Positions 1-64,000 of a stretch of DNA of 64,000 nt are shown here, piece by piece. The DNA lies in the NCBI GenBank assembly GCA_044892525.1, contig CM097887.1, positions 117,840,397 through 117,904,396 on the forward strand. Reading direction: 5' to 3'. The notes beneath the pieces were generated by a model. The model had not been told where the DNA came from, searched no databases, and saw nothing but the letters and a program-made list of their open reading frames with translations. Numbering within the stretch: the first letter of the stretch is position 1; each line of letters starts with the position of its first letter. The position numbers and the translations under genes are program-made. Source of the stretch: Schmidtea polychroa. Lineage: Eukaryota.

Positions 1-95
1 TTAAAATTTTTTTTGGCTTTTTCAAGTAAAAATGACAGCGGCAAAAATTGGTGTTAAATTAAGTCATATACTTTTAGATTTAAAAAGAATATTAA

Positions 96-495
96 GCCTT
101 TGAGGGCCGGCCGCCACTATAGTGGCAAACTAGTTCTAAAAATATCAAATGTGGTTTTTCTTATATAAAATTAAAAAAGAAAATTTTTTTTCAAATAAAA
201 AAATTTCATAAAACACACTGTTTACATAATATTAGCTAAAAACTAAAATAAATTAAACTATAATGAAAATCACATTTCTGTGTGTATTTTTATAAAACTA
301 AACAAAACAAATGATTTTTTTCAAGAATTTTTTTTCTAAAAACTACGAATCAATATGTAAAAATAAGAAAATACAAAAAATTCAATCGAGAAATAAACTA
401 TTTTATTTTTATCAATAAATATGGTTATTATAAATTTACTAAAAAAAATAAAATTAAAAAATTTAAATAAATTTAAAAAAAAGCCGGTCAAAGGG
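96..495. mobile_element. piggyBac-like non-autonomous element (MITE)
   Basis: Flanked by TTAA (92-95, 496-499). Ends GCCTTTGAGGGCCGG and CCGGTCAAAGGG are imperfect inverted repeats of the CCCTTT type. No ORF. Confidence 0.55.
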
Positions 496-959
496 TTAAT
501 AATTTGAATATTTCTATTATAAAAATATGTGTTGTAACTTATTTGTTTAAATAATTCGCTTTAAATAATTGCAAATTTTTAATGGAGACTTTTTAAGACA
601 TAACTGATTTAAACAAAATATTGGTTGATAAAGACTAACTGAAAATAGAGAAAATTAAAAATGTTCTATAGTGAAAATGATCAAATATTTTACTAATAAA
701 TAAATATATAAAAAGGTTTTCTATTTATTTTTAATCTTTTAGTCAGCAGTGTAATAATGAGGTAGAAAAAACTTTAAAGCCCCCAGCTAAAAAAGGTATA
801 TTTCCATATAAAGTTATTAAATACTAAAAGTACAATTAAATATTTCAAAAATAACACATATTCCACTTATATATAATGAAGGATCACATAAAAAAGATCA
901 ATTGGTCAATATCAAATGAGTGATTTATCGCTTCTAGCAACAGAAAATTATAATGATTA

Positions 960-1264
960 TAACGCATCTATCCAGCGACGAAGAAGTTCCACAAATGCAT
1001 TTCGAAGAAATTTGAAGCAAAAGACGACAAGATATACTCCACCTTTTCCTTTAGTTCTTTTGCGGATCGAATATGGTGGCCTTTCAGATGTTCTTTGAGA
1101 TGACGGAATGGCACAAAACAACTGGGAGCAAGATTTGGACTGAATAGAGCCAAACTCTTTTGTTGTGGTCGTGGAAAGGTTGGAAGAGTGAAGTGAGCGT
1201 AGCAACGCAACAACCAGAGAGATATGCCTGGAAACCTTCGCCGATGCTTCCACACATCACGCAT
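960..1264 (-). pseudogene. mariner-like transposase C-terminal fragment
   Basis: FSPNLAPSCFVPFRHLKEHLKGHHIRSAKELKEKVEYILSSFASNFF resembles the mariner YSPDLAPSD(Y/F)HLF..L...L.G..F motif. Truncated and degenerate. Confidence 0.55.
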
Positions 1265-2835
1265 TAATTTACTCTAATATTGGGAGTTCACTGTGACTTT
1301 ACGATCCAGAAATTCCATTTTAATTATGTCGTGAATGTCTACAGTAAGAAAGCAGTAAGCATGGGAGCCGATCCATGAGGGAGAACAATTTTCTGACACA
1401 AATGTAGTTAGCAGCAACGACGTCAAATTCAAGTGTTATACTTGGTCTACCTTGCATTTATGATAAGTCATACGAGTTCCTTTCCATTCGTCTTTCGAAA
1501 ATATATTTTGTTCCACTTTGTTCTTTATACTATCGGAAATTTCAATAATCCACATAATCTTATCTTCATAATCAAAAGCTTTTTTTAGGAAACTATATAC
1601 TTTTTCTCCTGTTCTTTCATCGCTACCCATTATTTTGCTGTTTTCATTTCTATGATCTATACTGCTACTTTTATAAACTTTAAAATTAGTTTTATTATTC
1701 ATATTATTACATAAATCTTTACAAAAAACTTTTAATTTTCATTATTGTTTCTGAATTTGTCTATCAATTTAAATTTAAGAATTTCAAAGACTATTTTGTT
1801 TGAAATTAAATACTCTATTTAATGAGAGTATGATGTAATTAAAATTTCATTTTTAGTACAACATTTTTGAATTTACATATCATTTTAAACAACTAGATAT
1901 ATTTTCACTCAAACAAAATATAGATAGAATTTATATCTATACAAAATAACATCATTTATTTATTTCATATTCATAATCATAACACCTTAAACAATGCCTT
2001 TTTAGCCAACTTTTACATAAACACACATTTCAAACTTTTAAAAAATACAAATTATTCATATATACTTAAGAAAACCCATTCTGCTATAAAAAATCATATT
2101 AAAAGACATTGAAAACTAACAATTTATTAAAATCACAAAGAAATTCGAGCACTATCTACTCTCCAAATTGATGATATGACATCTTTCTCATTATATCCTT
2201 GTATTGAAATATTTACAAACCTATTTCCATATTTTTATGTTCAATTTTTTGAAAGGCATCATAAAAACTTGAATTTCGATTGTTGATGAATATATTTTCA
2301 TTGCAACTTAGATTCTTATAAAAAATTTAAATTGATGACGTTAATTTAAACAAAATTTTAATATTAAGTAATTGACAAATAAAAACAAAATAGAAAAATT
2401 TCCAAATTGACGATTAAATAAAATGAATTTCGTAAAACATAAATTTCTAAATTTATTTTCAATAATGACATTTGAAATTTGAATTTTTTAATGAATTATT
2501 ATTTTTTGTTTGTTTTTATTTCCTCACAATACAATAATAATTATAAGTGATTTTATACTATTAATTATCTCTGTGGGAATTTAAGACTAAAATATTATTA
2601 TAAAATATATTTTATAGGAACCTTTAGATATCGCTCACAAAGTCTTGCTTAAAAACATTAATTTCATAACAATTAAATAAAAATTAAAACACAAAATAAT
2701 GAAAACAATTCTATCGATTTTAAAAATATAACAATGACAATTAAAACTGTGCATTGTTATTGCGTACACAATTACTGATAATTATTAATATTTATCACTA
2801 TTTTCATTTCAGTTTTTCTTGTCAATTTTTCTGAA

Positions 2836-4690
2836 ATGTCAACTTTATTTAAAATTCTCATTGTCATATGTTCAATAGGGGTAAGCCTGGAGGAGTTACC
2901 CCCGTATTCATGTCCAAAAGCCAAACCATTCAAAACAATGAAATTCAACTGTGCAAATTTTATGGAAGTATGCGTAAAAACTGGTGAGGAAATAATTCAT
3001 TTATTAAGATAAATATTTTTTTATTGATCCAAGGGCTTCTTTTGATCGGATCTAAACACTAATTGGAAAAATCATGACTAATTATATTTCTATTTTTTCC
3101 TTGTGAAATTTAAATTTTTAAAATTTTAATTAATCTTATAAATATTTAAACAATTATTTTCTATTAATAAGGATATTTTGTTATTATAAATGACACATTT
3201 ATTATCAAAACTTTAATTGATAAGAATAGTTCAAGGTCATATATTATTTGGTAGCATTTAGGAATTAAAGGGAAATTTAATTAAATAATTTAATATCAAA
3301 TAATTAAATAATAATTTCAGAAAATAATAAAATAGGAATATTATCATATACTAAAAAGCATGCTAGCGTTATATCAAGCCTTTCAATCAAGGTTCTACTG
3401 TTCAATCTCTTTTCTAAAATAAATCTTTTAATATGAAATTTCAATCTTTCAAGATTTCATGGAATGTTGTCCTTGAGATCTCTCTAAAATCTCTCAATAA
3501 TGTTTGTATAAATAGAGGGTGCTACCAGTACCACGCTCAAATCTTGCTAACATCCAAGATGATTGTTTAACCAGCTTTTTTCTTATTCTACTTCTATTGA
3601 TAAATGCGTTTCATTTATTTCCACAAAAGAGTTAGCACCTCCAATTATTCACTTTTCGTTAACATGGATTTCAAACTACTTATTTCGAAGTTTATCATTT
3701 TAAAAAACTACTTGGCGCACTAATTAAGGTATATAATACAGTTTCCTATATTGTCATTTTGAGACATAAACAATGAGTCGTGATACAATTTTCACCTATA
3801 AACAATTTCCTTCGAAAATAGTACCATAAAACGGAGAAAGTATTTTACTGATATTCCGACTTCACGACACCATGAATGTCCACAAATATTATATATTTTC
3901 CTTCATAAATCCAATAACTTAAGTCTTTCGGAAAAAATAAAAGCCTTTTCGTCAGTTAAAATTTTCGCTCCAAATTCAAAAAAATTCATTCTAAATGCAA
4001 TTTTTGTTGTATTAAATAAATAATTCAATATTTAAATACTAAATTAAATGCCATCCCCAGATACGTAAGTAATACCTATTTTTTGTTTAAATTATAGAAT
4101 ATCAGAACAGAAATTTATTTTCTGTTTAGTTAAGGTTATAAAATTAGCTATCAGATATAAAATTTCATATGATCAACAGATCTATAAAGCCTTTAAAGCC
4201 TATAAAGCATTAAAGACTGACAATTTTTTATTTAGACAATAGCTAAAATATCACGCTTCACTGAAATTTATCAATGGAAAGATAATATTTATTATATAAG
4301 TTTATTCAAATAGTNNNNNNNNNNNNNNNNNNNNNNNNNNNNNNNNNNNNNNNNNNNNNNNNNNNNNNNNNNNNNNNNNNNNNNNNNNNNNNNNNNNNNN
4401 NNNNNNNNNNNNNNNNNNNNNNNNNNNNNNNNNNNNNNNNNNNNNNNNNNNNNNNNNNNNNNNNNNNNNNNNNNNNNNNNNNNNNNNNGAATGTAACAAT
4501 TTTCGAAATGTCTGCGCTCGTAAGTTTTGATCAAATTATAAAAAGCATACTTCATGTTATTTGCAGAATGCCCACCGTCCAATTTCAGTACCTTAAGTAA
4601 CATTAATTTTTTTTAGTAGCATTTTAATTCTTTATTCAAACAACAGCTTATTTAAATATGGGGAATATGCAAGGTGAGATTTTTGAATAA
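2836..4690 (+). CDS. small secreted 6-Cys peptide, paralog A (multi-exon; exon 2 start hidden in N gap)
   Basis: Exon 2836-2983 reads MSTLFKILIVICSIGVSLEELPPYSCPKAKPFKTMKFNCANFMEVCVKT, then GTGAG donor. Partial exon 4489-4519 ECNNFRNVCA with GTAAG donor. Exon 4567-4596 CPPSNFSTL. Tentative last exon from 4647. Exon sizes and phases match paralog B at 22906. Confidence 0.6.
3380..3900 (-). pseudogene. Merlin/IS1595-family transposase relic
   Basis: Minus-strand fragments IGGANSFVEINETHLS and SWMLARFERGTG match the Merlin IGG..IVEIDES...WVFGG.ERG motif. Many stops and frameshifts. Confidence 0.5.
4315..4488. other. assembly gap (further gaps at 7323-7483, 13202-13372, 29806-29971)
   Basis: Runs of N. 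Confidence 1.
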
Positions 4691-5267
4691 GTATCAAGTT
4701 TGGTAATTCTTTTTGTCATATAAAATAAGAATAAAATTTTCAACTTAAAAAGAATATATATTTTATTTCTATATGATTATGTTAATTATTCGTATAAAAA
4801 TAACACATTCCTCAGAAGTTTACATTTTAGCTCAAAAATAATATTGTTTGCTTTAAATAATACCAAAATTGATAAAAATAGTAATTCAAAATTAAAACAA
4901 AAAATATCTTTTCAAATGATCGTTGTAAACAATTATTTTAATTTCTTTTTTTATCTTTATAATTTTATTTATTGAGATTTTATATTTCCAGAACAATTAA
5001 CGAACAACATAAAACGCACAAGTTTGAATTTATACACTGTTCCCTTTTTTATTATTCAATTTCCTTGATTTTCATTTATTTTCAGTCTAGATATAAATAA
5101 ATGTAAAAATTATAATCTGGAAAATAATGAAAATAAAGGAAAATGAAAATAATAATTATTAATTTATTATTTAATTTATATAAATTTTTAGATTCAATTT
5201 ATATTCTTAATTGGGTAATAAGTAAGATTGTACTGTTTCATTTTAATGTATGAATGCTATATTAGTT

Positions 5268-5431
5268 ATGGTGAACCTTCTAATGCTCATCTTGCTAATA
5301 TTGGAAGTCAGATTCAAGATCATAAGTAAGAAAATAGAAATATATTTTATCAAAAAGTCACTCGAATATCAATTAGACAATATATTTCTACAGGTTCACT
5401 GTCACAATTAAATAGGAATGGAAAACTATAA
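5268..5431 (+). CDS. putative tiny secreted peptide with EVRFK signal-peptide exon
   Basis: Exon 5268-5325 MVNLLMLILLILEVRFKII with GTAAG donor; intron ends CTACAG at 5393; next exon SSLSQLNRNGKL*. A paralogous first exon lies at 28290. Confidence 0.4.
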
Positions 5432-6298
5432 AGATTTTAAATTGCTTTTTTGAAAATATTATCAAAATCATAAATAAATAATTAGTTAATTGTAAAAAAT
5501 TATTTTATTTTTAAACATTCATTTTAAAAATTAAAAAATTCTTATTTAAATAAACATTTTAATTTTTAATAAGTTTTACATAACATTTAATGATTAAATT
5601 TTAATCAATAAAATCATCATAAACAATACGTCACTGGATTTTCCAACTTCATTTATTTTGTAAAAACACCTTTAAAACACAAATATTCACATAATTTTAC
5701 TCATTAGTTTTCATTTATCACTTTAAAATATGATAATACAAACACAAACACATCATTTTATGCATTATCTTTCCCTTATTGTGGTCATCGTTATTAATCA
5801 ATGCCATTAGTTGATCGTGATCAAGATTGAGATAACAGGTAATAATAAAATTATATAAATAATAATAATTACTAGTCCAAGACCCGAAAGAGTTAGAGAA
5901 AAGAAAAACACATTTTAGGTCAAAACTTATTAAAATGTTCTAACCAAATTGTCTTTGAATACGACGTAAATTAAATCAAAACAAATTTGAAAATTATTTC
6001 TGTAATTATAGGAAATAAAATCATAATCATTTTATGCATGGAAAAGGGTAGACGGCATAAAGTAGGTTGGTAATTGAGTGGAAATAGTTTGTTTTAGGCA
6101 AAAAAATTGTTTGTAATAAAAGTCAGTGACTGTGATAAATATATTAATAATAAAATGTAAAAACCATATGGTTGGCATAAATTGTCTAATTGTTGAATTC
6201 TTTCTCGTCGGTTTGTACGGCATGAAAATATAATCTTTTGTAATTTATTTCCAATTTAGTGTGATATTCTTGTGTTGTATATTTGGTATCTATATATA

Positions 6299-6557
6299 CA
6301 TGGGCGTCCGTAGGGGGGTGGGCAAGTGGGGAAACTTGACACCCATGGATTTCCCAAACCATTCTATTTTTCGATTAATTTAAACACATTTTAATAGATG
6401 CGCTCAAACAATGTTGAAAAAACTCTAGACAAAAATAATTAATAAAAAAATTTAATTTAAAGAGGCTTCCCGCATTTTTTCTCTATTCTCTACCACCTAG
6501 AAACATTGTCTACTTGGTAAAAAAAATATTTTTGCCTTCCCCCATGGAAAAATTTCT
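6299..6557. mobile_element. truncated MITE
   Basis: GC-rich end CATGGGCGTCCGTAGGGGGGTGGGCAA and a partial opposite end TTTTGCCTTCCCCCATGGAAAAATTTCT, typical of CATGGGCGTCCG-TIR MITEs. Confidence 0.45.
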
Positions 6558-6559
6558 AT

Positions 6560-7060
6560 ATATTATAAGAACTTTCATTTCTTCCATTTTCACCACTGAT
6601 TATTTTATACATTGAATTAAAAAGAGAGGTTGAAGATTATAATTCAGTAATATATCAATGTTTGTTGATACTCACGAATTTTCGGCACTGCCTTTTTCAA
6701 GTGAATTTACCGCGACCCCGAATTTAGAAAAAAAATACTCATGAAAAATTAAAATTAAGGGAAATTCAATCGGATAAGCGTTTGGTTAGGTAATTAAAAG
6801 TAATACATAGGTTATATTCATGACAATAAATTTAATTAATTTAAACCAAAATTTAATAAAAATAAAATGTTAAAAATGGTTGCGTTATATTCGGGCTAAT
6901 ATGGTATATATGTTATAGGAACTTTAATTTCCAACTTCACCACTGATTATATTTTCCATTGAATTTATTAAAAAGAGAGCTTGAAGACTATAAATCAGTA
7001 ATATATCGATGTTTTTTGATACTTACTAACTTTCGGCACTGCCGTTTTCAAGTGAATTTG
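6560..7060 (+). repeat. two direct copies (~6560-6710, ~6925-7060) of a dispersed repeat also found at 29366-29605
   Basis: Shared core AAAAGAGAG(G/C)TTGAAGA..ATA..TCAGTAATATATC.ATGTTT.TTGATACT...TTTCGGCACTGCC.TTTTCAAGTGAATTT. Confidence 0.8.
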
Positions 7061-9010
7061 ATCATTATTGCATTTACCAATAATTGTTGGGGAAAAATAA
7101 ATTTATTTTATATTTATTTAATAAATTTATTGGTTTAATTATATTTTAATTATTTAAATAATATTTTTTGATATTTTATATATATTCTTTTTAAATCCAT
7201 TCTGTCTTATAAATAAAATATAATAAGCATATTTGTTTACTGTCTCTGATATATTTGTTTAAATTAATCAATTTATATTCTTAGCGAAATTATTTCGTTC
7301 CAAAAATAGAAAAGGTAATTTTNNNNNNNNNNNNNNNNNNNNNNNNNNNNNNNNNNNNNNNNNNNNNNNNNNNNNNNNNNNNNNNNNNNNNNNNNNNNNN
7401 NNNNNNNNNNNNNNNNNNNNNNNNNNNNNNNNNNNNNNNNNNNNNNNNNNNNNNNNNNNNNNNNNNNNNNNNNNNNNNNNNNNNTAACATCTTTCATAAT
7501 TTATGAACCATAGATAAACCTATATTATAGAATCAAATTCATATACCCAGCATTGAATAACATTCGAAATAAATAAAATGTAGGTCGTGCCGCTTTATTA
7601 TAAAAATAAAATTTTTACATGTAAAATGTACGTGTGTTTAATATTGACAATATTGTAGGAAATAAACATCTTTTATTAAATTTACAAGGATACTTAGAGG
7701 AAACATTACTTCCCAAAAATAAACTTCCAAATTCTAAAGTTCCTTGATGTCTGATTTCTGTCGCCAATAATTTTATCCACTTTCAAATAAAGGGTCTTTG
7801 GTACAAGGAATGAGTTTCCTTAAGACCCAAGTGTTATAGTTTAATAGGGAATAAGGACACCATGGAAGCTGGCAGTCTTGTCTTTGGCAATTATTAAGGG
7901 TTCGATATCGAAGATGATAATGCACTGATATAGCGAAGCAAGAGTGGAATCCAACAGCAGAAGAGCATCATCAAATAGACAATATTTTAGAAACATTTGT
8001 GAAAGTATTATAATCAATTGTCTTGACTTACATTTTTTATATATAAGAATTTTTTTTTAATAAAGTGGCTTGATCTACATTTTATTTATTTCGGATGTTA
8101 TTCACTGTCTTGCAATATGTTGGGTATATGATTTTTATTTTATTGTATAGGTTTTTCTATGTTTCATAATATATAAAAGTTGTTAGATTATGGTCTGACC
8201 TACATTTTCATTTACAAATTAATTTTAAATTTGAGAATTCACTGTCTTGTCATGTGTTAATTATAGGATTTTAATTATATTATATAAGATGTTTTGTGTT
8301 TCATAATACAGGAAGGAAGTTATATTATAGCTTGACCTACATATAATATAGAAACTTCGGACCTCATTTCCATAGCAACCATGCAAATTTATATACGAAA
8401 CTTATTTTCGTGACCTATATAAAATTCTGAGTTGACCTATATATTTTCTAGCTGGAGTGGTGATGGCTTGGAAAGGACATAACAATTTACTCTCTACTAT
8501 TTTCTCTGAATTTCCCACCATCTTCACTATTTTCATTTTGATTTCAAATAGATTCAAATTATCTAAGAGCTCACAAAAATTCTTATATTCTTTCCTTATA
8601 TACACCACATAGTATTATTTAATTTTTCATTGCGTTTCATATTTTTTCCGTTCATGCAATAATTCATTAGATCTTTGGTTACATCCAGCCATCATACAGA
8701 ATGATCTCTTTCAGTAATTATTGGCCATGTAAGTTCTTTCGAAACAACTTCTGAACAGTATTTTTAGTTCCATAAACATATTTCTATTTACAATGACCTA
8801 CAAGTTCTTATTAAAAACAACAAGATCCAACACATTTAAGTTTAATTTTGAAAATATATAATATAATTTATTTGTTCATTTCAAGAAACAATTATAATTT
8901 GCATCTGTGAGCGGCTGATTAAAAATGGGTGAATCAAAATCAAGATGAAAAGCGAAAATACAAAATGATTTAAATTATTTCTAAATCAATTTTTCTATTG
9001 TAAATAACTT

Positions 9011-9642
9011 TAGTTGCCAGGTTTTTCGGTTTCGAACCGGACAGTCCGTTAATTCAACTACTTGTCTTATGGGAAAAAATCTGAAGGACCCGACGTACAT
9101 TTGTCCGGTATTTCTTCTAACGCTTTGAAAATTTTGAAATCCAAATTTTTTATACCGCAGTAGGCTATGGAAAATTTTATTTTATAAAAATTATAGTTTA
9201 ATAGGAAATGCAAAATAATAAAGTATTTTTTAAAGTTTTCTGCTGGTGTAGTAAAGTGATAAATAAATCTAAAGTTTGAAGTATTTAAAGTTTGAATTAT
9301 TAAGTGAAAAATTAAATATTAAATTTGTTTTTTTATATCAATCAACTAGGTCTGTATAACTTTAATAGCAAAATAATTTAAAATTAATTTAAAGTAATTC
9401 TAGCTAAGAAATGAGTGAGGTAGAATGTGGTTCCACAACAAAGAGAAGGAAGTGCCATCACAATGCAGATTAGCAAAAAAATATACTTGGGTCAGCGATA
9501 CGGTTTGTAAGTATCCGGTTTTGAACCGGACACTCTGTTAATTCAACTACTTGTCCGGTGGGAAAAAATAAGAAATAGCATTGTCTAAAGTTTATTTTAA
9601 AATTTTGTCCAGTATTCTTTAAGGTTTCGCCTGGCAACCCTA
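9011..9642. mobile_element. hAT-derived non-autonomous element
   Basis: Ends TAGTTGCCAGG and CCTGGCAACCCTA (TAGGGTTGCCA-type TIR). Internal ~45-bp direct repeat AACCGGACA..C.GTTAATTCAACTACTTGTC. Remnant MSEVECGSTTKRRKCHHNAD resembles a hAT transposase N-terminus. Confidence 0.55.
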
Positions 9643-10087
9643 TAAATAACAGTTAAATAAAATATGACACTTTTACATTCCAATTTTATTTATTCGTAAT
9701 AATAATGTATTTAAACAAAATAATTGAACATTTATTGTTAATTTTAGATAAACAATATGGACCTATAGAAGAGCGTGATGGTAAGATTCTTGATTTTAGA
9801 ATATTGATAATATTTCTTTCTAAATAAAGTCTTTAATATGATATTATATGCAATTTCTAAGGCCAGACCAGCTTTGAGCTTATTTGGTTTTCATCGGCAG
9901 CATGTAAAAAATTTTTTAATGTAATGTAACCGGAAAACTAAAGCCATTTTATTTTAATTACTTACAGTTATCATATAACATTTAACATCAGAACTCGATA
10001 TGGCTCCGCGCGTTCTTTTATTCAATTACAAATAAAAATTTGTTTTTATAACTATTTCTGGAAATATTGATGTTCACTTTCAAAGTA

Positions 10088-12158
10088 CAGTAACTACTCT
10101 CTTATCCGCCAAAATCGGGACTATGAAAAAAGGTGGCGGTTTCTAGAAAATGGCGGCTTTTAGAGTAAAAAATAATAAAATTTATTAAAAAATCTAGTAA
10201 AAAATTCATTTCTTTATTATCCAGTTATCCAAAGTCATATTAAATTTTCATTTTTTCTGTGCTTTGCTTATTGAATCAATACCAATTATTGCATCATTAT
10301 CAAATGTGTTTGATTGAGAAAAGTAATTCTTAATCTCTTGAAATTCATTGTAAAATTCTTGTTCTAAAATTCTTGTAACTAATTTTGAGTTGATATTGTC
10401 ATTAATTTCTTTTCGTCTACCACAATCTCACTCTAAAGCAGGCATGTCAACCACGCGGCCCACTACGATAGATTACTAATATGATTACTTAACATTTCAG
10501 TAAACCTTAATTTTTTTTTAATAACTCGTAAATTACCATATGTATTTCAAATATTTACATCTACATTTCATCTTGTTAAGACAAATTAAAATTTGCATCA
10601 TATCAGATGGTTACATACATGTGGACGCGAAGTAATCAGATCATTTTCGACTGAAGCACAACAGGATCAGAAATGCTTGAGTAACTCTAATGTCTAAAGC
10701 ATCATTTGTTATACTTAATAAAACATCCATTTCACTGTACTATAAATCCAAAAAATCCTTTTTATCAATTGGATTAAAAATATTTGCTTTTGACACAAAA
10801 TCATTATAAACATCAAAAGTAAAGTTTTCTTGTTCTTGTGACAATATTTGTGCGGCAGACCACTGTTCATGTTTGAAACAATTGGCAATGGCCATTGCAT
10901 TTACTTCATGCCAATCTAAATGTGTAAATATAATCGCATCTCGTACTGGTAATTTATTGTATCTATCAAACACATCACATCCTGCTTCTATTCTTTCAAT
11001 GATATTAGTCAGTAGTTTGCTTGTAAATATTGATTTGAAACATTTTATAATTCCTTGATCCAGTGGTTCTCAATTAATATAAAAGCGCGGAACACCAATC
11101 ACATGATTATTTTACGCGGAACACTGACGAAAAATACTTGCCCACAATGAGTGACCAATCACAAATTACTATAAATCTGTCGTAAACGTAAAAAATACCT
11201 TCTTATAAGCAAAGAAAATACCACGCGCAACAATAACAAGCACTTTTATATTTGTATGTTTATATATCTGTGTAACGGCTTTCTTATTGAATCATCTTAT
11301 AAAAAAATTAAATGAGGTTTTGATGATATGTATCTTAAATGCAAATTTAAAAATAAAATGTCATTTTTTCGCGGAACACTGGAAGCATACTCGCGGGACT
11401 CTGATGTTCCGCGGACCACGGGTTGAGAACCACTGCCTTGATCCAATAGCTGTAATGAAACCGTTAAATTTGCAGGCATGTAAAGAATCTCGATACGTTT
11501 TAAATCTATATCAACTCTGTGTGAAGGACAATTATCGAATACCAACAAATTGTTTGACCTAATATTGTCTGTTTTGTGTCCCAATCTAGCAGCCATTTAC
11601 TAAAAATCTCCGTTGTTATCCATGCTCTTGCAGAATGCATGTATTGCACGTATGTTTCGGGAAAAAAATTTGAAAAAACGTGGGTTCTTAAATTTACCAC
11701 TCACGTTTGTACAAAGCAACACAGATACTCTATCCTTCAAAATTTTATATCCACTTTGCTCATTTTTACATAATGATTTTGACGGAATAAGTTTGTAAAA
11801 TATTCCAGTCTCATCGACATTGTAAAGATTTTCAGGGCCATAAATTGACATGTGCAAAAAATCATTAGATTTAACATTTTCTGAAAAGTACGATTCACCA
11901 TGCAATCTTAAACACGACTATCTGTTATGTTTCGATTTTCTTCACAATATTTGATTATTTCAAGTTTTCTTTAATTGTCAAATGTACGCATTTCTTTTGC
12001 TCATCTAAAAGGGGAAAATTTAATACAAAAATAGCAAAAATTATAAACAAAAATAATTAATAAAATATATTATTAAACCATATTACACTTATTTATATTC
12101 ATTTTTACAAAAATAAATTGGAGGATTCCAGAAAATAGCGGATAAGAGAAGATTTCTA
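10088..12158 (-). mobile_element. Tigger/pogo DNA transposon, decayed
   Basis: TA-flanked imperfect TIRs sharing CTCTTATCCGC. Minus-strand DDE_1-type fragments YNVDETGIFYK, KDRVSVLLCTNVSG, AWITTEIFSKWL, LLVFDNCPSH, QLLDQG, DAIIFTHLDWHEV...IANCF. Confidence 0.8.
11061..11435. mobile_element. hAT MITE nested in the Tigger transposase
   Basis: 13-bp TIR CAGTGGTTCTCAA / TTGAGAACCACTG with an exact 8-bp TSD CCTTGATC (11053-11060, 11436-11443). Confidence 0.88.
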
Positions 12159-12239
12159 TATTAATGGAGGTTATATAGCAGGGTTGGGCACGCATGAGGT
12201 CCTCGAGAGCCAAATACAGGTTTTCCCTGTATTACAAAG

Positions 12240-12570
12240 AGTCACAGCATATTGTTAATGGGAGCCACACAGTTCATGATTCAATATTGAAAAGAAAATT
12301 GATTTTTGAAGTATCAAATTCAAGAAGTTCACGAAATGCTCTTCCATCCAAAATATGATGTTCAGAAATGTTTTCATTCCATAACAAGCAACATAATTCA
12401 ATTGTTTCAACCAATGGTAAATTAGTAAACAGACTAAAAACATCAAACGAAACCATAATTTCATCCACACTTTGTCTATCATATTGTGCAATGCAAGAGA
12501 CAAATTCAAAACTATCTTTATATTCAAATTCTGATCGTATTAATGGCTTTAATAATCCATCCAAAAATTT
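12240..12570 (-). pseudogene. Penelope-like element reverse transcriptase fragment
   Basis: KDSFEFV...MVSFDVFSLFTNLPL...RELLEF..INFLFN, followed by a frameshifted GSPL. Matches the PLE RT SFDV.SLFTNVP...AMGSP motif. Confidence 0.7.
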
Positions 12571-12830
12571 GGCTATTTTATATTGGGCAGTGCCGTATTC
12601 TCTGTATTCGAGCTCGAGAACATTATAGACCGAAGGCTTTGACCCATATTAGTGAACACAATAATGGCTGTAAGAGTAAAATAAGTATGTCTGATTTTTT
12701 TTATTTATTAAAAAATTTCGATAATTATTGGGAACGTGTAATTTGTGAGGCGCTATTGATAAAGTCATTGAATCAGAAAATTAATGTGCAGAATTCAGTG
12801 AATACTTGTGTTTTAAATGTTTTTAAATAA
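12570..12830 (+). pseudogene. Penelope-like GIY-YIG endonuclease 3' fragment
   Basis: YIGQCRILCIRAREH...ERVICEALLIKSLNQKINVQ matches the PLE GIY-YIG YIG.T.R.L..R..EH...E.L.I.....LN.Q pattern. Confidence 0.7.
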
Positions 12831-27409: not shown

Positions 27410-27900
27410 ACTCAAAATACACGTGGTTAATGCATTTTGAATGTAGACTTTTGCGCTGAATGATTTGAAAGGCTTTTCTTTCACAATCAACATGTAATTC
27501 CTTACTGTCAAAATTTCAATATCCAATTATTTATTAAAACTTTCTTTATTGTGATTATGGTGATTACTAATTTAATTTTAGTGAATATGTTTACTTTAAT
27601 GATTGATTATTGCACAAATATATTTCTTTCTTTGAATGTTTCTTTTAATGGACTGCAAATATCCATATTTATTTTCTCCATCAGCCCTGAAACTTGAATT
27701 ACTTGAGTTTTTACTTTTTAGTTGAAACCTTGTTTTTCTGACATGCTTCAAATATTGAACTAGTTTTTTTTATTTCAATTAGCAAATCTTCCATATCAAA
27801 ATTGTTTTGAATATATTTCATTACTTTTTCTACTCCTGGAGGGCATGATAAAGATGTGCTTCCTTTATCATTTCTCGTCTTTTTGTTTCTGATATTTTAG
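27410..27900 (-). pseudogene. Ty3/Gypsy integrase relic
   Basis: Frameshifted EMIKEAHLYHA..GVEKVMKYIQNNF...EACQKNK and MEKINMDICSPLKET..YICAII match the integrase zinc-binding region and core start. Confidence 0.55.
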
Positions 27901-28289
27901 TTCCTTTTAACATGTATTTATTATTATTATTTTTATTTAATTGAACTTCTATATCTTGTATCTCTGCATTATCTCTCTATCACTTCTCTCCATTATTTCC
28001 AGTCAATTCCGTTTAAACTGATCACACATAACATTTAAACTATATTATTTTATTGTTTTGGAATTCCTTATAATCAACAATAATATTTATTGAGTCTTTT
28101 TGGATAGAAGTCAATGACTACATATGGTACGCAATTGCGTTTGGGAATGGAAAATAAATAATGGAATTTGTAGTAATAAACAAATTTTAATATTATTTTA
28201 ATTATTTTAGATAAAACTTTGATTTTGGTCTACTGCATTAGTTAGTTTCAAATTTTCTGTAATCATACTGTATTTTTATTTTAGTTTTC

Positions 28290-28344
28290 ATGATGTTGTT
28301 AATTTTGGTGGTTTTGTTCGTGGAGGTCAGATTCAAGCTTTGTA
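28290..28344 (+). CDS. signal-peptide exon, paralog of 5268-5325 (downstream exons unresolved)
   Basis: MMLLILVVLFVEVRFKLC followed by a GTAAGT donor, phase 1. Acceptor TTTTAG just upstream. Confidence 0.4.
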
Positions 28345-29365
28345 GTAAGTGGATGTTTATTATCTATGTCTTACGATATCTTTCTCCAGTTATTCCAGGG
28401 TAAATGAAAGTGAAATATGTGAGTTACAGATAAAAAGATATAATCTAAATAAAAATTGAAATAAATACTCTTATCAAAGTTTATTGTTAATATAACTTTT
28501 TATAATTTATTCTTCAAATAATGTTCCTGAATTTATTTTTGCAAGTATTAACTAGTTATGGTTACTGGGACAGCTATACTATCGAAATTTTAATATAGAT
28601 AAGTAAAATAATATTATTAACCGTTTTAGCACTTAACTTGCATAACTAGGTGTATGAATAACATTTTTAATGCAATTTATTAATTTATTTATTTACAAAT
28701 TTTCTCATTTGTATTTTAATTTCAGCTAAGATTTTCAGATGTTCCAACAGGAGGAGTAAGTCAGTTTATATTTTAGTATGATGCATATGGTTGTATATAT
28801 TAATAATTTATGATGTAAAAATGTAAATAATTCTAAATTGAGGATGAATTTATAAAAAATCAAATAATCTTTTTTAGTATTTAGTTTTCTTTCTATGTTA
28901 TTAGGGCATAGAATTCCGAGATTTCGCAATTAAAAAAATAGTAATAAAATTGTTACTAATATTATGAAATATTTTTATTATTTAAATTTTTATAATATAT
29001 TTTATTCATAGTTATTTTTTTAAATGAGTTTAAATCTTGTTTAAATCATGAAGCATTTGATGCATTATGCATTTTACGTTTTTCTTTAAAATACAATAAA
29101 AGATACATTTAATAAAATACAATATGTATCAATCTCATAATTCGAGAATTGAACAACTGTCCTGGATTGAATTCCTTTATGTGGTCCCATTTCAGTTAGG
29201 TCAATATAATGATACTATACAAAATAATTCAAATAAATAAATTTATTGTAATATTATTTATTTATTATTTGTTAGAAAGTTGTTTTATAAATAATTTCGT
29301 GATTGACTAGATATTTTAAAGATATTCTTTTTAAAAAAATGGCATACTTATTTATATAAATTATT

Positions 29366-29605
29366 AAAAAGAGAGCTTGAAGACTATATATCAGTAATAT
29401 ATCGATGTTTGTTGATAATCACGAATTTTCGGCACTGCCTTTTCAAGTGAATATCACTTGAAAAAGGCAGTGCCGAAAATTCGTGAGTATCATAAAACAT
29501 CGATATATTACTGATTTATAGTCTTCAAGCTCTCTTTATAATAAATTCAATGGAATAAATAATCAGTGGTGAAGTTGGAAAAAAATGTTCTTATAATATA
29601 TAAAT
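29366..29605. repeat. long near-perfect palindrome made of two head-to-head copies of a dispersed repeat
   Basis: Arms ~85 bp around the centre CAAGTGA-ATA-TCACTTG (29444-29460). The right arm continues as the reverse complement of 6557-6710. Confidence 0.85.
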
Positions 29606-29971
29606 TATGTTTTCATAAATAATTCCACGATCGAGAATTTATTTTAAAAATGATAATATGTTATGAACATTAATCAAAACTAGATTTTAAAGGATGTGGG
29701 GGCATATAAAGATATATAGTGTTGATATAAGGTTGGTCTTTCTACAATAATCTAAACTAATGAAAATTCGACATAGACATTTGCCCAGAGTTATAGTTTT
29801 ATAATNNNNNNNNNNNNNNNNNNNNNNNNNNNNNNNNNNNNNNNNNNNNNNNNNNNNNNNNNNNNNNNNNNNNNNNNNNNNNNNNNNNNNNNNNNNNNNN
29901 NNNNNNNNNNNNNNNNNNNNNNNNNNNNNNNNNNNNNNNNNNNNNNNNNNNNNNNNNNNNNNNNNNNNNNN

Positions 29972-30536
29972 AAGTAATGGTGTAACATTTTTTTGTCGGA
30001 CGTCTCACTTGAATAAAATAAACAGTACAAGCTTTGTGATACTCAGTGCAAATCCCAATAGTAGACTAGTTTCGAGCTTTTGGTTCTCATCAGTGCTGTG
30101 CAGGAGACGCGAAGATTTCTCTTCGCGCCAGGTAAGTATACAATATTGTACTGTTTATTTTATTCAAGCGAGACATCCGACAAAAATGTTACTCCATTAC
30201 TTTATAAGTTAAAAATGCTAAAGGTAATCGGATGCACTTGTAAACAGTTTCTGTGTATCGACTAATTTTTTTAGTCTGCAGAGGTCATTATGATTTTTCA
30301 TACGCCATGTTTACAAGTTTGCAGATATTTTTTTTGCGATTTAGCTAATTTCCAAGTGATGTGATTTCCAGTGTAACGGGGAAAGTATGCAATAGAGTTG
30401 AATCAACAATATTGTATACTTACCTGGCGCGAAGAGAAATCTTCGCGTCTCCTGCATAGTACTAATGAGAGCCAAAAGCTCGAAACTAGTATACTATTGG
30501 AATTTGCACTGAGTATCACAAAGCTTGTACTGTTTA
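29972..30536. repeat. nested fold-back (inverted repeat) element
   Basis: 30019-30150 and 30406-30536 are ~130-bp inverted repeats. 29972-30030 and 30147-30203 form a second inverted pair. Confidence 0.85.
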
Positions 30537-31806
30537 TAGTAAAAATAATAATAACAATAATAATAAAAAATATATTGAATTGTGTTTATAAATTTTATTA
30601 AAACTATAGAGTTATTAGTTTGTCTTAGTTTTAGAGTCTATATTAAGCAATTAGGTCAAAAGTAAAAAATATCAAGTTTACGGTTACGACGACTCTTTGT
30701 AAGACTTATTGCTAATGTAACGTATTTGTGTGTCCTTAGGTATATCGTAATCTTTGAGCTTATTGTAGATTCTTAACTTAATTTCCATTGTTTCTATTCC
30801 CTTTTAACATATTAAATCTTGGATGTATTATAAAAAGAAAATGGATTATACATAAACGTTAAATCGATCAAAACAAATTCCCATTAACCTGACAAGTTTA
30901 CTGAATTTTCAATTTTGATTTTAAATTGACTGGCTTATTTATTTTGGTGAAATTTTATAAAAATTGCTCTTCTTTACTTTAGATCGTTTGTGTATTTCTA
31001 TCTTGGATTTTGATAATCATATTATTTGATTTAATATTGGTCAGTAGTTATGGAAAATGTACACAGGGGTACATCGGATGGTCTGCTCCAGAGGGCTACT
31101 CACTACATACTATATAGAAATAATTATTCATATATTGTTTGCAGAACTAAATAGAACATATTGGGAATGCAAATTGCGTGAACATGATTATTAAAATAAA
31201 GATTAATTGATATTAAATAGCTCCTTCTATCATTATTACTCTTAATTTATTGTGTTTATTAAATTAAAAAAGATAACGTTATTCAGATACACAAGTAAAC
31301 TATCAGATCTTGCAAAGCCGAAAATATTTGGAAACTGGTAAGACCTATATTTTATCTTTAAAAACATTGATACAGTTCACATGTGTTCAATTCATGGCCA
31401 GTGAGTTTGCATTGTGAATCTGATTAAGAGTAACAATAATTTTATTTTCACATAGAAGAATCATATAAGATTCATAAGAAAATAACATATTGCATGCAAA
31501 AAAAAACAAATTTACGTTGAATGTACATTATCTGATGACTTGCAATAATTTAATATTTTCAATTTTTTATAATATTAACTTTTTAAATTTTATTATTTAT
31601 TTTTATGAAAAAGTTAATTGAAAATATTGATTAGTCTGGATTGATAGGTACTAAATTGTTAGCAGTTTCAAGCCATTCTTTTCCTTTTAGGGTTATTTTC
31701 TAATAATACAAGGCTTCTTCATCATTGATGCATTTTCAATTTCTTTTATCTTCAATTGGACAATGGATAGATATTTTGTTTCGAAATTATCACGAATGCT
31801 TACAGA

Positions 31807-32257
31807 TAGGGTTGCCAACTCCCAAAACCTTGAACCCGGGAGATTCTAAAATTGCGAACAGTATAACGCTTAAGAAATAATATAACAGGTGTTTTTTCAC
31901 TTTTTTGGTGTACACATTTTACTAGTTTTTAAACATTAAAATTCTAAAAGTGAAAAAACCTGACAGTGACAGATTAATAACGTGGGTAAGAAGAACAACA
32001 TAAAATCGCTCGCCGTGAACAGACAACTTAAACTTCCGGTGACTGTGAGCAAAAATAAATCTTGACTATCATTATTTTAGAGAAATCAAAAAAAATGTTA
32101 AAACTTCAAAAACTGCACTTTTTTTTGAAAAATTGTAAAATATTGTAAAAACGGAAAGACGAGAGATTTACATCTTCCGGCTCATAAATAACCGGGAGAC
32201 GGGAGACAAGCCGATTCCGGGAGACTCCCGGCGAAAACGGGAGAGTTGGCAAGCCTA
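31807..32257. mobile_element. hAT MITE
   Basis: TIRs TAGGGTTGCCAACTCCC / GGGAGAGTTGGCAAGCCTA, subterminal CGGGAGA repeats, degenerate 8-bp TSD CTTACAGA / ATTACAGG. Confidence 0.8.
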
Positions 32258-33735
32258 ATTACAGGAATACTCCCAAACATTTGAATGGAGATAAACAAAT
32301 TTTTTTTATATATTTTAAGAAAAAATCATCTACTCGGATATATGATCTCACATTATTATGCGTGTAAATTATTTTTTATATTATTTGAAAAATAATTAGT
32401 ATACTACAATTTCTCATTTAAAGGCTTTTAATATTATTAACTTAATTTTTATAAACTTACCTTTGTACAGTCTGTAAAAGCTCAGACTTGGGGTCTTTAA
32501 ATGCATTTGTGTGAAGCATATACCTACAATTATAAATATATATCAATATCAATAATGCTTTGATTTAAGTAAAAAATAATAAAAATAAAGAAATGAATTT
32601 TTTAACAGTTACTATAATAATAACAAAAAGCAAATTAGCTATTATATCAAATCTTTATATTTATAAACGAAATACAGATATTATTAATTATAATAACTAT
32701 TAAATAAAAATTGAAATTTTTTCATATAAATGGTGGGTTGCATGTAGTCAACATTTTACCTTATTGTGGTATTTCCAGCGAAACTCAAGATACAATATTT
32801 TTTGGCACTTGACATCCGTTGTGTGAATGAGGGAATACTCTCGAAAAGGGAGCACATCTCAGTGCATCATAATTAGCGAATATTCAAATGGGTTTGTGGA
32901 CCGCCGATAGAAGGCATATGTCCGTATTTATGTATATCGATGGCGACGTGAAATTTCGTTAATCATTTAAAATTAAGTAAATTAGTGCAAATTAATATTT
33001 AAATACTGAGACAATTAGGTAATACTTTAAAATTAAGGCAATAATATTTAGACCAGTGTTTCTCAAACGGTGTGCCGCGAGACTTTTTTTCCCAAAAAAG
33101 TTGGTTATAAAAAAAATTTAGAAAAACTATCAAGCTTTTTACTATGGAAAAGTCGCTTCTAAGGATCAAAATTACAGATAATTGTCTTTATTACCTTATA
33201 AAAATCTCTCGTAATCATATTTAATTAGTATGGACTAAAAAGTAGCTTTTTTATATATTATTGGAAAGTCAAAAAATTTGTAAAAATATTTGATTTTTGG
33301 GTAGGTGTGACGCGAAAGAAAGATAATAACAATTAAAGACAAAATAATAAGTTTATTTATCATAAATTTCGTTATAATAAGCTCATCTTATTTCAGCAAG
33401 TAGAATGTGTACTATTTATTTCTTATATTCTTGACAGCGTCTAAATCTAAAAGGATAAGTTAAGTTTGAAGGATCTGGACAGACTACATAATCCTCTAGA
33501 CATTTCAATTCAGATCCTTGTACAGATTCGTATTGTATACGAACAATTTCTGTATATTCCTATTAATTGGTTTATCCTGTAAGCCTGCAGTTCTGGGACA
33601 CATATGAAACCCGGTTCTTCACATTAGGAACAGCTCTTCCATCTTCAATAGTATTGTTTCGAAGACATGCTTCTTGCTCATCAATGATTTGAATTTTTGC
33701 TTTTGTCATTAATCAATCGATTTAAACACAATTAA

Positions 33736-34197
33736 TTAACTTAATAAAAATTCTAGAATTTCTTCGTATGTTGTGAGATTTAAAATAATGGATTTTATAA
33801 AACTATGAATTTCTTGAACTTGATTGAAATAATCTAAATTTTTAATTCCTAATATTACTACTTTGCCACTTATAAACACATCGACACATAGTGAGTTGTA
33901 CTTGATGATTCGTAAAGCTGAAAATATTTCAGGTTCATAGTAGCAATTGGTTTTCATCGACAAGACATTCAAATCATTAGAAGTATCAATATCTAAGATT
34001 AATGTAATTGATTGAATTTGTAATTCTTAAATCTGATACTTGAGATCTCATTCTTGTAGTGGTTTCTTACCCTACATTACCCACTCTTGAAAAATCTGAT
34101 ATTTTCCGCTTCTCCACACAACATGTTGAGGTTTACCTGTCGGGAACTTCATTCCTTCTACTAAACATCTTTCTCTATAATTGATGTTTCTTGCCAT
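33736..34197 (-). pseudogene. TATA-binding-protein-like ORF (frameshifted) in the Polinton relic
   Basis: YEPEIFSALRII...CVDVFISGKVVILGIK resembles the TBP repeat YEPELFPGLIYRM...LIFVSGKVVLTGAK. N-terminal half MARNINYR...GKPQHVVWRSG is in another frame. Confidence 0.55.
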
Positions 34198-34248
34198 TTT
34201 TGATATAATTCCAATTATAAACAAATTAAATGAAATAACTTAAATAAA

Positions 34249-34795
34249 ATGGAATTAAGAAATGATGCAGTATATCAAATTGTAGGACCTAGTGGTAGTA
34301 GAAAAACTTTATTTGTATGTAATTTATTACAATCAAACATGTTTAAATCAAATTCAATAAAATTTATTGGCTTATAGGTGCAGACGAAGACCACGTCAAG
34401 GTGAAGTTATTATTATTATCAATGATTGGTATCAGGAAGCTAATAAAGAAAAAGATTTTAATAATTTATTTACAAAAATCACTAGACATTGTGGAGTTAC
34501 AGTTATTTTTATAACACAAAACCTTTTTCATCAAGGCTGAAGTCATAGAACACGTAATTTAAATGTTCAATATTTGATTATTGTCAAAAATCCGCGAGAT
34601 CAAACAATTATTGGATTTATTGCAAGGCAAGCTTTACCTTATAATAGCAAATTTTTAATAGAATCATTCCAAGATGCAACAAATGTTCCCCATGGATATT
34701 TATTCTTTGACTTTACACAACAATGTCCTGATGATATGCGTATTAGAATAGATATTTTAAATGTCAATGGTGTTAAGATTTATAAACAGAATTGA
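34249..34795 (+). pseudogene. A32/FtsK-like DNA packaging ATPase (Polinton type)
   Basis: Walker A GPSGSRKT; TRHCGVTVIFITQNLF; KNPRDQTIIGFIARQ; ATNVPHGYLFFDFTQQCPDDMRIR. Frameshifts and one internal stop. Confidence 0.8.
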
Positions 34796-34955
34796 AAACA
34801 ATTAATTAAACTAATCGTGGCATTTAAAAAAGTAATTGTTAAAAAAAAGTTAATAAGAAAACAAAACGTAGTAATAAAAGTAAGAATATTAAGAAACAAA
34901 CTAAGAAATGGATTAAATTATAAACAATCCATTAAGTGAAATAATTTTAGAATTA

Positions 34956-35190
34956 ATGAAATTTGAACGGAGTTTACTATATTTTAATACTTGGATCAAG
35001 TCTTCAAATTCAAAACGAATGTCGATTTTACAGGCTTTTCCATCTTTTGTTATTGATGATTTACTTGAAGTTATTGTAAATTTTGTTCGTGGTAATGTAA
35101 ATATTACTAATATTACTAATGTAAATATTTTTGCAAAGACAAAAGATCACTTTTATTGTTAATCGATACTAAAAATCAAAGTCTGATGAG
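34956..35190 (+). pseudogene. conserved Polinton ORF downstream of the ATPase
   Basis: KRMSILQ...IDDLLEVIVNFVRGNVNI resembles the R..IL...I..ICE...N.L.GNV.L ORF that I recall adjacent to the ATPase in animal Polintons. Confidence 0.5.
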
Positions 35191-35911
35191 AATTCCAAAA
35201 TCGCAATCTCATTGGACAACGCAAAAGGCGAAATCAACATGATTTGCTATCAGAATGAGAAACAGATTCAAAGGTTTTGTGATTCAGTATTGAAAATCAA
35301 TTTTCTTTTCACTGAAGATTTAGAGAAAATTGATAAATTATTTGAAAAATCAATTTTAGATATTGAAAACAACGATTTAATTTACAACTACGCACCGAAT
35401 GTTATGGGAAATGCGAATGATATTTTAAGTTATATAATATTGTTGTGTTGGGCCAAGCTCCGAAGGTGTTGGAAAAGCGAACCGAAGAAGGGATAGAGTA
35501 AAATAAAATAAAAACATATAAAAAATACGAGAAACATAAGAGGAAACAAATTAAATATCCAGCAAAGAAATTAGAAAAACTAAATAAAATAACAAAACCT
35601 CTAAAGGAAAAATAAGACAAGAGGGAAGGCACCTAATAAACGACAGTAAAAGAAAAAATAAAATAGCAGAAAATCTAAGAAAAATGAAGAAAAACAAAAT
35701 AAAAAATCATCCATAAGGCTAATTAAAACAAAAAAAAAATGAAGTTACAATAAAATAGCAACAAAACCACAGGAAAAACAGATAAAATAATAAAAAATAG
35801 GAAAATAAATAAAATAATAATAAAAATAGGAAAAAGTCATTAAAATACACCTGATTACATTAAAAAACATAAAAATTATAATAAACAATAATATTACATG
35901 CAAGTCGCGCC

Positions 35912-35938
35912 CTGATTGGACGAAAAGTAATATATAAA
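35912..35938 (+). promoter_or_regulatory. candidate LTR promoter (inverted CCAAT plus TATA)
   Basis: CTGATTGG followed by TATATAAA at 35931-35938, after an A-rich U3-like stretch. Repeated in the 3' LTR (~62157-62183). Confidence 0.45.
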
Positions 35939-38206
35939 GAGCGACAAAAATCTGTAGAGTATCATTCTAACCCGAAACTCTACAGGAAAACTAGGAACAA
36001 TTCACAAGCACAGATTATTGAACCATATTCATTCATCGGATAACATATACCTTTAACGGAGATCGAATTCAGTTCAGTCGAACGAGTCTATCTAAAGAAA
36101 ACTTATATTATTTTGATCTAACACCTTTCGGAGATTTTTGGTAAATTATGTTTTAGATTTTAGCATGATGATTTAAATATTTATTATGAATTTAAAAAGT
36201 CGTTTATAATTCAATAAATTTCATATTTTAAACAAAGGTGTTGCTTTCTCTCTATGATGCTGGCGACGGCGTCCTCTGGAATCCGGGTATGATGCAGTTG
36301 AGTTTTTCGAACGTCCTACGGAGAGGAAATTTACGAATACGAACTCGAGAAATTGAAGTGATAGAACCAGCCCAGGATCCATATGAATTTAGAAACTAAA
36401 GTGATTACTTAATGAATACGAGATTTATGCTAACCAGAGTCATCATGCCCGGATTTCAAATGTCGTGGTCGCCAGGTGAACATTTATTTAATTGATTTTC
36501 TCATAATTCCATTATTTCTATATTGATTTACTAAATAATTAAATTGTATTATTGCACATTTGTTGAGAATGGAGTTGCGATGTGACGGGTCGAGTCGTCC
36601 TTCACACCGGTCCAAGAGCAGTGGGCAGAGATGCGTACTGCCTTGGGTGGGTTGTGAGGAGCGAGGAAACCATGCGAGATGTAACAAATCAAGTAAAGAA
36701 TTCTTTCATCGAGTGTAATCCAACCATCTTAGTCGTCGAAAACCATCCATTGTAGAAACTTCTGAGTGACATAGTTTGAGACAACGATACCTTGGGAACT
36801 CCCAGAGGCATACCATTAGATCTATCATCAGCCTTGTATCCGATCACGTCATCAATAATCTTTGATTTAGGGCCTTATTCGTCTTGCATTGAGAGAAGTG
36901 CCTGTTAGAACGTCTGTCGGAAGGAGTTATTAATTTCGAGTTTCTACGAGAGATTCTCTGTACTAAGCCCATTTCGTATCTTACAATCTGAAGGTGCTTT
37001 GGAAGCTACACCGCCGGGAAGTTAGCGAATAGATCCATCGTCTTGCTTATCGTCGACTCCGGGGAAACTTAATCACCAACCGACAACTAGTCGCTGTCAT
37101 CGATAATAGCCGTTTTAGAGATGAGTGTAAACATCTCTGGATAGTAGATTTGAATACTGGCTATGAGCCCGAAGGAAACGGTCGCCAGTGACATTGGGTG
37201 AGCGTAGTAGACTGCCGGGAAATCGGTTGATAAGATATCTGAAGCCTCAGTCACGAGCGAACGAGTTGACCGTTTTTATCTCAAAACCAATTAGTGGAGC
37301 AAAATCTAAATATGGAATCGATCTTATCTAGTAGATTCGCAATTTAACCCACGCAATTAGATTCACGAGTTTTCTATGACCCCCTCTTAGATTTCCACTT
37401 GTCTAGAAACTCAGCCAGCAATGTCATGTCTAGTGTGCAGATAGTAGATAAATTTATCTCACAATTGCGTACTGGTAAAATAGGAGATGGTTAGACTACA
37501 TGTCCAATCCGACAGCGAGATTACGTCATACTGAATAGTAGAATTTCTACCTAGTCCACGAACACAGGCTGACAATAAATCAGACAATGCATGTATACGA
37601 ACAGACCAGACGACATCTGCTAGCCTACATCCAGGGTAAAACTAATACACCACTACTCACAAACAAGCGTCGTTATGACGACATTTATGGCGCAAGATTT
37701 AAGATGATCAAATAGTAAATTTTGATAAGACTTAAATTGAATTTTGTGGTTCTTTTATGAAGCCGATCACGACGTTTAAAACCCCAATAGTCACCAGTCA
37801 TACCGAACTATGCTTTTATGACCCCACGAGTGCGAAATTTTACGAATATAGTAGGGTGGGGAGTGGGAATGCTATTACTAGGGAAGGATAATTATAATAA
37901 ATTCGACTGTGGTAAATTAATAAAAGCACATTACATAAAAATGGCCAATTTCGGAAAATAAACATAAAATCAAAGTTAGGGTAAATGAATTGTTTTTTTT
38001 TTTTGTGGAATTCCGTTTTCTTTTTCTCTATCAGTATGGATGCTTGCAGACAAATGAGTGTGAATGTTGACCAGCGATATGGGTAGGTGGGTCATTGTCG
38101 AGTAGTATGATTGAAAATAGGGTAAAACTTGCAGTCAAAAATTTGGAAACGACACTCCAATGAACTTTTTTAAACTCTACGATTAACAAAACGTCTTGAT
38201 CTTTAG

Positions 38207-38968
38207 ATGCCTGCTTCAACCGCTACGAACAAGGATCTTCGTCCATGCTTCTCCTGCGCAGATAAAACCGCAGACATAGCACAACTCCACTTATATATCG
38301 GGGCACTGAAAAAGAGAATTGATCTCTATGAAGGCACGTGGTTCTCCCCGCCACAGATGAAGGAGGAGCGCAGTAAAATTCTTCGGTTGGAACATTGCCG
38401 GGACAGCCTCCTAGAGGAGAGTCGCTGTCAAAGACTGACGATCAAGGCGCAATCGGAAGCCCTCCACAAGGTCTACACGGAGGCAGAATTGGCCAAACGG
38501 GTACGAGAATTTCCCGTCTTGGAGGCCAGTAATGTTTTTCCAATTCACCACCAAAGTACTTCCACCGCTACAACCAGTTGTCTGGGGCACGGCTCCTATC
38601 TGCCGCCTGTTCCAGCACCGGCCTTATATAGTTATCAGCCGCCGGTAGGTGGTCCATCCGCCCCTATCTTGGCTCCAGTTTTAGTGACATCAGTTACAGC
38701 ACCCGATGCGGACAACCATCAACCACAGCGTAAAAGAAAACGGCCGACCCGAGCCGCCAAAAATCAAAGACGTCGAGATGCAATCGCGGCTCTTGAGGCG
38801 TCGTTATCTGTGGCTAAGTCTTCTCTGGAGAAGTTATCGTCACTACCCTCTACCCCCACCAAGGAGATATTCCGGGTGATCTCGCCCGAAGGGGTCCAGC
38901 TCGTGCGAGACCGTCGGTTACCGGTCGACATCGACGAGATGATCGCCGAAGGGGAAGTTTTCCCATAA
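38207..38968 (+). CDS. 253-aa ORF inside the LTR; N-terminal helical/coiled-coil, Pro-rich middle, basic patch (RKRKRPTR); function unknown
   Basis: Long GC-richer ORF within the inferred LTR, with a pyrimidine-rich splice acceptor upstream (TTTTCTCTATCAG, ~38034). Confidence 0.6.
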   Translation: MPASTATNKDLRPCFSCADKTADIAQLHLYIGALKKRIDLYEGTWFSPPQMKEERSKILRLEHCRDSLLEESRCQRLTIKAQSEALHKVYTEAELAKRVREFPVLEASNVFPIHHQSTSTATTSCLGHGSYLPPVPAPALYSYQPPVGGPSAPILAPVLVTSVTAPDADNHQPQRKRKRPTRAAKNQRRRDAIAALEASLSVAKSSLEKLSSLPSTPTKEIFRVISPEGVQLVRDRRLPVDIDEMIAEGEVFP

Positions 38969-39507
38969 TTGGACGTGTCGTTGACCCATCTCTCATTCCA
39001 CGCGATCAAGCTCGACAATCTCTATAAATGACTTAGATGATGCGTGTTTTGTACTCTCCTACGTGTTGTGATCGGAAATTTGTGTTCATATGTATCTTCA
39101 ATTTCATTAATATAATCATAGTGTTCGTTGTGTTGTCCTGTAAAAGTTATAGAGTGATGAGTTATGACTGGATAAATGAATTGGAATGACCATTGGAGAA
39201 TGTGGGTCGTCCCCTTGGACCAGGGTCGTACCAAGAATGCATGACGAGTATGGGTAAGACCTTCTTAGGCACCGGGGAACCTGAACTGAGAGTGGGTCCG
39301 TAGTAGTCCTAAGGCAGGGGCTCACCTGCGGATCAACTCCGACCCGTGTGAGCAGCACCAACGTGGGTAGATCATCACGGGCTCACATGAGGGAATATTT
39401 GTAAATCATGCGGGTTATGTGGGGGAAGGGCCCCGAGCTAAAAGAACATGATGCCAGCCGCACTACGTATGTCCGTTTGACTCCTCCCATATACCCAACA
39501 TGATTTT

Positions 39508-39525
39508 TGGGGGCTCAGCCGGGAT
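39508..39525 (+). promoter_or_regulatory. primer-binding site, tRNA-Pro type
   Basis: TGGGGGCTCAGCCGGGAT matches the MLV tRNA-Pro PBS TGGGGGCTCGTCCGGGAT at 16 of 18 positions and follows CCCAACA. Confidence 0.8.
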
Positions 39526-40007
39526 TACACTATCAATGCGATTTGTCGATCACCCATTATTGTGTTATGATGTGTTAGATTTAACAATTTAATTAAGGAT
39601 GATTAAAAACGGAATCGGGACCGAAACAAATCGATATTATAGTATAATAGGATGATGATACGAACTGTTTGTGTTTGAAGAGAGCATGCATGAATAAAAA
39701 CGAACCTAAATGAGTTTGAATGAAAATGAGGTTGAATGAATGTGAAAGAGTGCGATGAGAAAAGAAAACGGGAATCACTTATTTTGTTTAGTTTAATCTA
39801 GTAAATTAAAAAGAGGGATGAAAGGAAGTAATGATAATAAAAGTAAATGATTAAAGGGGAAAATATGACGAGGGAATTCCAAGGATGGAATAAAATACAA
39901 AAGTTAGAAATATTAACAATAAAAGTCAAACGAAAATTAAATACCAACCTGACAATATCATTAATAATACCCGCAAAACAAATAATAACAACACATTTTT
40001 TTTAGAT

Positions 40008-40487
40008 ATGTCGGAAGCTAGAAAACATCTACAACAACTAAGCAGATTCATCGACATAGAAAACGATTCCCTAAAGACGTTAAGAGAAAAACTGCAACAA
40101 ATAGAGACCCTAGTACAACAACGCCACGATGCACCTCTGATATCAAAACAAAATTATTTAACCAATAAACTGGGAGCAACAAACACCGATACCGACTTGT
40201 CTACCCATTACCAATGGATGCAGAAACGACTCGACGACCCCGCTCTGAACATCGAATATGTGAGAATACGCGAACAAGTAAAAACTTTGTCTCAGAGAAT
40301 ACGAACATCGATAGTAGAGAAAGCAGCGGCCTTAAGAACTTGTAACATTTGTAAGACGCGACCTGCCAAAATTCTAATTCTACCTTGTGGACACCTTAGC
40401 CATTGTGACGAATGTGCCGTCGGTTTAACGCATTGTTCTCTATGTGTATGTGTGATAAAGGAGAAGCACACGATTTACTTCAGTTAG
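40008..40487 (+). CDS. coiled-coil plus C-terminal IAP/MDM-type RING finger (no BIR domain)
   Basis: CNICKTRPAKILILPCGHLSHCDECAVGLTHCSLCVCVIKEKHTIYFS: C3HC4 RING with an IAP-like aromatic tail. T-tract plus AG acceptor 2 nt before the ATG. Confidence 0.85.
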   Translation: MSEARKHLQQLSRFIDIENDSLKTLREKLQQIETLVQQRHDAPLISKQNYLTNKLGATNTDTDLSTHYQWMQKRLDDPALNIEYVRIREQVKTLSQRIRTSIVEKAAALRTCNICKTRPAKILILPCGHLSHCDECAVGLTHCSLCVCVIKEKHTIYFS

Positions 40488-41062
40488 CACGCGATCAGCA
40501 CTCGGTGAAAGAATTGATCTGATTGACAATTTGACTAAATCCTTTATGTTTAATTGATGGGTCAATAATTTTTTAGTAAATGTGTATATTGCATGTGGCT
40601 TAAGCCAAATAATGAATAAAATGTTTTGTGTGTTCATTTTATTGTGAATTCAGTAACTTTATGATAATTTTCACCATAGAGAGAGAGCATCAATAAACTT
40701 AATTTAAACAAATAATATAAAGTGGAACTAGTCCCAACATAGGGTTAAAGGGGGAATAAACTGAGCCACCTTCGGGAGGTACGTTATACAAATGCCGTTT
40801 GGGAAGGGACAACCGATCACCCCGAGTAAGAGATGTAAGGCGAGGTACCATCGCGAATATTGAAAAGTTTCTACGGTATGGCTGATCACCATACCAATGT
40901 AGAAATGGATCAATGCGATCGTTTTGCGTTTTGAACAAGGGGGGAAAGGGGAAAATATTCTCAAGCGGTGAAGATTAGGTCGACAAATAAAGTAAAAAAT
41001 AAAGGAAATGACAGTTTAGAATAAAAGGAGAGGAGGAAATAGAAGCATGCAGATCAGGAGAT

Positions 41063-41398
41063 ATTAAGGTCGAGCTGCTGGAAAAGTCCAGCCGGTCAGG
41101 GAAATTAAAACTGAGCTGTGAAAAGTCCAGCCAGTTCGGAGATGATGAAGATTGAGCTGTGAATAGTGCCAGCCAGTCGTAAGATCGAGTTGTTGAATAG
41201 TCCAACCGGTCAGGGGAAGAAGATTGAGCTGTGAATAGTGCCAGCCAGTCGTAAGATCGAGTTGTTGAATAGTCCAACCGGTCAGGGGAAGAAGATTGAG
41301 CTGTGAATAGTGCCAGCCAGTCGTAAGATCGAGTTGTTGAATAGTCCAACCGGTCAGGAGAAGAAGATTGAGCTGTTGAAAAGTGCCAGCCAGTCGTA
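41063..41398. repeat. tandem repeat, 72-bp unit (two ~36-bp subunits), ~3.5 near-perfect copies plus degenerate copies
   Basis: GAAGATTGAGCTGT recurs at 41147, 41219, 41291 and 41363. Confidence 0.95.
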
Positions 41399-42072
41399 AA
41401 GGCCTAAAGTAATAGTGAGATAGCATTTAAGCTACAAGTTGATAACATTTAAATTATTAGTGAGATAGAATATTAAAGCTAGCTAGAAGCAAATTGAGTT
41501 TGAAATATGGAATTTGAATTTAGAAAGGATCAAACGAGCTCGTAAAAGATGATAGAAAAATTCTTTTAGTAAAGAAGGAGAAACGGAAAAGGAAAATGAA
41601 TTAGGAATAATAGAAACAAAGAATAGGTATGAATAGATGATGAATCAAAGAGGAAATAATTAATTAATTAAAGGGGATCCCAGGTAAGTAGACAAAAGTT
41701 CTACAGAATTTTTTTTTTGGTTTAAACCGGTTAAACGAATTTTGTTTTGGTTCCAGAGCAGAACCGAGTAAAAGGAAATAGAGATGAAAGATTAAATGAA
41801 TAAGCGGAACCGCGCAAAAGGATTAAGGAAAATATGGGGGGTAATAAGCAGTAACTGACAACGACCTATCGATATTATAAATGCTAACTATAGATAATTT
41901 ATACGACTATATAGATAATTGTTACTACCCCAAATAGATAATTAAAAATCGACGAAAACTATGGGTTGATGGGTAATTATATTCCGCGGAGAAGTGTATG
42001 AGGGGAAATGAAGAGAAGCATAACAGAGGCCCAAAAACGGTGTCTGTGCTTGAATGTGGTAAAAAGGAATGA

Positions 42073-42417
42073 TTGATTCGTGTAAGCAAATGCAACACGA
42101 TATCATTTTTTCATTGTAGATACCCATCCAACCAAGTCAATTCAGAACCAGCTCAAAAAGAAGCCAGAGAATATACAAACAACCCAGGAAAAGCAATTCA
42201 GAACCCGCATAAAGGAAAACAAGCCAATCCGAACACGGAGGACGACAACGACATCGTTACCTACGACGGAATTATCGAAATACCAAGCATCGACGTGATA
42301 GCAGCAGTCAATCAAGGACTCAGATATCTCCTCCGGAAATCAGCCGAGAAATTACGCGGAATATTCCTCGAAGGAAACATTATCAGAACCAAACTTGACC
42401 AATTCAGCAGCCGCTAA
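42073..42417 (+). CDS. short ORF upstream of gag, possibly a spliced leader exon
   Basis: Same A-rich codon style as gag, with an internal acceptor TTTTTTCATTGTAG at ~42118. The gag frame is itself open from 42456, with an acceptor at 42519. Confidence 0.4.
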   Translation: MIRVSKCNTISFFHCRYPSNQVNSEPAQKEAREYTNNPGKAIQNPHKGKQANPNTEDDNDIVTYDGIIEIPSIDVIAAVNQGLRYLLRKSAEKLRGIFLEGNIIRTKLDQFSSR

Positions 42418-42782
42418 CCGTAGAAAGATCCACGTGAAAAGACAGAAAAGAGTAAGAAAGAATCACGGATAAACCCAACCTTAGATCTTCAAGTAAGCCA
42501 GGAGACGTATTATTTTCAGGAGACGAATTAGATCAACTCAAAAGAGGACGATCATTTAGGCAGCAGAGAGGAATATCACAAGGAGCAAAAAGACCCCACA
42601 AAACACCGATATACGATCAAGAAAACCCCACAGCCGGACATACGCCCAGTCGATCTAGAAGTAGAGAAAGCCTATCCGATATAACAAACAACCTAACCGG
42701 GTCAACAGAAGAATTATCCGTCCATAGTTTAGCTACATCGCTGGAGAATTTAAAAGGAATAATAGAGTTCCAAGAACCAATC

Positions 42783-45700
42783 ATGACGAATGTGGTAAAA
42801 ACCGACGAATATAAAGAAAAATTTAGAGGCGAACCATTCAACGGGAATGCGAACAAGTTGACGACGTTCATAACAAATTTTGAAGTCTATATCGATGTGT
42901 GTGGATGGACATCAGAAGCAATTAGCAAACGGATGCCGTTGTTTTTATGTGATAGCGCATTAGAAGTGTATCTAGAAGCAAAAGAAAGAAATACGAAGTT
43001 AGACAATTGGGAAAGCATCAAAACATTTTTGAGAAAAACATTCGGAGCCAGCAAACCAATAAATCAAGCCCTAGGAGAATTAGCGAGTAGAAAACAAAGA
43101 GCAAATGAATCCATAACGTTGTATGCGAGTGAATTGCGAAGATTGGCAAAGAAGGCCATGAACGGAAACTTGCCGGAGGAAAATTTAATTGGTTATTTCA
43201 TAGAAGGACTGCGCCGAGAAGAGGTAAGGGCCTCGGTGGGATGTCAAATGTGTAAAACACTAGAGGAAGCCATAGATTGGGCCACGAGATGCGAACTCCA
43301 CCTCCCGGCACAAATGAATGTCATGCAAGAGGAAGGAAGAATCGCAACAGCAACGGTAAAAACTGAAAATGGAGAGAACAGCAATCATGAACCAAAAATG
43401 AATCAGTTTATACCCGGTGCGCATCAAATTTTCAAACCACCGCAAGGACGATCAAATGGGAATAACAGTGAACGCAACAACCCGAACAATGGGAATAATT
43501 TTAATAATCGACGAAACACGAACGATAACAAACAATGCCGAACATGCGGTAAACCAGGACATTGGGATAGAGATTGTTACCGAAACGCAAATTGCAATAG
43601 GTGTGGACGACGAGGACACACGGAAAATATATGCCAATTGAGAGGATGTTTTAACTGCGGTCAACCAGGTCATATCTCAAGAGACTGTCGAGAAAGGAGC
43701 CAACAACAACGACCACCACAACGAAATAATAACTATGCACCAAATCCGCAACGACAAAGTAATCCTAGTGAGGGAAAGCAAATGAATGTGATGCAAGAAA
43801 TTTCACAAATGAAGCAGATGATGCAACAAATGATGAGACCGAGACAAGAACCAGTAGCACAACAAACTCAGAATATACGTATGATGAGGAGCACCGAGAA
43901 TCTTAACAACTATGAAGTGCAACAACATGCACAAGAATGGCAAAGACTACAAGCTGAAGAAGAGAGGATAAAAAGAGAGCGAATTCAGCAGCGACAAGAA
44001 CAACCATTACGAATAAATATGATGAGAATGGTAAGGGAGATAAAAGAGCAATATTGTTACAATTACGGTAAAAATCCAAGAGTTGTACCTATGAGCGAAC
44101 CAGAGAAACCGAAAGAAACAATTCCAGCAACAAAAAAGGAAAATTCAACAACATCGCTAAAAGGAAATCAGAGAATTCAGAAAATATTTTGGAAAAAGAT
44201 AAAAGATAAAATCGAAAGAGAAAATGAGAAAACGAAAACAGAAGCAGAAGCAGAAAATAACGAAAATGAAAAACAGAGTAATCATCTAAATCATGATATG
44301 ATACGAGAATTAGACTCAGAGGAGCTAACGATACTCGAGAACAAAAAATTAAAGAAAGTACCAAGAATGAGAAATTTACGAATTAATATGATGAGGACAA
44401 CAAAGAAGGTGTTGTCAACAGATGACGATGAGGATTATGTGAGTAGCCTTGGTGGAGAAATGTTACAGTTAAATGAAAATATCGACCAACTCAGAGAAAA
44501 GATCGGAGCAGATGAGGATGAAAGTGAAAGCGACGTGACAAGCGAAAGCGAAGACGAGAATATCGAAATAAAATTGAGAAAAGAAAGAGAAGAAGCAATA
44601 AAACAAGTAAAGGAAATACTTCCAGTGGTGGTAAGAAACCAGGAATTCATTGACATCATACCATACAGACGCTTCACACAAAGGATAATGAAACTAGAAA
44701 GAAACGAAAAAGATCTAATACCAAACGAGGAAAAAGCGATAATAAAGAAGTATATGGAAAAAATGAAACAAGCGGAGACAACACGCTATGTAATAAAAAT
44801 CGGAACAAGCAAAGGACTCGAGAGAATATGGATAAAAAATGCAGTTACAGACGATCTTTTCGATTGGATAAGAGAACATTTGGGCAGCTCGAGAAAGAAA
44901 GAATACCTGTATCAATATCAAGGAGAACAAATCAAACCAGACATGCACCTAATAGATGCATTGATCTGGCCAGGAGAAACTCAAATATTGAAATTGCATA
45001 AAGAGAAGCAACCAGCGAATATTCACGAATGGGCTAAAGACGCCAAGGCCGAGTATGACTTTAACATCAAGCTGAAGCTGGAACAAATAAAACAATGCAC
45101 CTTGCGACGAAATCTAGATAAATTAATCAAACAAATCCAAGAACAAGTTGAAGATAACTGGGATTTGCTCATAACAAGACGAACTGCAGACATGCATGAA
45201 CTAATGAGCCGACTGCGAGATACAGAACTGCTCAGGATGAGCGATTGGAGAACCATAAATTTGATCCACAAATACGGAAGATTAAAGGAAACGCAACCGC
45301 AGAAATTAGAAATAACCATATGGTTACCAAATGAGGAGAAACGACGAATAAAGATGAGTAATCAGAGTACGGTGGATGACTTAGTAACCAAGATAAACCA
45401 AGAGATAACGGAAAAAGTACGAAGCGAGAGCAGCGATGGTATGATAGATGACGTAGTCATGATGTACGATAAAATAATACTACGGGCTGAAGACGATACC
45501 TCGTTAAGTGAAACGGGAATGTGGGATAATCATCAGATCATCAGAATATTGCCCATGGACGAATTCCGAACAAGAGATGTAACATACCAGAAAGAAATAC
45601 GAGACCGGATGAAAACGCTATACCAAAAATCAGTAGAGATAATCGAAATTTATCAACAATGGCTGAAAGAAAAAGAGCTTCAAGGAAAATTAAAGAAACT

Positions 45701-47708
45701 GAGTACCAGATCCTGCAGACGAACCCCATGGGAAAGGATGTGGAATGCGGAAAACAAAGAATGGGAAATCAGGAAAGGGATTTTCGTGGAAACAGACATT
45801 CGTGAGATAGAAAGCGAATCAGAAGAAGAGGAAGATGAACCTCCAAAATACGAAGAGGACGAAATAGAATCGACATCGAACGACGAAAGCGAAACGGATG
45901 TTACATCAGAAAGTGAAACGGAAACCAGGCATATTCATGCGATGAGAAAGAAGGAACGCGAATACGCCGACATAGACGGGGAAGAGGCAAAAGAAGCGAG
46001 AGAACGAGAAGAGAAGGAAAGGTATAAACAATTAGGTGATATCTTAGCAATGGGAGCAAAAAATCAAAAACGTCAAGTAATAACATTGGCTAACATCATC
46101 CTAAAGACATCAGAGAATATCCACAATCTAAGAGAAATGGCGAAAGCGATTGAAGAATACCGACAATATAACGAATGGTACCCAGAACAGCTAGAACAAA
46201 TTATTAGGAAATGGAGAAACCAAGAATGGGCACAAGATACCCAGGAAAGGTATCGTATCCGAGTCAAGTATCCCGACAAAAGCATTGAGGATATAGAAGT
46301 ACATCCAACAACAAAGATCAGAGAGTTAAAAAAGAAATTAGCATACGAAACTCCATTTCACCTACAACTATTCGGAAAATCGTTGGACGATAATGCAGAT
46401 GTCGGAATAACACCCATGAGATTGGGGGAGATCAATGTATTGACAATGGCAGAAACATTGGGAAAACCGATTAAAAGGAAGAGCAAATCCAGTAAACCTA
46501 CGAAAGGTAGCTTGAGTACACCAAGCCCTAACAAAGTGGCGAGTAAATCGAATGAAACCGAGGAAATCGAGGAAATTATATTGGAAGACAGCGATGAAGG
46601 AGCGGGAGAAAGATCACCAATTCTGGTAAGATGGCCGACCGGAGCCGAAATATGGACAACGAGCCAACCGTCAACTAGCTATCAACAACCACATAAACTG
46701 AACATAGAGGAAATTATCGATAATACAACAGAAACCGAAACTGACGAACAATTCCAACGACAGAAAGGACCAACGAAAGCAACACCGGAAGGCCAAACGG
46801 ACAAAATAATAGAAGAATGGAACGAATGGCTGAGAAACAACGATAGCTCATTGCCCAGAACAGATAATGAGAGAAACCCGAAGTATGAAACGACAAGAGA
46901 AGCCGGAACAATGATGGAAAAACGGGCAAAAGGAAGACCTAGGAAGCAAGGAGAAAAACCAGAATTCAAAACTAGAAAACAACTGAAACAAGAACAAGGA
47001 CAAGTCAGATTAGAGAAACTGGATAAAATAGTGTGGGATCTAAAAGAGGCCCAGCCAACAATCGAAAGAGGCGAAAAATGGATACGAGAGCTAGTAAAAG
47101 ATATGCTAATAATAACGAACACACAATTGCGACGGTTATGGCAACGAAAAGTAGCAAGCGTAGATGCCAGACAGCTATGGAATACAATATCCGGAATAAT
47201 TCCGAAATTAATCAAAGAGAAGACAAAAACCACTAAAACCGATTGGGAAGAGACAAGAAGAGTAATTGAACAATTAACTTTAAACGCAAACGACGACGAA
47301 CATCATTTAGTAGTATTAACGTATCTAATGTACAATTTGATGGGAGTAGCAGCAAGGAAAATACCTAACAAACAATTCGCAAATCATGTAGAAATGACCG
47401 TTACAATCATTGAAAATACAATCGAACCACATATTATCCGCGCCGGTGGGTGGAAAAGACTCATACAAGCACCACGAAAAAACGAGCAAGAGAGATCAAT
47501 GCAAATTCGGTTGAAGAAATTACTAAACGAGCTAGAATGGGAATTGCCATTGAAAGACCCAGCCAGCAGAAAAGCGTCGATTAATTCACTAATGATGACC
47601 ATGATGATATGGATGCTCTGCACCAGTGGAGCCGCGGGATTTACTATTTACGACTGTGACAATTCGATAATAGGAGAAAGATACTCCCTGAGAGATATAG
47701 AGGAATGA
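42783..47708 (+). CDS. gag: extended Gag: capsid, 3 CCHC knuckles, 3 ubiquitin-like domains, AT-hook, Bcl-2-like domain, env signal peptide
   Basis: Capsid-like FNGNANKLTTFITNFE...MPLFLCDSALEVY; CRTCGKPGHWDRDC, CNRCGRRGHTENIC, CFNCGQPGHISRDC; KGRPRK; RELVKDML...HIIRAGGW. Ends in the hydrophobic LMMTMMIWMLCTSGAAG followed by FTIYDC. Confidence 0.9.
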   Translation: MTNVVKTDEYKEKFRGEPFNGNANKLTTFITNFEVYIDVCGWTSEAISKRMPLFLCDSALEVYLEAKERNTKLDNWESIKTFLRKTFGASKPINQALGELASRKQRANESITLYASELRRLAKKAMNGNLPEENLIGYFIEGLRREEVRASVGCQMCKTLEEAIDWATRCELHLPAQMNVMQEEGRIATATVKTENGENSNHEPKMNQFIPGAHQIFKPPQGRSNGNNSERNNPNNGNNFNNRRNTNDNKQCRTCGKPGHWDRDCYRNANCNRCGRRGHTENICQLRGCFNCGQPGHISRDCRERSQQQRPPQRNNNYAPNPQRQSNPSEGKQMNVMQEISQMKQMMQQMMRPRQEPVAQQTQNIRMMRSTENLNNYEVQQHAQEWQRLQAEEERIKRERIQQRQEQPLRINMMRMVREIKEQYCYNYGKNPRVVPMSEPEKPKETIPATKKENSTTSLKGNQRIQKIFWKKIKDKIERENEKTKTEAEAENNENEKQSNHLNHDMIRELDSEELTILENKKLKKVPRMRNLRINMMRTTKKVLSTDDDEDYVSSLGGEMLQLNENIDQLREKIGADEDESESDVTSESEDENIEIKLRKEREEAIKQVKEILPVVVRNQEFIDIIPYRRFTQRIMKLERNEKDLIPNEEKAIIKKYMEKMKQAETTRYVIKIGTSKGLERIWIKNAVTDDLFDWIREHLGSSRKKEYLYQYQGEQIKPDMHLIDALIWPGETQILKLHKEKQPANIHEWAKDAKAEYDFNIKLKLEQIKQCTLRRNLDKLIKQIQEQVEDNWDLLITRRTADMHELMSRLRDTELLRMSDWRTINLIHKYGRLKETQPQKLEITIWLPNEEKRRIKMSNQSTVDDLVTKINQEITEKVRSESSDGMIDDVVMMYDKIILRAEDDTSLSETGMWDNHQIIRILPMDEFRTRDVTYQKEIRDRMKTLYQKSVEIIEIYQQWLKEKELQGKLKKLSTRSCRRTPWERMWNAENKEWEIRKGIFVETDIREIESESEEEEDEPPKYEEDEIESTSNDESETDVTSESETETRHIHAMRKKEREYADIDGEEAKEAREREEKERYKQLGDILAMGAKNQKRQVITLANIILKTSENIHNLREMAKAIEEYRQYNEWYPEQLEQIIRKWRNQEWAQDTQERYRIRVKYPDKSIEDIEVHPTTKIRELKKKLAYETPFHLQLFGKSLDDNADVGITPMRLGEINVLTMAETLGKPIKRKSKSSKPTKGSLSTPSPNKVASKSNETEEIEEIILEDSDEGAGERSPILVRWPTGAEIWTTSQPSTSYQQPHKLNIEEIIDNTTETETDEQFQRQKGPTKATPEGQTDKIIEEWNEWLRNNDSSLPRTDNERNPKYETTREAGTMMEKRAKGRPRKQGEKPEFKTRKQLKQEQGQVRLEKLDKIVWDLKEAQPTIERGEKWIRELVKDMLIITNTQLRRLWQRKVASVDARQLWNTISGIIPKLIKEKTKTTKTDWEETRRVIEQLTLNANDDEHHLVVLTYLMYNLMGVAARKIPNKQFANHVEMTVTIIENTIEPHIIRAGGWKRLIQAPRKNEQERSMQIRLKKLLNELEWELPLKDPASRKASINSLMMTMMIWMLCTSGAAGFTIYDCDNSIIGERYSLRDIEE

Positions 47709-49480
47709 GACAGGCATCTCCGAATAAATTAGATATAGTAAAAAAGAAAGTCTCCTATCACGTATACCAAGAATCAGATTTCATTAGAACACAAGCTAGA
47801 GAATGCGTAGTATCGAAGAAAGTGTTGGCATATTACTGTGGACAATACTCATATTCAACCCTTATATTACCGGGATTAGATAAAGAAATAGTACCTATAC
47901 AACGGGAAGACTGTAAAGAACTTTTTAGAACCGGAGCGATGAGAATCAGGGATGGAGTAACAATACACGGACAAAGCGGAATGATCAAGACGGAAAGTAT
48001 CTATGTAGCCGGACGAGTAAAATCAACTGATGGATCATGTAACGGAGGCACATATACGATCAGAGGAGAAGTGATCTCGGGAGTAGTAGTAATTGAGTCC
48101 TACACAGTGGAGTTGAAGGAATACGAAGCACAATTCGACGCAAACAACTATCAAATGAAAACCAACCCAGCATGCAGAGCTACGGAAAACGTGTGTAGAA
48201 CGGGAATTTCGACTATAATATATGAAGCTAACACCCAAAAATGCCGACTGCAATTGTTAAAAAGTGCTCTATTCAATGAAGTAAAAGGAGAAATTTACGA
48301 AAACGAGGATGACGATGAAGAGAATGGAAACGTAAGGATGCGAAATGGGAAACCAGTCCCACCATCCCCCAAAGAAAAGAGACTCACAACCCAAAAAACA
48401 CCAACGGCATTAATTACAGATGATCCAGACGTCGGCATGAGATTCATTAGAGAAAAAGAGACCACCAAATGTGACAGCATAGTATATCGGACGAACTACG
48501 CAGGTATCTACATGTCAAGGCAAGTAATAGACCGAGCAGTGGGAAAGGTAGCAACAGAGGACGTAAAATTGTACCTGTACGCTAATAACAAAATGGACTT
48601 TTTATTTCATCGAGGACAAACGACAATGCAAAAAGTGTATTACGATCTTATACAAAATGACTGTTCATTGAATAAAGAGATACTAAAAACAAAATTAGCT
48701 ATCGCAATAACACACCCAGATAACACAATGCCATCACTCCCGTTACCGGATGGACATTTTGGTAGAATGGTGGGAGAGGTAATGTATACATATGCATGTA
48801 CCAAGACATTTGCGCGACTGCCAAGAAAGCCCACAATTCCACCAGGGAAATGTGCAAACGAATTAGAAATTAGCTACAAAGGGCGGAACAGATTCGTTCA
48901 ACCAGTCACTTGAATTATGAACCCAATTGGATTTTATCCGAACATCTTTAACTGTTCAAATGCATACGGACCGTTATATGAAAAACCCGATGGGAAATGG
49001 ATAATGTTACCGGTAAAAACCGAAGTACAAGAACCTAAAAAGTTTGGATTAATAGAACTCGCAACAGAGCAAGATTTCAAACCAATTGATGTGTCAAAAG
49101 CAGGTATGTACTCACCAGAGGATTTAGAAACAGCACGACTAAACGTACTATTCCCAGCAAGGCGAGAATCCATTCTATCAAATATGGTTACCATAACTGG
49201 GGGAACGAATTTCCAGTCAGGCCCCAATTACGAACTATTATTGTCACCCGATCATTTTCAACAAGCCACGTCGAACATGATGAAAGCAATGTGGGGAAGA
49301 TTTCTAGTGTTCGGTCAAATGATGGCAGGAATATTGGGAATCATCTTAATTATTCAGATCGTCAGGGTGATATTGACTCAAATGTTAGCGTGTTTTGATA
49401 TCTATAAGAGAGAAAAGAAAGTAAATTGGAAGTTGATAGTAGGTTTTCTACCATTTTTGGCAAAAACAATGGTGTTGCAC
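47577..49480 (+). CDS. env: chuvirus-like (class III, gB-related) envelope glycoprotein, split by a 1-nt deletion (~47708) and a TGA (48911-48913)
   Basis: Signal peptide 47577-47639, then YDC...YSL.D...C, ECVVSKKVLAYYCG, GSCNGG, NDCSLNKEIL, GEVMYTYAC, CANELEI...FVQPVT(R)IM, LFPARRE, then a TM segment ~49300-49390. This Cys pattern matches Jingchuvirales G as I recall it. Confidence 0.85.
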
Positions 49481-49959
49481 GGTCATTCTAAAGACATACA
49501 TAGAATAAAACGATTAATCAAAATACTGACAAAAATAAAAGGGACTGACGAGGAGGTCGGTAGACGATTTCGGAAAACAATGTATGATGAGGCAACGAGA
49601 GCGCAACTGAAAAAGAACAAACCAAAATTCCTGGACAGATTTAGAAATCGGTCAAACAGCAGCGATAGCGATGATGACGACAACGGGAATGACAAATACC
49701 CATATCCAAGTAGAAACCCGAATGAAAAGCCAATAGAAACAGCGCCATATTGGGAGAAAGAAAAAACAAATACCTGGATAGCCAACGGAAGTTACATACC
49801 ACCGGATATCGTTGGACAACAAACAGCTTTGACCATGACACAAAATATGTATCCACAGTTACCAAGTCAACCAGGGATGAACTATATGCCAACCCGAAGA
49901 ACGAAAAGCGTAGACCAAGCGGATGACGTAAGAACGATAGCAGTGATGAGTTCACCAGG

Positions 49960-52900
49960 AGGCGCGGCAGTAACAGTCATGATCCAAATCAACGGGAAAG
50001 AGACAAGCGCAATGATAGATACCGGAGCAAATGTATCAGCAATAGCAATCAACCAAATACCCAGTAAATGTTGGAAAGACATCGAACAAACAACTATCCA
50101 TATCATCGCATGCAGTAAAGAAACCGTAGACGTAGTAGGAAGATGGTGGACTACGTTAAGATATCAAGATAACGAAATTGAAACGTATCTAGCGGTGATA
50201 CCCAAACTGAGTGAACCATGTATAATCGGAACGGATTTAATGCCGGAATTGTTCAAGGAAGTAGTAATCGATTTAACAACAATGTGTCTAAAAGACAAAA
50301 CGGGTAGAATATGCAAGATGAACGCAATAATTAGATGTCCGGAGAAAATAATTGTACCAGCAAAATCACAAATGATATGTCAAATAAAAGTGGATGCAGG
50401 AATGGAAGGAGAAGTCATTTTTGAGCCAAGCAAATCATTCGAAAAACGACGAGAATTACCATTAGCAAGAGAAATAATAACAATAAATGAAGACGGTGAA
50501 ATACCAATCAACATCACAAATTTCGAGGAAGAAGATAAAATCATATATGAAAATGAAAGATTGGGTAGATTGACACCCATGATAGACATCGAATTACCAA
50601 AAATCACCAACGAAACAACGAAAGCCGACGAATTATGGATAATTGACAGCACCCTGCTAACGGAAAAAGAAAAGGAAAGACTTCAACAATTATTGATAGA
50701 ATATAAAGATATATTCGCAATTTCGGATTTAGATTTGGGAGCATGCGACGTTACATTACACGCAATACCATTAATAGACGAAACTCCAATCGCACTACGT
50801 CCATACAAACTAGCCGAGAAGCAAAAAGAGATAGCCGAAGCAGAAGTACAAAAAATGCTAGATGCACAAGTGATCGAACCAAGTTGTTCGCCATGGCAAT
50901 TTCCAGTAGTCATGGTGAAGAAAAAAGATGGTACTCAGAGATTCTGTATCGATTATCGGAAATTAAATGCAGTAACAAAAAGAGACACATACCCGTTACC
51001 AGACATCAATGAGATGTTACTTATGTTACAGGGGGCCGCATATTTTACATCTTTAGATCTGAAAAGCGGATATTGGCAGATCAAAGTCAAGGAGGAAGAC
51101 AAAGAGAAAACAGCATTCACATTGGGTCGAGATCTATACCAATTCAGGAAAATGCCGTTCGGACTGACCAATGCCCCAGCATCATTCCAGAGATGTATGA
51201 ATTTTGTCACACATGGGATCAAGCAGTGTATGGTATATATTGATGATTTATTAATATATTCAGCAACATTCGAACAACATTTGGAAGATATCAGAAACGT
51301 GTTCGTTCGATTACGACAATGGAAATTGAAACTCAAACCATCAAAGTGTGATTGGGCAAAAGAGAAAGTTACGTTCTTAGGACACATAGTGTCAGCAAAA
51401 GGCAAAGAACCAGATCCAAGAAACATAGAAAAAATAAAAACATGTCCAGCACCAAAAAATGTCACCCAAGTTCAAGAATTTCTCGGATTATGCGGATATT
51501 ATCGAAAATTCATCAAAAACTATGCAGGTATTGCGAAACCAATACAGGACTTAGTGAAAAAGGATATTTCATTTATTTGGGGTGCAGAACAACAAAAAGC
51601 ATTTGAGACATTGCGAGATAAATTAATTGAAGCTCCGATACTAGTACATCCTGATTTCAAGAAACCGTTCTTATTGGCAACAGATGCAAGTGGATATGCA
51701 GCCGGAGCGATATTAGGACAACTGGATGAAGAGGGAAAAGAAAGAGTGATTGGATACTACAATAGAACGTTTAAAAAGCACGAGAAAAACTATTCCGTAA
51801 CCGAGAGAGAAGCGTTAGCAATCATACAAGCGATTAAACATTTTCGATATTTGTTATGGGGACACGAAATATGTATCACAACAGATCACCAACCATTAGT
51901 ATGGCTTGGTCAACACAAAGAAGCTTCAAGTAGATTGATGCGATGGGCAATGCAGTTACAAGAATATTCACCGTTCATAAAATTCAAAGCGGGAAGAGCG
52001 AATGCCAATGCGGATTGTATGTCCAGATTTATCTTTCCAGATTTAGTAGATCACGAAATGCAACGAATATGTCTGATGGTAGCAGAAGATTTAGATTTTT
52101 GCCAATTACGGAAAGACCAACAGGAGGATACAGAGTTGAAACAAATCATTGAATATGTGAAAACAGGGAAAGCAGAGGTATATGAGAAAGATCAAAAATT
52201 GAAGGAGCATATGGATAAACATCGACATCGATATATTATCGAGAAAGACTGGTTGTTGATAATGGATGGAGAAAAAAGACTGATGTGCATTCCCGAGAAT
52301 AGACGTAAAGAGCTGCTAACACAATACCATGACGGAAGACTCGGAGGACATATGTCATCTAAAAAGACGTTGGCACGAATGAAACAAAAGTATTTTTGGC
52401 CTACATTGACCGAGGATGTAACGGAATGGGTGAAAAATTGCATAACTTGCGCAACCAGAAAAAACACGGGAACAAAATGAAAGGCACCATTAAAGCCAAT
52501 GCCAGTACCAGCAGAACCAATGACCATGATATCAATGGACGTGGTCGGTCCACTACCAGAATCAGATAGAGGAAATATATATATATTGGTAATCACAGAC
52601 TATTTGACGAAATTCCCCGAAGCATTCGCTATGGCAGATCAGAAAGCAAGAACAATCGCAAAAATACTAGTAGAGGAGATATGCTGTCGATATGGAACAC
52701 CAAAACAGATATTAACTGATCAAGGAACAAATTTCATGAGCGAAATAATGAGCGAAGTCACCAACTACTTCAAGATCGCAAAATTAAGAACATCACCGTA
52801 CCATCCACAAACTAATGGTATGACGGAAAGATTCAATGGAACACTGATTCAAATGTTATCAAATTATGTCGATCGTCATCAACGCGATTGGGACGAGTAT

Positions 52901-53370
52901 ATAAAATTATGTTTAATGGCTTACAGAATGTCGATTCACGCGTCCACAAAGATGAGTCCGTTCAAGTTGATGTACGGCAGAGAATGCAATATGCCAATGG
53001 ATTTGGAGTATCAGCCACCAATATCACAGTACATGGAAATAGACGATTATGTAACCAAGTTCAAGGAAAGAATGCAGGAAATCTGGGAAACTGCAGGATT
53101 GAATATAAAATTTTATCAGGAAAGTTACAAAGATCTACATGATAGAAAGAAAAACGTCAAACAGCATACGTTTCAAACAGGCGATTGGGTGATGATCGAA
53201 ACACCAGAATTAATTCCAGGAACCACCAAAAAATTACAACGAAACGGTAAAGGTCCGTATGAGATTCTATTCATCGGAGAAACCAATGTGAGAGTACGAT
53301 TAGTAAACAATCCCTTCACGAGGCCAATATATGTAAATGTGGCACGATGTAAGCCAATACCGAAAACAGC
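49960..53370 (+). CDS. pol: pol: aspartic protease, reverse transcriptase, RNase H, integrase with GPY/F module; in-frame TGA at 52478-52480
   Basis: IDTGA (DTG at 50018); RFCIDYRKLN, YFTSLDLKSGYWQI, MPFGLTNAPASFQ, YIDD (51236); TDASG, EREALA, TDHQPL; HHCC (52328-52449); MDVVGP, TDQGTNF, NGMTERFN; GPY at 53252. Confidence 0.97.
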
Positions 53371-53439
53371 CACCAGCCAGCCGGAAGGGAGAACATTAAC
53401 AACAAGATCACAAACGTATAGAATAAATATGTTACAGCA

Positions 53440-56400
53440 GATAAACGAACCAACAGGTAACCGATTGGGGTTACAACCATCAGAAGCCGAGAAAATCATA
53501 AAAGAAGTGAAAGCTAAAATGCCCGGATGGGCAGAAGACAGATTAGATTTTGAGATATTGGGAGGTCTGCTAACAATGATCGAAAATTATGCAAACCGAG
53601 AAAGAACACACCCATTACTCAGGGTAGTAAAAAGTCAATGGCCTATATTATTTACGATCACAGACCATTATGGAGATACACCGCTGCACAAACTTTTAAA
53701 GGTCGGGAATAATGAACAAATACTGGAAACGATCGAAGCATTTCGCGATTGTAACGTTTCAACAGATCAAGAAAATAACCAAGGTTACACTCCACTAATG
53801 ATAGCAGCCAATCGGGATAAAGCTAAAGATATTATCATCGCATTACTTGAAACTGGGTCAAAGATAACTACACAAGACCACAACCAGAAAAATGCACTAC
53901 ATCATGCAATCGAAGGGAAAAGTACGGAAGCCTTCATAATCTTAGTAGACCTATTATCATATGAGGATAATAGGGAGATAGGAAACATGTATGACGGGTT
54001 ATTAACTGCAATCAAAGAGAAATTAATAACAATTACTGGAATACTAATTGCATGGAGGAACCCGATCAAAAACGATTATATGGTAGATATAAACGAAACA
54101 TTTACCAAAGGAGAAAATACCTTGATGAGGGAAGCGATGAGAGGACATCACCTATTCGAAATTCCAAATCAACTACTACAACGTGGCATAAAATTTTCAA
54201 ATCACAAAGACGAACAACTAATCAGAAAACGAATTACCAACTTCGAAAAAGCTATATCTCAATTTACCGATAAAGTACAAGTAAAATTTTGGGAAACCGT
54301 GAGTGTATTATATATGATGGAAACTATGAACAACATTCGAGAAAACTACCTAAGTATTATTCAAGTGCTTACGGCGGAAGAACGCATTAACAGTTCAAAC
54401 AAGAAAAAGATAAAAATAAAGAAAGTAAAAACAAGAGAGTCTGAGGAACAAGTCGATCAAATAATAACCGATATAGCAACAACAAGTAAACCAAAGATAA
54501 TAAACTCAGACCAGGAGATAATAATACGCAAAGCCAAAGAGGTGTTCTTTGAAGAAATGCAAGATCTATCCGATAAAGCGATACTAGCAAAAATAGCAAA
54601 AACAGTACACACCTACGCAAGAGACCAGACCACAAATCTAGACATAGAAAAAATAAAAACATTTATACCACTAGCATTCACCTTACCAACAAAAGACTCA
54701 AGAACACCATTACAACAAGCCATTTTAGCAGCAAAAGAAAACAGAGCAATAACCATCATAAGAATCCTTGGAGACTTCGGAGAAGAATCTAATGCAAAAA
54801 ATGAACAAGGAGAAACAGCAATGATGTATGCAGCCATAACAAATATACGCCCGAAAACATTACATATACTACATCGATCGGGATCAAGACTGGACGAAAT
54901 ATCAAACGAAGGAAATTCTACCATGGATTGGGCAACCATACAACCAAACTTGGAAATGATTAGGTTCATTTGTAAAAATGCTACAAGAACTGAGGTAGAA
55001 AATATCTGTAAAAACACGTCACAGTTCCAATGGAACACGATACGGATGAACTTAGAAGCCATGAAGTTATTGCTAACATGGAAAATACCGCAAAGCAATA
55101 AATATGCAATAAATATAAATGAGTTCTACGAAAACGGAGAAAATGCTATGGTTAAAAATACACTAACAAAAGGAGGAACTCCGAAAATCATAATGATCGT
55201 ATTGAACAGAGAAGACCTCAAATTCACGCAAAATCTAAACGAACAAAAGCGGACCGGAAAACATCGCCGTATACAATTGAGAGAACTGGTAAAAGAATGG
55301 AATAGAAAGAGACATGTAGCAACAGGCAGAAAGGAGTTCGAATTCGAAGCAAAATTAGCAAGGAATAGAGTGTTAACGGCATATCACAGATTATTGAACG
55401 ACATAAATGTCGAGGACGACATTTCAAACGATAGCGGGGGAGATAAAGACGACAAAGACGACGATAATAATGAACAAGGTCGAAACGGGAATGGAGAGAA
55501 AGAGAAATCAGAGGAAAATAATCAAGGAAATAACGACTCAGGTATAAAAAAGGAGGAAAATAAACCGGGAAGCCGAACAAAGGAAGAGGAAAAGACGAAT
55601 AATGGGAAACAGAGGGTATGCCCACTTTTTACCAACAAGGAAATGGAGACAAATATGATGGTAATGATACTCATACTAACAATGATAGAAATGATAACAG
55701 CCCACGGTGGAATGGGAACGATAAAAGAGGCCAAGGAAACGGAAAACAAAGACAACAAGGAGAAGGAACTAAAGCAGGAAAAGAAGAAGCAAGTACGAGA
55801 GCAACAATGGGATTTAAAAGAAGAATGGGATCTAAAAGAAAGGTGCATACTAGGAAGATGTATGTCGAGAGCATATCGGAGACTAGTATTAATAAATGAA
55901 GATACAGAACTGATAACGGAAGTAAGAATTCAAGAAGCATATCGGAATCGAGACGGGAAGAGAATAACTAAAGTCAAAGGGAAGGAGGTACACCTGAGAA
56001 AAGGAGGTGAGGTAGTGATAACGCAACTCCAGCCAAGAAAAGAACACAAAGTCTGCATTTCAAGATTAGGACCGGGTGAAGACTGTCTACAATATGTAAC
56101 ACAGCAACAACCTCCAAAAGAATACACAGTATGCATCTGGAGAAACGATACAGCGAGAGAATGTCGACGATACCCTGGGAAAAGAGGGAGGAAAAGAAAA
56201 ATCAATGACGAAAAAGATGAGCAAGGAAAACGCAAGAAAACCGATGAGAAATATCAAGACAATTATGTATCCGAGGAGGAGATGGAGAAAATACAAAGAA
56301 TGGCAAAGGAAGGTATGAACGAGGAAATAGCAAGAATACGAGGAATGATAAAAGGAAATGGCAAAGACGGTAATCTAAAAAACACGGAAGCAATATCAAC

Positions 56401-56656
56401 AATAACGAACAAGGAAAAAGCAGAAATTATAGGCGTAAAACAGATGATGTGGATCAGCGGCATAATAATAACAGGGGCCTTTTTAATCATAACGGGGGGG
56501 ACAATAAAAATAATCAAAGATAGGCGGCATCGCGGAGAACTAGAAATGGCCAGAATAAGAAATTTTCAACATCGTGTAAGACGACCAAGTAATATCAAGC
56601 AGGAACAATGGGTGGAGGCCTGGAATGCTCAGCGCCCTCCAAGCTCACGTATATAG
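53440..56656 (+). CDS. C-terminal extension of the integrase ORF: two ankyrin-repeat modules, then an internal signal peptide, an ectodomain and a TM segment
   Basis: GDTPLH, GYTPLMIAA, QKNALHHA (53670-53960); SRTPLQQA, GETAMMYAA, GNSTMDWA (54700-54975); METNMMVMILILTMIEMITAHG (55643); TM MMWISGIIITGAFLIITGG (56444). Confidence 0.8.
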
Positions 56657-56800
56657 AAAGGATTATGACTGTATATAGATTGTAAAAAGTAAGTAGACAA
56701 TATTTATTTATATAACAGTATGATATATTTTTATACAAGCGCGGTATCAATAGTATATAATGATGGGGATAATTAACATGAAAATAAAATTAGATAAGGA

Positions 56801-57184
56801 TTGAAAAGTATATATAAATTAAGAATGGAACGAATAGGCGAGGAAGTAAATCACAGTACGACAACCGAGGAGATGTGGAAACAACAATGTGCAATGTTAA
56901 CTCAAGTGATTTCGAATTTACAGGAACAAGGACTCGCTGTACAAAGAAGCTTAGTCGAAAGTTTAAATAAAGGCTTCAGTTATGTAAGAATAATCGAAGA
57001 CCAACGAATAAAAATAGAACAAATGCAGCGAGAGATAGACCGAATATCACGATACAGCCAGGTGCAAGAAGAGGAGTTAATAAGAATCGCGGAAGAGATG
57101 GAGCGAGAGGAGATAGAAGACTGGTCAGAATGGTTAACCAGCAGGGAGGAGGGCGGACAAGAGGCCGACTCCTCCAGCCAATAA
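56801..57184 (+). CDS. accessory coiled-coil ORF (likely ATG at 56825)
   Basis: Intact helical, charged ORF bounded by AT-rich spacers. Confidence 0.55.
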   Translation: MKSIYKLRMERIGEEVNHSTTTEEMWKQQCAMLTQVISNLQEQGLAVQRSLVESLNKGFSYVRIIEDQRIKIEQMQREIDRISRYSQVQEEELIRIAEEMEREEIEDWSEWLTSREEGGQEADSSSQ

Positions 57185-57273
57185 ATATAACCTAAAATAG
57201 CAATGTAAATAACTGTAAATAAAAATACGAAACTGTACCAGTAACAAATATATGTATATATATAATTATAGAA

Positions 57274-58640
57274 ATGGATAAGCAACAACGAGAGGAATTC
57301 AAAGAAATTGTTGAACAAGTCAGAAAGTCCACCACAATTCGAATACACAACCATGTAACGTGTGGAATATGCAAGAACTTATTAAGAGAACCTCACCAAA
57401 CCAGATGTGGATGCAGAATGTGCAGAGAATGTGTAGAGGAGGTAATAAAGAAGGGACCACAATGGTGCCCAGTATGCAAAGAAACAATGATAACAAGTTT
57501 GGGAGATACAAACGAAGATAAAGCAGCTGTAAAAGATATGATGAATGCAAACCTAGGATGCAAAAACACCCCATGTAATTGGCGAGGAGTGATATGGGAA
57601 GTGAGGCAACATATGGAGCAATGTGAATATAAAATCAGTCAATGCAAACGTTGCCAAGAAGAGATTAAAGTCAATGAAGAAGCAGAACATCAAAGTCGAT
57701 GCGAAGAAAGACTGGAGAAATGTGAGTATTGCGGAGAAACCGACACCTGGAAAAAACTAATCAGTCAACATCACAACATACAAGAGGAGAAAGTGTGCGC
57801 AGAATTCAGAGGAGAATGCCCCAACAAATGCGATAAACCCGGAGTAATAAAACTCGCTCAACATCTGAAAGAATGTGAAAGGAAAAAGATAAGGTGTGTG
57901 TTAGGAAAATGGGGATGTCAGAAACAATTACACCGAGGGGAATTACCCCAACACACGCGGAAATATGGTCAACGGTATTACAAGAAAACGAAAGGAAAAC
58001 CGAAAACTTAGAAAGAGAAATAGTCTCGCTAAAAGCGTTGGTAAAAGAACTATTGGAAGAAAAGGAAGCATTCGAAGAGGCGAGAACAAGCACAAAGATA
58101 CAAACAGATCTAGTAGAAACTAGCAACATTATGGTGAAAGAACTACATCAAAAAGTAAGCGAATTAAACCTCAACGAATTAATACCAACGGCTCCATACA
58201 TATGGAAGATAACGGGAGTAAAAGAGAAGATGCAGAGAGCGAGAAATGGAAAGGATACAACATTACTAAGTCCAGCATTCTACTCATGGAAAAACGGGTA
58301 TAAAATGAAAATGAAAGCATACCCCAATGGGGATGGAAGTGCATACGGAACGCATTTCTCAGTATTCTTCTTGATATGCAAGGGGCTATACGACGAGTTA
58401 ATAGAATGGCCATTCAAAGCAAAAATAGACCTCGCAATGATGAACTATCAAAGTATACATGAACAGAGTTTCCATACAGCGGGAAACCTCGTATGTTACC
58501 AAAGGCCCTTGGAAGAAGAAGGATCAGCAACCGGAGCACCGAACTTCATCCTACAGCGGAAAGTAGAAGACATGACGAAAAACGACACCATATACATAAA
58601 AATAGCGGTGAGGCGAGACGGGAAGAGTAGGACTGAGTAG
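57274..58640 (+). CDS. TRAF: intronless TRAF homolog (RING, TRAF zinc fingers, coiled coil, MATH), frameshifted at ~57950
   Basis: CGICKNLLREPHQTRCGCRMCRECV...CPVC; CKNTPCNWRG...HMEQC; CPNKC; YIWKI...SPAFYS..GYKMKMKAYPNGDG...THFSVFF...YDELIEWPF. The two ORFs join at a CA-repeat slip. Confidence 0.92.
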
Positions 58641-58816
58641 AGAGACGAATAATTTTGTATATATTAAATTGTAAATATCGGTGAATATACCCAGTAAAAT
58701 ATTATATAGTAGTGTAGAAAACCCCAAATATGTTAAGAATAAACTTAAACGGAAAAATTCTAAAAACAACCCACCGATAACGAATTATAAACAATGAATA
58801 AATAACGAATATAAAA

Positions 58817-59893
58817 ATGCGACGTCAAGTTAATAATATCATTGTTCAGATCAAGATGACACAAGAAGGAACTGAAGCCCCAAACCACGAAACCAAAGTC
58901 AATAAAATCCATAAGGGAAAATGGGTCAAAGTAATGTTACAATTGACGAACCAGACCCGCAACCACCTCGAAGAGGCCAGGGAATACGAGAATAACAAAT
59001 ATCAGTGGTTAGTAAACAATTTAAGAGCCGAAGCAGAAGCATGCAAAAGAGCCTCTAAGTGGGCATCATTGGAAAACACTCGCCAAGAAGCGCACAGCCA
59101 CTATTTAAAACAGTTAGTGCAGGAAGCACGGAAACGATTGACGGACGAAAACACAAAACGAGAAGCAGAAAAACAAAAGGAAGGAAGGAAAATGAATCAC
59201 CTATTGGCAGAAGCCCGAAACTGGAAGCGACAGAACAAAGAGATGAAAAAAGAAATGAAAGAATTGCCTATGAGATTAGAATACGAAAGCGAACAAGGCA
59301 AATGGGAGGAAAATCTGGTCATAAGAGAAGAACTGAAACGGCTCAGAAAGATTGCGGCCCGAAGCCAAACATGGCAGACCAAAGCCATGGAATTTGAAAG
59401 ACATCTAGCCATGAAAATCTCCATAAGGGAGCACGAGAATGCCGCAATGGAAGAACTGATACTTCAACAGTCAGAACGACTCGTGGAACTGGTAAATAAG
59501 GTCGCAGAACTAGAACGAGATGTCAACGGATACCAAGGAGCTCTGGAGCAGAGAAATATGGTACTGGCGGGGAAAAACAAAAAGTTAGAAAACGAAAGGA
59601 AAATGTATAACGAAAATCTCAAAAATCTGGAGATAGAGATCAAGAAATGGGAAAACGGCGAAAAAGCGGAAGAGCTAGAAAAACAGATAGAGGTAAGAGA
59701 CGATGAAACCAGGTATCTAACATACCTGTTGGACGAGGAACTTAACGTGTCAAGAGCACTAAGAGACGAAGTGCAAGAACTTAGAGCGCAGATTCCCCGG
59801 TACTACATCCCATTTGATCCCATCGCACTCCAATTACAAACGTCAGTAGAAAGCGATGAGGGATATGTAGGCCAGGAAGAGACCTTTGTATAA
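58817..59893 (+). CDS. accessory 358-aa coiled-coil protein
   Basis: Long intact ORF with continuous E/K/R/L heptad-like composition. No family recognised. Confidence 0.7.
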   Translation: MRRQVNNIIVQIKMTQEGTEAPNHETKVNKIHKGKWVKVMLQLTNQTRNHLEEAREYENNKYQWLVNNLRAEAEACKRASKWASLENTRQEAHSHYLKQLVQEARKRLTDENTKREAEKQKEGRKMNHLLAEARNWKRQNKEMKKEMKELPMRLEYESEQGKWEENLVIREELKRLRKIAARSQTWQTKAMEFERHLAMKISIREHENAAMEELILQQSERLVELVNKVAELERDVNGYQGALEQRNMVLAGKNKKLENERKMYNENLKNLEIEIKKWENGEKAEELEKQIEVRDDETRYLTYLLDEELNVSRALRDEVQELRAQIPRYYIPFDPIALQLQTSVESDEGYVGQEETFV

Positions 59894-60066
59894 AGATAAA
59901 GGGAAAGATAAAAAATATAAAAATCGGGACCTGTATCCCAACCAAAAAATTAATGGTACAGTAAAAGTATGAAAGGGACTGTAACCCTGATTATAAAATA
60001 ACATATAAATGTATAAGTATAAGCCGCACTGTAGCGCAATTATTAATTACGTATATATTATAGAAA

Positions 60067-60768
60067 ATGAACAGTGAAAACGGACAACCCATCATAATAT
60101 CTATAATCGAGTTAGAAGAGGGAGAAATTGAAGTTGATGAAGTGGAGAGGAAGAAAACTATCAAGGAAGAATTACAAGAAGAGAGACAGGAAAACGAAAG
60201 ATTAGTAGAAAAGTGGAGGGATAATCGAAAAATGATTAAAGTATTGAAAAGAGAATACACCTTGCTAGAAGAAGTAAAGAAAGAAGTGGAGGAAGAAAAT
60301 GAATGGCTTCACGAGCAAGGAAAGCGAGGGAGAAATTGGGAAAAGATCGCGGAAGAATTATGGCAGGAGAGGGCCAGTCGAAAGGCCGACGAAGTGATTA
60401 GTGACTATTGGAAAACCGAGGCACGGAAACACCAAGAAAGCCTGAAAGAGTTACAACTCCAACTACACCAAAAACAGAAAGAATGTGAGATAATGAGACG
60501 AATGAACAACAAATACCAGGAAATAGACAACGAAGAAGACGGGGAAAGGGAAAATGATTTTCTACAGATAATGAACCATAAAAACCTCGAAAGAGCAACA
60601 CAAGAAATAAAAGCACTAAAAGAAAAAATAATAACCCTAGAGCAACAGTTAGACGAAAGAGACAAACAATTAAAAGTACTACCCGAATTGAGAAAACGAG
60701 TAATAAAAGCAGAAACGAGAGTGATGAGAACATCCGAGAAAACCCGTAAAAAGAAAACCCGGCAATAA
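60067..60768 (+). CDS. accessory 233-aa coiled-coil protein
   Basis: Intact charged helical ORF. TTATAG acceptor-like site 3 nt before the ATG. Confidence 0.7.
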   Translation: MNSENGQPIIISIIELEEGEIEVDEVERKKTIKEELQEERQENERLVEKWRDNRKMIKVLKREYTLLEEVKKEVEEENEWLHEQGKRGRNWEKIAEELWQERASRKADEVISDYWKTEARKHQESLKELQLQLHQKQKECEIMRRMNNKYQEIDNEEDGERENDFLQIMNHKNLERATQEIKALKEKIITLEQQLDERDKQLKVLPELRKRVIKAETRVMRTSEKTRKKKTRQ

Positions 60769-60823
60769 TTAAAGATGAATGATCAATGTAAATAATTGTA
60801 AATAAAAATTTTCGTATAGTAGT

Positions 60824-61348
60824 ATGTGGTTCGGAGCAACCCTGGTGACAATAATGATGATAGCGATAAACGGAGTACCCATGTGGCAGCCAATCCCAAC
60901 ACTCTGGGAGAATCCCGAGAAACAGCAAAACCCGTTAACCAAACTGAAAAGCGAAAGAAAGCTCTCCAACAACATCCCGAAACAATGCTGGAACAAAGCC
61001 GTCTGGAAAAAACTTCAAATGCAACTCCACCTACAAACCCAAAAAATCGAACAGCTCGAAATTCTCTTACAAGAACAAACCACCCAACAATCCTTGAAGG
61101 AAATCATCGTGAAGAAGGAAGTAAAAGAAAGTCAAGTCCTACTCTATGCTACCATCAGTGAAACCCTTATCATCTGCGCACTAGTCATCTGGAAAGCGTA
61201 TGATATTCATCGAACATGGAGAAGAAACCAGTCACTATCCGAGAAACACGAAAGAAAGAACCCACGACCGAAAAATAAACATAAACGAGCAGTACATTTT
61301 CAACAACCAAGCCCACCCGACCAAATGCAACAAAAATCTATCCCCTGA
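60824..61348 (+). CDS. accessory type I membrane protein (signal peptide, coiled coil, TM, basic tail)
   Basis: MWFGATLVTIMMIAING; VLLYATISETLIICALVIW; tail RKNPRPKNKHKR. Confidence 0.6.
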   Translation: MWFGATLVTIMMIAINGVPMWQPIPTLWENPEKQQNPLTKLKSERKLSNNIPKQCWNKAVWKKLQMQLHLQTQKIEQLEILLQEQTTQQSLKEIIVKKEVKESQVLLYATISETLIICALVIWKAYDIHRTWRRNQSLSEKHERKNPRPKNKHKRAVHFQQPSPPDQMQQKSIP

Positions 61349-61657
61349 CCAAATGCCTGTTACAATCCAGCTCCCCACGATAACAACTTCAACCAGCCAT
61401 CCGACCCAGAATTCAACCAACCAAGACAGTAATAACATTCCGAACCTCGAGATCATGTGACATCGACCATTCATAAACTTTGTGTGTATAAATCCGGTCA
61501 CCTAAAGTGGCCACTGCTTGCTTATTTTTGTCCTTTTATCTGTTTAATTAAAGTATTATTTAGTTATTTTAATTTTATGTTTGTGTAGATTTTGATTGTG
61601 GGATTAGTTGTTATACTGAAAGAAGGTACGATTCGAATGTACGATATTATGTGAATT

Positions 61658-61691
61658 GCGGGACGCAATTTTAACGGGCCCCGGAGTGATT
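61658..61691 (+). promoter_or_regulatory. atypical plus-strand priming (PPT) region
   Basis: GCGGGACGCAATTTTAACGGGCCCCGGAGTGATT directly precedes the 3' LTR TG. Position fits, but it is only weakly purine-rich. Confidence 0.35.
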
Positions 61692-64000
61692 TGTTGGGCC
61701 AAGCTCCGAAGGTGTTGGAAAAGCGAACCGAAGAAGGGATAGAGTAAAATAAAATAAAAACATATAAAAAATACGAGAAACATAAGAGGAAACAAATTAA
61801 ATATCCAGCAAAGAAATTAGAAAAACTAAATAAAATAACAAAACCTCTAAAGGAAAAATAAGACAAGAGGGAAGGCACCTAATAAACGACAGTAAAAGAA
61901 AAAATAAAATAGCAGAAAATCTAAGAAAAATGAAGAAAAACAAAATAAAAAATCATCCATAAGGCTAATTAAAACAAAAAAAAATGAAGTTACAATAAAA
62001 TAGCAACAAAACCACAGGAAAAACAGATAAAATAATAAAAAATAGGAAAATAAATAAAATAATAATAAAAATAGGAAAAAGTCATTAAAATACACCTGAT
62101 TACATTAAAAAACATAAAAATTATAATAAACAATAATATTACATGCAAGTCGCGTCCTGATTGGACGAAAAGTAATATATAAAGAGCGACAAAAATCTGT
62201 AGAGTATCATTCTAACCCGAAACTCTACAGGTAAAATTTTATCCTTTATATCATCATTCTAACCCGAAACTCTACAGGAAAACTAGGAACAATTCACAAG
62301 CACAGATTATTGAACCATATTCATTCATCGGATAACATATACCTTTAACGGAGATCGAATTCAGTTCAGTCGAACGAGTCTATCTAAAGAAAACTTATAT
62401 TATTTTGATCTAACACCTTTCGGAGATTTTTGGTAAATTATGTTTTAGATTTTAGCATGATGATTTAAATATTTATTATGAATTTAAAAAGTCGTTTATA
62501 ATTCAATAAATTTCATATTTTAAACAAAGGTGTTGCTTTCTCTCTATGATGCTGGCGACGGCGTCCTCTGGAATCCGGGTATGATGCAGTTGAGTTTTTC
62601 GAACGTCCTACGGAGAGGAAATTTACGAATACGAACTCGAGAAATTGAAGTGATAGAACCAGCCCAGGATCCATATGAATTTAGAAACTAAAGTGATTAC
62701 TTAATGAATACGAGATTTATGCTAACCAGAGTCATCATGCCCGGATTTCAAATGTCGTGGTCGCCAGGTGAACATTTATTTAATTGATTTTCTCATAATT
62801 CCATTATTTCTATATTGATTTACTAAATAATTAAATTGTATTATTGCACATTTGTTGAGAATGGAGTTGCGATGTGACGGGTCGAGTCGTCCTTCACACC
62901 GGTCCAAGAGCAGTGGGCAGAGATGCGTACTGCCTTGGGTGGGTTGTGAGGAGCGAGGAAACCATGCGAGATGTAACAAATCAAGTAAAGAATTCTTTCA
63001 TCGAGTGTAATCCAACCATCTTAGTCGTCGAAAACCATCCATTGTAGAAACTTCTGAGTGACATAGTTTGAGACAACGATACCTTGGGAACTCCCAGAGG
63101 CATACCATTAGATCTATCATCAGCCTTGTATCCGATCACGTCATCAATAATCTTTGATTTAGGGCCTTATTCGTCTTGCATTGAGAGAAGTGCCTGTTAG
63201 AACGTCTGTCGGAAGGAGTTATTAATTTCGAGTTTCTACGAGAGATTCTCTGTACTAAGCCCATTTCGTATCTTACAATCTGAAGGTGCTTTGGAAGCTA
63301 CACCGCCGGGAAGTTAGCGAATAGATCCATCGTCTTGCTTATCGTCGACTCCGGGGAAACTTAATCACCAACCGACAACTAGTCGCTGTCATCGATAATA
63401 GCCGTTTTAGAGATGAGTGTAAACATCTCTGGATAGTAGATTTGAATACTGGCTATGAGCCCGAAGGAAACGGTCGCCAGTGACATTGGGTGAGCGTAGT
63501 AGACTGCCGGGAAATCGGTTGATAAGATATCTGAAGCCTCAGTCACGAGCGAACGAGTTGACCGTTTTTATCTCAAAACCAATTAGTGGAGCAAAATCTA
63601 AATATGGAATCGATCTTATCTAGTAGATTCGCAATTTAACCCACGCAATTAGATTCACGAGTTTTCTATGACCCCCTCTTAGATTTCCACTTGTCTAGAA
63701 ACTCAGCCAGCAATGTCATGTCTAGTGTGCAGATAGTAGATAAATTTATCTCACAATTGCGTACTGGTAAAATAGGAGATGGTTAGACTACATGTCCAAT
63801 CCGACAGCGAGATTACGTCATACTGAATAGTAGAATTTCTACCTAGTCCACGAACACAGGCTGACAATAAATCAGACAATGCATGTATACGAACAGACCA
63901 GACGACATCTGCTAGCCTACATCCAGGGTAAAACTAATACACCACTACTCACAAACAAGCGTCGTTATGACGACATTTATGGCGCAAGATTTAAGATGAT
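61692..64000 (+). repeat. 3' LTR (truncated by the window end; predicted end ~65,790)
   Basis: Near-identical to 35446-37708. Differences seen by eye: one C/T substitution (35908 vs ~62155), one A-run length change, and a 47-nt insertion (62231-62277). Confidence 0.95.

Follow-up and report, generated by a model that had tools for sequence, protein, structure and literature searches.

A recent, damaged copy of a giant and most probably Burro-type Ty3/gypsy retroelement in Schmidtea polychroa, from a family with Gag, Env and Pol in one reading frame

Relation to described giant retroelements

The planarian Burro/GYPSM1 elements, published in 2019, carry env in frame between gag and pol and have a giant ORF1 of 4,873 and 5,140 aa, and a dUTPase-like motif was found in them with HHpred (PMC6431247). 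BURRO1 is transcribed on PIWI loss (PMC8532177). GAG-ENV-POL elements with a gB-type env have been described from flatworms, nematodes and bryozoans (PMC13524379, 2026), and there are BEL/Pao elements that carry Monjiviricetes-type glycoproteins (PMC7642597). The locus reported here was originally predicted on the premise that its gene order is unprecedented; its env-between-gag-and-pol layout is real but was already known for flatworm elements by 2019 (PMC6431247), and it does not form a new category.

The window, the whole stretch of 64,000 nucleotides of S. polychroa DNA that was analyzed, most probably carries a giant Ty3/gypsy LTR retroelement of the Burro type, in a recent and damaged copy. 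Its family has one frame of 4,624 residues, whose product is likely cut co-translationally by host signal peptidase and later by the element's own protease. The element measures 30,345 bp, has LTRs of 4,055 bp that both start with TGTTGGG and end with CCCAACA, and is flanked on both sides by a 4-bp target duplication, GTTG. Between the 5' and 3' LTRs there are 1 mismatch and 50 gap positions, so either the insertion is very young or the LTRs have been homogenised. The features outside the giant frame are:

35446..39500, + strand: 5' LTR, 4,055 bp, TGTTGGG...CCCAACA, with GTTG just before it
38207..38968, + strand: 253-codon ORF within the LTR, no Pfam match
39507..39526, + strand: candidate primer-binding site directly behind the LTR
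39894..40487, + strand: accessory ORF with a C-terminal RING finger (zf-C3HC4_3, E 4e-8)
41144..41376, + strand: 72-bp tandem repeat in the leader
56798..61348, + strand: span with four further accessory ORFs (56798, 58802, 60064, 60806), no Pfam match over cut-off
57223..58640, + strand: accessory RING-TRAF-MATH gene, frame-broken in the window and a single 480-codon ORF in 20 of 29 other copies
61692..64000, + strand: 3' LTR, running ~1.8 kb past the window end and followed there by GTTG

We take the primer-binding site to resemble tRNA-Pro; one exact pattern search for the corresponding tRNA gene gave no match. Three of the four accessory ORFs in the 56798..61348 span are coiled-coil-like, and one has a signal and an anchor. 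Within the giant frame the following parts were recognized:

42783..43730, + strand: Gag (Retrotrans_gag, E 9e-10), with three CCHC knuckles by reading, two of them scored by Pfam
43731..46790, + strand: long, charged spacer; one or two ubiquitin-like matches, weak and below cut-off (E 0.01-0.06)
47010..47570, + strand: Bcl-2-like domain, below the Pfam cut-off (E 0.037), with E 6e-5 for its counterpart in a sister family
47577..47639, + strand: internal signal sequence (predicted), whose -3 and -1 residues are small
47640..49290, + strand: Env ectodomain, PF24664, broken in the window copy near 47700 (frame) and at 48911 (stop)
49301..49378, + strand: predicted Env transmembrane anchor
49421..49950, + strand: weakly hydrophobic second segment (predicted non-spanning) and linker with a YPxL motif
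49976..50251, + strand: aspartic protease (RVP, E 4e-8)
50915..51967, + strand: reverse transcriptase (RVT_1) and RNase H (Pfam)
52289..53400, + strand: integrase, H2C2 finger and rve core, split by the 52478 stop in the window copy
53600..55300, + strand: ankyrin-repeat region (Ank_2, E 1e-19)
55643..56656, + strand: predicted second type I membrane protein, with a signal, a Cys-containing ectodomain of ~250 aa, an anchor near 56459 and a basic tail

The element resembles Burro/GYPSM1 in its size of >30 kb, its long LTRs, its one giant ORF1 (4,624 aa here), its accessory ORFs and tandem repeats, its Gag with CCHC knuckles, its PR-RT-RH-IN and ankyrins, its Bcl-2-like part, a weak match here, and its env, which stands in frame before PR and matches mononegavirus-type fusion glycoproteins (PMC6431247). 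A Ubl-like part ahead of the Bcl-2-like one may be shared as well: the ubiquitin, RA_2 and UBX matches of the window have E values of 0.01-0.2, below cut-offs, and a sister family reaches E 2e-4. Unlike Burro/GYPSM1 as described in that account, the element has its MATH-TRAF part in a separate downstream ORF (MATH match E 1e-25), not inside or upstream of ORF1, and the ORFs scanned here gave no Pfam match to BIR or dUTPase-like motifs, Pfam being less sensitive than HHpred. The placement as Burro-type, a probable one, is based on the published description of these elements.

With the GAG-ENV-POL errantiviruses of the HSV/gB type the element shares the GAG-ENV-POL order, a Ty3/gypsy pol (PR-RT-RH-IN), a homologous env, multiple near-identical copies, and an ectodomain that has an anchor on one side and a signal or helix on the other (PMC13524379). 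The nearest of them is Smed_errantivirus_5, whose env our env matches at ~50 of the first 100 aligned residues as counted by eye, and the env described here belongs to a clearly different family from the six Smed rows of that paper. The main text of PMC13524379 uses the terms "polyprotein", "single ORF", "fibronectin" and "cytoplasmic" 0 times, and its Smed elements are given without a listed LTR or primer. Similarly, the Burro/GYPSM1 account (PMC6431247) mentions neither a signal/anchor topology nor a second membrane protein. Only the second membrane protein, the late-domain-like motif and the argument on topology leave room for novelty; none of the three was found in the literature searched (Grohme 2018, whose supplement may describe Burro membrane segments, lies outside it). 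What the locus adds is a young, high-copy giant family, strong purifying selection on env, and comparative support for the making of such a chain.

The reading frame in the window and in sister copies

In the window, the giant frame is divided among four long + strand ORFs (42456-47708, 47660-48913, 48914-52480 and 52481-56656). ATGs lie at 42783, 47705, 48917 and 52499; TGA is the stop codon at 47706, 48911 and 52478, and TAG the last one, at 56654. The last three ORFs have a common frame and the gag ORF lies in another, and the start and stop coordinates and shared frame given in the original prediction proved exact. The stop at 48911 falls inside the Monjiviricetes fusion glycoprotein domain (PF24664), which has Pfam matches on either side of it (E 6e-38 and 1e-21), and the stop at 52478 splits the integrase, with the zinc finger before it and the core after it (Pfam). 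The frame break near 47700 lies ~20 codons into mature env, behind the signal, and a fourth break is found in the RING-TRAF-MATH gene. The window copy itself is defective.

A search of the genome (781 Mb) with positions 47400-49600 as the query yielded 628 first-look candidates; scores were obtained for 40, all with 97-100% identity. We used 29 of the 39 best other matches, together with two further overlapping stretches per copy; since these copies were picked by their likeness to the window and include near-identical groups, they represent fewer than 29 independent events. When they were examined across the break sites, as had been suggested with the original prediction, the stops and the frameshift were absent from all 29, each of the three sites being crossed by an open frame in every copy. 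In nine of the 29 a single frame stays open from 42783 through to the common stop at 56656, as judged from the three overlapping stretches, with 4,725-4,812 stop-to-stop codons. The commonest stop-to-stop length, 4,734 codons, is equivalent to a protein of 4,624 residues that starts with the ATG at 42783, the same length that had been predicted for the repaired window copy. The predicted rejoining of the four ORFs, and their order gag-env-PR-RT-RH-IN-ANK-membrane protein, thus describe a single reading frame of the family. The remaining 20 copies have stops or frame breaks of their own at scattered places elsewhere. By a looser test a tenth copy also counts as open, yet it stops early, after 3,990 codons. 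The contigs of all four public runs compared have an extra base near 47707, in line with the sister copies.

Readthrough or frameshifting between gag and pol is common in retroelements, and the frame break is close to the gag/env border, as might be expected if the breaks were programmed recoding that sets the Gag:Env:Pol ratio, or if the ORFs were separate genes. We give this explanation practically no credence, based on the fact that the 29 other copies have no break at any of the three sites, that two of the breaks are inside Pfam domains (env and integrase), that the frame break falls within mature env, past the signal, and that the window copy has its fourth break in a different gene. Because all 29 other copies are open at each break, recoding is excluded for the family of the window element, and programmed recoding at these sites was rejected. 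All three breaks are private to the window copy and are damage, not recoding.

It is unlikely, too, that some of the window breaks are assembly errors and that the locus is less damaged than it looks. Four breaks are many for the very young insertion implied by an LTR pair with only 1 mismatch, and one-base losses are typical of long-read data; however, 20 of the 29 other copies have scattered breaks too, the window copy is 1.1-1.4% from its nearest sisters, which shows real divergence, and trans-copying from an already damaged template, or LTR homogenisation, accounts for the pattern. The architecture of the element is the same whether or not there are assembly errors.

Values of dN/dS were obtained pairwise among the 29 copies from pairs with pS >0.05 (202-385 of the 406), which are not independent and whose choice biases the ratio down. 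Gag had a value of 0.04 and the spacer 0.11; the Bcl-2-like domain and the env ectodomain both had 0.02, the anchor and linker 0.03, PR, RT-RH and IN 0.00-0.02, ANK 0.10 and the last membrane protein 0.17. Every part of the giant frame is under purifying selection (dN/dS 0.00-0.17), and the constraint on env equals that on RT.

Env relatives and predicted topology

A full HMMER search in which env was the query gave 984 proteins at E 0.001, of which 150 were listed. The best relatives among the matches listed are long chains of 750-3,240 aa with 29-47% identity, and in 10 of the 13 long relatives scanned an aspartic protease follows env in the same chain, five of these 10 having RT as well. 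Glycoproteins of ~650 aa come below the long chains. The longer env relatives found by HMMER had been missed by a word-index search of 4,416 candidates. In the genome of S. polychroa, two other families have Gag, the Bcl-2-like domain, env and pol in the same order. In a quick tree, 15 polyprotein envs were separated from 31 other glycoproteins by a branch with 100% SH-aLRT, the tree containing 15 polyprotein rows, 30 of the 76 stand-alone ones and 1 other, all picked for their similarity to the query, so that a single origin is not established thereby.

By family assignment, env is expected to be a class III-type fusogen; a PDB sequence search with it gave only two chance matches. Stand-alone glycoproteins of the Monjiviricetes type (PF24664; chu-, nyami- and xinmovirus-like) have a homologous ectodomain, with 21-29% identity over matched stretches, and also share a signal before xYDC, an anchor, a post-anchor segment and a YP-type tail motif. 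They differ in being separate proteins of ~650 aa, or in standing after the integrase (P0071), whereas the env described here is embedded in a Gag-Pol chain.

The four hydrophobic segments named in the original prediction are all present, with hydropathy peaks at 47592, 49319, 55658 and 56459. The first signal of the window is moderately hydrophobic only (19-mer KD 1.4). Behind a hydrophobic core, 15 of 16 relatives have small residues at -3/-1, three residues ahead of a conserved [YF]DC, a pattern that resembles a signal-peptidase site. Insertion scores were calculated with a biological hydrophobicity scale in a crude form, summed without position terms. For 14 polyproteins (P0016, which is without the anchor pattern, was left out), the median score was 0.7 for the anchor (range -2.1 to 3.2) versus 6.4 for the second segment at 49421 (5.2-8.1 in 13 and 15.1 in one).

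The second segment is kept in all 15 polyproteins shown, and its motif also occurs in 43 of 76 stand-alone glycoproteins, from which we conclude that it was inherited with the glycoprotein. If it spanned the membrane, the full-length product would have Pol on the lumenal side, and functional Pol would need a different start. Its conservation might be taken to favor such a role, and marginal helices may escape a crude scale, but we consider it very unlikely given its scores relative to those of the anchor, its central Pro and flanking basic residues, and the fact that in stand-alone glycoproteins the tails behind it are rich in YPxL and P[TS]AP, motifs that act in the cytosol. The post-anchor segment is thus predicted to be too polar to span the membrane, and the crossing of the membrane at 49421 that would undo the original prediction is not indicated by this crude scale. 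A topology of two signals and two anchors, with cytosolic Gag and Pol, is the most likely reading, as predicted.

Viral late domains act in the cytosol, and the linker has YP(x)L-type motifs that resemble them. Tail bounds could be set for 11 of 13 polyproteins, the other two being dropped; of these 11, 10 have [LIVMH]YP in the stretch from anchor to protease (shuffles give 1.05) and seven have YPx(1-3)L there (0.93 expected). The corresponding counts in the tails of stand-alone glycoproteins are 44/76 and 24/76 (3.7 expected for each), and P[TS]AP is found in 14/76 versus 0.6 expected. The motifs were chosen after the sequences were seen. Env has only one N-glycosylation sequon, which speaks against a lumenal role, and the second ectodomain likewise has one; both numbers are low for lumenal domains.

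Proposed expression and the predicted second membrane protein

Polyproteins of alphaviruses and flaviviruses have alternating internal signals and stop-transfer anchors and are cut by host signal peptidase and a viral protease. The chain described here would work alike but has no homology to them; the window element is an LTR retroelement. Gag and its Ubl-like and Bcl-2-like cargo would be cytosolic products. Next, the Env ectodomain would be directed into the ER by the internal signal at 47577, itself cleaved co-translationally after the -1 residue by host signal peptidase, and transfer would be stopped by the anchor at ~49300. The short hydrophobic segment after the anchor would stay at the cytosolic leaflet, on its surface or within it, and not cross, and PR-RT-RH-IN-ANK would be made as the cytoplasmic tail of Env. 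The second signal (55643) and anchor (56459) would display the second type I membrane protein, budding would proceed through ALIX/ESCRT recruited by YPxL in the tail of Env, and the enzymes would be released by the element's own protease. We infer the cleavage, topology, budding and particles from sequence.

Because the frame is single, Gag, Env and Pol would be made in equal amounts unless splicing or degradation intervenes. It may be asked whether the whole polyprotein is made only rarely, splicing yielding Gag-only, Env or Gag-Pol messages and the topology being solved at the RNA level. The single frame leaves the stoichiometry unexplained, and acceptor-like AG sites ahead of several accessory ORFs make subgenomic RNAs probable; nevertheless, we regard splicing of the giant frame as quite improbable, based on the fact that the signal, the anchor and the linker motif are conserved in exactly the arrangement that the whole chain needs. 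In contigs of seven runs over 42000-57000 and 56300-64000, none of the 15 joints listed for each span, out of 20 and 18 respectively, was of the GT..AG kind; contigs cannot show absence, and the result counts neither for nor against splicing.

If the predicted topology is true, the enzymes would be packaged as the tail of an envelope protein, there would be a second surface protein in addition, and the arrangement would bear on cell-to-cell spread of envelope-carrying retroelements in animals with adult stem cells. A broader and tentative reading, which we consider possible rather than probable, is that Burro-type elements are enveloped retroviruses that make in one chain a Gag-Bcl-2 part tethered to the membrane via the cleaved signal, a Pol-tailed class III fusogen with an ALIX-type late domain, and a second surface protein. 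In the same tentative reading, the late domain would be inherited from a negative-strand RNA virus glycoprotein, the fast-evolving second surface protein would serve attachment or as an immune decoy, and Pol would be packaged through Env, not through a Gag-Pol fusion. No description of Pol packaging through Env was found in the literature searched.

A search of 2,056 candidates 193-615 aa long, at E 0.01, gave no homologue of the second membrane protein, which also had no usable Atlas match, no BLAST match among the proteins compared, and no Pfam family, including fn3. The idea of an FN3 fold for its ectodomain comes down to a short L-x-P-x3-[YH] motif, and single-sequence folds were too poor to use (pLDDT 44 for the window protein and 31 for that of a sister family). 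A second signal/anchor pair ends the frame in P0005, P0009 and P0016 and in two sister families, and the window protein has 15-21% identity to its sister-family counterparts.

Near-identical LTRs and possible tandem copies of the main element

The LTRs of the main element, a damaged Burro-type copy (35446-39500 and from 61692 onward), differ by a single mismatch, and the 3' LTR also carries a duplicated stretch of about 46 bp. Despite this near identity, the copy carries at least four inactivating breaks, a combination that suggests that the copy was made in trans from a template already damaged, that its LTRs were homogenised, or that the assembly contains errors. Elsewhere in the genome, pairs of copies of this family lie 26.4 kb apart (G000:C2:107337179 and 107363591; G000:C1:72655518 and 72681911). 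As this spacing equals one LTR plus the internal region, it suggests that these pairs are tandem arrays with a common LTR.

Upstream and accessory reading frames

The small ORF upstream of gag (42073-42455) is in the gag frame in three of the 29 other genomic copies examined, giving a stretch of 1,523 codons, and is separate in the rest. Several accessory ORFs on the same strand are preceded by pyrimidine-rich AG sites resembling splice acceptors (38200, 40000, 57270, 60060, and 60810), which suggests that these ORFs are expressed via cis- or trans-splicing. No joint of this kind was among those listed for the contigs, which provides no evidence either way.

Related families and database proteins

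A third-family copy on the minus strand (L126:7377-9998) has a single frame running from env through a protease to the second signal/anchor protein and lacks RT, RNase H and integrase; another copy of the same family, at locus L123, has all three. The L126 copy may be a non-autonomous form that retains both membrane proteins. In a sister family, the second membrane protein (L121:2751-3890) has FN3-like motifs within its ectodomain and a PPxY motif in its short terminal tail.

Among the database relatives of the main element's env, several polyproteins (P0005, P0006, P0007, and P0020) have two aspartic-protease-like stretches downstream of env. P0009, an env-PR-RT-IN-membrane polyprotein, is labeled at source as a Flavobacteriaceae hypothetical protein and probably represents animal DNA inside a metagenome bin. 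In P0111 (1,000 aa), immunoglobulin domains are joined to a Monjiviricetes-type glycoprotein, which may be a true fusion or a gene-calling artefact.

A second env relic and flanking repeats

Another env relic lies within the window (18631-19452; PF24664 match, E 5e-38), having 39% identity with the env of a sister family and 35% with that of the main element's family. An additional ORF lies beyond it:

20621-21076, FLYWCH-finger ORF, 1.2 kb beyond the env relic

The AT-rich flank contains short dispersed repeats (59-93 bp), which are probably fragments of other transposons:

6616-7059, short dispersed repeats
9027-9574, short dispersed repeats
20049-20155, short dispersed repeats
29363-30148, short dispersed repeats

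Follow-up and report, generated by a model that had tools for sequence, protein, structure and literature searches.

What does a short motif that recurs along the polyprotein of a giant retroelement do? For a 64,000-nucleotide stretch of Schmidtea polychroa DNA (the window), the first-pass annotation had listed ten related motifs, placed the seven main ones in linkers and read them as sites at which the element's own aspartic protease cuts out cargo modules. All ten are present on the plus strand in frames of the polyprotein, at the coordinates given there (Table 1). We consider it probable (about 85%) that the motifs, KMNAII apart, are sites of the element's own retroviral-type aspartic protease; cleavage there would probably release cargo in blocks.

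Table 1. Features of the element within the window (an arrow marks the bond proposed to be cut)
Feature	Position	Strand	Evidence
5' LTR, matchable part	35446..37708	+	2310-column match to 61693-64000
Accessory RING-finger ORF, upstream	39894..40487	+	Pfam zf-C3HC4_3 E 4e-8
Polyprotein piece A (Gag, spacer region, cargo blocks, Env start)	42456..47708	+	first ATG 42783
Capsid core (Retrotrans_gag)	42936..43217	+	Pfam E 9e-10; profile match to dArc2 capsid, E 3e-5
QMN↓VMQE, candidate site after capsid	43311..43331	+	sequence, relatives
KMN↓QFI, extra candidate between capsid and knuckles	43395..43412	+	conservation
Three CCHC zinc knuckles (nucleocapsid)	43536..43691	+	Pfam zf-CCHC E 8e-12, translation
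QMN↓VMQE, candidate site after nucleocapsid	43779..43799	+	conservation
NIR↓MMRS, candidate site	43872..43892	+	conservation
RIN↓MMRM, candidate site	44010..44030	+	conservation
RIN↓MMRT, candidate site opening first cargo block	44379..44399	+	conservation, complex model
Two putative beta-grasp (ubiquitin-like) domains, untagged between	44736..45575	+	Pfam, weak and below cut-off (DCX2 E 0.07, PI3K_rbd E 0.003)
HIH↓AMRK, candidate site, start of ~220-residue segment	45930..45950	+	matrix
Ubiquitin-like domain (putative)	46221..46475	+	Pfam ubiquitin E 0.004, below cut-off
Bcl-2-like domain (putative)	47241..47453	+	Pfam Bcl-2 E 0.014, below cut-off
Env, mononegavirus fusion type, in frame; frame change and stop at 48911	47589..49396	+	Pfam Monjiviricetes_fusion E 6e-38 and 1e-21
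RTIA↓VM, candidate protease N-terminal site	49931..49948	+	model, clade relatives
Aspartic protease, catalytic DTG at 50018	49970..50251	+	Pfam RVP E 4e-8
KMNAII, unsupported as site	50315..50332	+	dUTPase-like domain start
dUTPase-like domain, protease-RT interval	50321..50578	+	Foldseek, dUTPases E 5e-5; modelled strands
Reverse transcriptase (RT) and RNase H	50915..51967	+	Pfam RVT_1 E 3e-37, RT_RNaseH E 1e-38
RIC↓LMV, candidate RNase H/integrase site	52064..52081	+	clade relatives
Integrase (zinc finger, core, C-terminal part), stop at 52478	52289..53400	+	Pfam Integrase_H2C2, rve
RIN↓MLQQ, candidate site after integrase	53420..53440	+	matrix, relatives
Ankyrin-repeat block	53726..54985	+	Pfam Ank_2 E 4e-17, 2e-7
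C-terminal putative membrane protein	55649..56656	+	hydropathy
TRAF-like accessory gene, downstream, two overlapping frames (RING, MATH)	57223..58640	+	Pfam zf-C3HC4 E 3e-5, TRAF-mep_MATH E 1e-25
3' LTR, cut by window end	61693..64000	+	match to 5' LTR

The polyprotein belongs to a Burro-like giant LTR element

By its domain architecture, with Burro1-4 compared by description, the element that hosts the polyprotein is a Burro-like giant gypsy LTR element. LTRs enclose gag and pol, the Pfam domains follow the Ty3/gypsy (Metaviridae) order of protease, RT, RNase H and integrase, and the top PDB match of the RNase H-integrase stretch is Ty3 Gag-Pol. The LTRs form a direct repeat that is 97.9% identical over 2310 columns (1 mismatch, 48 gap columns). 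Their starts lie 26.2 kb apart, and the element, whose far end lies beyond the window, measures at least 28.5 kb. The element has a strong A-skew.

Burro or GYPSM1 elements are giant gypsy LTR retrotransposons of planarians (Jurka 2007 and Grohme 2018, via the available portions of PMC6431247). With Burro as described there, the element shares its giant size (more than 28 kb here; internal region up to 25 kb and more than 30 kb with LTRs in Burro), a Retrotrans_gag domain with three CCHC knuckles (two or three in Burro), an Env of the mononegavirus fusion type that links Gag to Pol in frame, a dUTPase-like domain in the protease-RT interval, ankyrins, and MATH/TRAF and RING accessory genes. 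Ubiquitin/SUMO-like and Bcl-2-like cargo, known from Burro, is putative here. It also shares a single 14-kb frame of ~4,600 residues (4,873 and 5,140 in reported Burro ORFs) that encodes Gag, cargo, Env, Pol and further cargo. Unlike in Burro, the frame here has three breaks (a frame change within the 47660-47708 overlap of pieces A and B, and in-frame stops at 48911 and 52478), and TRAF/MATH occupies an ORF downstream, where Burro has it upstream or within the polyprotein. The BIR domain, a Burro1 feature, was not detected by Pfam among 13 ORFs of at least 150 residues, which include the RING ORF. The upstream RING-finger ORF has a homologue in the relatives P0162 and P0166. The portions of PMC6431247 that treat Burro mention neither cleavage sites, nor a processing map, nor a C-terminal membrane protein, and we found no published Burro cleavage-site map in the literature.

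The Bcl-2-like and ubiquitin-like matches sit where Burro cargo is expected, yet they fall below Pfam cut-offs; searches of PDB sequences gave weak ubiquitin-fold matches (E 0.3-1.3) for the domain at 46221..46475 and no match for the Bcl-2-like domain. The sole structure model of the cargo region, which starts at 44556 and covers only the site at 45930, was unusable (mean pLDDT 36). Env, located between the Bcl-2-like domain and the protease, comprises a putative internal signal sequence (judged by eye and homology; this copy scores below the hydropathy threshold), an ectodomain and a membrane anchor assigned by hydrophobicity. It starts in the Gag frame and ends in the Pol frame, with two breaks between them in this copy, and Env-Pol is uninterrupted in P0009, P0012, P0042, P0082 and P0083. 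The protease has an intact fold, whose model resembles those of Ddi1, foamy and XMRV proteases. Integrase homology to relatives stops near residue 292-319 of piece D. The putative C-terminal membrane protein consists of a signal-like hydrophobic segment (55649-55705), an ectodomain, an anchor (56450-56506) and a stop; family searches returned no match for it, and its hydropathy pattern is also found in 7/7 clade relatives that reach beyond integrase.

The motif recurs more often than expected by chance

The expected enrichment over a shuffled polyprotein was borne out. The pattern [RQ][IM]N[MV]M, which the earlier reader picked after the sites were seen, occurs four times against a shuffle mean of 0.011-0.015, and 0/2000 shuffles in each of three schemes reach that number. 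In a pattern-free test, the four polyprotein pieces contain three exact repeated 7-mers where ~0.02 are expected (shuffle mean 0.017-0.023; never more than 1 across 300 shuffles, two schemes). Of these, QMNVMQE and LRINMMR are the motif and DVTSESE is an unrelated acidic repeat. With a matrix built from the seven main sites, leave-one-out ranks range from 1 (RINMLQQ) to 12 (HIHAM) among 4720 windows, while RTIAVM and RICLMV are outside the top 32 matches. When all six frames of the window were scanned with [RQHNK][IMV][NHR][MVA][ML], 12 matches appeared, namely the seven main sites and five scattered outside the polyprotein.

Could the repeats be an artefact of composition or duplication, the region being A-rich and Q/M/N/R-rich, or else a signal at the nucleic-acid level such as ATG-ATG starts or splice sites? 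The A-skew would fit, as would the unrelated third 7-mer, the many gene models of relatives that stop or jump right past RIN, and the lack of enrichment of the loose pattern hydrophobic-N-x-hydrophobic (23 observed, 16-18 expected, 23 reached by 116-259 of 2000 shuffles). However, local shuffles that keep composition fail to give the repeats, codons differ among the copies, several of them have Val or Ala at P1', neither duplication above the null nor extended similarity was found in the DNA around the copies, and the motif is conserved in families that are ~43% identical. The repeat, alignment and matrix tests largely refute this explanation, and we regard it as highly improbable.

Candidate sites are conserved in related elements

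Five Gag-region sites recur at homologous positions in two diverged families, which are the only two independent families among the 17 Gag relatives, all of them predicted gene models. Trained on the window's seven sites only, the matrix has its five best matches in P0167 at 8.9-17.3 bits, and all five are the homologous positions; the next match scores 6.7. In P0168 its four best, at 16.2-19.0 bits versus 7.0 for the next, are likewise homologous positions. Three-way identity holds in 11/20 motif columns versus 76/409 background columns. The equivalents are QITLM or QIATM (family 3) and QVAVL-type (family 2) for 43311; Q[IV]NV[MI][QK]E in 15/17 Gag relatives for 43779; NIHMM (P0167) and RINVM (P0156, P0168) for 43872; RINML (P0167) and RINMM (P0168) for 44010; and RINML (P0167) and HINML (P0168) for 44379. 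Because NQFIP, IFKPP and SLGGE, non-motif sequences near the motifs, are also kept, conservation alone is not specific to cleavage. KMNQFI, absent from the earlier list, is the best-conserved 5-residue window besides capsid and knuckles, with a like sequence in 17/17 Gag relatives; it could alternatively be a conserved nucleocapsid motif.

For the Pol sites, we compared ten relatives of one RT clade (SH support 0.98). The pattern hydrophobic-small-x-hydrophobic, selected after inspecting the clade linkers, is found in 16/19 position-defined linkers versus 2.3 in shuffles (0/5000). It covers 9/9 linkers between RNase H and integrase (RICAL in P0009), and an RTIAVM-like pattern is seen in 7/10 pre-protease windows. 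The window-trained matrix gave 25/1000 on the same 19 linkers and was weak by linker class in distant relatives (21, 39 and 17 of 300). Scores from unsupervised motif discovery in linkers of the distant relatives stayed within the shuffle range (118.4 versus a mean of 114.5 and a maximum of 120.3; second score 215.0 versus 212.3, maximum 218.2). By eye, the post-integrase site has equivalents in P0009 (QISML), P0034 (VCNML), P0029 (EVTLL) and P0117 (MVSMV). The flavour of the motif varies between elements.

The linker placement holds at 43311 (past the capsid region), 43779 (past the third knuckle), 49931 (in a low-confidence tail ahead of the protease fold, pLDDT 40-46), 52064 (RNase H on one side, the integrase zinc finger on the other) and 53420 (past integrase, ahead of the first ankyrin); for 43872, 44010, 44379 and 45930, linker status derives from sequence composition and absent Pfam matches. 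RTIAVM and RICLMV flank the protease and RNase H as proposed, but KMNAII finds no support as a site: the dUTPase-like domain's first beta-strand (model residues 141-145) overlaps it, and the motif is not conserved, its position in P0156 reading RICMLKSEV.

The motif resembles known protease sites and fits the modelled protease

We infer a site consensus P3-P2-P1↓P1'-P2' of (R/Q/H/N)-(I/M/V)-(N/H/R/A/C)↓(M/V/A/L)-(M/L), for example RIN↓MM. The Ty1 sites VPTIN↓NVHTS and TARAH↓NVSTS have hydrophobic P2/P2' and polar P1/P1' (from the accessible text of PMC6952103). Ours (IN↓MM, IH↓AM versus IN↓NV, AH↓NV) likewise have hydrophobic P2 and P2', a polar or small P1 (Asn and His among them) and a polar P3, whereas P1', polar in Ty1, is here M, V, A or L, mostly Met or Val. 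Ty1 is also a copia-type element with three sites in a compact polyprotein, versus about nine or ten here, several nearly identical. The candidate sites work like Ty1 sites but differ in specificity. Foamy virus protease sites also resemble those of yeast retrotransposons, according to parts of PMC3185560.

The candidate sites take in the boundaries at which cutting is mandatory in Ty3/gypsy elements: after capsid, before protease, and between RNase H and integrase. As in Ty3, whose Gag3 is cleaved to 1-207 and 1-233 products (excerpts of PMC6525542), cuts after capsid and before nucleocapsid would leave a spacer. The RT chain of Ty3 ends soon after the RNase H anchor motif (PDB 4ol8, 7q5b), three residues past it in 4ol8; the anchor is 12 residues before RICLMV, placing the site here ~12 residues farther on. 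Unlike Ty3, this element adds post-nucleocapsid and post-integrase sites, cargo and an in-frame Env.

In a complex model of the protease dimer on RINMM, N↓M was centred and the score was 0.82, versus 0.04 for the best of three controls, which included no non-site polyprotein peptide; the score mark is reached by 51/78 solved complexes and 2/108 mismatched pairs, with peptides outside this calibration. Runs share at least 75% of contacts, partner pLDDT is 53-54, and 14-24 of the 34 peptide residues are in contact. In the modelled register, Ile643 and Met646 contact different protomers but pack at the same residues of each (42, 43, 45, 70), which leaves the N↓M bond in the middle, close to the catalytic Asp. 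The score may echo solved protease-peptide structures. The element's own protease is the likely enzyme because the repeats are not due to chance, are conserved in two families, follow a Ty1-like hydrophobic-polar-x-hydrophobic pattern and are bound by the modelled dimer, which agrees with the first-pass annotation.

Near-identical 7-mers are unusual for protease sites because retroviral sites are mostly degenerate (PMC3185560, in part). Might the motifs instead be uncut short linear motifs for binding or oligomerisation, for example docking on the capsid or a host adaptor? Their strictness would suit such a role, and so would the spacing of four copies 31-123 residues apart beside Q/M-rich, probably helical stretches, some of which are conserved past the motif; foamy Gag, moreover, stays mostly uncut (PMC7828637, in part). 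However, the pattern also marks two places that have to be cut, the start of the protease and the RNase H/integrase junction, and the Ty1 match and the register in the modelled cleft also argue against docking, which we consider decidedly unlikely.

Cutting by a host protease has a very slim chance in our estimate. The apoptosis and ubiquitin cargo and the existence of host Ddi1-type proteases of the same fold are compatible with it, but an intact DTG protease is part of the element, motif flavour varies from one element to the next as expected if it tracks each one's own enzyme, and the sites have neither the Asp of caspase sites nor the dibasic pattern of furin sites.

Cargo is probably released in multi-domain blocks

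Under cleavage by the element's own protease, one polyprotein would be resolved into multi-domain blocks by this enzyme together with host signal peptidase. Products of the protease would be capsid, nucleocapsid, short spacer peptides of 31, 46 and 123 residues, one block of ~517 residues that carries two ubiquitin-like domains and another of ~570 that carries a ubiquitin-like and a Bcl-2-like domain, as well as the Pol enzymes, integrase and an ankyrin block of ~760 residues. Signal peptidase would cut the far ends of the ~570- and ~760-residue blocks at the internal signal sequences ahead of Env and the C-terminal membrane protein. Pol would initially be tethered behind the Env membrane anchor and then freed at RTIA↓VM, a cut that would place the catalytic Asp at residue 26 of the freed protease. 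No clear site was seen to separate the dUTPase-like domain from RT; because of this, protease may stay fused to RT, as in foamy virus (PMC3185560 and PMC7828637, in part). By those accounts, foamy virus differs in cutting Gag once near its end and in having Env as a separate gene.

The excision of cargo as separate proteins, proposed earlier, thus probably applies to large blocks (~517, 570 and 760 residues) and not to single modules. Of the seven sites, four lie close together past the zinc knuckles and delimit the 31-123 residue pieces; the matrix scan found no high score between sites 44379 and 45930, none separating the ubiquitin-like domains and none flanking the Bcl-2-like domain. Processing by a protease into blocks is of an already-known kind. 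The lentiviral dUTPase and retroviral spacer peptides are captured domains or peptides freed by the viral protease, and flaviviruses combine viral protease with signal peptidase. The difference here is that each block carries several hundred host-like residues, in an LTR retrotransposon.

Most sites probably predate the cargo

Most sites are probably old and resident, with cargo inserted between or behind them. The earlier suggestion that new modules arrive with a cleavage tag is mostly unsupported; one case fits it, the ~220-residue HIHAM segment. A stricter version, in which every captured module has its own tag and a site marks the boundary of a plug-in cassette, is unlikely. It would account for the sites on either side of the first cargo block and the one ahead of the ankyrins, and for the absence from P0167 of piece A residues ~1147-1364 (HIHAM, a helical domain and a ubiquitin-like domain), whose flanks there join by one acidic linker, leaving no P0167 counterpart to compare; P0167 is a gene model, however, and the gap is possibly a false intron. 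The post-integrase site also precedes other cargo in relatives, namely an extra protease-like domain in P0009 and P0117 and, directly, the membrane protein in P0029 and P0034, and was therefore not acquired along with the ankyrins. The ~140 extra residues between two P0168 sites hold no strong new site (best score 3.9 bits), tags are missing within the cargo blocks as noted above, and the DNA shows no duplication around the motifs above the null.

More tentatively, though still with the odds against it, the strict tag may serve as a modular expression system in which one frame, with signal peptidase, yields ten or more proteins. Host genes would then perhaps be fixed upon landing behind, bringing or quickly gaining a tag; the HIHAM segment might be such an acquisition, and the tags of each family might drift with its own protease. 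If this were true, regulators of apoptosis and ubiquitin would be delivered free of the capsid.

The element and its polyprotein

The window is AT-rich eukaryotic DNA and holds a single giant LTR element. Because the two LTR copies differ by only 1 mismatch and 48 gap columns over an alignment of 2310 columns, the insertion is young, and, with differences that are almost only gaps, faulty assembly and not decay could account for some of the breaks. Along the polyprotein, Pfam detects capsid, then CCHC knuckles, a mononegavirus-type fusion protein (Env), protease, reverse transcriptase (RT), RNase H, integrase, and ankyrins, and RING and TRAF/MATH accessory ORFs are located outside the polyprotein. 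Between the knuckles and Env, weak Pfam matches below the cut-off point to three putative beta-grasp-like domains and one putative Bcl-2-like domain, and a dUTPase-like domain lies behind the protease (Foldseek). This layout is as described for the planarian Burro family (consulted sections of PMC6431247) and suggests a planarian host. No pairwise similarity was found among the three ubiquitin-like domains in two comparisons. Nothing credible emerged from PDB sequence searches with the Bcl-2-like region, the second ubiquitin-like region, and the C-terminal ectodomain, an Atlas search gave no match for the domain after HIHAM, and the cargo region, modeled from its single sequence, gave no usable fold.

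Positions of the candidate sites, the element, and neighboring features in the window
Feature	Position	Remark
Inverted-repeat elements	6578-7059; 20047-20287; 29358-30543	Short
Second Env	18103-19589	Decayed, same type, ~29-34% identical; outside the element
FLYWCH zinc-finger ORF fragment	20621-21076	Probably DNA-transposon derived
LTR element	~35446 to past 64000	
LTR copies	35446-37708; 61693-64000	
Tandem array	41147-41399	Leader upstream of gag; a 72-base unit present 3.5 times, copies 98% alike
Polyprotein	42783 (first ATG) to 56656 (stop)	~4,600 residues, four pieces
QMNVMQE	43311; 43779	Main sites
NQFIP..AHQIFKPP	43395-43445	Capsid-knuckle interval
NIRMMRS	43872	Main site
RINMMRM	44010	Main site
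RINMMRT	44379	Main site
DVTSESE	44532-44552; 45897-45917	
TINLI	45252	Rejected
HIHAMRK	45930	Main site
EINVL	46428	Rejected
SINSL	47577	Rejected
Frame change	near 47660-47708	Polyprotein break
In-frame stops	48911; 52478	Polyprotein breaks
RTIAVM	49931	
KMNAII	50315	Rejected
RICLMV	52064	
RINMLQQ	53420	Main site
Second putative membrane protein	55649-56656	Polyprotein end; signal-like segment, ectodomain without assigned family, anchor
TRAF-like gene	57223-58640	Downstream of the polyprotein; near-complete, with RING, zinc-finger, coiled-coil, and MATH parts spread over two overlapping frames
Three more ORFs	58802-61348	Two coiled-coil-like, none with a Pfam match; one weakly matches the end of P0168

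A recurrent motif encoded at the protein level

All ten motifs that the first-pass annotation had proposed as candidate cleavage sites of the element's own protease are present at the positions given there. The pattern in that proposal, which was defined post hoc, occurs 4 times, compared to ~0.01 expected by chance (0/2000 shuffles). With no pattern assumed, the polyprotein contains 3 exactly repeated 7-mers (QMNVMQE, LRINMMR, and the acidic DVTSESE), compared to ~0.02 expected (maximum of 1 in 300 shuffles). No enrichment is seen for the looser hydrophobic-N-x-hydrophobic pattern (23 versus 16-18 expected). The leave-one-out ranks of the seven main sites, in order of position, are 8, 8, 1, 1, 1, 12, and 1 among 4720 windows. 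Given that the motif copies use differing codons and that their flanking DNA shows no alignment above the level of shuffles, the signal resides at the protein level. DNA duplication as the source of either the motif copies or the DVTSESE tracts was rejected, with alignment scores within the null range. The two DVTSESE tracts also differ in codons, including serine codon families, without DNA similarity above the null, and may possibly represent a second linear motif.

Conservation in Gag relatives

Searches with the Gag region retrieved 18 proteins in two rounds (14 + 4). After removal of P0164, an unrelated nematode zinc-knuckle protein, the remaining 17 relatives are gene models from two families (15 and 2). 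A hydrophobic-small-x-hydrophobic word follows the capsid in all 17 (QVAVL-type, QITLM, QIATM), and Q[IV]NV[MI][QK]E follows the knuckles in 15 of the 17, the other two stopping or diverging before it. The models of two relatives span the whole site cluster, with QITLM, QVNVM, NIHMM, RINML, and RINML in P0167 and QVAVL, QINVM, RINVM, RINMM, and HINML in P0168. A matrix trained only on the seven main sites of the window ranks the five P0167 sites as the top five and four P0168 sites as the top four. In the three-way comparison, 11 of 20 motif columns are identical versus 76 of the 409 remaining columns, some non-motif stretches being equally conserved. The best-conserved stretch outside the capsid and knuckles is NQFIP..AHQIFKPP, which could be either an additional cut site or a nucleocapsid motif. 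A search for full-length relatives (3064-5000 residues) with the Gag region gave 769 candidates, none of which passed.

Degenerate candidate sites in distant Pol relatives

The top 150 proteins of a Pol profile search are mostly multi-RT gene models, and 10 fall into the window's clade. In a tree of RT-RNase H stretches (102 of 189 kept after removal of near-duplicates), the window is placed within a clade of 11 (SH support 0.98), five members of which have Env in frame with Pol. The hydrophobic-small-x-hydrophobic word, picked after the linkers had been inspected and counted in 19 position-defined windows, is present in 9/9 RNase H/integrase linkers of the clade and in 7/10 pre-protease windows, versus 1.3 and 1.0 in shuffles (0/5000). 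The held-out window matrix gave only 25/1000 on the clade linkers, and unsupervised motif discovery in 19 and 49 linkers of distant relatives did not rise above shuffles. Outside the clade, the word is found in 13/53 RNase H/integrase linkers versus 4.1 (0/2000) and is not enriched before proteases (4/45 versus 2.2; 323/2000). By these sequence comparisons, the motif is a strict local form of an old, degenerate gypsy-type signal.

By eye, sites inside one element can be alike (EVTVM with EVTLL in P0029; RICAL, QISML, and SISAI in P0009; P0117 is a further case), hinting at co-evolution with each element's protease. Extra aspartic-protease-like domains occur in P0009 (three, one behind the integrase), P0034 (two), and P0117 (one, behind the integrase). 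In-frame Env-Pol fusions are present in the diverged P0009, P0012, P0042, P0082, P0083, and P0076. The last of these is not part of the 11-member clade, and at the place of Env it carries a glycoprotein-like segment of another kind. The in-frame Env-Pol layout may extend beyond planarians.

Protease model and predicted cleavage register

The model of the protease region (mean pLDDT 76.8 with a 35-sequence alignment) matches Ddi1, foamy, and XMRV proteases. RTIAVM is located in the low-confidence tail ahead of the fold, and a cut between its IA and VM would make the catalytic Asp residue 26, close to the position of Asp25 in HIV-1 protease. KMNAII was rejected as a site, as it coincides in part with the strand that opens the dUTPase-like domain and P0156 has RICMLKSEV there; an upstream register, RIC[KM][ML], is a possible site.

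When two protease chains were modeled together with the 34 residues around 44379, the complex scored 0.82, compared to 0.04 for the best control, and that mark is reached by 51/78 solved complexes and 2/108 mismatched pairs, although protease-peptide structures have already been solved and peptides lie outside the tool's calibration. The runs share at least 75% of contacts, with a partner pLDDT of 53-54. Peptide residues 14-24 contact the DTGA loops and protease residues 66-71, the probable flaps in this model. Because Ile643 and Met646 touch the same residues on opposite protomers, the bond between Asn644 and Met645 is centered. The complex model thus supports this register, with cleavage itself being predicted.

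Retroelement proteases are well known to cut at linker motifs. In Ty1 sites, P2 and P2' are hydrophobic and P1 and P1' polar (sections of PMC6952103), and foamy sites resemble them (sections of PMC3185560). The sites in the window agree with Ty1 at P2, P1, and P2' but carry Met or Val at P1', which is polar in Ty1. Ty3 is cut after the capsid and before the nucleocapsid (sections of PMC6525542). The Ty3 RT chain in 4ol8 stops just past the RNase H anchor, a construct end that alone is no proof of a cut. Taken together, the site set is real and conserved, in a known element family, and the motifs are probably functional protease sites; the core of the first-pass proposal is likely right, with conservation observed, register modeled, and cleavage predicted.

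Proposed processing and cargo release

A hydrophobic segment before Env exceeds the threshold in five relatives and is visible only by eye in the window. One segment follows Env, and two lie behind the integrase, the latter in the window and in 7/7 clade members that reach that far. The second putative membrane protein, at the polyprotein's C terminus, is not mentioned for Burro in the consulted sections of PMC6431247. We propose that the polyprotein would cross the ER membrane, that signal peptidase would open both Env and the putative membrane protein at the C terminus, and that the cytosolic cuts, including the one freeing Pol from the Env anchor, would be the work of the element's protease. 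Since no site is evident before RT, the protease may remain joined to it, as in foamy viruses (sections of PMC7828637).

The idea that cargo, the captured host-like domains, is cut out as modules holds in part: sites 44379, 45930, and 53420 would free it, but in blocks of ~517, 570, and 760 residues. The matrix scan of the window found no site marking the borders of ubiquitin-like or Bcl-2-like domains, and the best score beyond the seven sites is 7.8 bits, whereas the sites themselves, on which the matrix was trained, score 15.4-19.0. Four sites bound pieces of 31, 46, and 123 residues that contain no known domains (Pfam). Three more candidates were rejected: TINLI is not kept in P0167, EINVL is probably the last strand of a ubiquitin-like domain, and SINSL is outside the top 32 matrix matches.

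The further suggestion that new modules arrive with a cleavage tag is weakly supported. It fits the segment starting with HIHAM (residues ~1147-1364 of the first polyprotein piece), which is absent from P0167; the difference may reflect an insertion that brought its tag along, a deletion, or a wrongly modeled intron. Against it, P0168 has ~140 extra residues between two sites with no strong new site, and the post-integrase site predates the ankyrins, because visual inspection also places it in P0009, P0117, P0029, and P0034, upstream of either a protease-like domain or a membrane protein. That site is not evident in P0012, P0044, and P0083.

Significance for Burro elements

Burro elements are, to our knowledge, the largest LTR retrotransposons. 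Burro1 is reported to have a supporting role for stem cells and regeneration in planarians (cited in PMC13465017). The literature searched, including sections of PMC6431247, PMC13465017, PMC3185560, PMC6952103, PMC7828637, PMC8532177, PMC6525542, and PMC9289625, yielded no Burro cleavage map and, in those sections, no statement on how the ~5,000-residue Burro polyprotein yields working proteins. Because the principle is known, the value of the motif is practical, not conceptual, which would be otherwise if tag-driven cargo capture were true. The motif gives a residue-level, testable processing map that points to construct boundaries and to N-termini to seek in proteomics, and that makes predictions about the blocks, whether Bcl-2-like, ubiquitin-like, or ankyrin, that occur as free proteins.

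Follow-up and report, generated by a model that had tools for sequence, protein, structure and literature searches.

In this study, which was based on a 64,000-nucleotide stretch of DNA from Schmidtea polychroa (hereafter the window), we analysed a domain at 47067..47477 (+) that lies inside the giant polyprotein of a Burro-type retroelement, directly before the signal of env. Profile searches and structure prediction support its homology to the Bcl-2 family and a Bcl-2 fold, and the hydrophobic stretch that leads from it into env probably represents env's internal signal peptide. Both the domain and its location ahead of env have already been published for Burro elements (PMC6431247), in which Grohme et al. 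(2018) noted a BCL2-like motif in Burro-2, -3 and -4. The section on Burro in that paper does not test the fold, analyse the motifs or describe a signal peptide. Our additions are modest: we provide support for the fold, report that the groove motifs are lost and that the domain is under strong purifying selection, and propose a signal-peptide topology. By delimiting the domain, supporting its fold and predicting both a cleavage site and the loss of the canonical BH3 groove, they make the earlier remark testable.

The window element is a Ty3/gypsy provirus of 30,345 bp (~30.3 kb) with LTRs of 4.05 kb and a 4-bp target-site duplication, which we placed as Burro-type by its architecture. The 5' LTR (35446..39500, +; 4,055 bp, TG...CA) has the 4-bp duplication directly before it, and the 3' LTR (61692..64000, +) continues past the end of the window as far as a point equivalent to 65790. 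The two LTRs share 99.9% identity over 3,540 nt, from which we conclude that the insertion is young; over 546 nt their identity was 99.5%. The window element resembles the giant gypsy-like Burro/GYPSM1 elements (PMC6431247) in being ~30 kb long and flanked by LTRs, in having a single polyprotein of ~4,800 aa with a CCHC Gag, and in its ankyrins and MATH/TRAF. As was described there, a ubiquitin-like domain precedes BCL2, and env continues the frame from BCL2 towards the protease. The window element differs from them in that no BIR was found in it and that TRAF is a separate downstream gene.

The main parts of the element, all on the + strand, begin with an accessory RING-finger ORF (40008..40487; PF13920, E 4e-8). 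In the polyprotein, the Gag capsid motif and CCHC zinc knuckles (42936..43691; PF03732, E 9e-10 and PF00098, E 8e-12) are followed by a weak ubiquitin/SUMO-like domain (46257..46361; PF00240, E 0.064, below the cut-off), for which the same weak match was found in the related proteins P0006 and P0008. Just upstream of the Bcl-2-like domain there is a motif that we take to be AT-hook-like (46920..46946), which also precedes the domain in other families. The env ectodomain (47640..49318; PF24664, chuvirus-like, E 6e-38 and 1e-21) and its transmembrane segment (49319..49375), the sole strong one before the protease, are followed by Pfam matches to the protease, reverse transcriptase, RNase H and integrase (49976..52807) and, after the integrase in the same frame, by ankyrin repeats (53726..53950; PF12796, E 4e-17). 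A TRAF-like accessory gene with RING, zinc fingers and MATH (57274..58640; PF00097, PF21355 and PF22486) is split into two overlapping frames in the window copy. The Burro cargo of the window element includes ankyrin, MATH/TRAF and, weakly, ubiquitin-like domains, and no BIR (IAP) domain was found in its scanned ORFs. Several further features were observed. The accessory ORFs at 56825-57184, 58817-59893, 60067-60768 and 60824-61348, which follow the polyprotein and precede the 3' LTR, had no convincing Pfam match, and a 253-aa ORF within the LTR (38207-38968), which occurs twice per element, had none. Two hydrophobic segments past the ankyrins near the polyprotein end (55655-55711 and 56426-56515) resemble a second signal and anchor, also with no Pfam match, and in the leader, which connects the LTR to gag, there is a tandem repeat (41144-41376) with a 72-bp spacing.

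The original prediction placed the domain at the end of Gag, which proved to be incorrect. The first part of the polyprotein, from Gag to the start of env (42783..47708, +; a 1,641-aa ORF), closes prematurely at a frame shift, and its stop (47706-47708) is a peculiarity of the broken window copy, being shared by 0/29 other loci examined. The frame was open through all 577 residues to the locus end in 24/30 loci. When the same genome was searched with the domain, 150 of 1,005 candidates were scored (92-100% identical to the domain), and 66 of these 150 were sister copies with an open frame of at least 4,700 aa and no stop in the match. Because the sister frames are open and none of them stops where the window copy does, the domain is internal to one giant polyprotein, the order of which is Gag-ubiquitin-like-Bcl-2-like-env-Pol-ankyrin. 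Apart from the frame shift before 47706-47708, the window copy has in-frame stops in env (48911-48913) and in the protease-integrase region (52478-52480); broken downstream, it could not make env or Pol from the polyprotein frame. Contigs of two runs, the RNA origin of which is only guessed, covered 30/30 bins and 17/30 bins, the latter with 0 over the domain, and showed no joint around the domain or the env start; neither observation has a bearing on expression or splicing.

All of the motifs that had been quoted for the domain were found in frame on the + strand, namely the helix-1 motif (47085-47108), the stretch at the BH1 position (47283-47339), the central hydrophobic helix (47295-47351), the BH2-like stretch (47403-47465, with GGW at 47445-47453) and the hydrophobic stretch (47589-47639). 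A comparison of the trimmed domain with Pfam gave Bcl-2 (PF00452) as the sole match, which was weak (16.8 bits, E 0.011, against a curated cut-off of 31.4 bits). This cut-off was reached by 0/7 retroelement domains, the best of which scored 29.9; the domains of the sister families scored 19-30 Pfam bits, with one lacking a match. A Burro-only profile, which consisted of 14 retroelement rows and excluded the true Bcl-2 proteins, matched Bcl-xL/Bcl-2 in the PDB (best E 3e-4, in an ungapped 70-residue alignment), and the best 60 of 146 matches were all Bcl-xL/Bcl-2. Among 1.84 billion proteins the same profile found 12 matches: env came directly after the domain in six, Gag and a ubiquitin-like domain came before it in one, and three were fragments. 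The remaining two were a stand-alone Bcl-2 (P0013; 46 Pfam bits, above the cut-off) and a repeat-driven false match (P0012), which was discarded as a relative. A single-sequence search of the PDB with the domain gave only one chance match to a ribosomal protein, and a word-indexed protein search with the domain as the query gave no match among longer proteins. The Atlas likewise yielded no usable match. The profile results support a detectable homology to the Bcl-2 family at the level of sequence.

A single-sequence fold model (pLDDT 44.7, no meaningful Foldseek match) was set aside, and an alignment-based model was used instead, for which copies with stops in the stretch (6 loci) had been left out of the alignment beforehand. 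AlphaFold2 on 22 retroelement-type rows gave a pLDDT of 72 and a pTM of 0.70; the model was confident to about residue 160, while the pLDDT fell below 50 beyond it, which makes the model unreliable over the signal region. Eight helices were predicted in the domain. In Foldseek against the PDB, 40/40 matches listed belonged to the Bcl-2 family (best E 0.018, target TM 0.66), with no match reaching an E of 0.001. Against BFVD, the top 11 matches were Bcl-2-like or likely so, with two that were unnamed or carried only an ORF number, and the top viral matches were BALF1, HVS ORF16 and A179L-type proteins. In VIA-align, ranks 1-32 were all of the Bcl-2 fold, the best with a Z of 12.1 and an rmsd of 2.7 over 137 residues, i.e., the whole domain, compared with a Z of 6.2 for the first unrelated row, where a Z below about 13 can reflect an arrangement that is common among helical proteins. 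The best structural matches in VIA-align were pro-survival BH3 complexes, i.e., Hydra HyBcl-2-4, ASFV A179L and Trichoplax trBcl-2L2. The check on which the original prediction was to stand or fall, whether the fold is the Bcl-2 helical bundle, was thus run, and the predicted fold matches Bcl-2 structures; the modelling supports a Bcl-2 fold for the domain at 47067..47477. The domain resembles the divergent viral homologues (BALF1, HVS ORF16, A179L, BHRF1 and the poxvirus M11L, F1L, N1 and A52) in its Bcl-2 bundle, an identity of 7-16% and eroded BH motifs. With the cellular Bcl-2 family (PF00452; Bcl-xL, HyBcl-2-4) it shares the fold over 130-140 residues, the BH2-like GGW, an amphipathic first helix and a central hydrophobic helix, and it differs from that family in lacking NWGR, the BH3 Asp and the first BH2 Trp and in scoring below the Pfam cut-off.

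The absence of NWGR from BH1, noted from the start, extends to 22/22 rows. The BH1 position in the window family, which is among the most eroded families, is acidic-acidic-His, with neither Gly nor Arg, and a Lys/Arg is kept at the BH1 Arg position by many sister lineages. A BH3-type Asp motif was found neither in the window domain nor in helix 2 of 21/22 rows, with one loose match in P0002. The assignment of BH2 was borne out as far as its GGW is concerned, which is kept in 14/14 genome rows; the first Trp, in turn, is His in the window family and Tyr in one other, and is retained elsewhere except in one copy. For BH4, the octamer RELVKDML is present, and its close likeness to Bcl-xL, which the original prediction presumed, is not conserved across the families, in which only the Leu is invariant. 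Because the NWGR and BH3 Asp motifs are missing, canonical BH3 binding by the window domain appears doubtful, and with NWGR in 0/22 rows and no BH3-type Asp in helix 2, a role in cell death cannot be read from the motifs.

Four further families were obtained from the same genome, one via the Bcl-2 profile, two via env and one via BIR, and all of them had the same arrangement as the window element at an identity of 17-33%; in the BIR-bearing family, the Bcl-2-like domain was 32% identical to that of the window. The domain lies directly before the env signal in all 5 families examined in the genome, and the BIR and TRAF cargo vary. We also observed that the BIR family (matches in L087, L090, L094 and G000) has a BIR ORF of 392-393 aa and many copies (150 scored), as was described for Burro1. 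In the tree, for which the metagenome rows were chosen with the same Burro profile, all retroelement rows are separated from the others by a branch with a support of 97/93, and the tree singles out no donor. The Burro profile gave up to 35 bits for small mobile-element Bcl-2 genes compared with 6-14 bits for most host exons. Compared with two copies of a sister subfamily, the dN/dS of the domain was ~0.02, with dS near saturation, and the values for Pol, env and the rest of the polyprotein were equally low. These substitution ratios indicate that the domain is maintained by strong purifying selection and, being low across the whole polyprotein, they point to no specific role.

With guarded confidence, we favour the interpretation that the domain acts non-canonically to dampen the cell-death or immune signalling of the host, a putative role that is suggested by the RING, TRAF and ankyrin cargo and by the BIR of the related family. 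According to PMC13465017, which cites Lee et al. (2026), stem cells are protected from apoptosis by the RING-BIR gene of Burro1. Since this IAP cargo is reported to aid planarian stem-cell survival, a second and more widely kept death-regulator fold is a natural target for study. It is conceivable, if rather unlikely, that the domain no longer has a regulatory role and is a structural, matrix-like tether, which would hold Gag beside env at the ER membrane via the retained signal anchor. The anchored capsid of flaviviruses offers a comparison. Such a function would agree with a place directly before the env signal that is fixed in all 5 families, three of which were found via env or BIR, while BIR and TRAF vary, with the one-to-one production of the Bcl-2-like domain and Gag, with the loss of the groove motifs and with a constraint equal to that of the structural domains. 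However, a fixed position is also expected from one old fusion, to which the well-supported branch would correspond, the BH2 GGW and the whole fold have been retained, and the other cargo suggests host modulation.

The hydrophobic stretch had been described as a tail anchor that doubles as the env signal. The signal function fits the pattern in 11 lineages as well as the topology, whereas the doubling as a tail anchor is only partly supported, given a register that follows env and the position of the segment within the PF24664 N-terminus. In the window family, the likely signal peptide (47559..47639, +) has a basic n-region, a short hydrophobic core and small residues at -3/-1, with a predicted cut after 47639; it is separated from BH2 by an extra linker helix (47481..47543, +), and the linker length differs among the families. 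The criteria were simple pattern counts over the 11 lineages and not the output of a trained predictor. By these counts, the hydrophobic core ends 5-9 residues before the predicted cut in 11/11 lineages, and the cut lies three residues ahead of the conserved YDC motif of env. The -1 residue is small in 10/11 lineages, and -1 and -3 both fit in 9/11, which is the best of 13 offsets; the next-best fits 7/11, and a cut directly before YDC also fits 7/11. The spacing from BH2 to env is variable (48-82 residues) and the distance from the hydrophobic stretch to env is fixed. Furthermore, the PF24664 matches start 18-21 residues before YDC, i.e., inside the hydrophobic stretch, a comparison with free viral glycoprotein N-termini that rests on the Pfam profile. 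The stretch is therefore likely to be the internal signal peptide of env. It stays in register with env and falls within the N-terminal part of the PF24664 profile, so an origin together with env is more likely than one together with Bcl-2. We also considered whether env has a start codon of its own immediately upstream of the stretch and rejected this, as no Met is conserved there across the families. Word-indexed protein searches with env as a single sequence and as an alignment gave no match, and an env profile search for solved structures gave no relative.

The segment might be retained after cleavage as a candidate anchor of the Bcl-2-like domain. In the window family it is weak (best 19-residue KD 1.28), with a short core that contains Asn, Ser and Cys, and owing to this weak hydrophobicity it may not stay in the membrane. 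The best 19-residue KD does not distinguish the retroelement segments (1.0-2.4) from the tails of small Bcl-2-like proteins that stand alone, five of which were measured (1.0-2.3). The segment starts about 48 residues past BH2 in the window family, in contrast to 16-25 in five stand-alone Bcl-2-like proteins. In another interpretation, the one originally proposed, the domain would be a conventional pro-survival protein of the viral type, the groove of which would bind the BH3 of a host Bak/Bax-like protein and which would be tail-anchored by the cleaved signal. F1L and DPV022 are not known to carry NWGR. According to their structure titles, both of these divergent viral proteins were solved with BH3 peptides, the best structural matches of our model are likewise pro-survival BH3 complexes, and many sister lineages have the Lys/Arg at the BH1 Arg position. 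The window family, however, has no Gly or Arg in its acidic-acidic-His sequence, its segment tracks env and not BH2, and the ER signal has no basic residues after the cut, which distinguishes it from mitochondrial tail anchors; we consider this conventional function improbable. A first transmembrane segment that stays uncleaved, or one that is cut again in the membrane and leaves the Bcl-2-like part soluble, would suit the short core with Asn, Ser and Cys, but either is very improbable for the stretch given the -3/-1 pattern conserved in 9/11 lineages, which favours cleavage by signal peptidase.

Between env and the protease, one strong transmembrane segment was found 543-557 residues after YDC in 4/4 families. 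An internal signal peptide is what the topology would need if both Gag and Pol are cytosolic. In our favoured interpretation, a modulator of host signalling, the polyprotein would be inserted co-translationally and threaded twice through the ER membrane, with Gag, the ubiquitin-like and the Bcl-2-like domains on the cytosolic face, the signal spanning the membrane, env in the lumen and, beyond the single transmembrane segment that follows env, Pol again in the cytosol. Signal peptidase would cut after 47639, leaving the Bcl-2-like domain at least transiently membrane-anchored, and from the cytosolic face it could modulate host signalling. Such a two-pass topology, if true, would explain how Gag and Pol are both cytosolic in a Gag-env-Pol polyprotein. 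One may speculate further, although we think it unlikely, that a captured Bcl-2 became the matrix-like end of Gag in a flavivirus-like two-pass polyprotein that is cut by signal peptidase, in which the Bcl-2-fold anchor holds Gag and Pol hangs from the env tail.

This topology can be compared with that of the GAG-ENV-POL errantiviruses with a gB-type env, which occur in Platyhelminthes, Nematoda and Bryozoa (PMC13524379). In that work, env ectodomains of the PF24664 type are assigned to the HSV gB type, and gB-type ectodomains are flanked by a signal peptide or a second transmembrane segment. The window element likewise has env between gag and pol and an ectodomain with an N-terminal signal or first transmembrane segment and a C-terminal one. 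'Bcl' is absent from the main text of the same paper (PMC13524379). A literature search, the scope of which stopped short of supplements and of Grohme et al. (2018), Jurka (2007) and Lee et al. (2026), found no paper that puts forward a shared signal/anchor for Burro. Bcl-2 homologues carried by a mobile element are also known from adintoviruses and Mavericks (PMC8502044). However, the viral and Maverick Bcl-2 are stand-alone genes, while the window domain is internal to a polyprotein, with a hydrophobic segment that leads into env.

Other Bcl-2-like genes were observed in the same search. One of them (L079:4282-4638, -; also L046-L051 and L059-L060) is a stand-alone Bcl-2-like gene that is present in several copies, consists of two parts and has a normal C-terminal tail; it adjoins an integrase-chromodomain gene, which is a Maverick/Polinton-like setting. 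Another small Bcl-2 gene, also multi-copy (32.5 Pfam bits; L080:4778-5233, - and L080:5894-6361, +), is located beside a TBP-like gene (E 2e-14), and its setting is likely another Maverick-type element. Finally, a host Bak/Bax-like gene with a BH3-like helix (L043/L097:9029-9124, +) was found, which is a candidate partner.

Follow-up and report, generated by a model that had tools for sequence, protein, structure and literature searches.

The window, which is the whole stretch of 64,000 nucleotides of Schmidtea polychroa DNA analysed here, carries a TRAF gene inside a giant LTR retroelement. We hold it rather probable that the full-length TRAF is a fixed accessory gene of a giant Burro-type family under purifying selection, likely captured once and long ago from the planarian host TRAF lineage, and likely serving the element as a ubiquitin-ligase adaptor; where the element is active in a cell, this protein would dampen host signalling of death or immunity. 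The copy in the window is broken.

Organization of the element

The element around the TRAF gene is 30.3 kb long, with LTRs of 4,055 bp and a 4-bp target duplication (Table 1), and the gene lies between the two LTRs, as originally predicted. By its anatomy it is a Burro-type giant LTR retroelement, an assignment made against the published description. The fusion glycoprotein of the polyprotein is of Monjiviricetes type.

Table 1. Features of the LTR element and of its TRAF gene, in window coordinates.
Feature	Position	Strand	Remarks
5' LTR	35446..39500	+	4,055 bp; TG...CA ends; 4-bp target duplication
Upstream accessory ORF	40008..40487	+	coiled region and IAP-type RING (zf-C3HC4_3); no BIR found
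Polyprotein	42456..56656	+	gag, fusion glycoprotein (env), protease, RT, RNase H, integrase, ankyrin
Accessory ORF C, 119 aa	56825..57184	+	immediately 5' of TRAF, likewise in two other families; dN/dS 0.10
Spacer from ORF C to TRAF ATG, 89 nt	57185..57273	+	doubled TGTAAATA, AATAAA, AG abutting ATG
TRAF gene	57274..58640	+	frameshifted here; 462 codons in intact sister copies
RING finger	57361..57477	+	Cys replaces the usual His, likewise in host TRAFs
TRAF-type zinc fingers (bounds approximate)	57559..57948	+	
22-nt deletion site	57949..57953	+	private to the window copy
Coiled coil	57954..58163	+	out of frame in the window copy; helix 232–304 predicted in a sister copy
MATH/TRAF-C domain	58197..58610	+	out of frame in the window copy
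Three further accessory ORFs	58817–59893, 60067–60768, 60824–61348	+	without Pfam match
3' LTR	61692..64000	+	extends about 1.8 kb past the window end; about 99.9% identity to the 5' LTR

The LTR contains a GC-rich ORF of 253 aa (38207–38968), identical in both LTRs and without Pfam match. After the 5' LTR come a short spacer and a primer-binding-like stretch (39501–39530), which we take to resemble a tRNA-Pro primer-binding site; no clear polypurine tract was seen ahead of the 3' LTR (61660–61691). The leader of the element holds a 72-bp tandem repeat (41144–41376). Elsewhere, the window includes the relic of a second, unrelated Monjiviricetes-type fusion glycoprotein (18103–19589; 29–35% identity to the env of the element) and, in its host part, an ORF with a FLYWCH zinc finger (20621–21076) and a kinase exon (16544–16873). 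No tRNA was found in the window.

The polyprotein of the window element is broken by a frameshift near 47708 and by stops at 48911 and 52478, lesions that are absent from all sister stretches covering the respective sites (16, 16 and 17 of 20). The frame from env to the tail, broken in the window copy, is open in 10 of 20 sister stretches. The window element has four private disabling lesions despite its nearly identical LTRs, diverges by 1.3–1.6% from each of five near copies and carries 23 codon changes of its own over about 10 kb, 15 of them synonymous. It probably arose recently, by recombination from a defective parent. Downstream of the TRAF gene (58700–60150), 14 of 29 copies are only 77–82% identical, though the TRAF itself is about 96% identical; judged from this divergence, there is recombination between subfamilies in the accessory region.

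The TRAF gene and its copy in the window

The original prediction described a complete, intronless gene with RING, zinc fingers, coiled coil and MATH. All four parts are present and no intron interrupts them, but the gene is not complete: near 57949 the window copy lacks 22 nt that every aligned sister copy has (29 of 29), and its frame ends at codon 246, ahead of the coiled coil and the MATH domain. The RING lies in the frame 57223–58011 (Pfam zf-C3HC4, E 3e-5) and the MATH domain in an overlapping one, 57879–58640 (PF21355, E 1e-25). Because the deletion shifts the frame, this copy could yield only a RING–zinc finger fragment, and it is probably a dead end. The junction left by the deletion is found at a single place in the assembly, with 5 nt of microhomology. 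A check of this frameshift in reads had been proposed. In contigs of public runs, loose ends occur at 57947–57953, as expected where their form differs from that of the window, and none among the records listed bridges the deletion form, which thus stands without confirmation in reads.

Membership in the TRAF family was evident from all domains. The MATH domain of the element TRAF matches PF21355 (E 2.8e-25), its RING matches PF00097 with 23 bits against a cut-off of 21, and its zinc fingers match the N-terminal regions of TRAF6 and TRAF5 (E 2e-14 and 1e-12). The Pfam zf-TRAF model passes in the TRAF of family B, described below, and fails in that of family A, to which the window belongs.

Copy number, selection and other element families

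A 25-mer of the MATH domain has 83 exact matches in the assembly, and its reversed control none. Among the 40 of 370 candidates that were scored in a DNA search, 36 besides the window were full length, with 89–98% identity. Element flanks were present on both sides in all 29 top copies. Twenty further loci were taken across the match list; in 19 of them, integrase, ankyrin and ORF C precede the TRAF, and the other is cut upstream and retains ORF D downstream. Element linkage was found, therefore, in 49 of 49 loci checked of the 82 besides the window, and none of these 49 is a solo or domesticated TRAF copy. The 462-codon frame is open in 25 of the 29 top copies, whose selection by score favours intact ones, and in 15 of the 20 further loci, where this bias is lower (40/49 altogether).

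The 25 open copies gave a pairwise dN/dS of 0.146 (0.10–0.23 by codon bootstrap of pN/pS), and the 15 further open copies one of 0.13; such pairwise values share history, so they are not independent. By domain, the 25 open copies gave 0.26 for the RING, 0.10 for the zinc fingers, 0.07 for the coiled coil and 0.24 for MATH. When all 29 copies were used, the two halves of the TRAF showed 0.15 and 0.13, and the shifted-frame controls 0.56–1.75. The values for the rest of the element were 0.02 (env), 0.03 (RT), 0.04 (integrase) and 0.13 (ankyrin); the constraint on the TRAF equals that on the ankyrin region and is weaker than that on the enzymes. The element TRAF is under purifying selection, which means that the protein matters to the element and says nothing of what the protein does. 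The original prediction was to be given up if the TRAF occurred in this copy only and evolved neutrally; because 83 loci and a dN/dS of 0.146 were found, it is neither a one-off nor neutral.

Two other element families, A2 and B, have a full TRAF in the identical slot following ORF C. The TRAF of A2 is about 70% identical to that of family A, with a dN/dS of 0.14 in 13 copies of equal length and of 0.07 between both families. Family B is more distant (69% identity in the RT region, about 33% in the TRAF) and has two TRAF-derived pieces, a MATH domain in a frame of 4,791 codons and a full downstream TRAF of 474 aa with a dN/dS of 0.149 in 18 of 21 copies; in this family a BIR-RING IAP adjoins the TRAF. 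A search with a host TRAF gave 2,115 candidates, and a reading of the list assigned an element-like pattern to 87 of the 94 that were scored. Twenty of these loci were inspected; 19 were of element type, and the one picked as a likely host gene was a host gene. By list pattern, the other families account for about 87 and 80 loci.

Predicted protein, possible role and expression

The AlphaFold model of the protein of a sister copy (pLDDT 92; pTM 0.48, so that domain packing is uncertain) contains a long helix and a TRAF-C fold, the latter closest to TRAF3/1/2 with Foldseek (E about 1e-18). The best PDB matches of MATH plus coiled coil were vertebrate TRAF2/3/5 (E 1e-29 to 1e-24). Serines of the TRAF groove grip receptor tails. 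The MATH groove of the element TRAF is without the serine run of TRAF3, partly kept in host TRAF2-like proteins, and this absence makes ordinary receptor-tail binding doubtful.

In the mechanism that we propose, the captured TRAF would be an active RING adaptor, entering host TRAF/IAP complexes via its coiled coil, and its altered MATH groove would bind other partners. Host death or immune signalling would thereby be shifted, in keeping with the fact that these elements carry IAP- and BCL2-like cargo. Against this reading weighs that no BIR was found among the window ORFs by Pfam search; the same search, which used Pfam only, gave no hit for BCL2-like or ubiquitin-like motifs among these ORFs. 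The TRAF might instead serve the cycle of the element, through ubiquitin-dependent processing, assembly or release of particles or through removal of restriction factors, and not TNFR/TLR-type signalling. Such a role would fit with the RING and zinc fingers being constrained as strongly as MATH, with a groove that differs from those of host TRAF2-like proteins, and with the ubiquitin-like domains and env that passages of PMC6431247 report in Burro polyproteins. However, the whole adaptor architecture is kept, including the coiled coil with its dN/dS of 0.07, and the IAP- and BCL2-like companion cargo reported in the same passages points to death signalling, so we regard a role in the element cycle as rather unlikely.

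Under the preferred reading of an adaptor directed at host signalling, the TRAF would have a processed RNA of its own, made by way of the conserved signals of the spacer, and it would need such an RNA because it lies so far downstream. The spacer layout (doubled motif, AATAAA, AG by the ATG) is shared by all 29 copies and by the three families, and as a sequence pattern it is compatible with splicing or operon-like processing. Passages of PMC12582326 state that operon-like processing occurs in flatworms and use an operon threshold of 300 nt, under which the spacers of 40–180 nt observed here fall.

A TGTAHA motif, usually doubled, lies 14–39 nt past the stop in 14 of 16 spacers from the three families, with 1.5 expected from shuffling; it was chosen from the window, and its presence in 6 of 6 spacers of family B is the independent test. 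The spacers include 56657–56824, 57185–57273, 58641–58816 and 60769–60823 of the window and those of loci L080 and L072. The motif is absent after six host TRAF stops, and it may represent a PUF site or splice donor. In addition, an AG precedes the first ATG in about 12 of 16 spacers, against about 7 expected. A role of the motif as an ordinary host poly(A) helper was discarded, planarian poly(A) sites being without UGUA in the passages of PMC5068929. One low-depth contig, from a run guessed as RNA, terminates in a poly(A) stretch at window position 56769, within the spacer after the polyprotein, and in one family-B copy the spacer motif is closely followed by a long A run; both are weak hints of internal poly(A) sites. 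Contigs of runs guessed as RNA cover the TRAF in one run and, patchily, in two others, which speaks neither for nor against expression. Loss of PIWI leads to transcription of Burro1 in differentiated cells, as described in a part of PMC8532177.

Host TRAFs and origin of the element gene

Ten host TRAF loci (nine and a tenth) span RING to MATH in one open frame. LTR elements usually capture genes by RNA-level recombination, and the lack of introns had been taken as a sign of mRNA capture; this argument does not hold, because ten host loci are likewise intronless and intronlessness is thus uninformative on the route of capture. Five of the intronless host loci, when measured, had host base composition, and six host stretches of 10 kb showed no match to gag, env or integrase and one weak match to RT. 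The Cys at the usual His position of the RING, correctly noticed in the original prediction, occurs in 38 of 39 host RING frames, in 4 of 4 element frames and in 15 database proteins, some of them not planarian. Its interpretation as the sign of a modified decoy was abandoned, and degeneration was ruled out, on account of the 38 host frames; judged from these sequences, Cys-for-His is a lineage trait and not damage.

The nearest named database proteins of the element TRAF are Dendrocoelum and Dugesia TRAFs, and a search for homologous proteins gave only 11 distant matches. Identity to the nearest host TRAFs is about 31–38%. A full-length tree (LG+G4; 66 rows hand-picked from the loci and 150 matches; 420 columns; nine two-exon host genes entered as two blocks) grouped element and planarian rows (96/97), the three downstream element TRAFs (97/81), all four element rows (92/91), the host planarian rows (84/87) and the tandem arrays (100/100). 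The element rows were sister to all sampled planarian Cys-RING TRAFs, and a mixture model gave the same shape. This basal place may be an artefact, because branches are long and two rows are of odd composition. AU tests with 34 rows rejected a grouping of elements with outside TRAF2/3/5-like (p 0.030) or TRAF4-like proteins (p 0.026), and left two groupings unrejected, that of elements and arrays (p 0.21) and that of elements and one host clade (p 0.13). A quick tree of MATH only (164 rows, after six duplicate or partial rows were dropped) was unresolved, with the element rows weakly beside TRAF4-like proteins. The base composition of the element TRAF is A-rich like pol, unlike that of host TRAFs. 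On these sequences, one old capture from the planarian lineage, which would predate the split of the families, is likely the simplest reading, its direction not being proven. Both the tree and the named relatives bear out the earlier suggestion of a planarian host, and equally that of a host origin of the gene.

The arrays bear on the further suggestion that such elements fed the host TRAF expansion. Of 1,551 MATH candidates, the best 150, a top slice and no census, comprised, judged by their scores and frame patterns, 56 host and 94 element loci. The host expansion, as far as sampled, forms clusters on a single contig, with RING and MATH parts mostly separated by introns. Large tandem arrays (G000:C2, 105–124 Mb and 1–5 Mb) combine near-identical RING exons with variable MATH grooves. 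As these arrays form a separate, mostly intron-bearing clade (100/100), the suggestion that elements make up the bulk of the host expansion is not supported, even if the AU test left sisterhood of arrays and elements unrejected (p 0.21). The genome count of MATH-coding loci rises by hundreds through element copies, yet these differ from the host expansion. Planarian transcriptomes contain 121–282 MATH entries according to passages of PMC6109357 and PMC7586133, and genome counts of planarian MATH/TRAF blend element cargo (at least 83 loci in family A) with a separate host expansion. Planarian TRAF-like genes control cell survival (part of PMC7586133), and traf mRNAs undergo piRNA turnover (part of PMC6824462). 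The piRNA-targeted 'traf-6' genes of the latter source were considered as Burro cargo and set aside; five of their gene ids are numerically close in the passages concerned, which fits a host array better.

In a wider reading, Burro elements would be envelope-bearing endogenous viruses of planarians in which captured regulators of death and immunity form an operon-like cassette, and the TRAF of these elements would be as old as the planarian Cys-RING clade or its founder. We consider this improbable; if true, the unusual host TRAF repertoire came from Burro elements or through an arms race with them. It is just as doubtful that the direction was reversed or two-way, an element-borne or retrocopied TRAF having founded the planarian Cys-RING clade or at least the tandem arrays. 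The sister position of the element rows relative to all planarian Cys-RING TRAFs sampled (84/87 on the host side), the ten intronless host loci and the non-rejected grouping with the arrays (AU p 0.21) would agree with it. However, the host loci have host composition and the six 10-kb stretches are nearly without element matches (one weak RT), the arrays carry introns, a nested place among host TRAFs is not rejected either (p 0.13) and was seen in another quick tree, and long-branch pull explains the basal place. Finally, a recent one-off capture of a host mRNA, decaying neutrally, would explain the broken window copy but deserves practically no credence in view of 83 loci, a dN/dS of about 0.15 in three families and about 31–38% identity to the nearest host TRAFs.

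Comparison with known systems

Burro/GYPSM1 elements are giant gypsy-like planarian LTR elements of more than 30 kb (Jurka 2007 and Grohme 2018, as cited in PMC6431247). In the passages of this review they have gag, an in-frame mononegavirus-like env, PR-RT-RH-IN and ankyrin repeats, and a MATH_TRAF_C domain is part of the polyprotein in S. mediterranea and of an accessory ORF in D. tigrina. The elements described here share with them the size, the LTRs, the order of the polyprotein with ankyrins after integrase and the MATH_TRAF_C cargo. They differ in that the cargo of the window family is a whole RING–zinc finger–coiled coil–MATH gene in a downstream accessory ORF, with a polyprotein without MATH, whereas family B has a polyprotein MATH plus a downstream full TRAF. 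In the text of the review, figures apart, the passages name only the MATH domain (PMC6431247), and passages of PMC11410931 mention Burro a single time. No account of a complete, selected RING-to-MATH TRAF accessory gene was found in the literature covered, to which the original Burro papers (Grohme 2018, Jurka 2007) and figures do not belong.

Planarian host TRAFs (Dendrocoelum TRAF-2/-4/-5, Dugesia TRAF2-like A and Smed-TRAF-2A/B of PMC7586133, as given in part of that source) resemble the element TRAF in architecture, length, Cys-for-His RING and frequent lack of introns. In contrast, the element TRAF is about 30% identical to them, is A-rich, has an altered MATH groove and is dispersed within LTR elements. 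With respect to vertebrate TRAF2/3/5, there is no one-to-one orthology, the groove serines are not retained and the element TRAF is shorter. Baculovirus IAPs are host-derived viral modulators of death and immunity. As in that case, a parasite with an envelope gene keeps a captured host signalling gene; here, however, the carrier is an endogenous LTR element and the function is inferred.

A MATH/TRAF domain in Burro, including in an accessory ORF, was thus already known from passages of PMC6431247, and the whole selected TRAF gene is new as far as searched. The known Burro MATH domain becomes a whole adaptor, selected in three families whose TRAFs are 33–70% alike, and the published proposal that Burro interferes with the death and ubiquitin pathways of its host becomes testable via one small gene.
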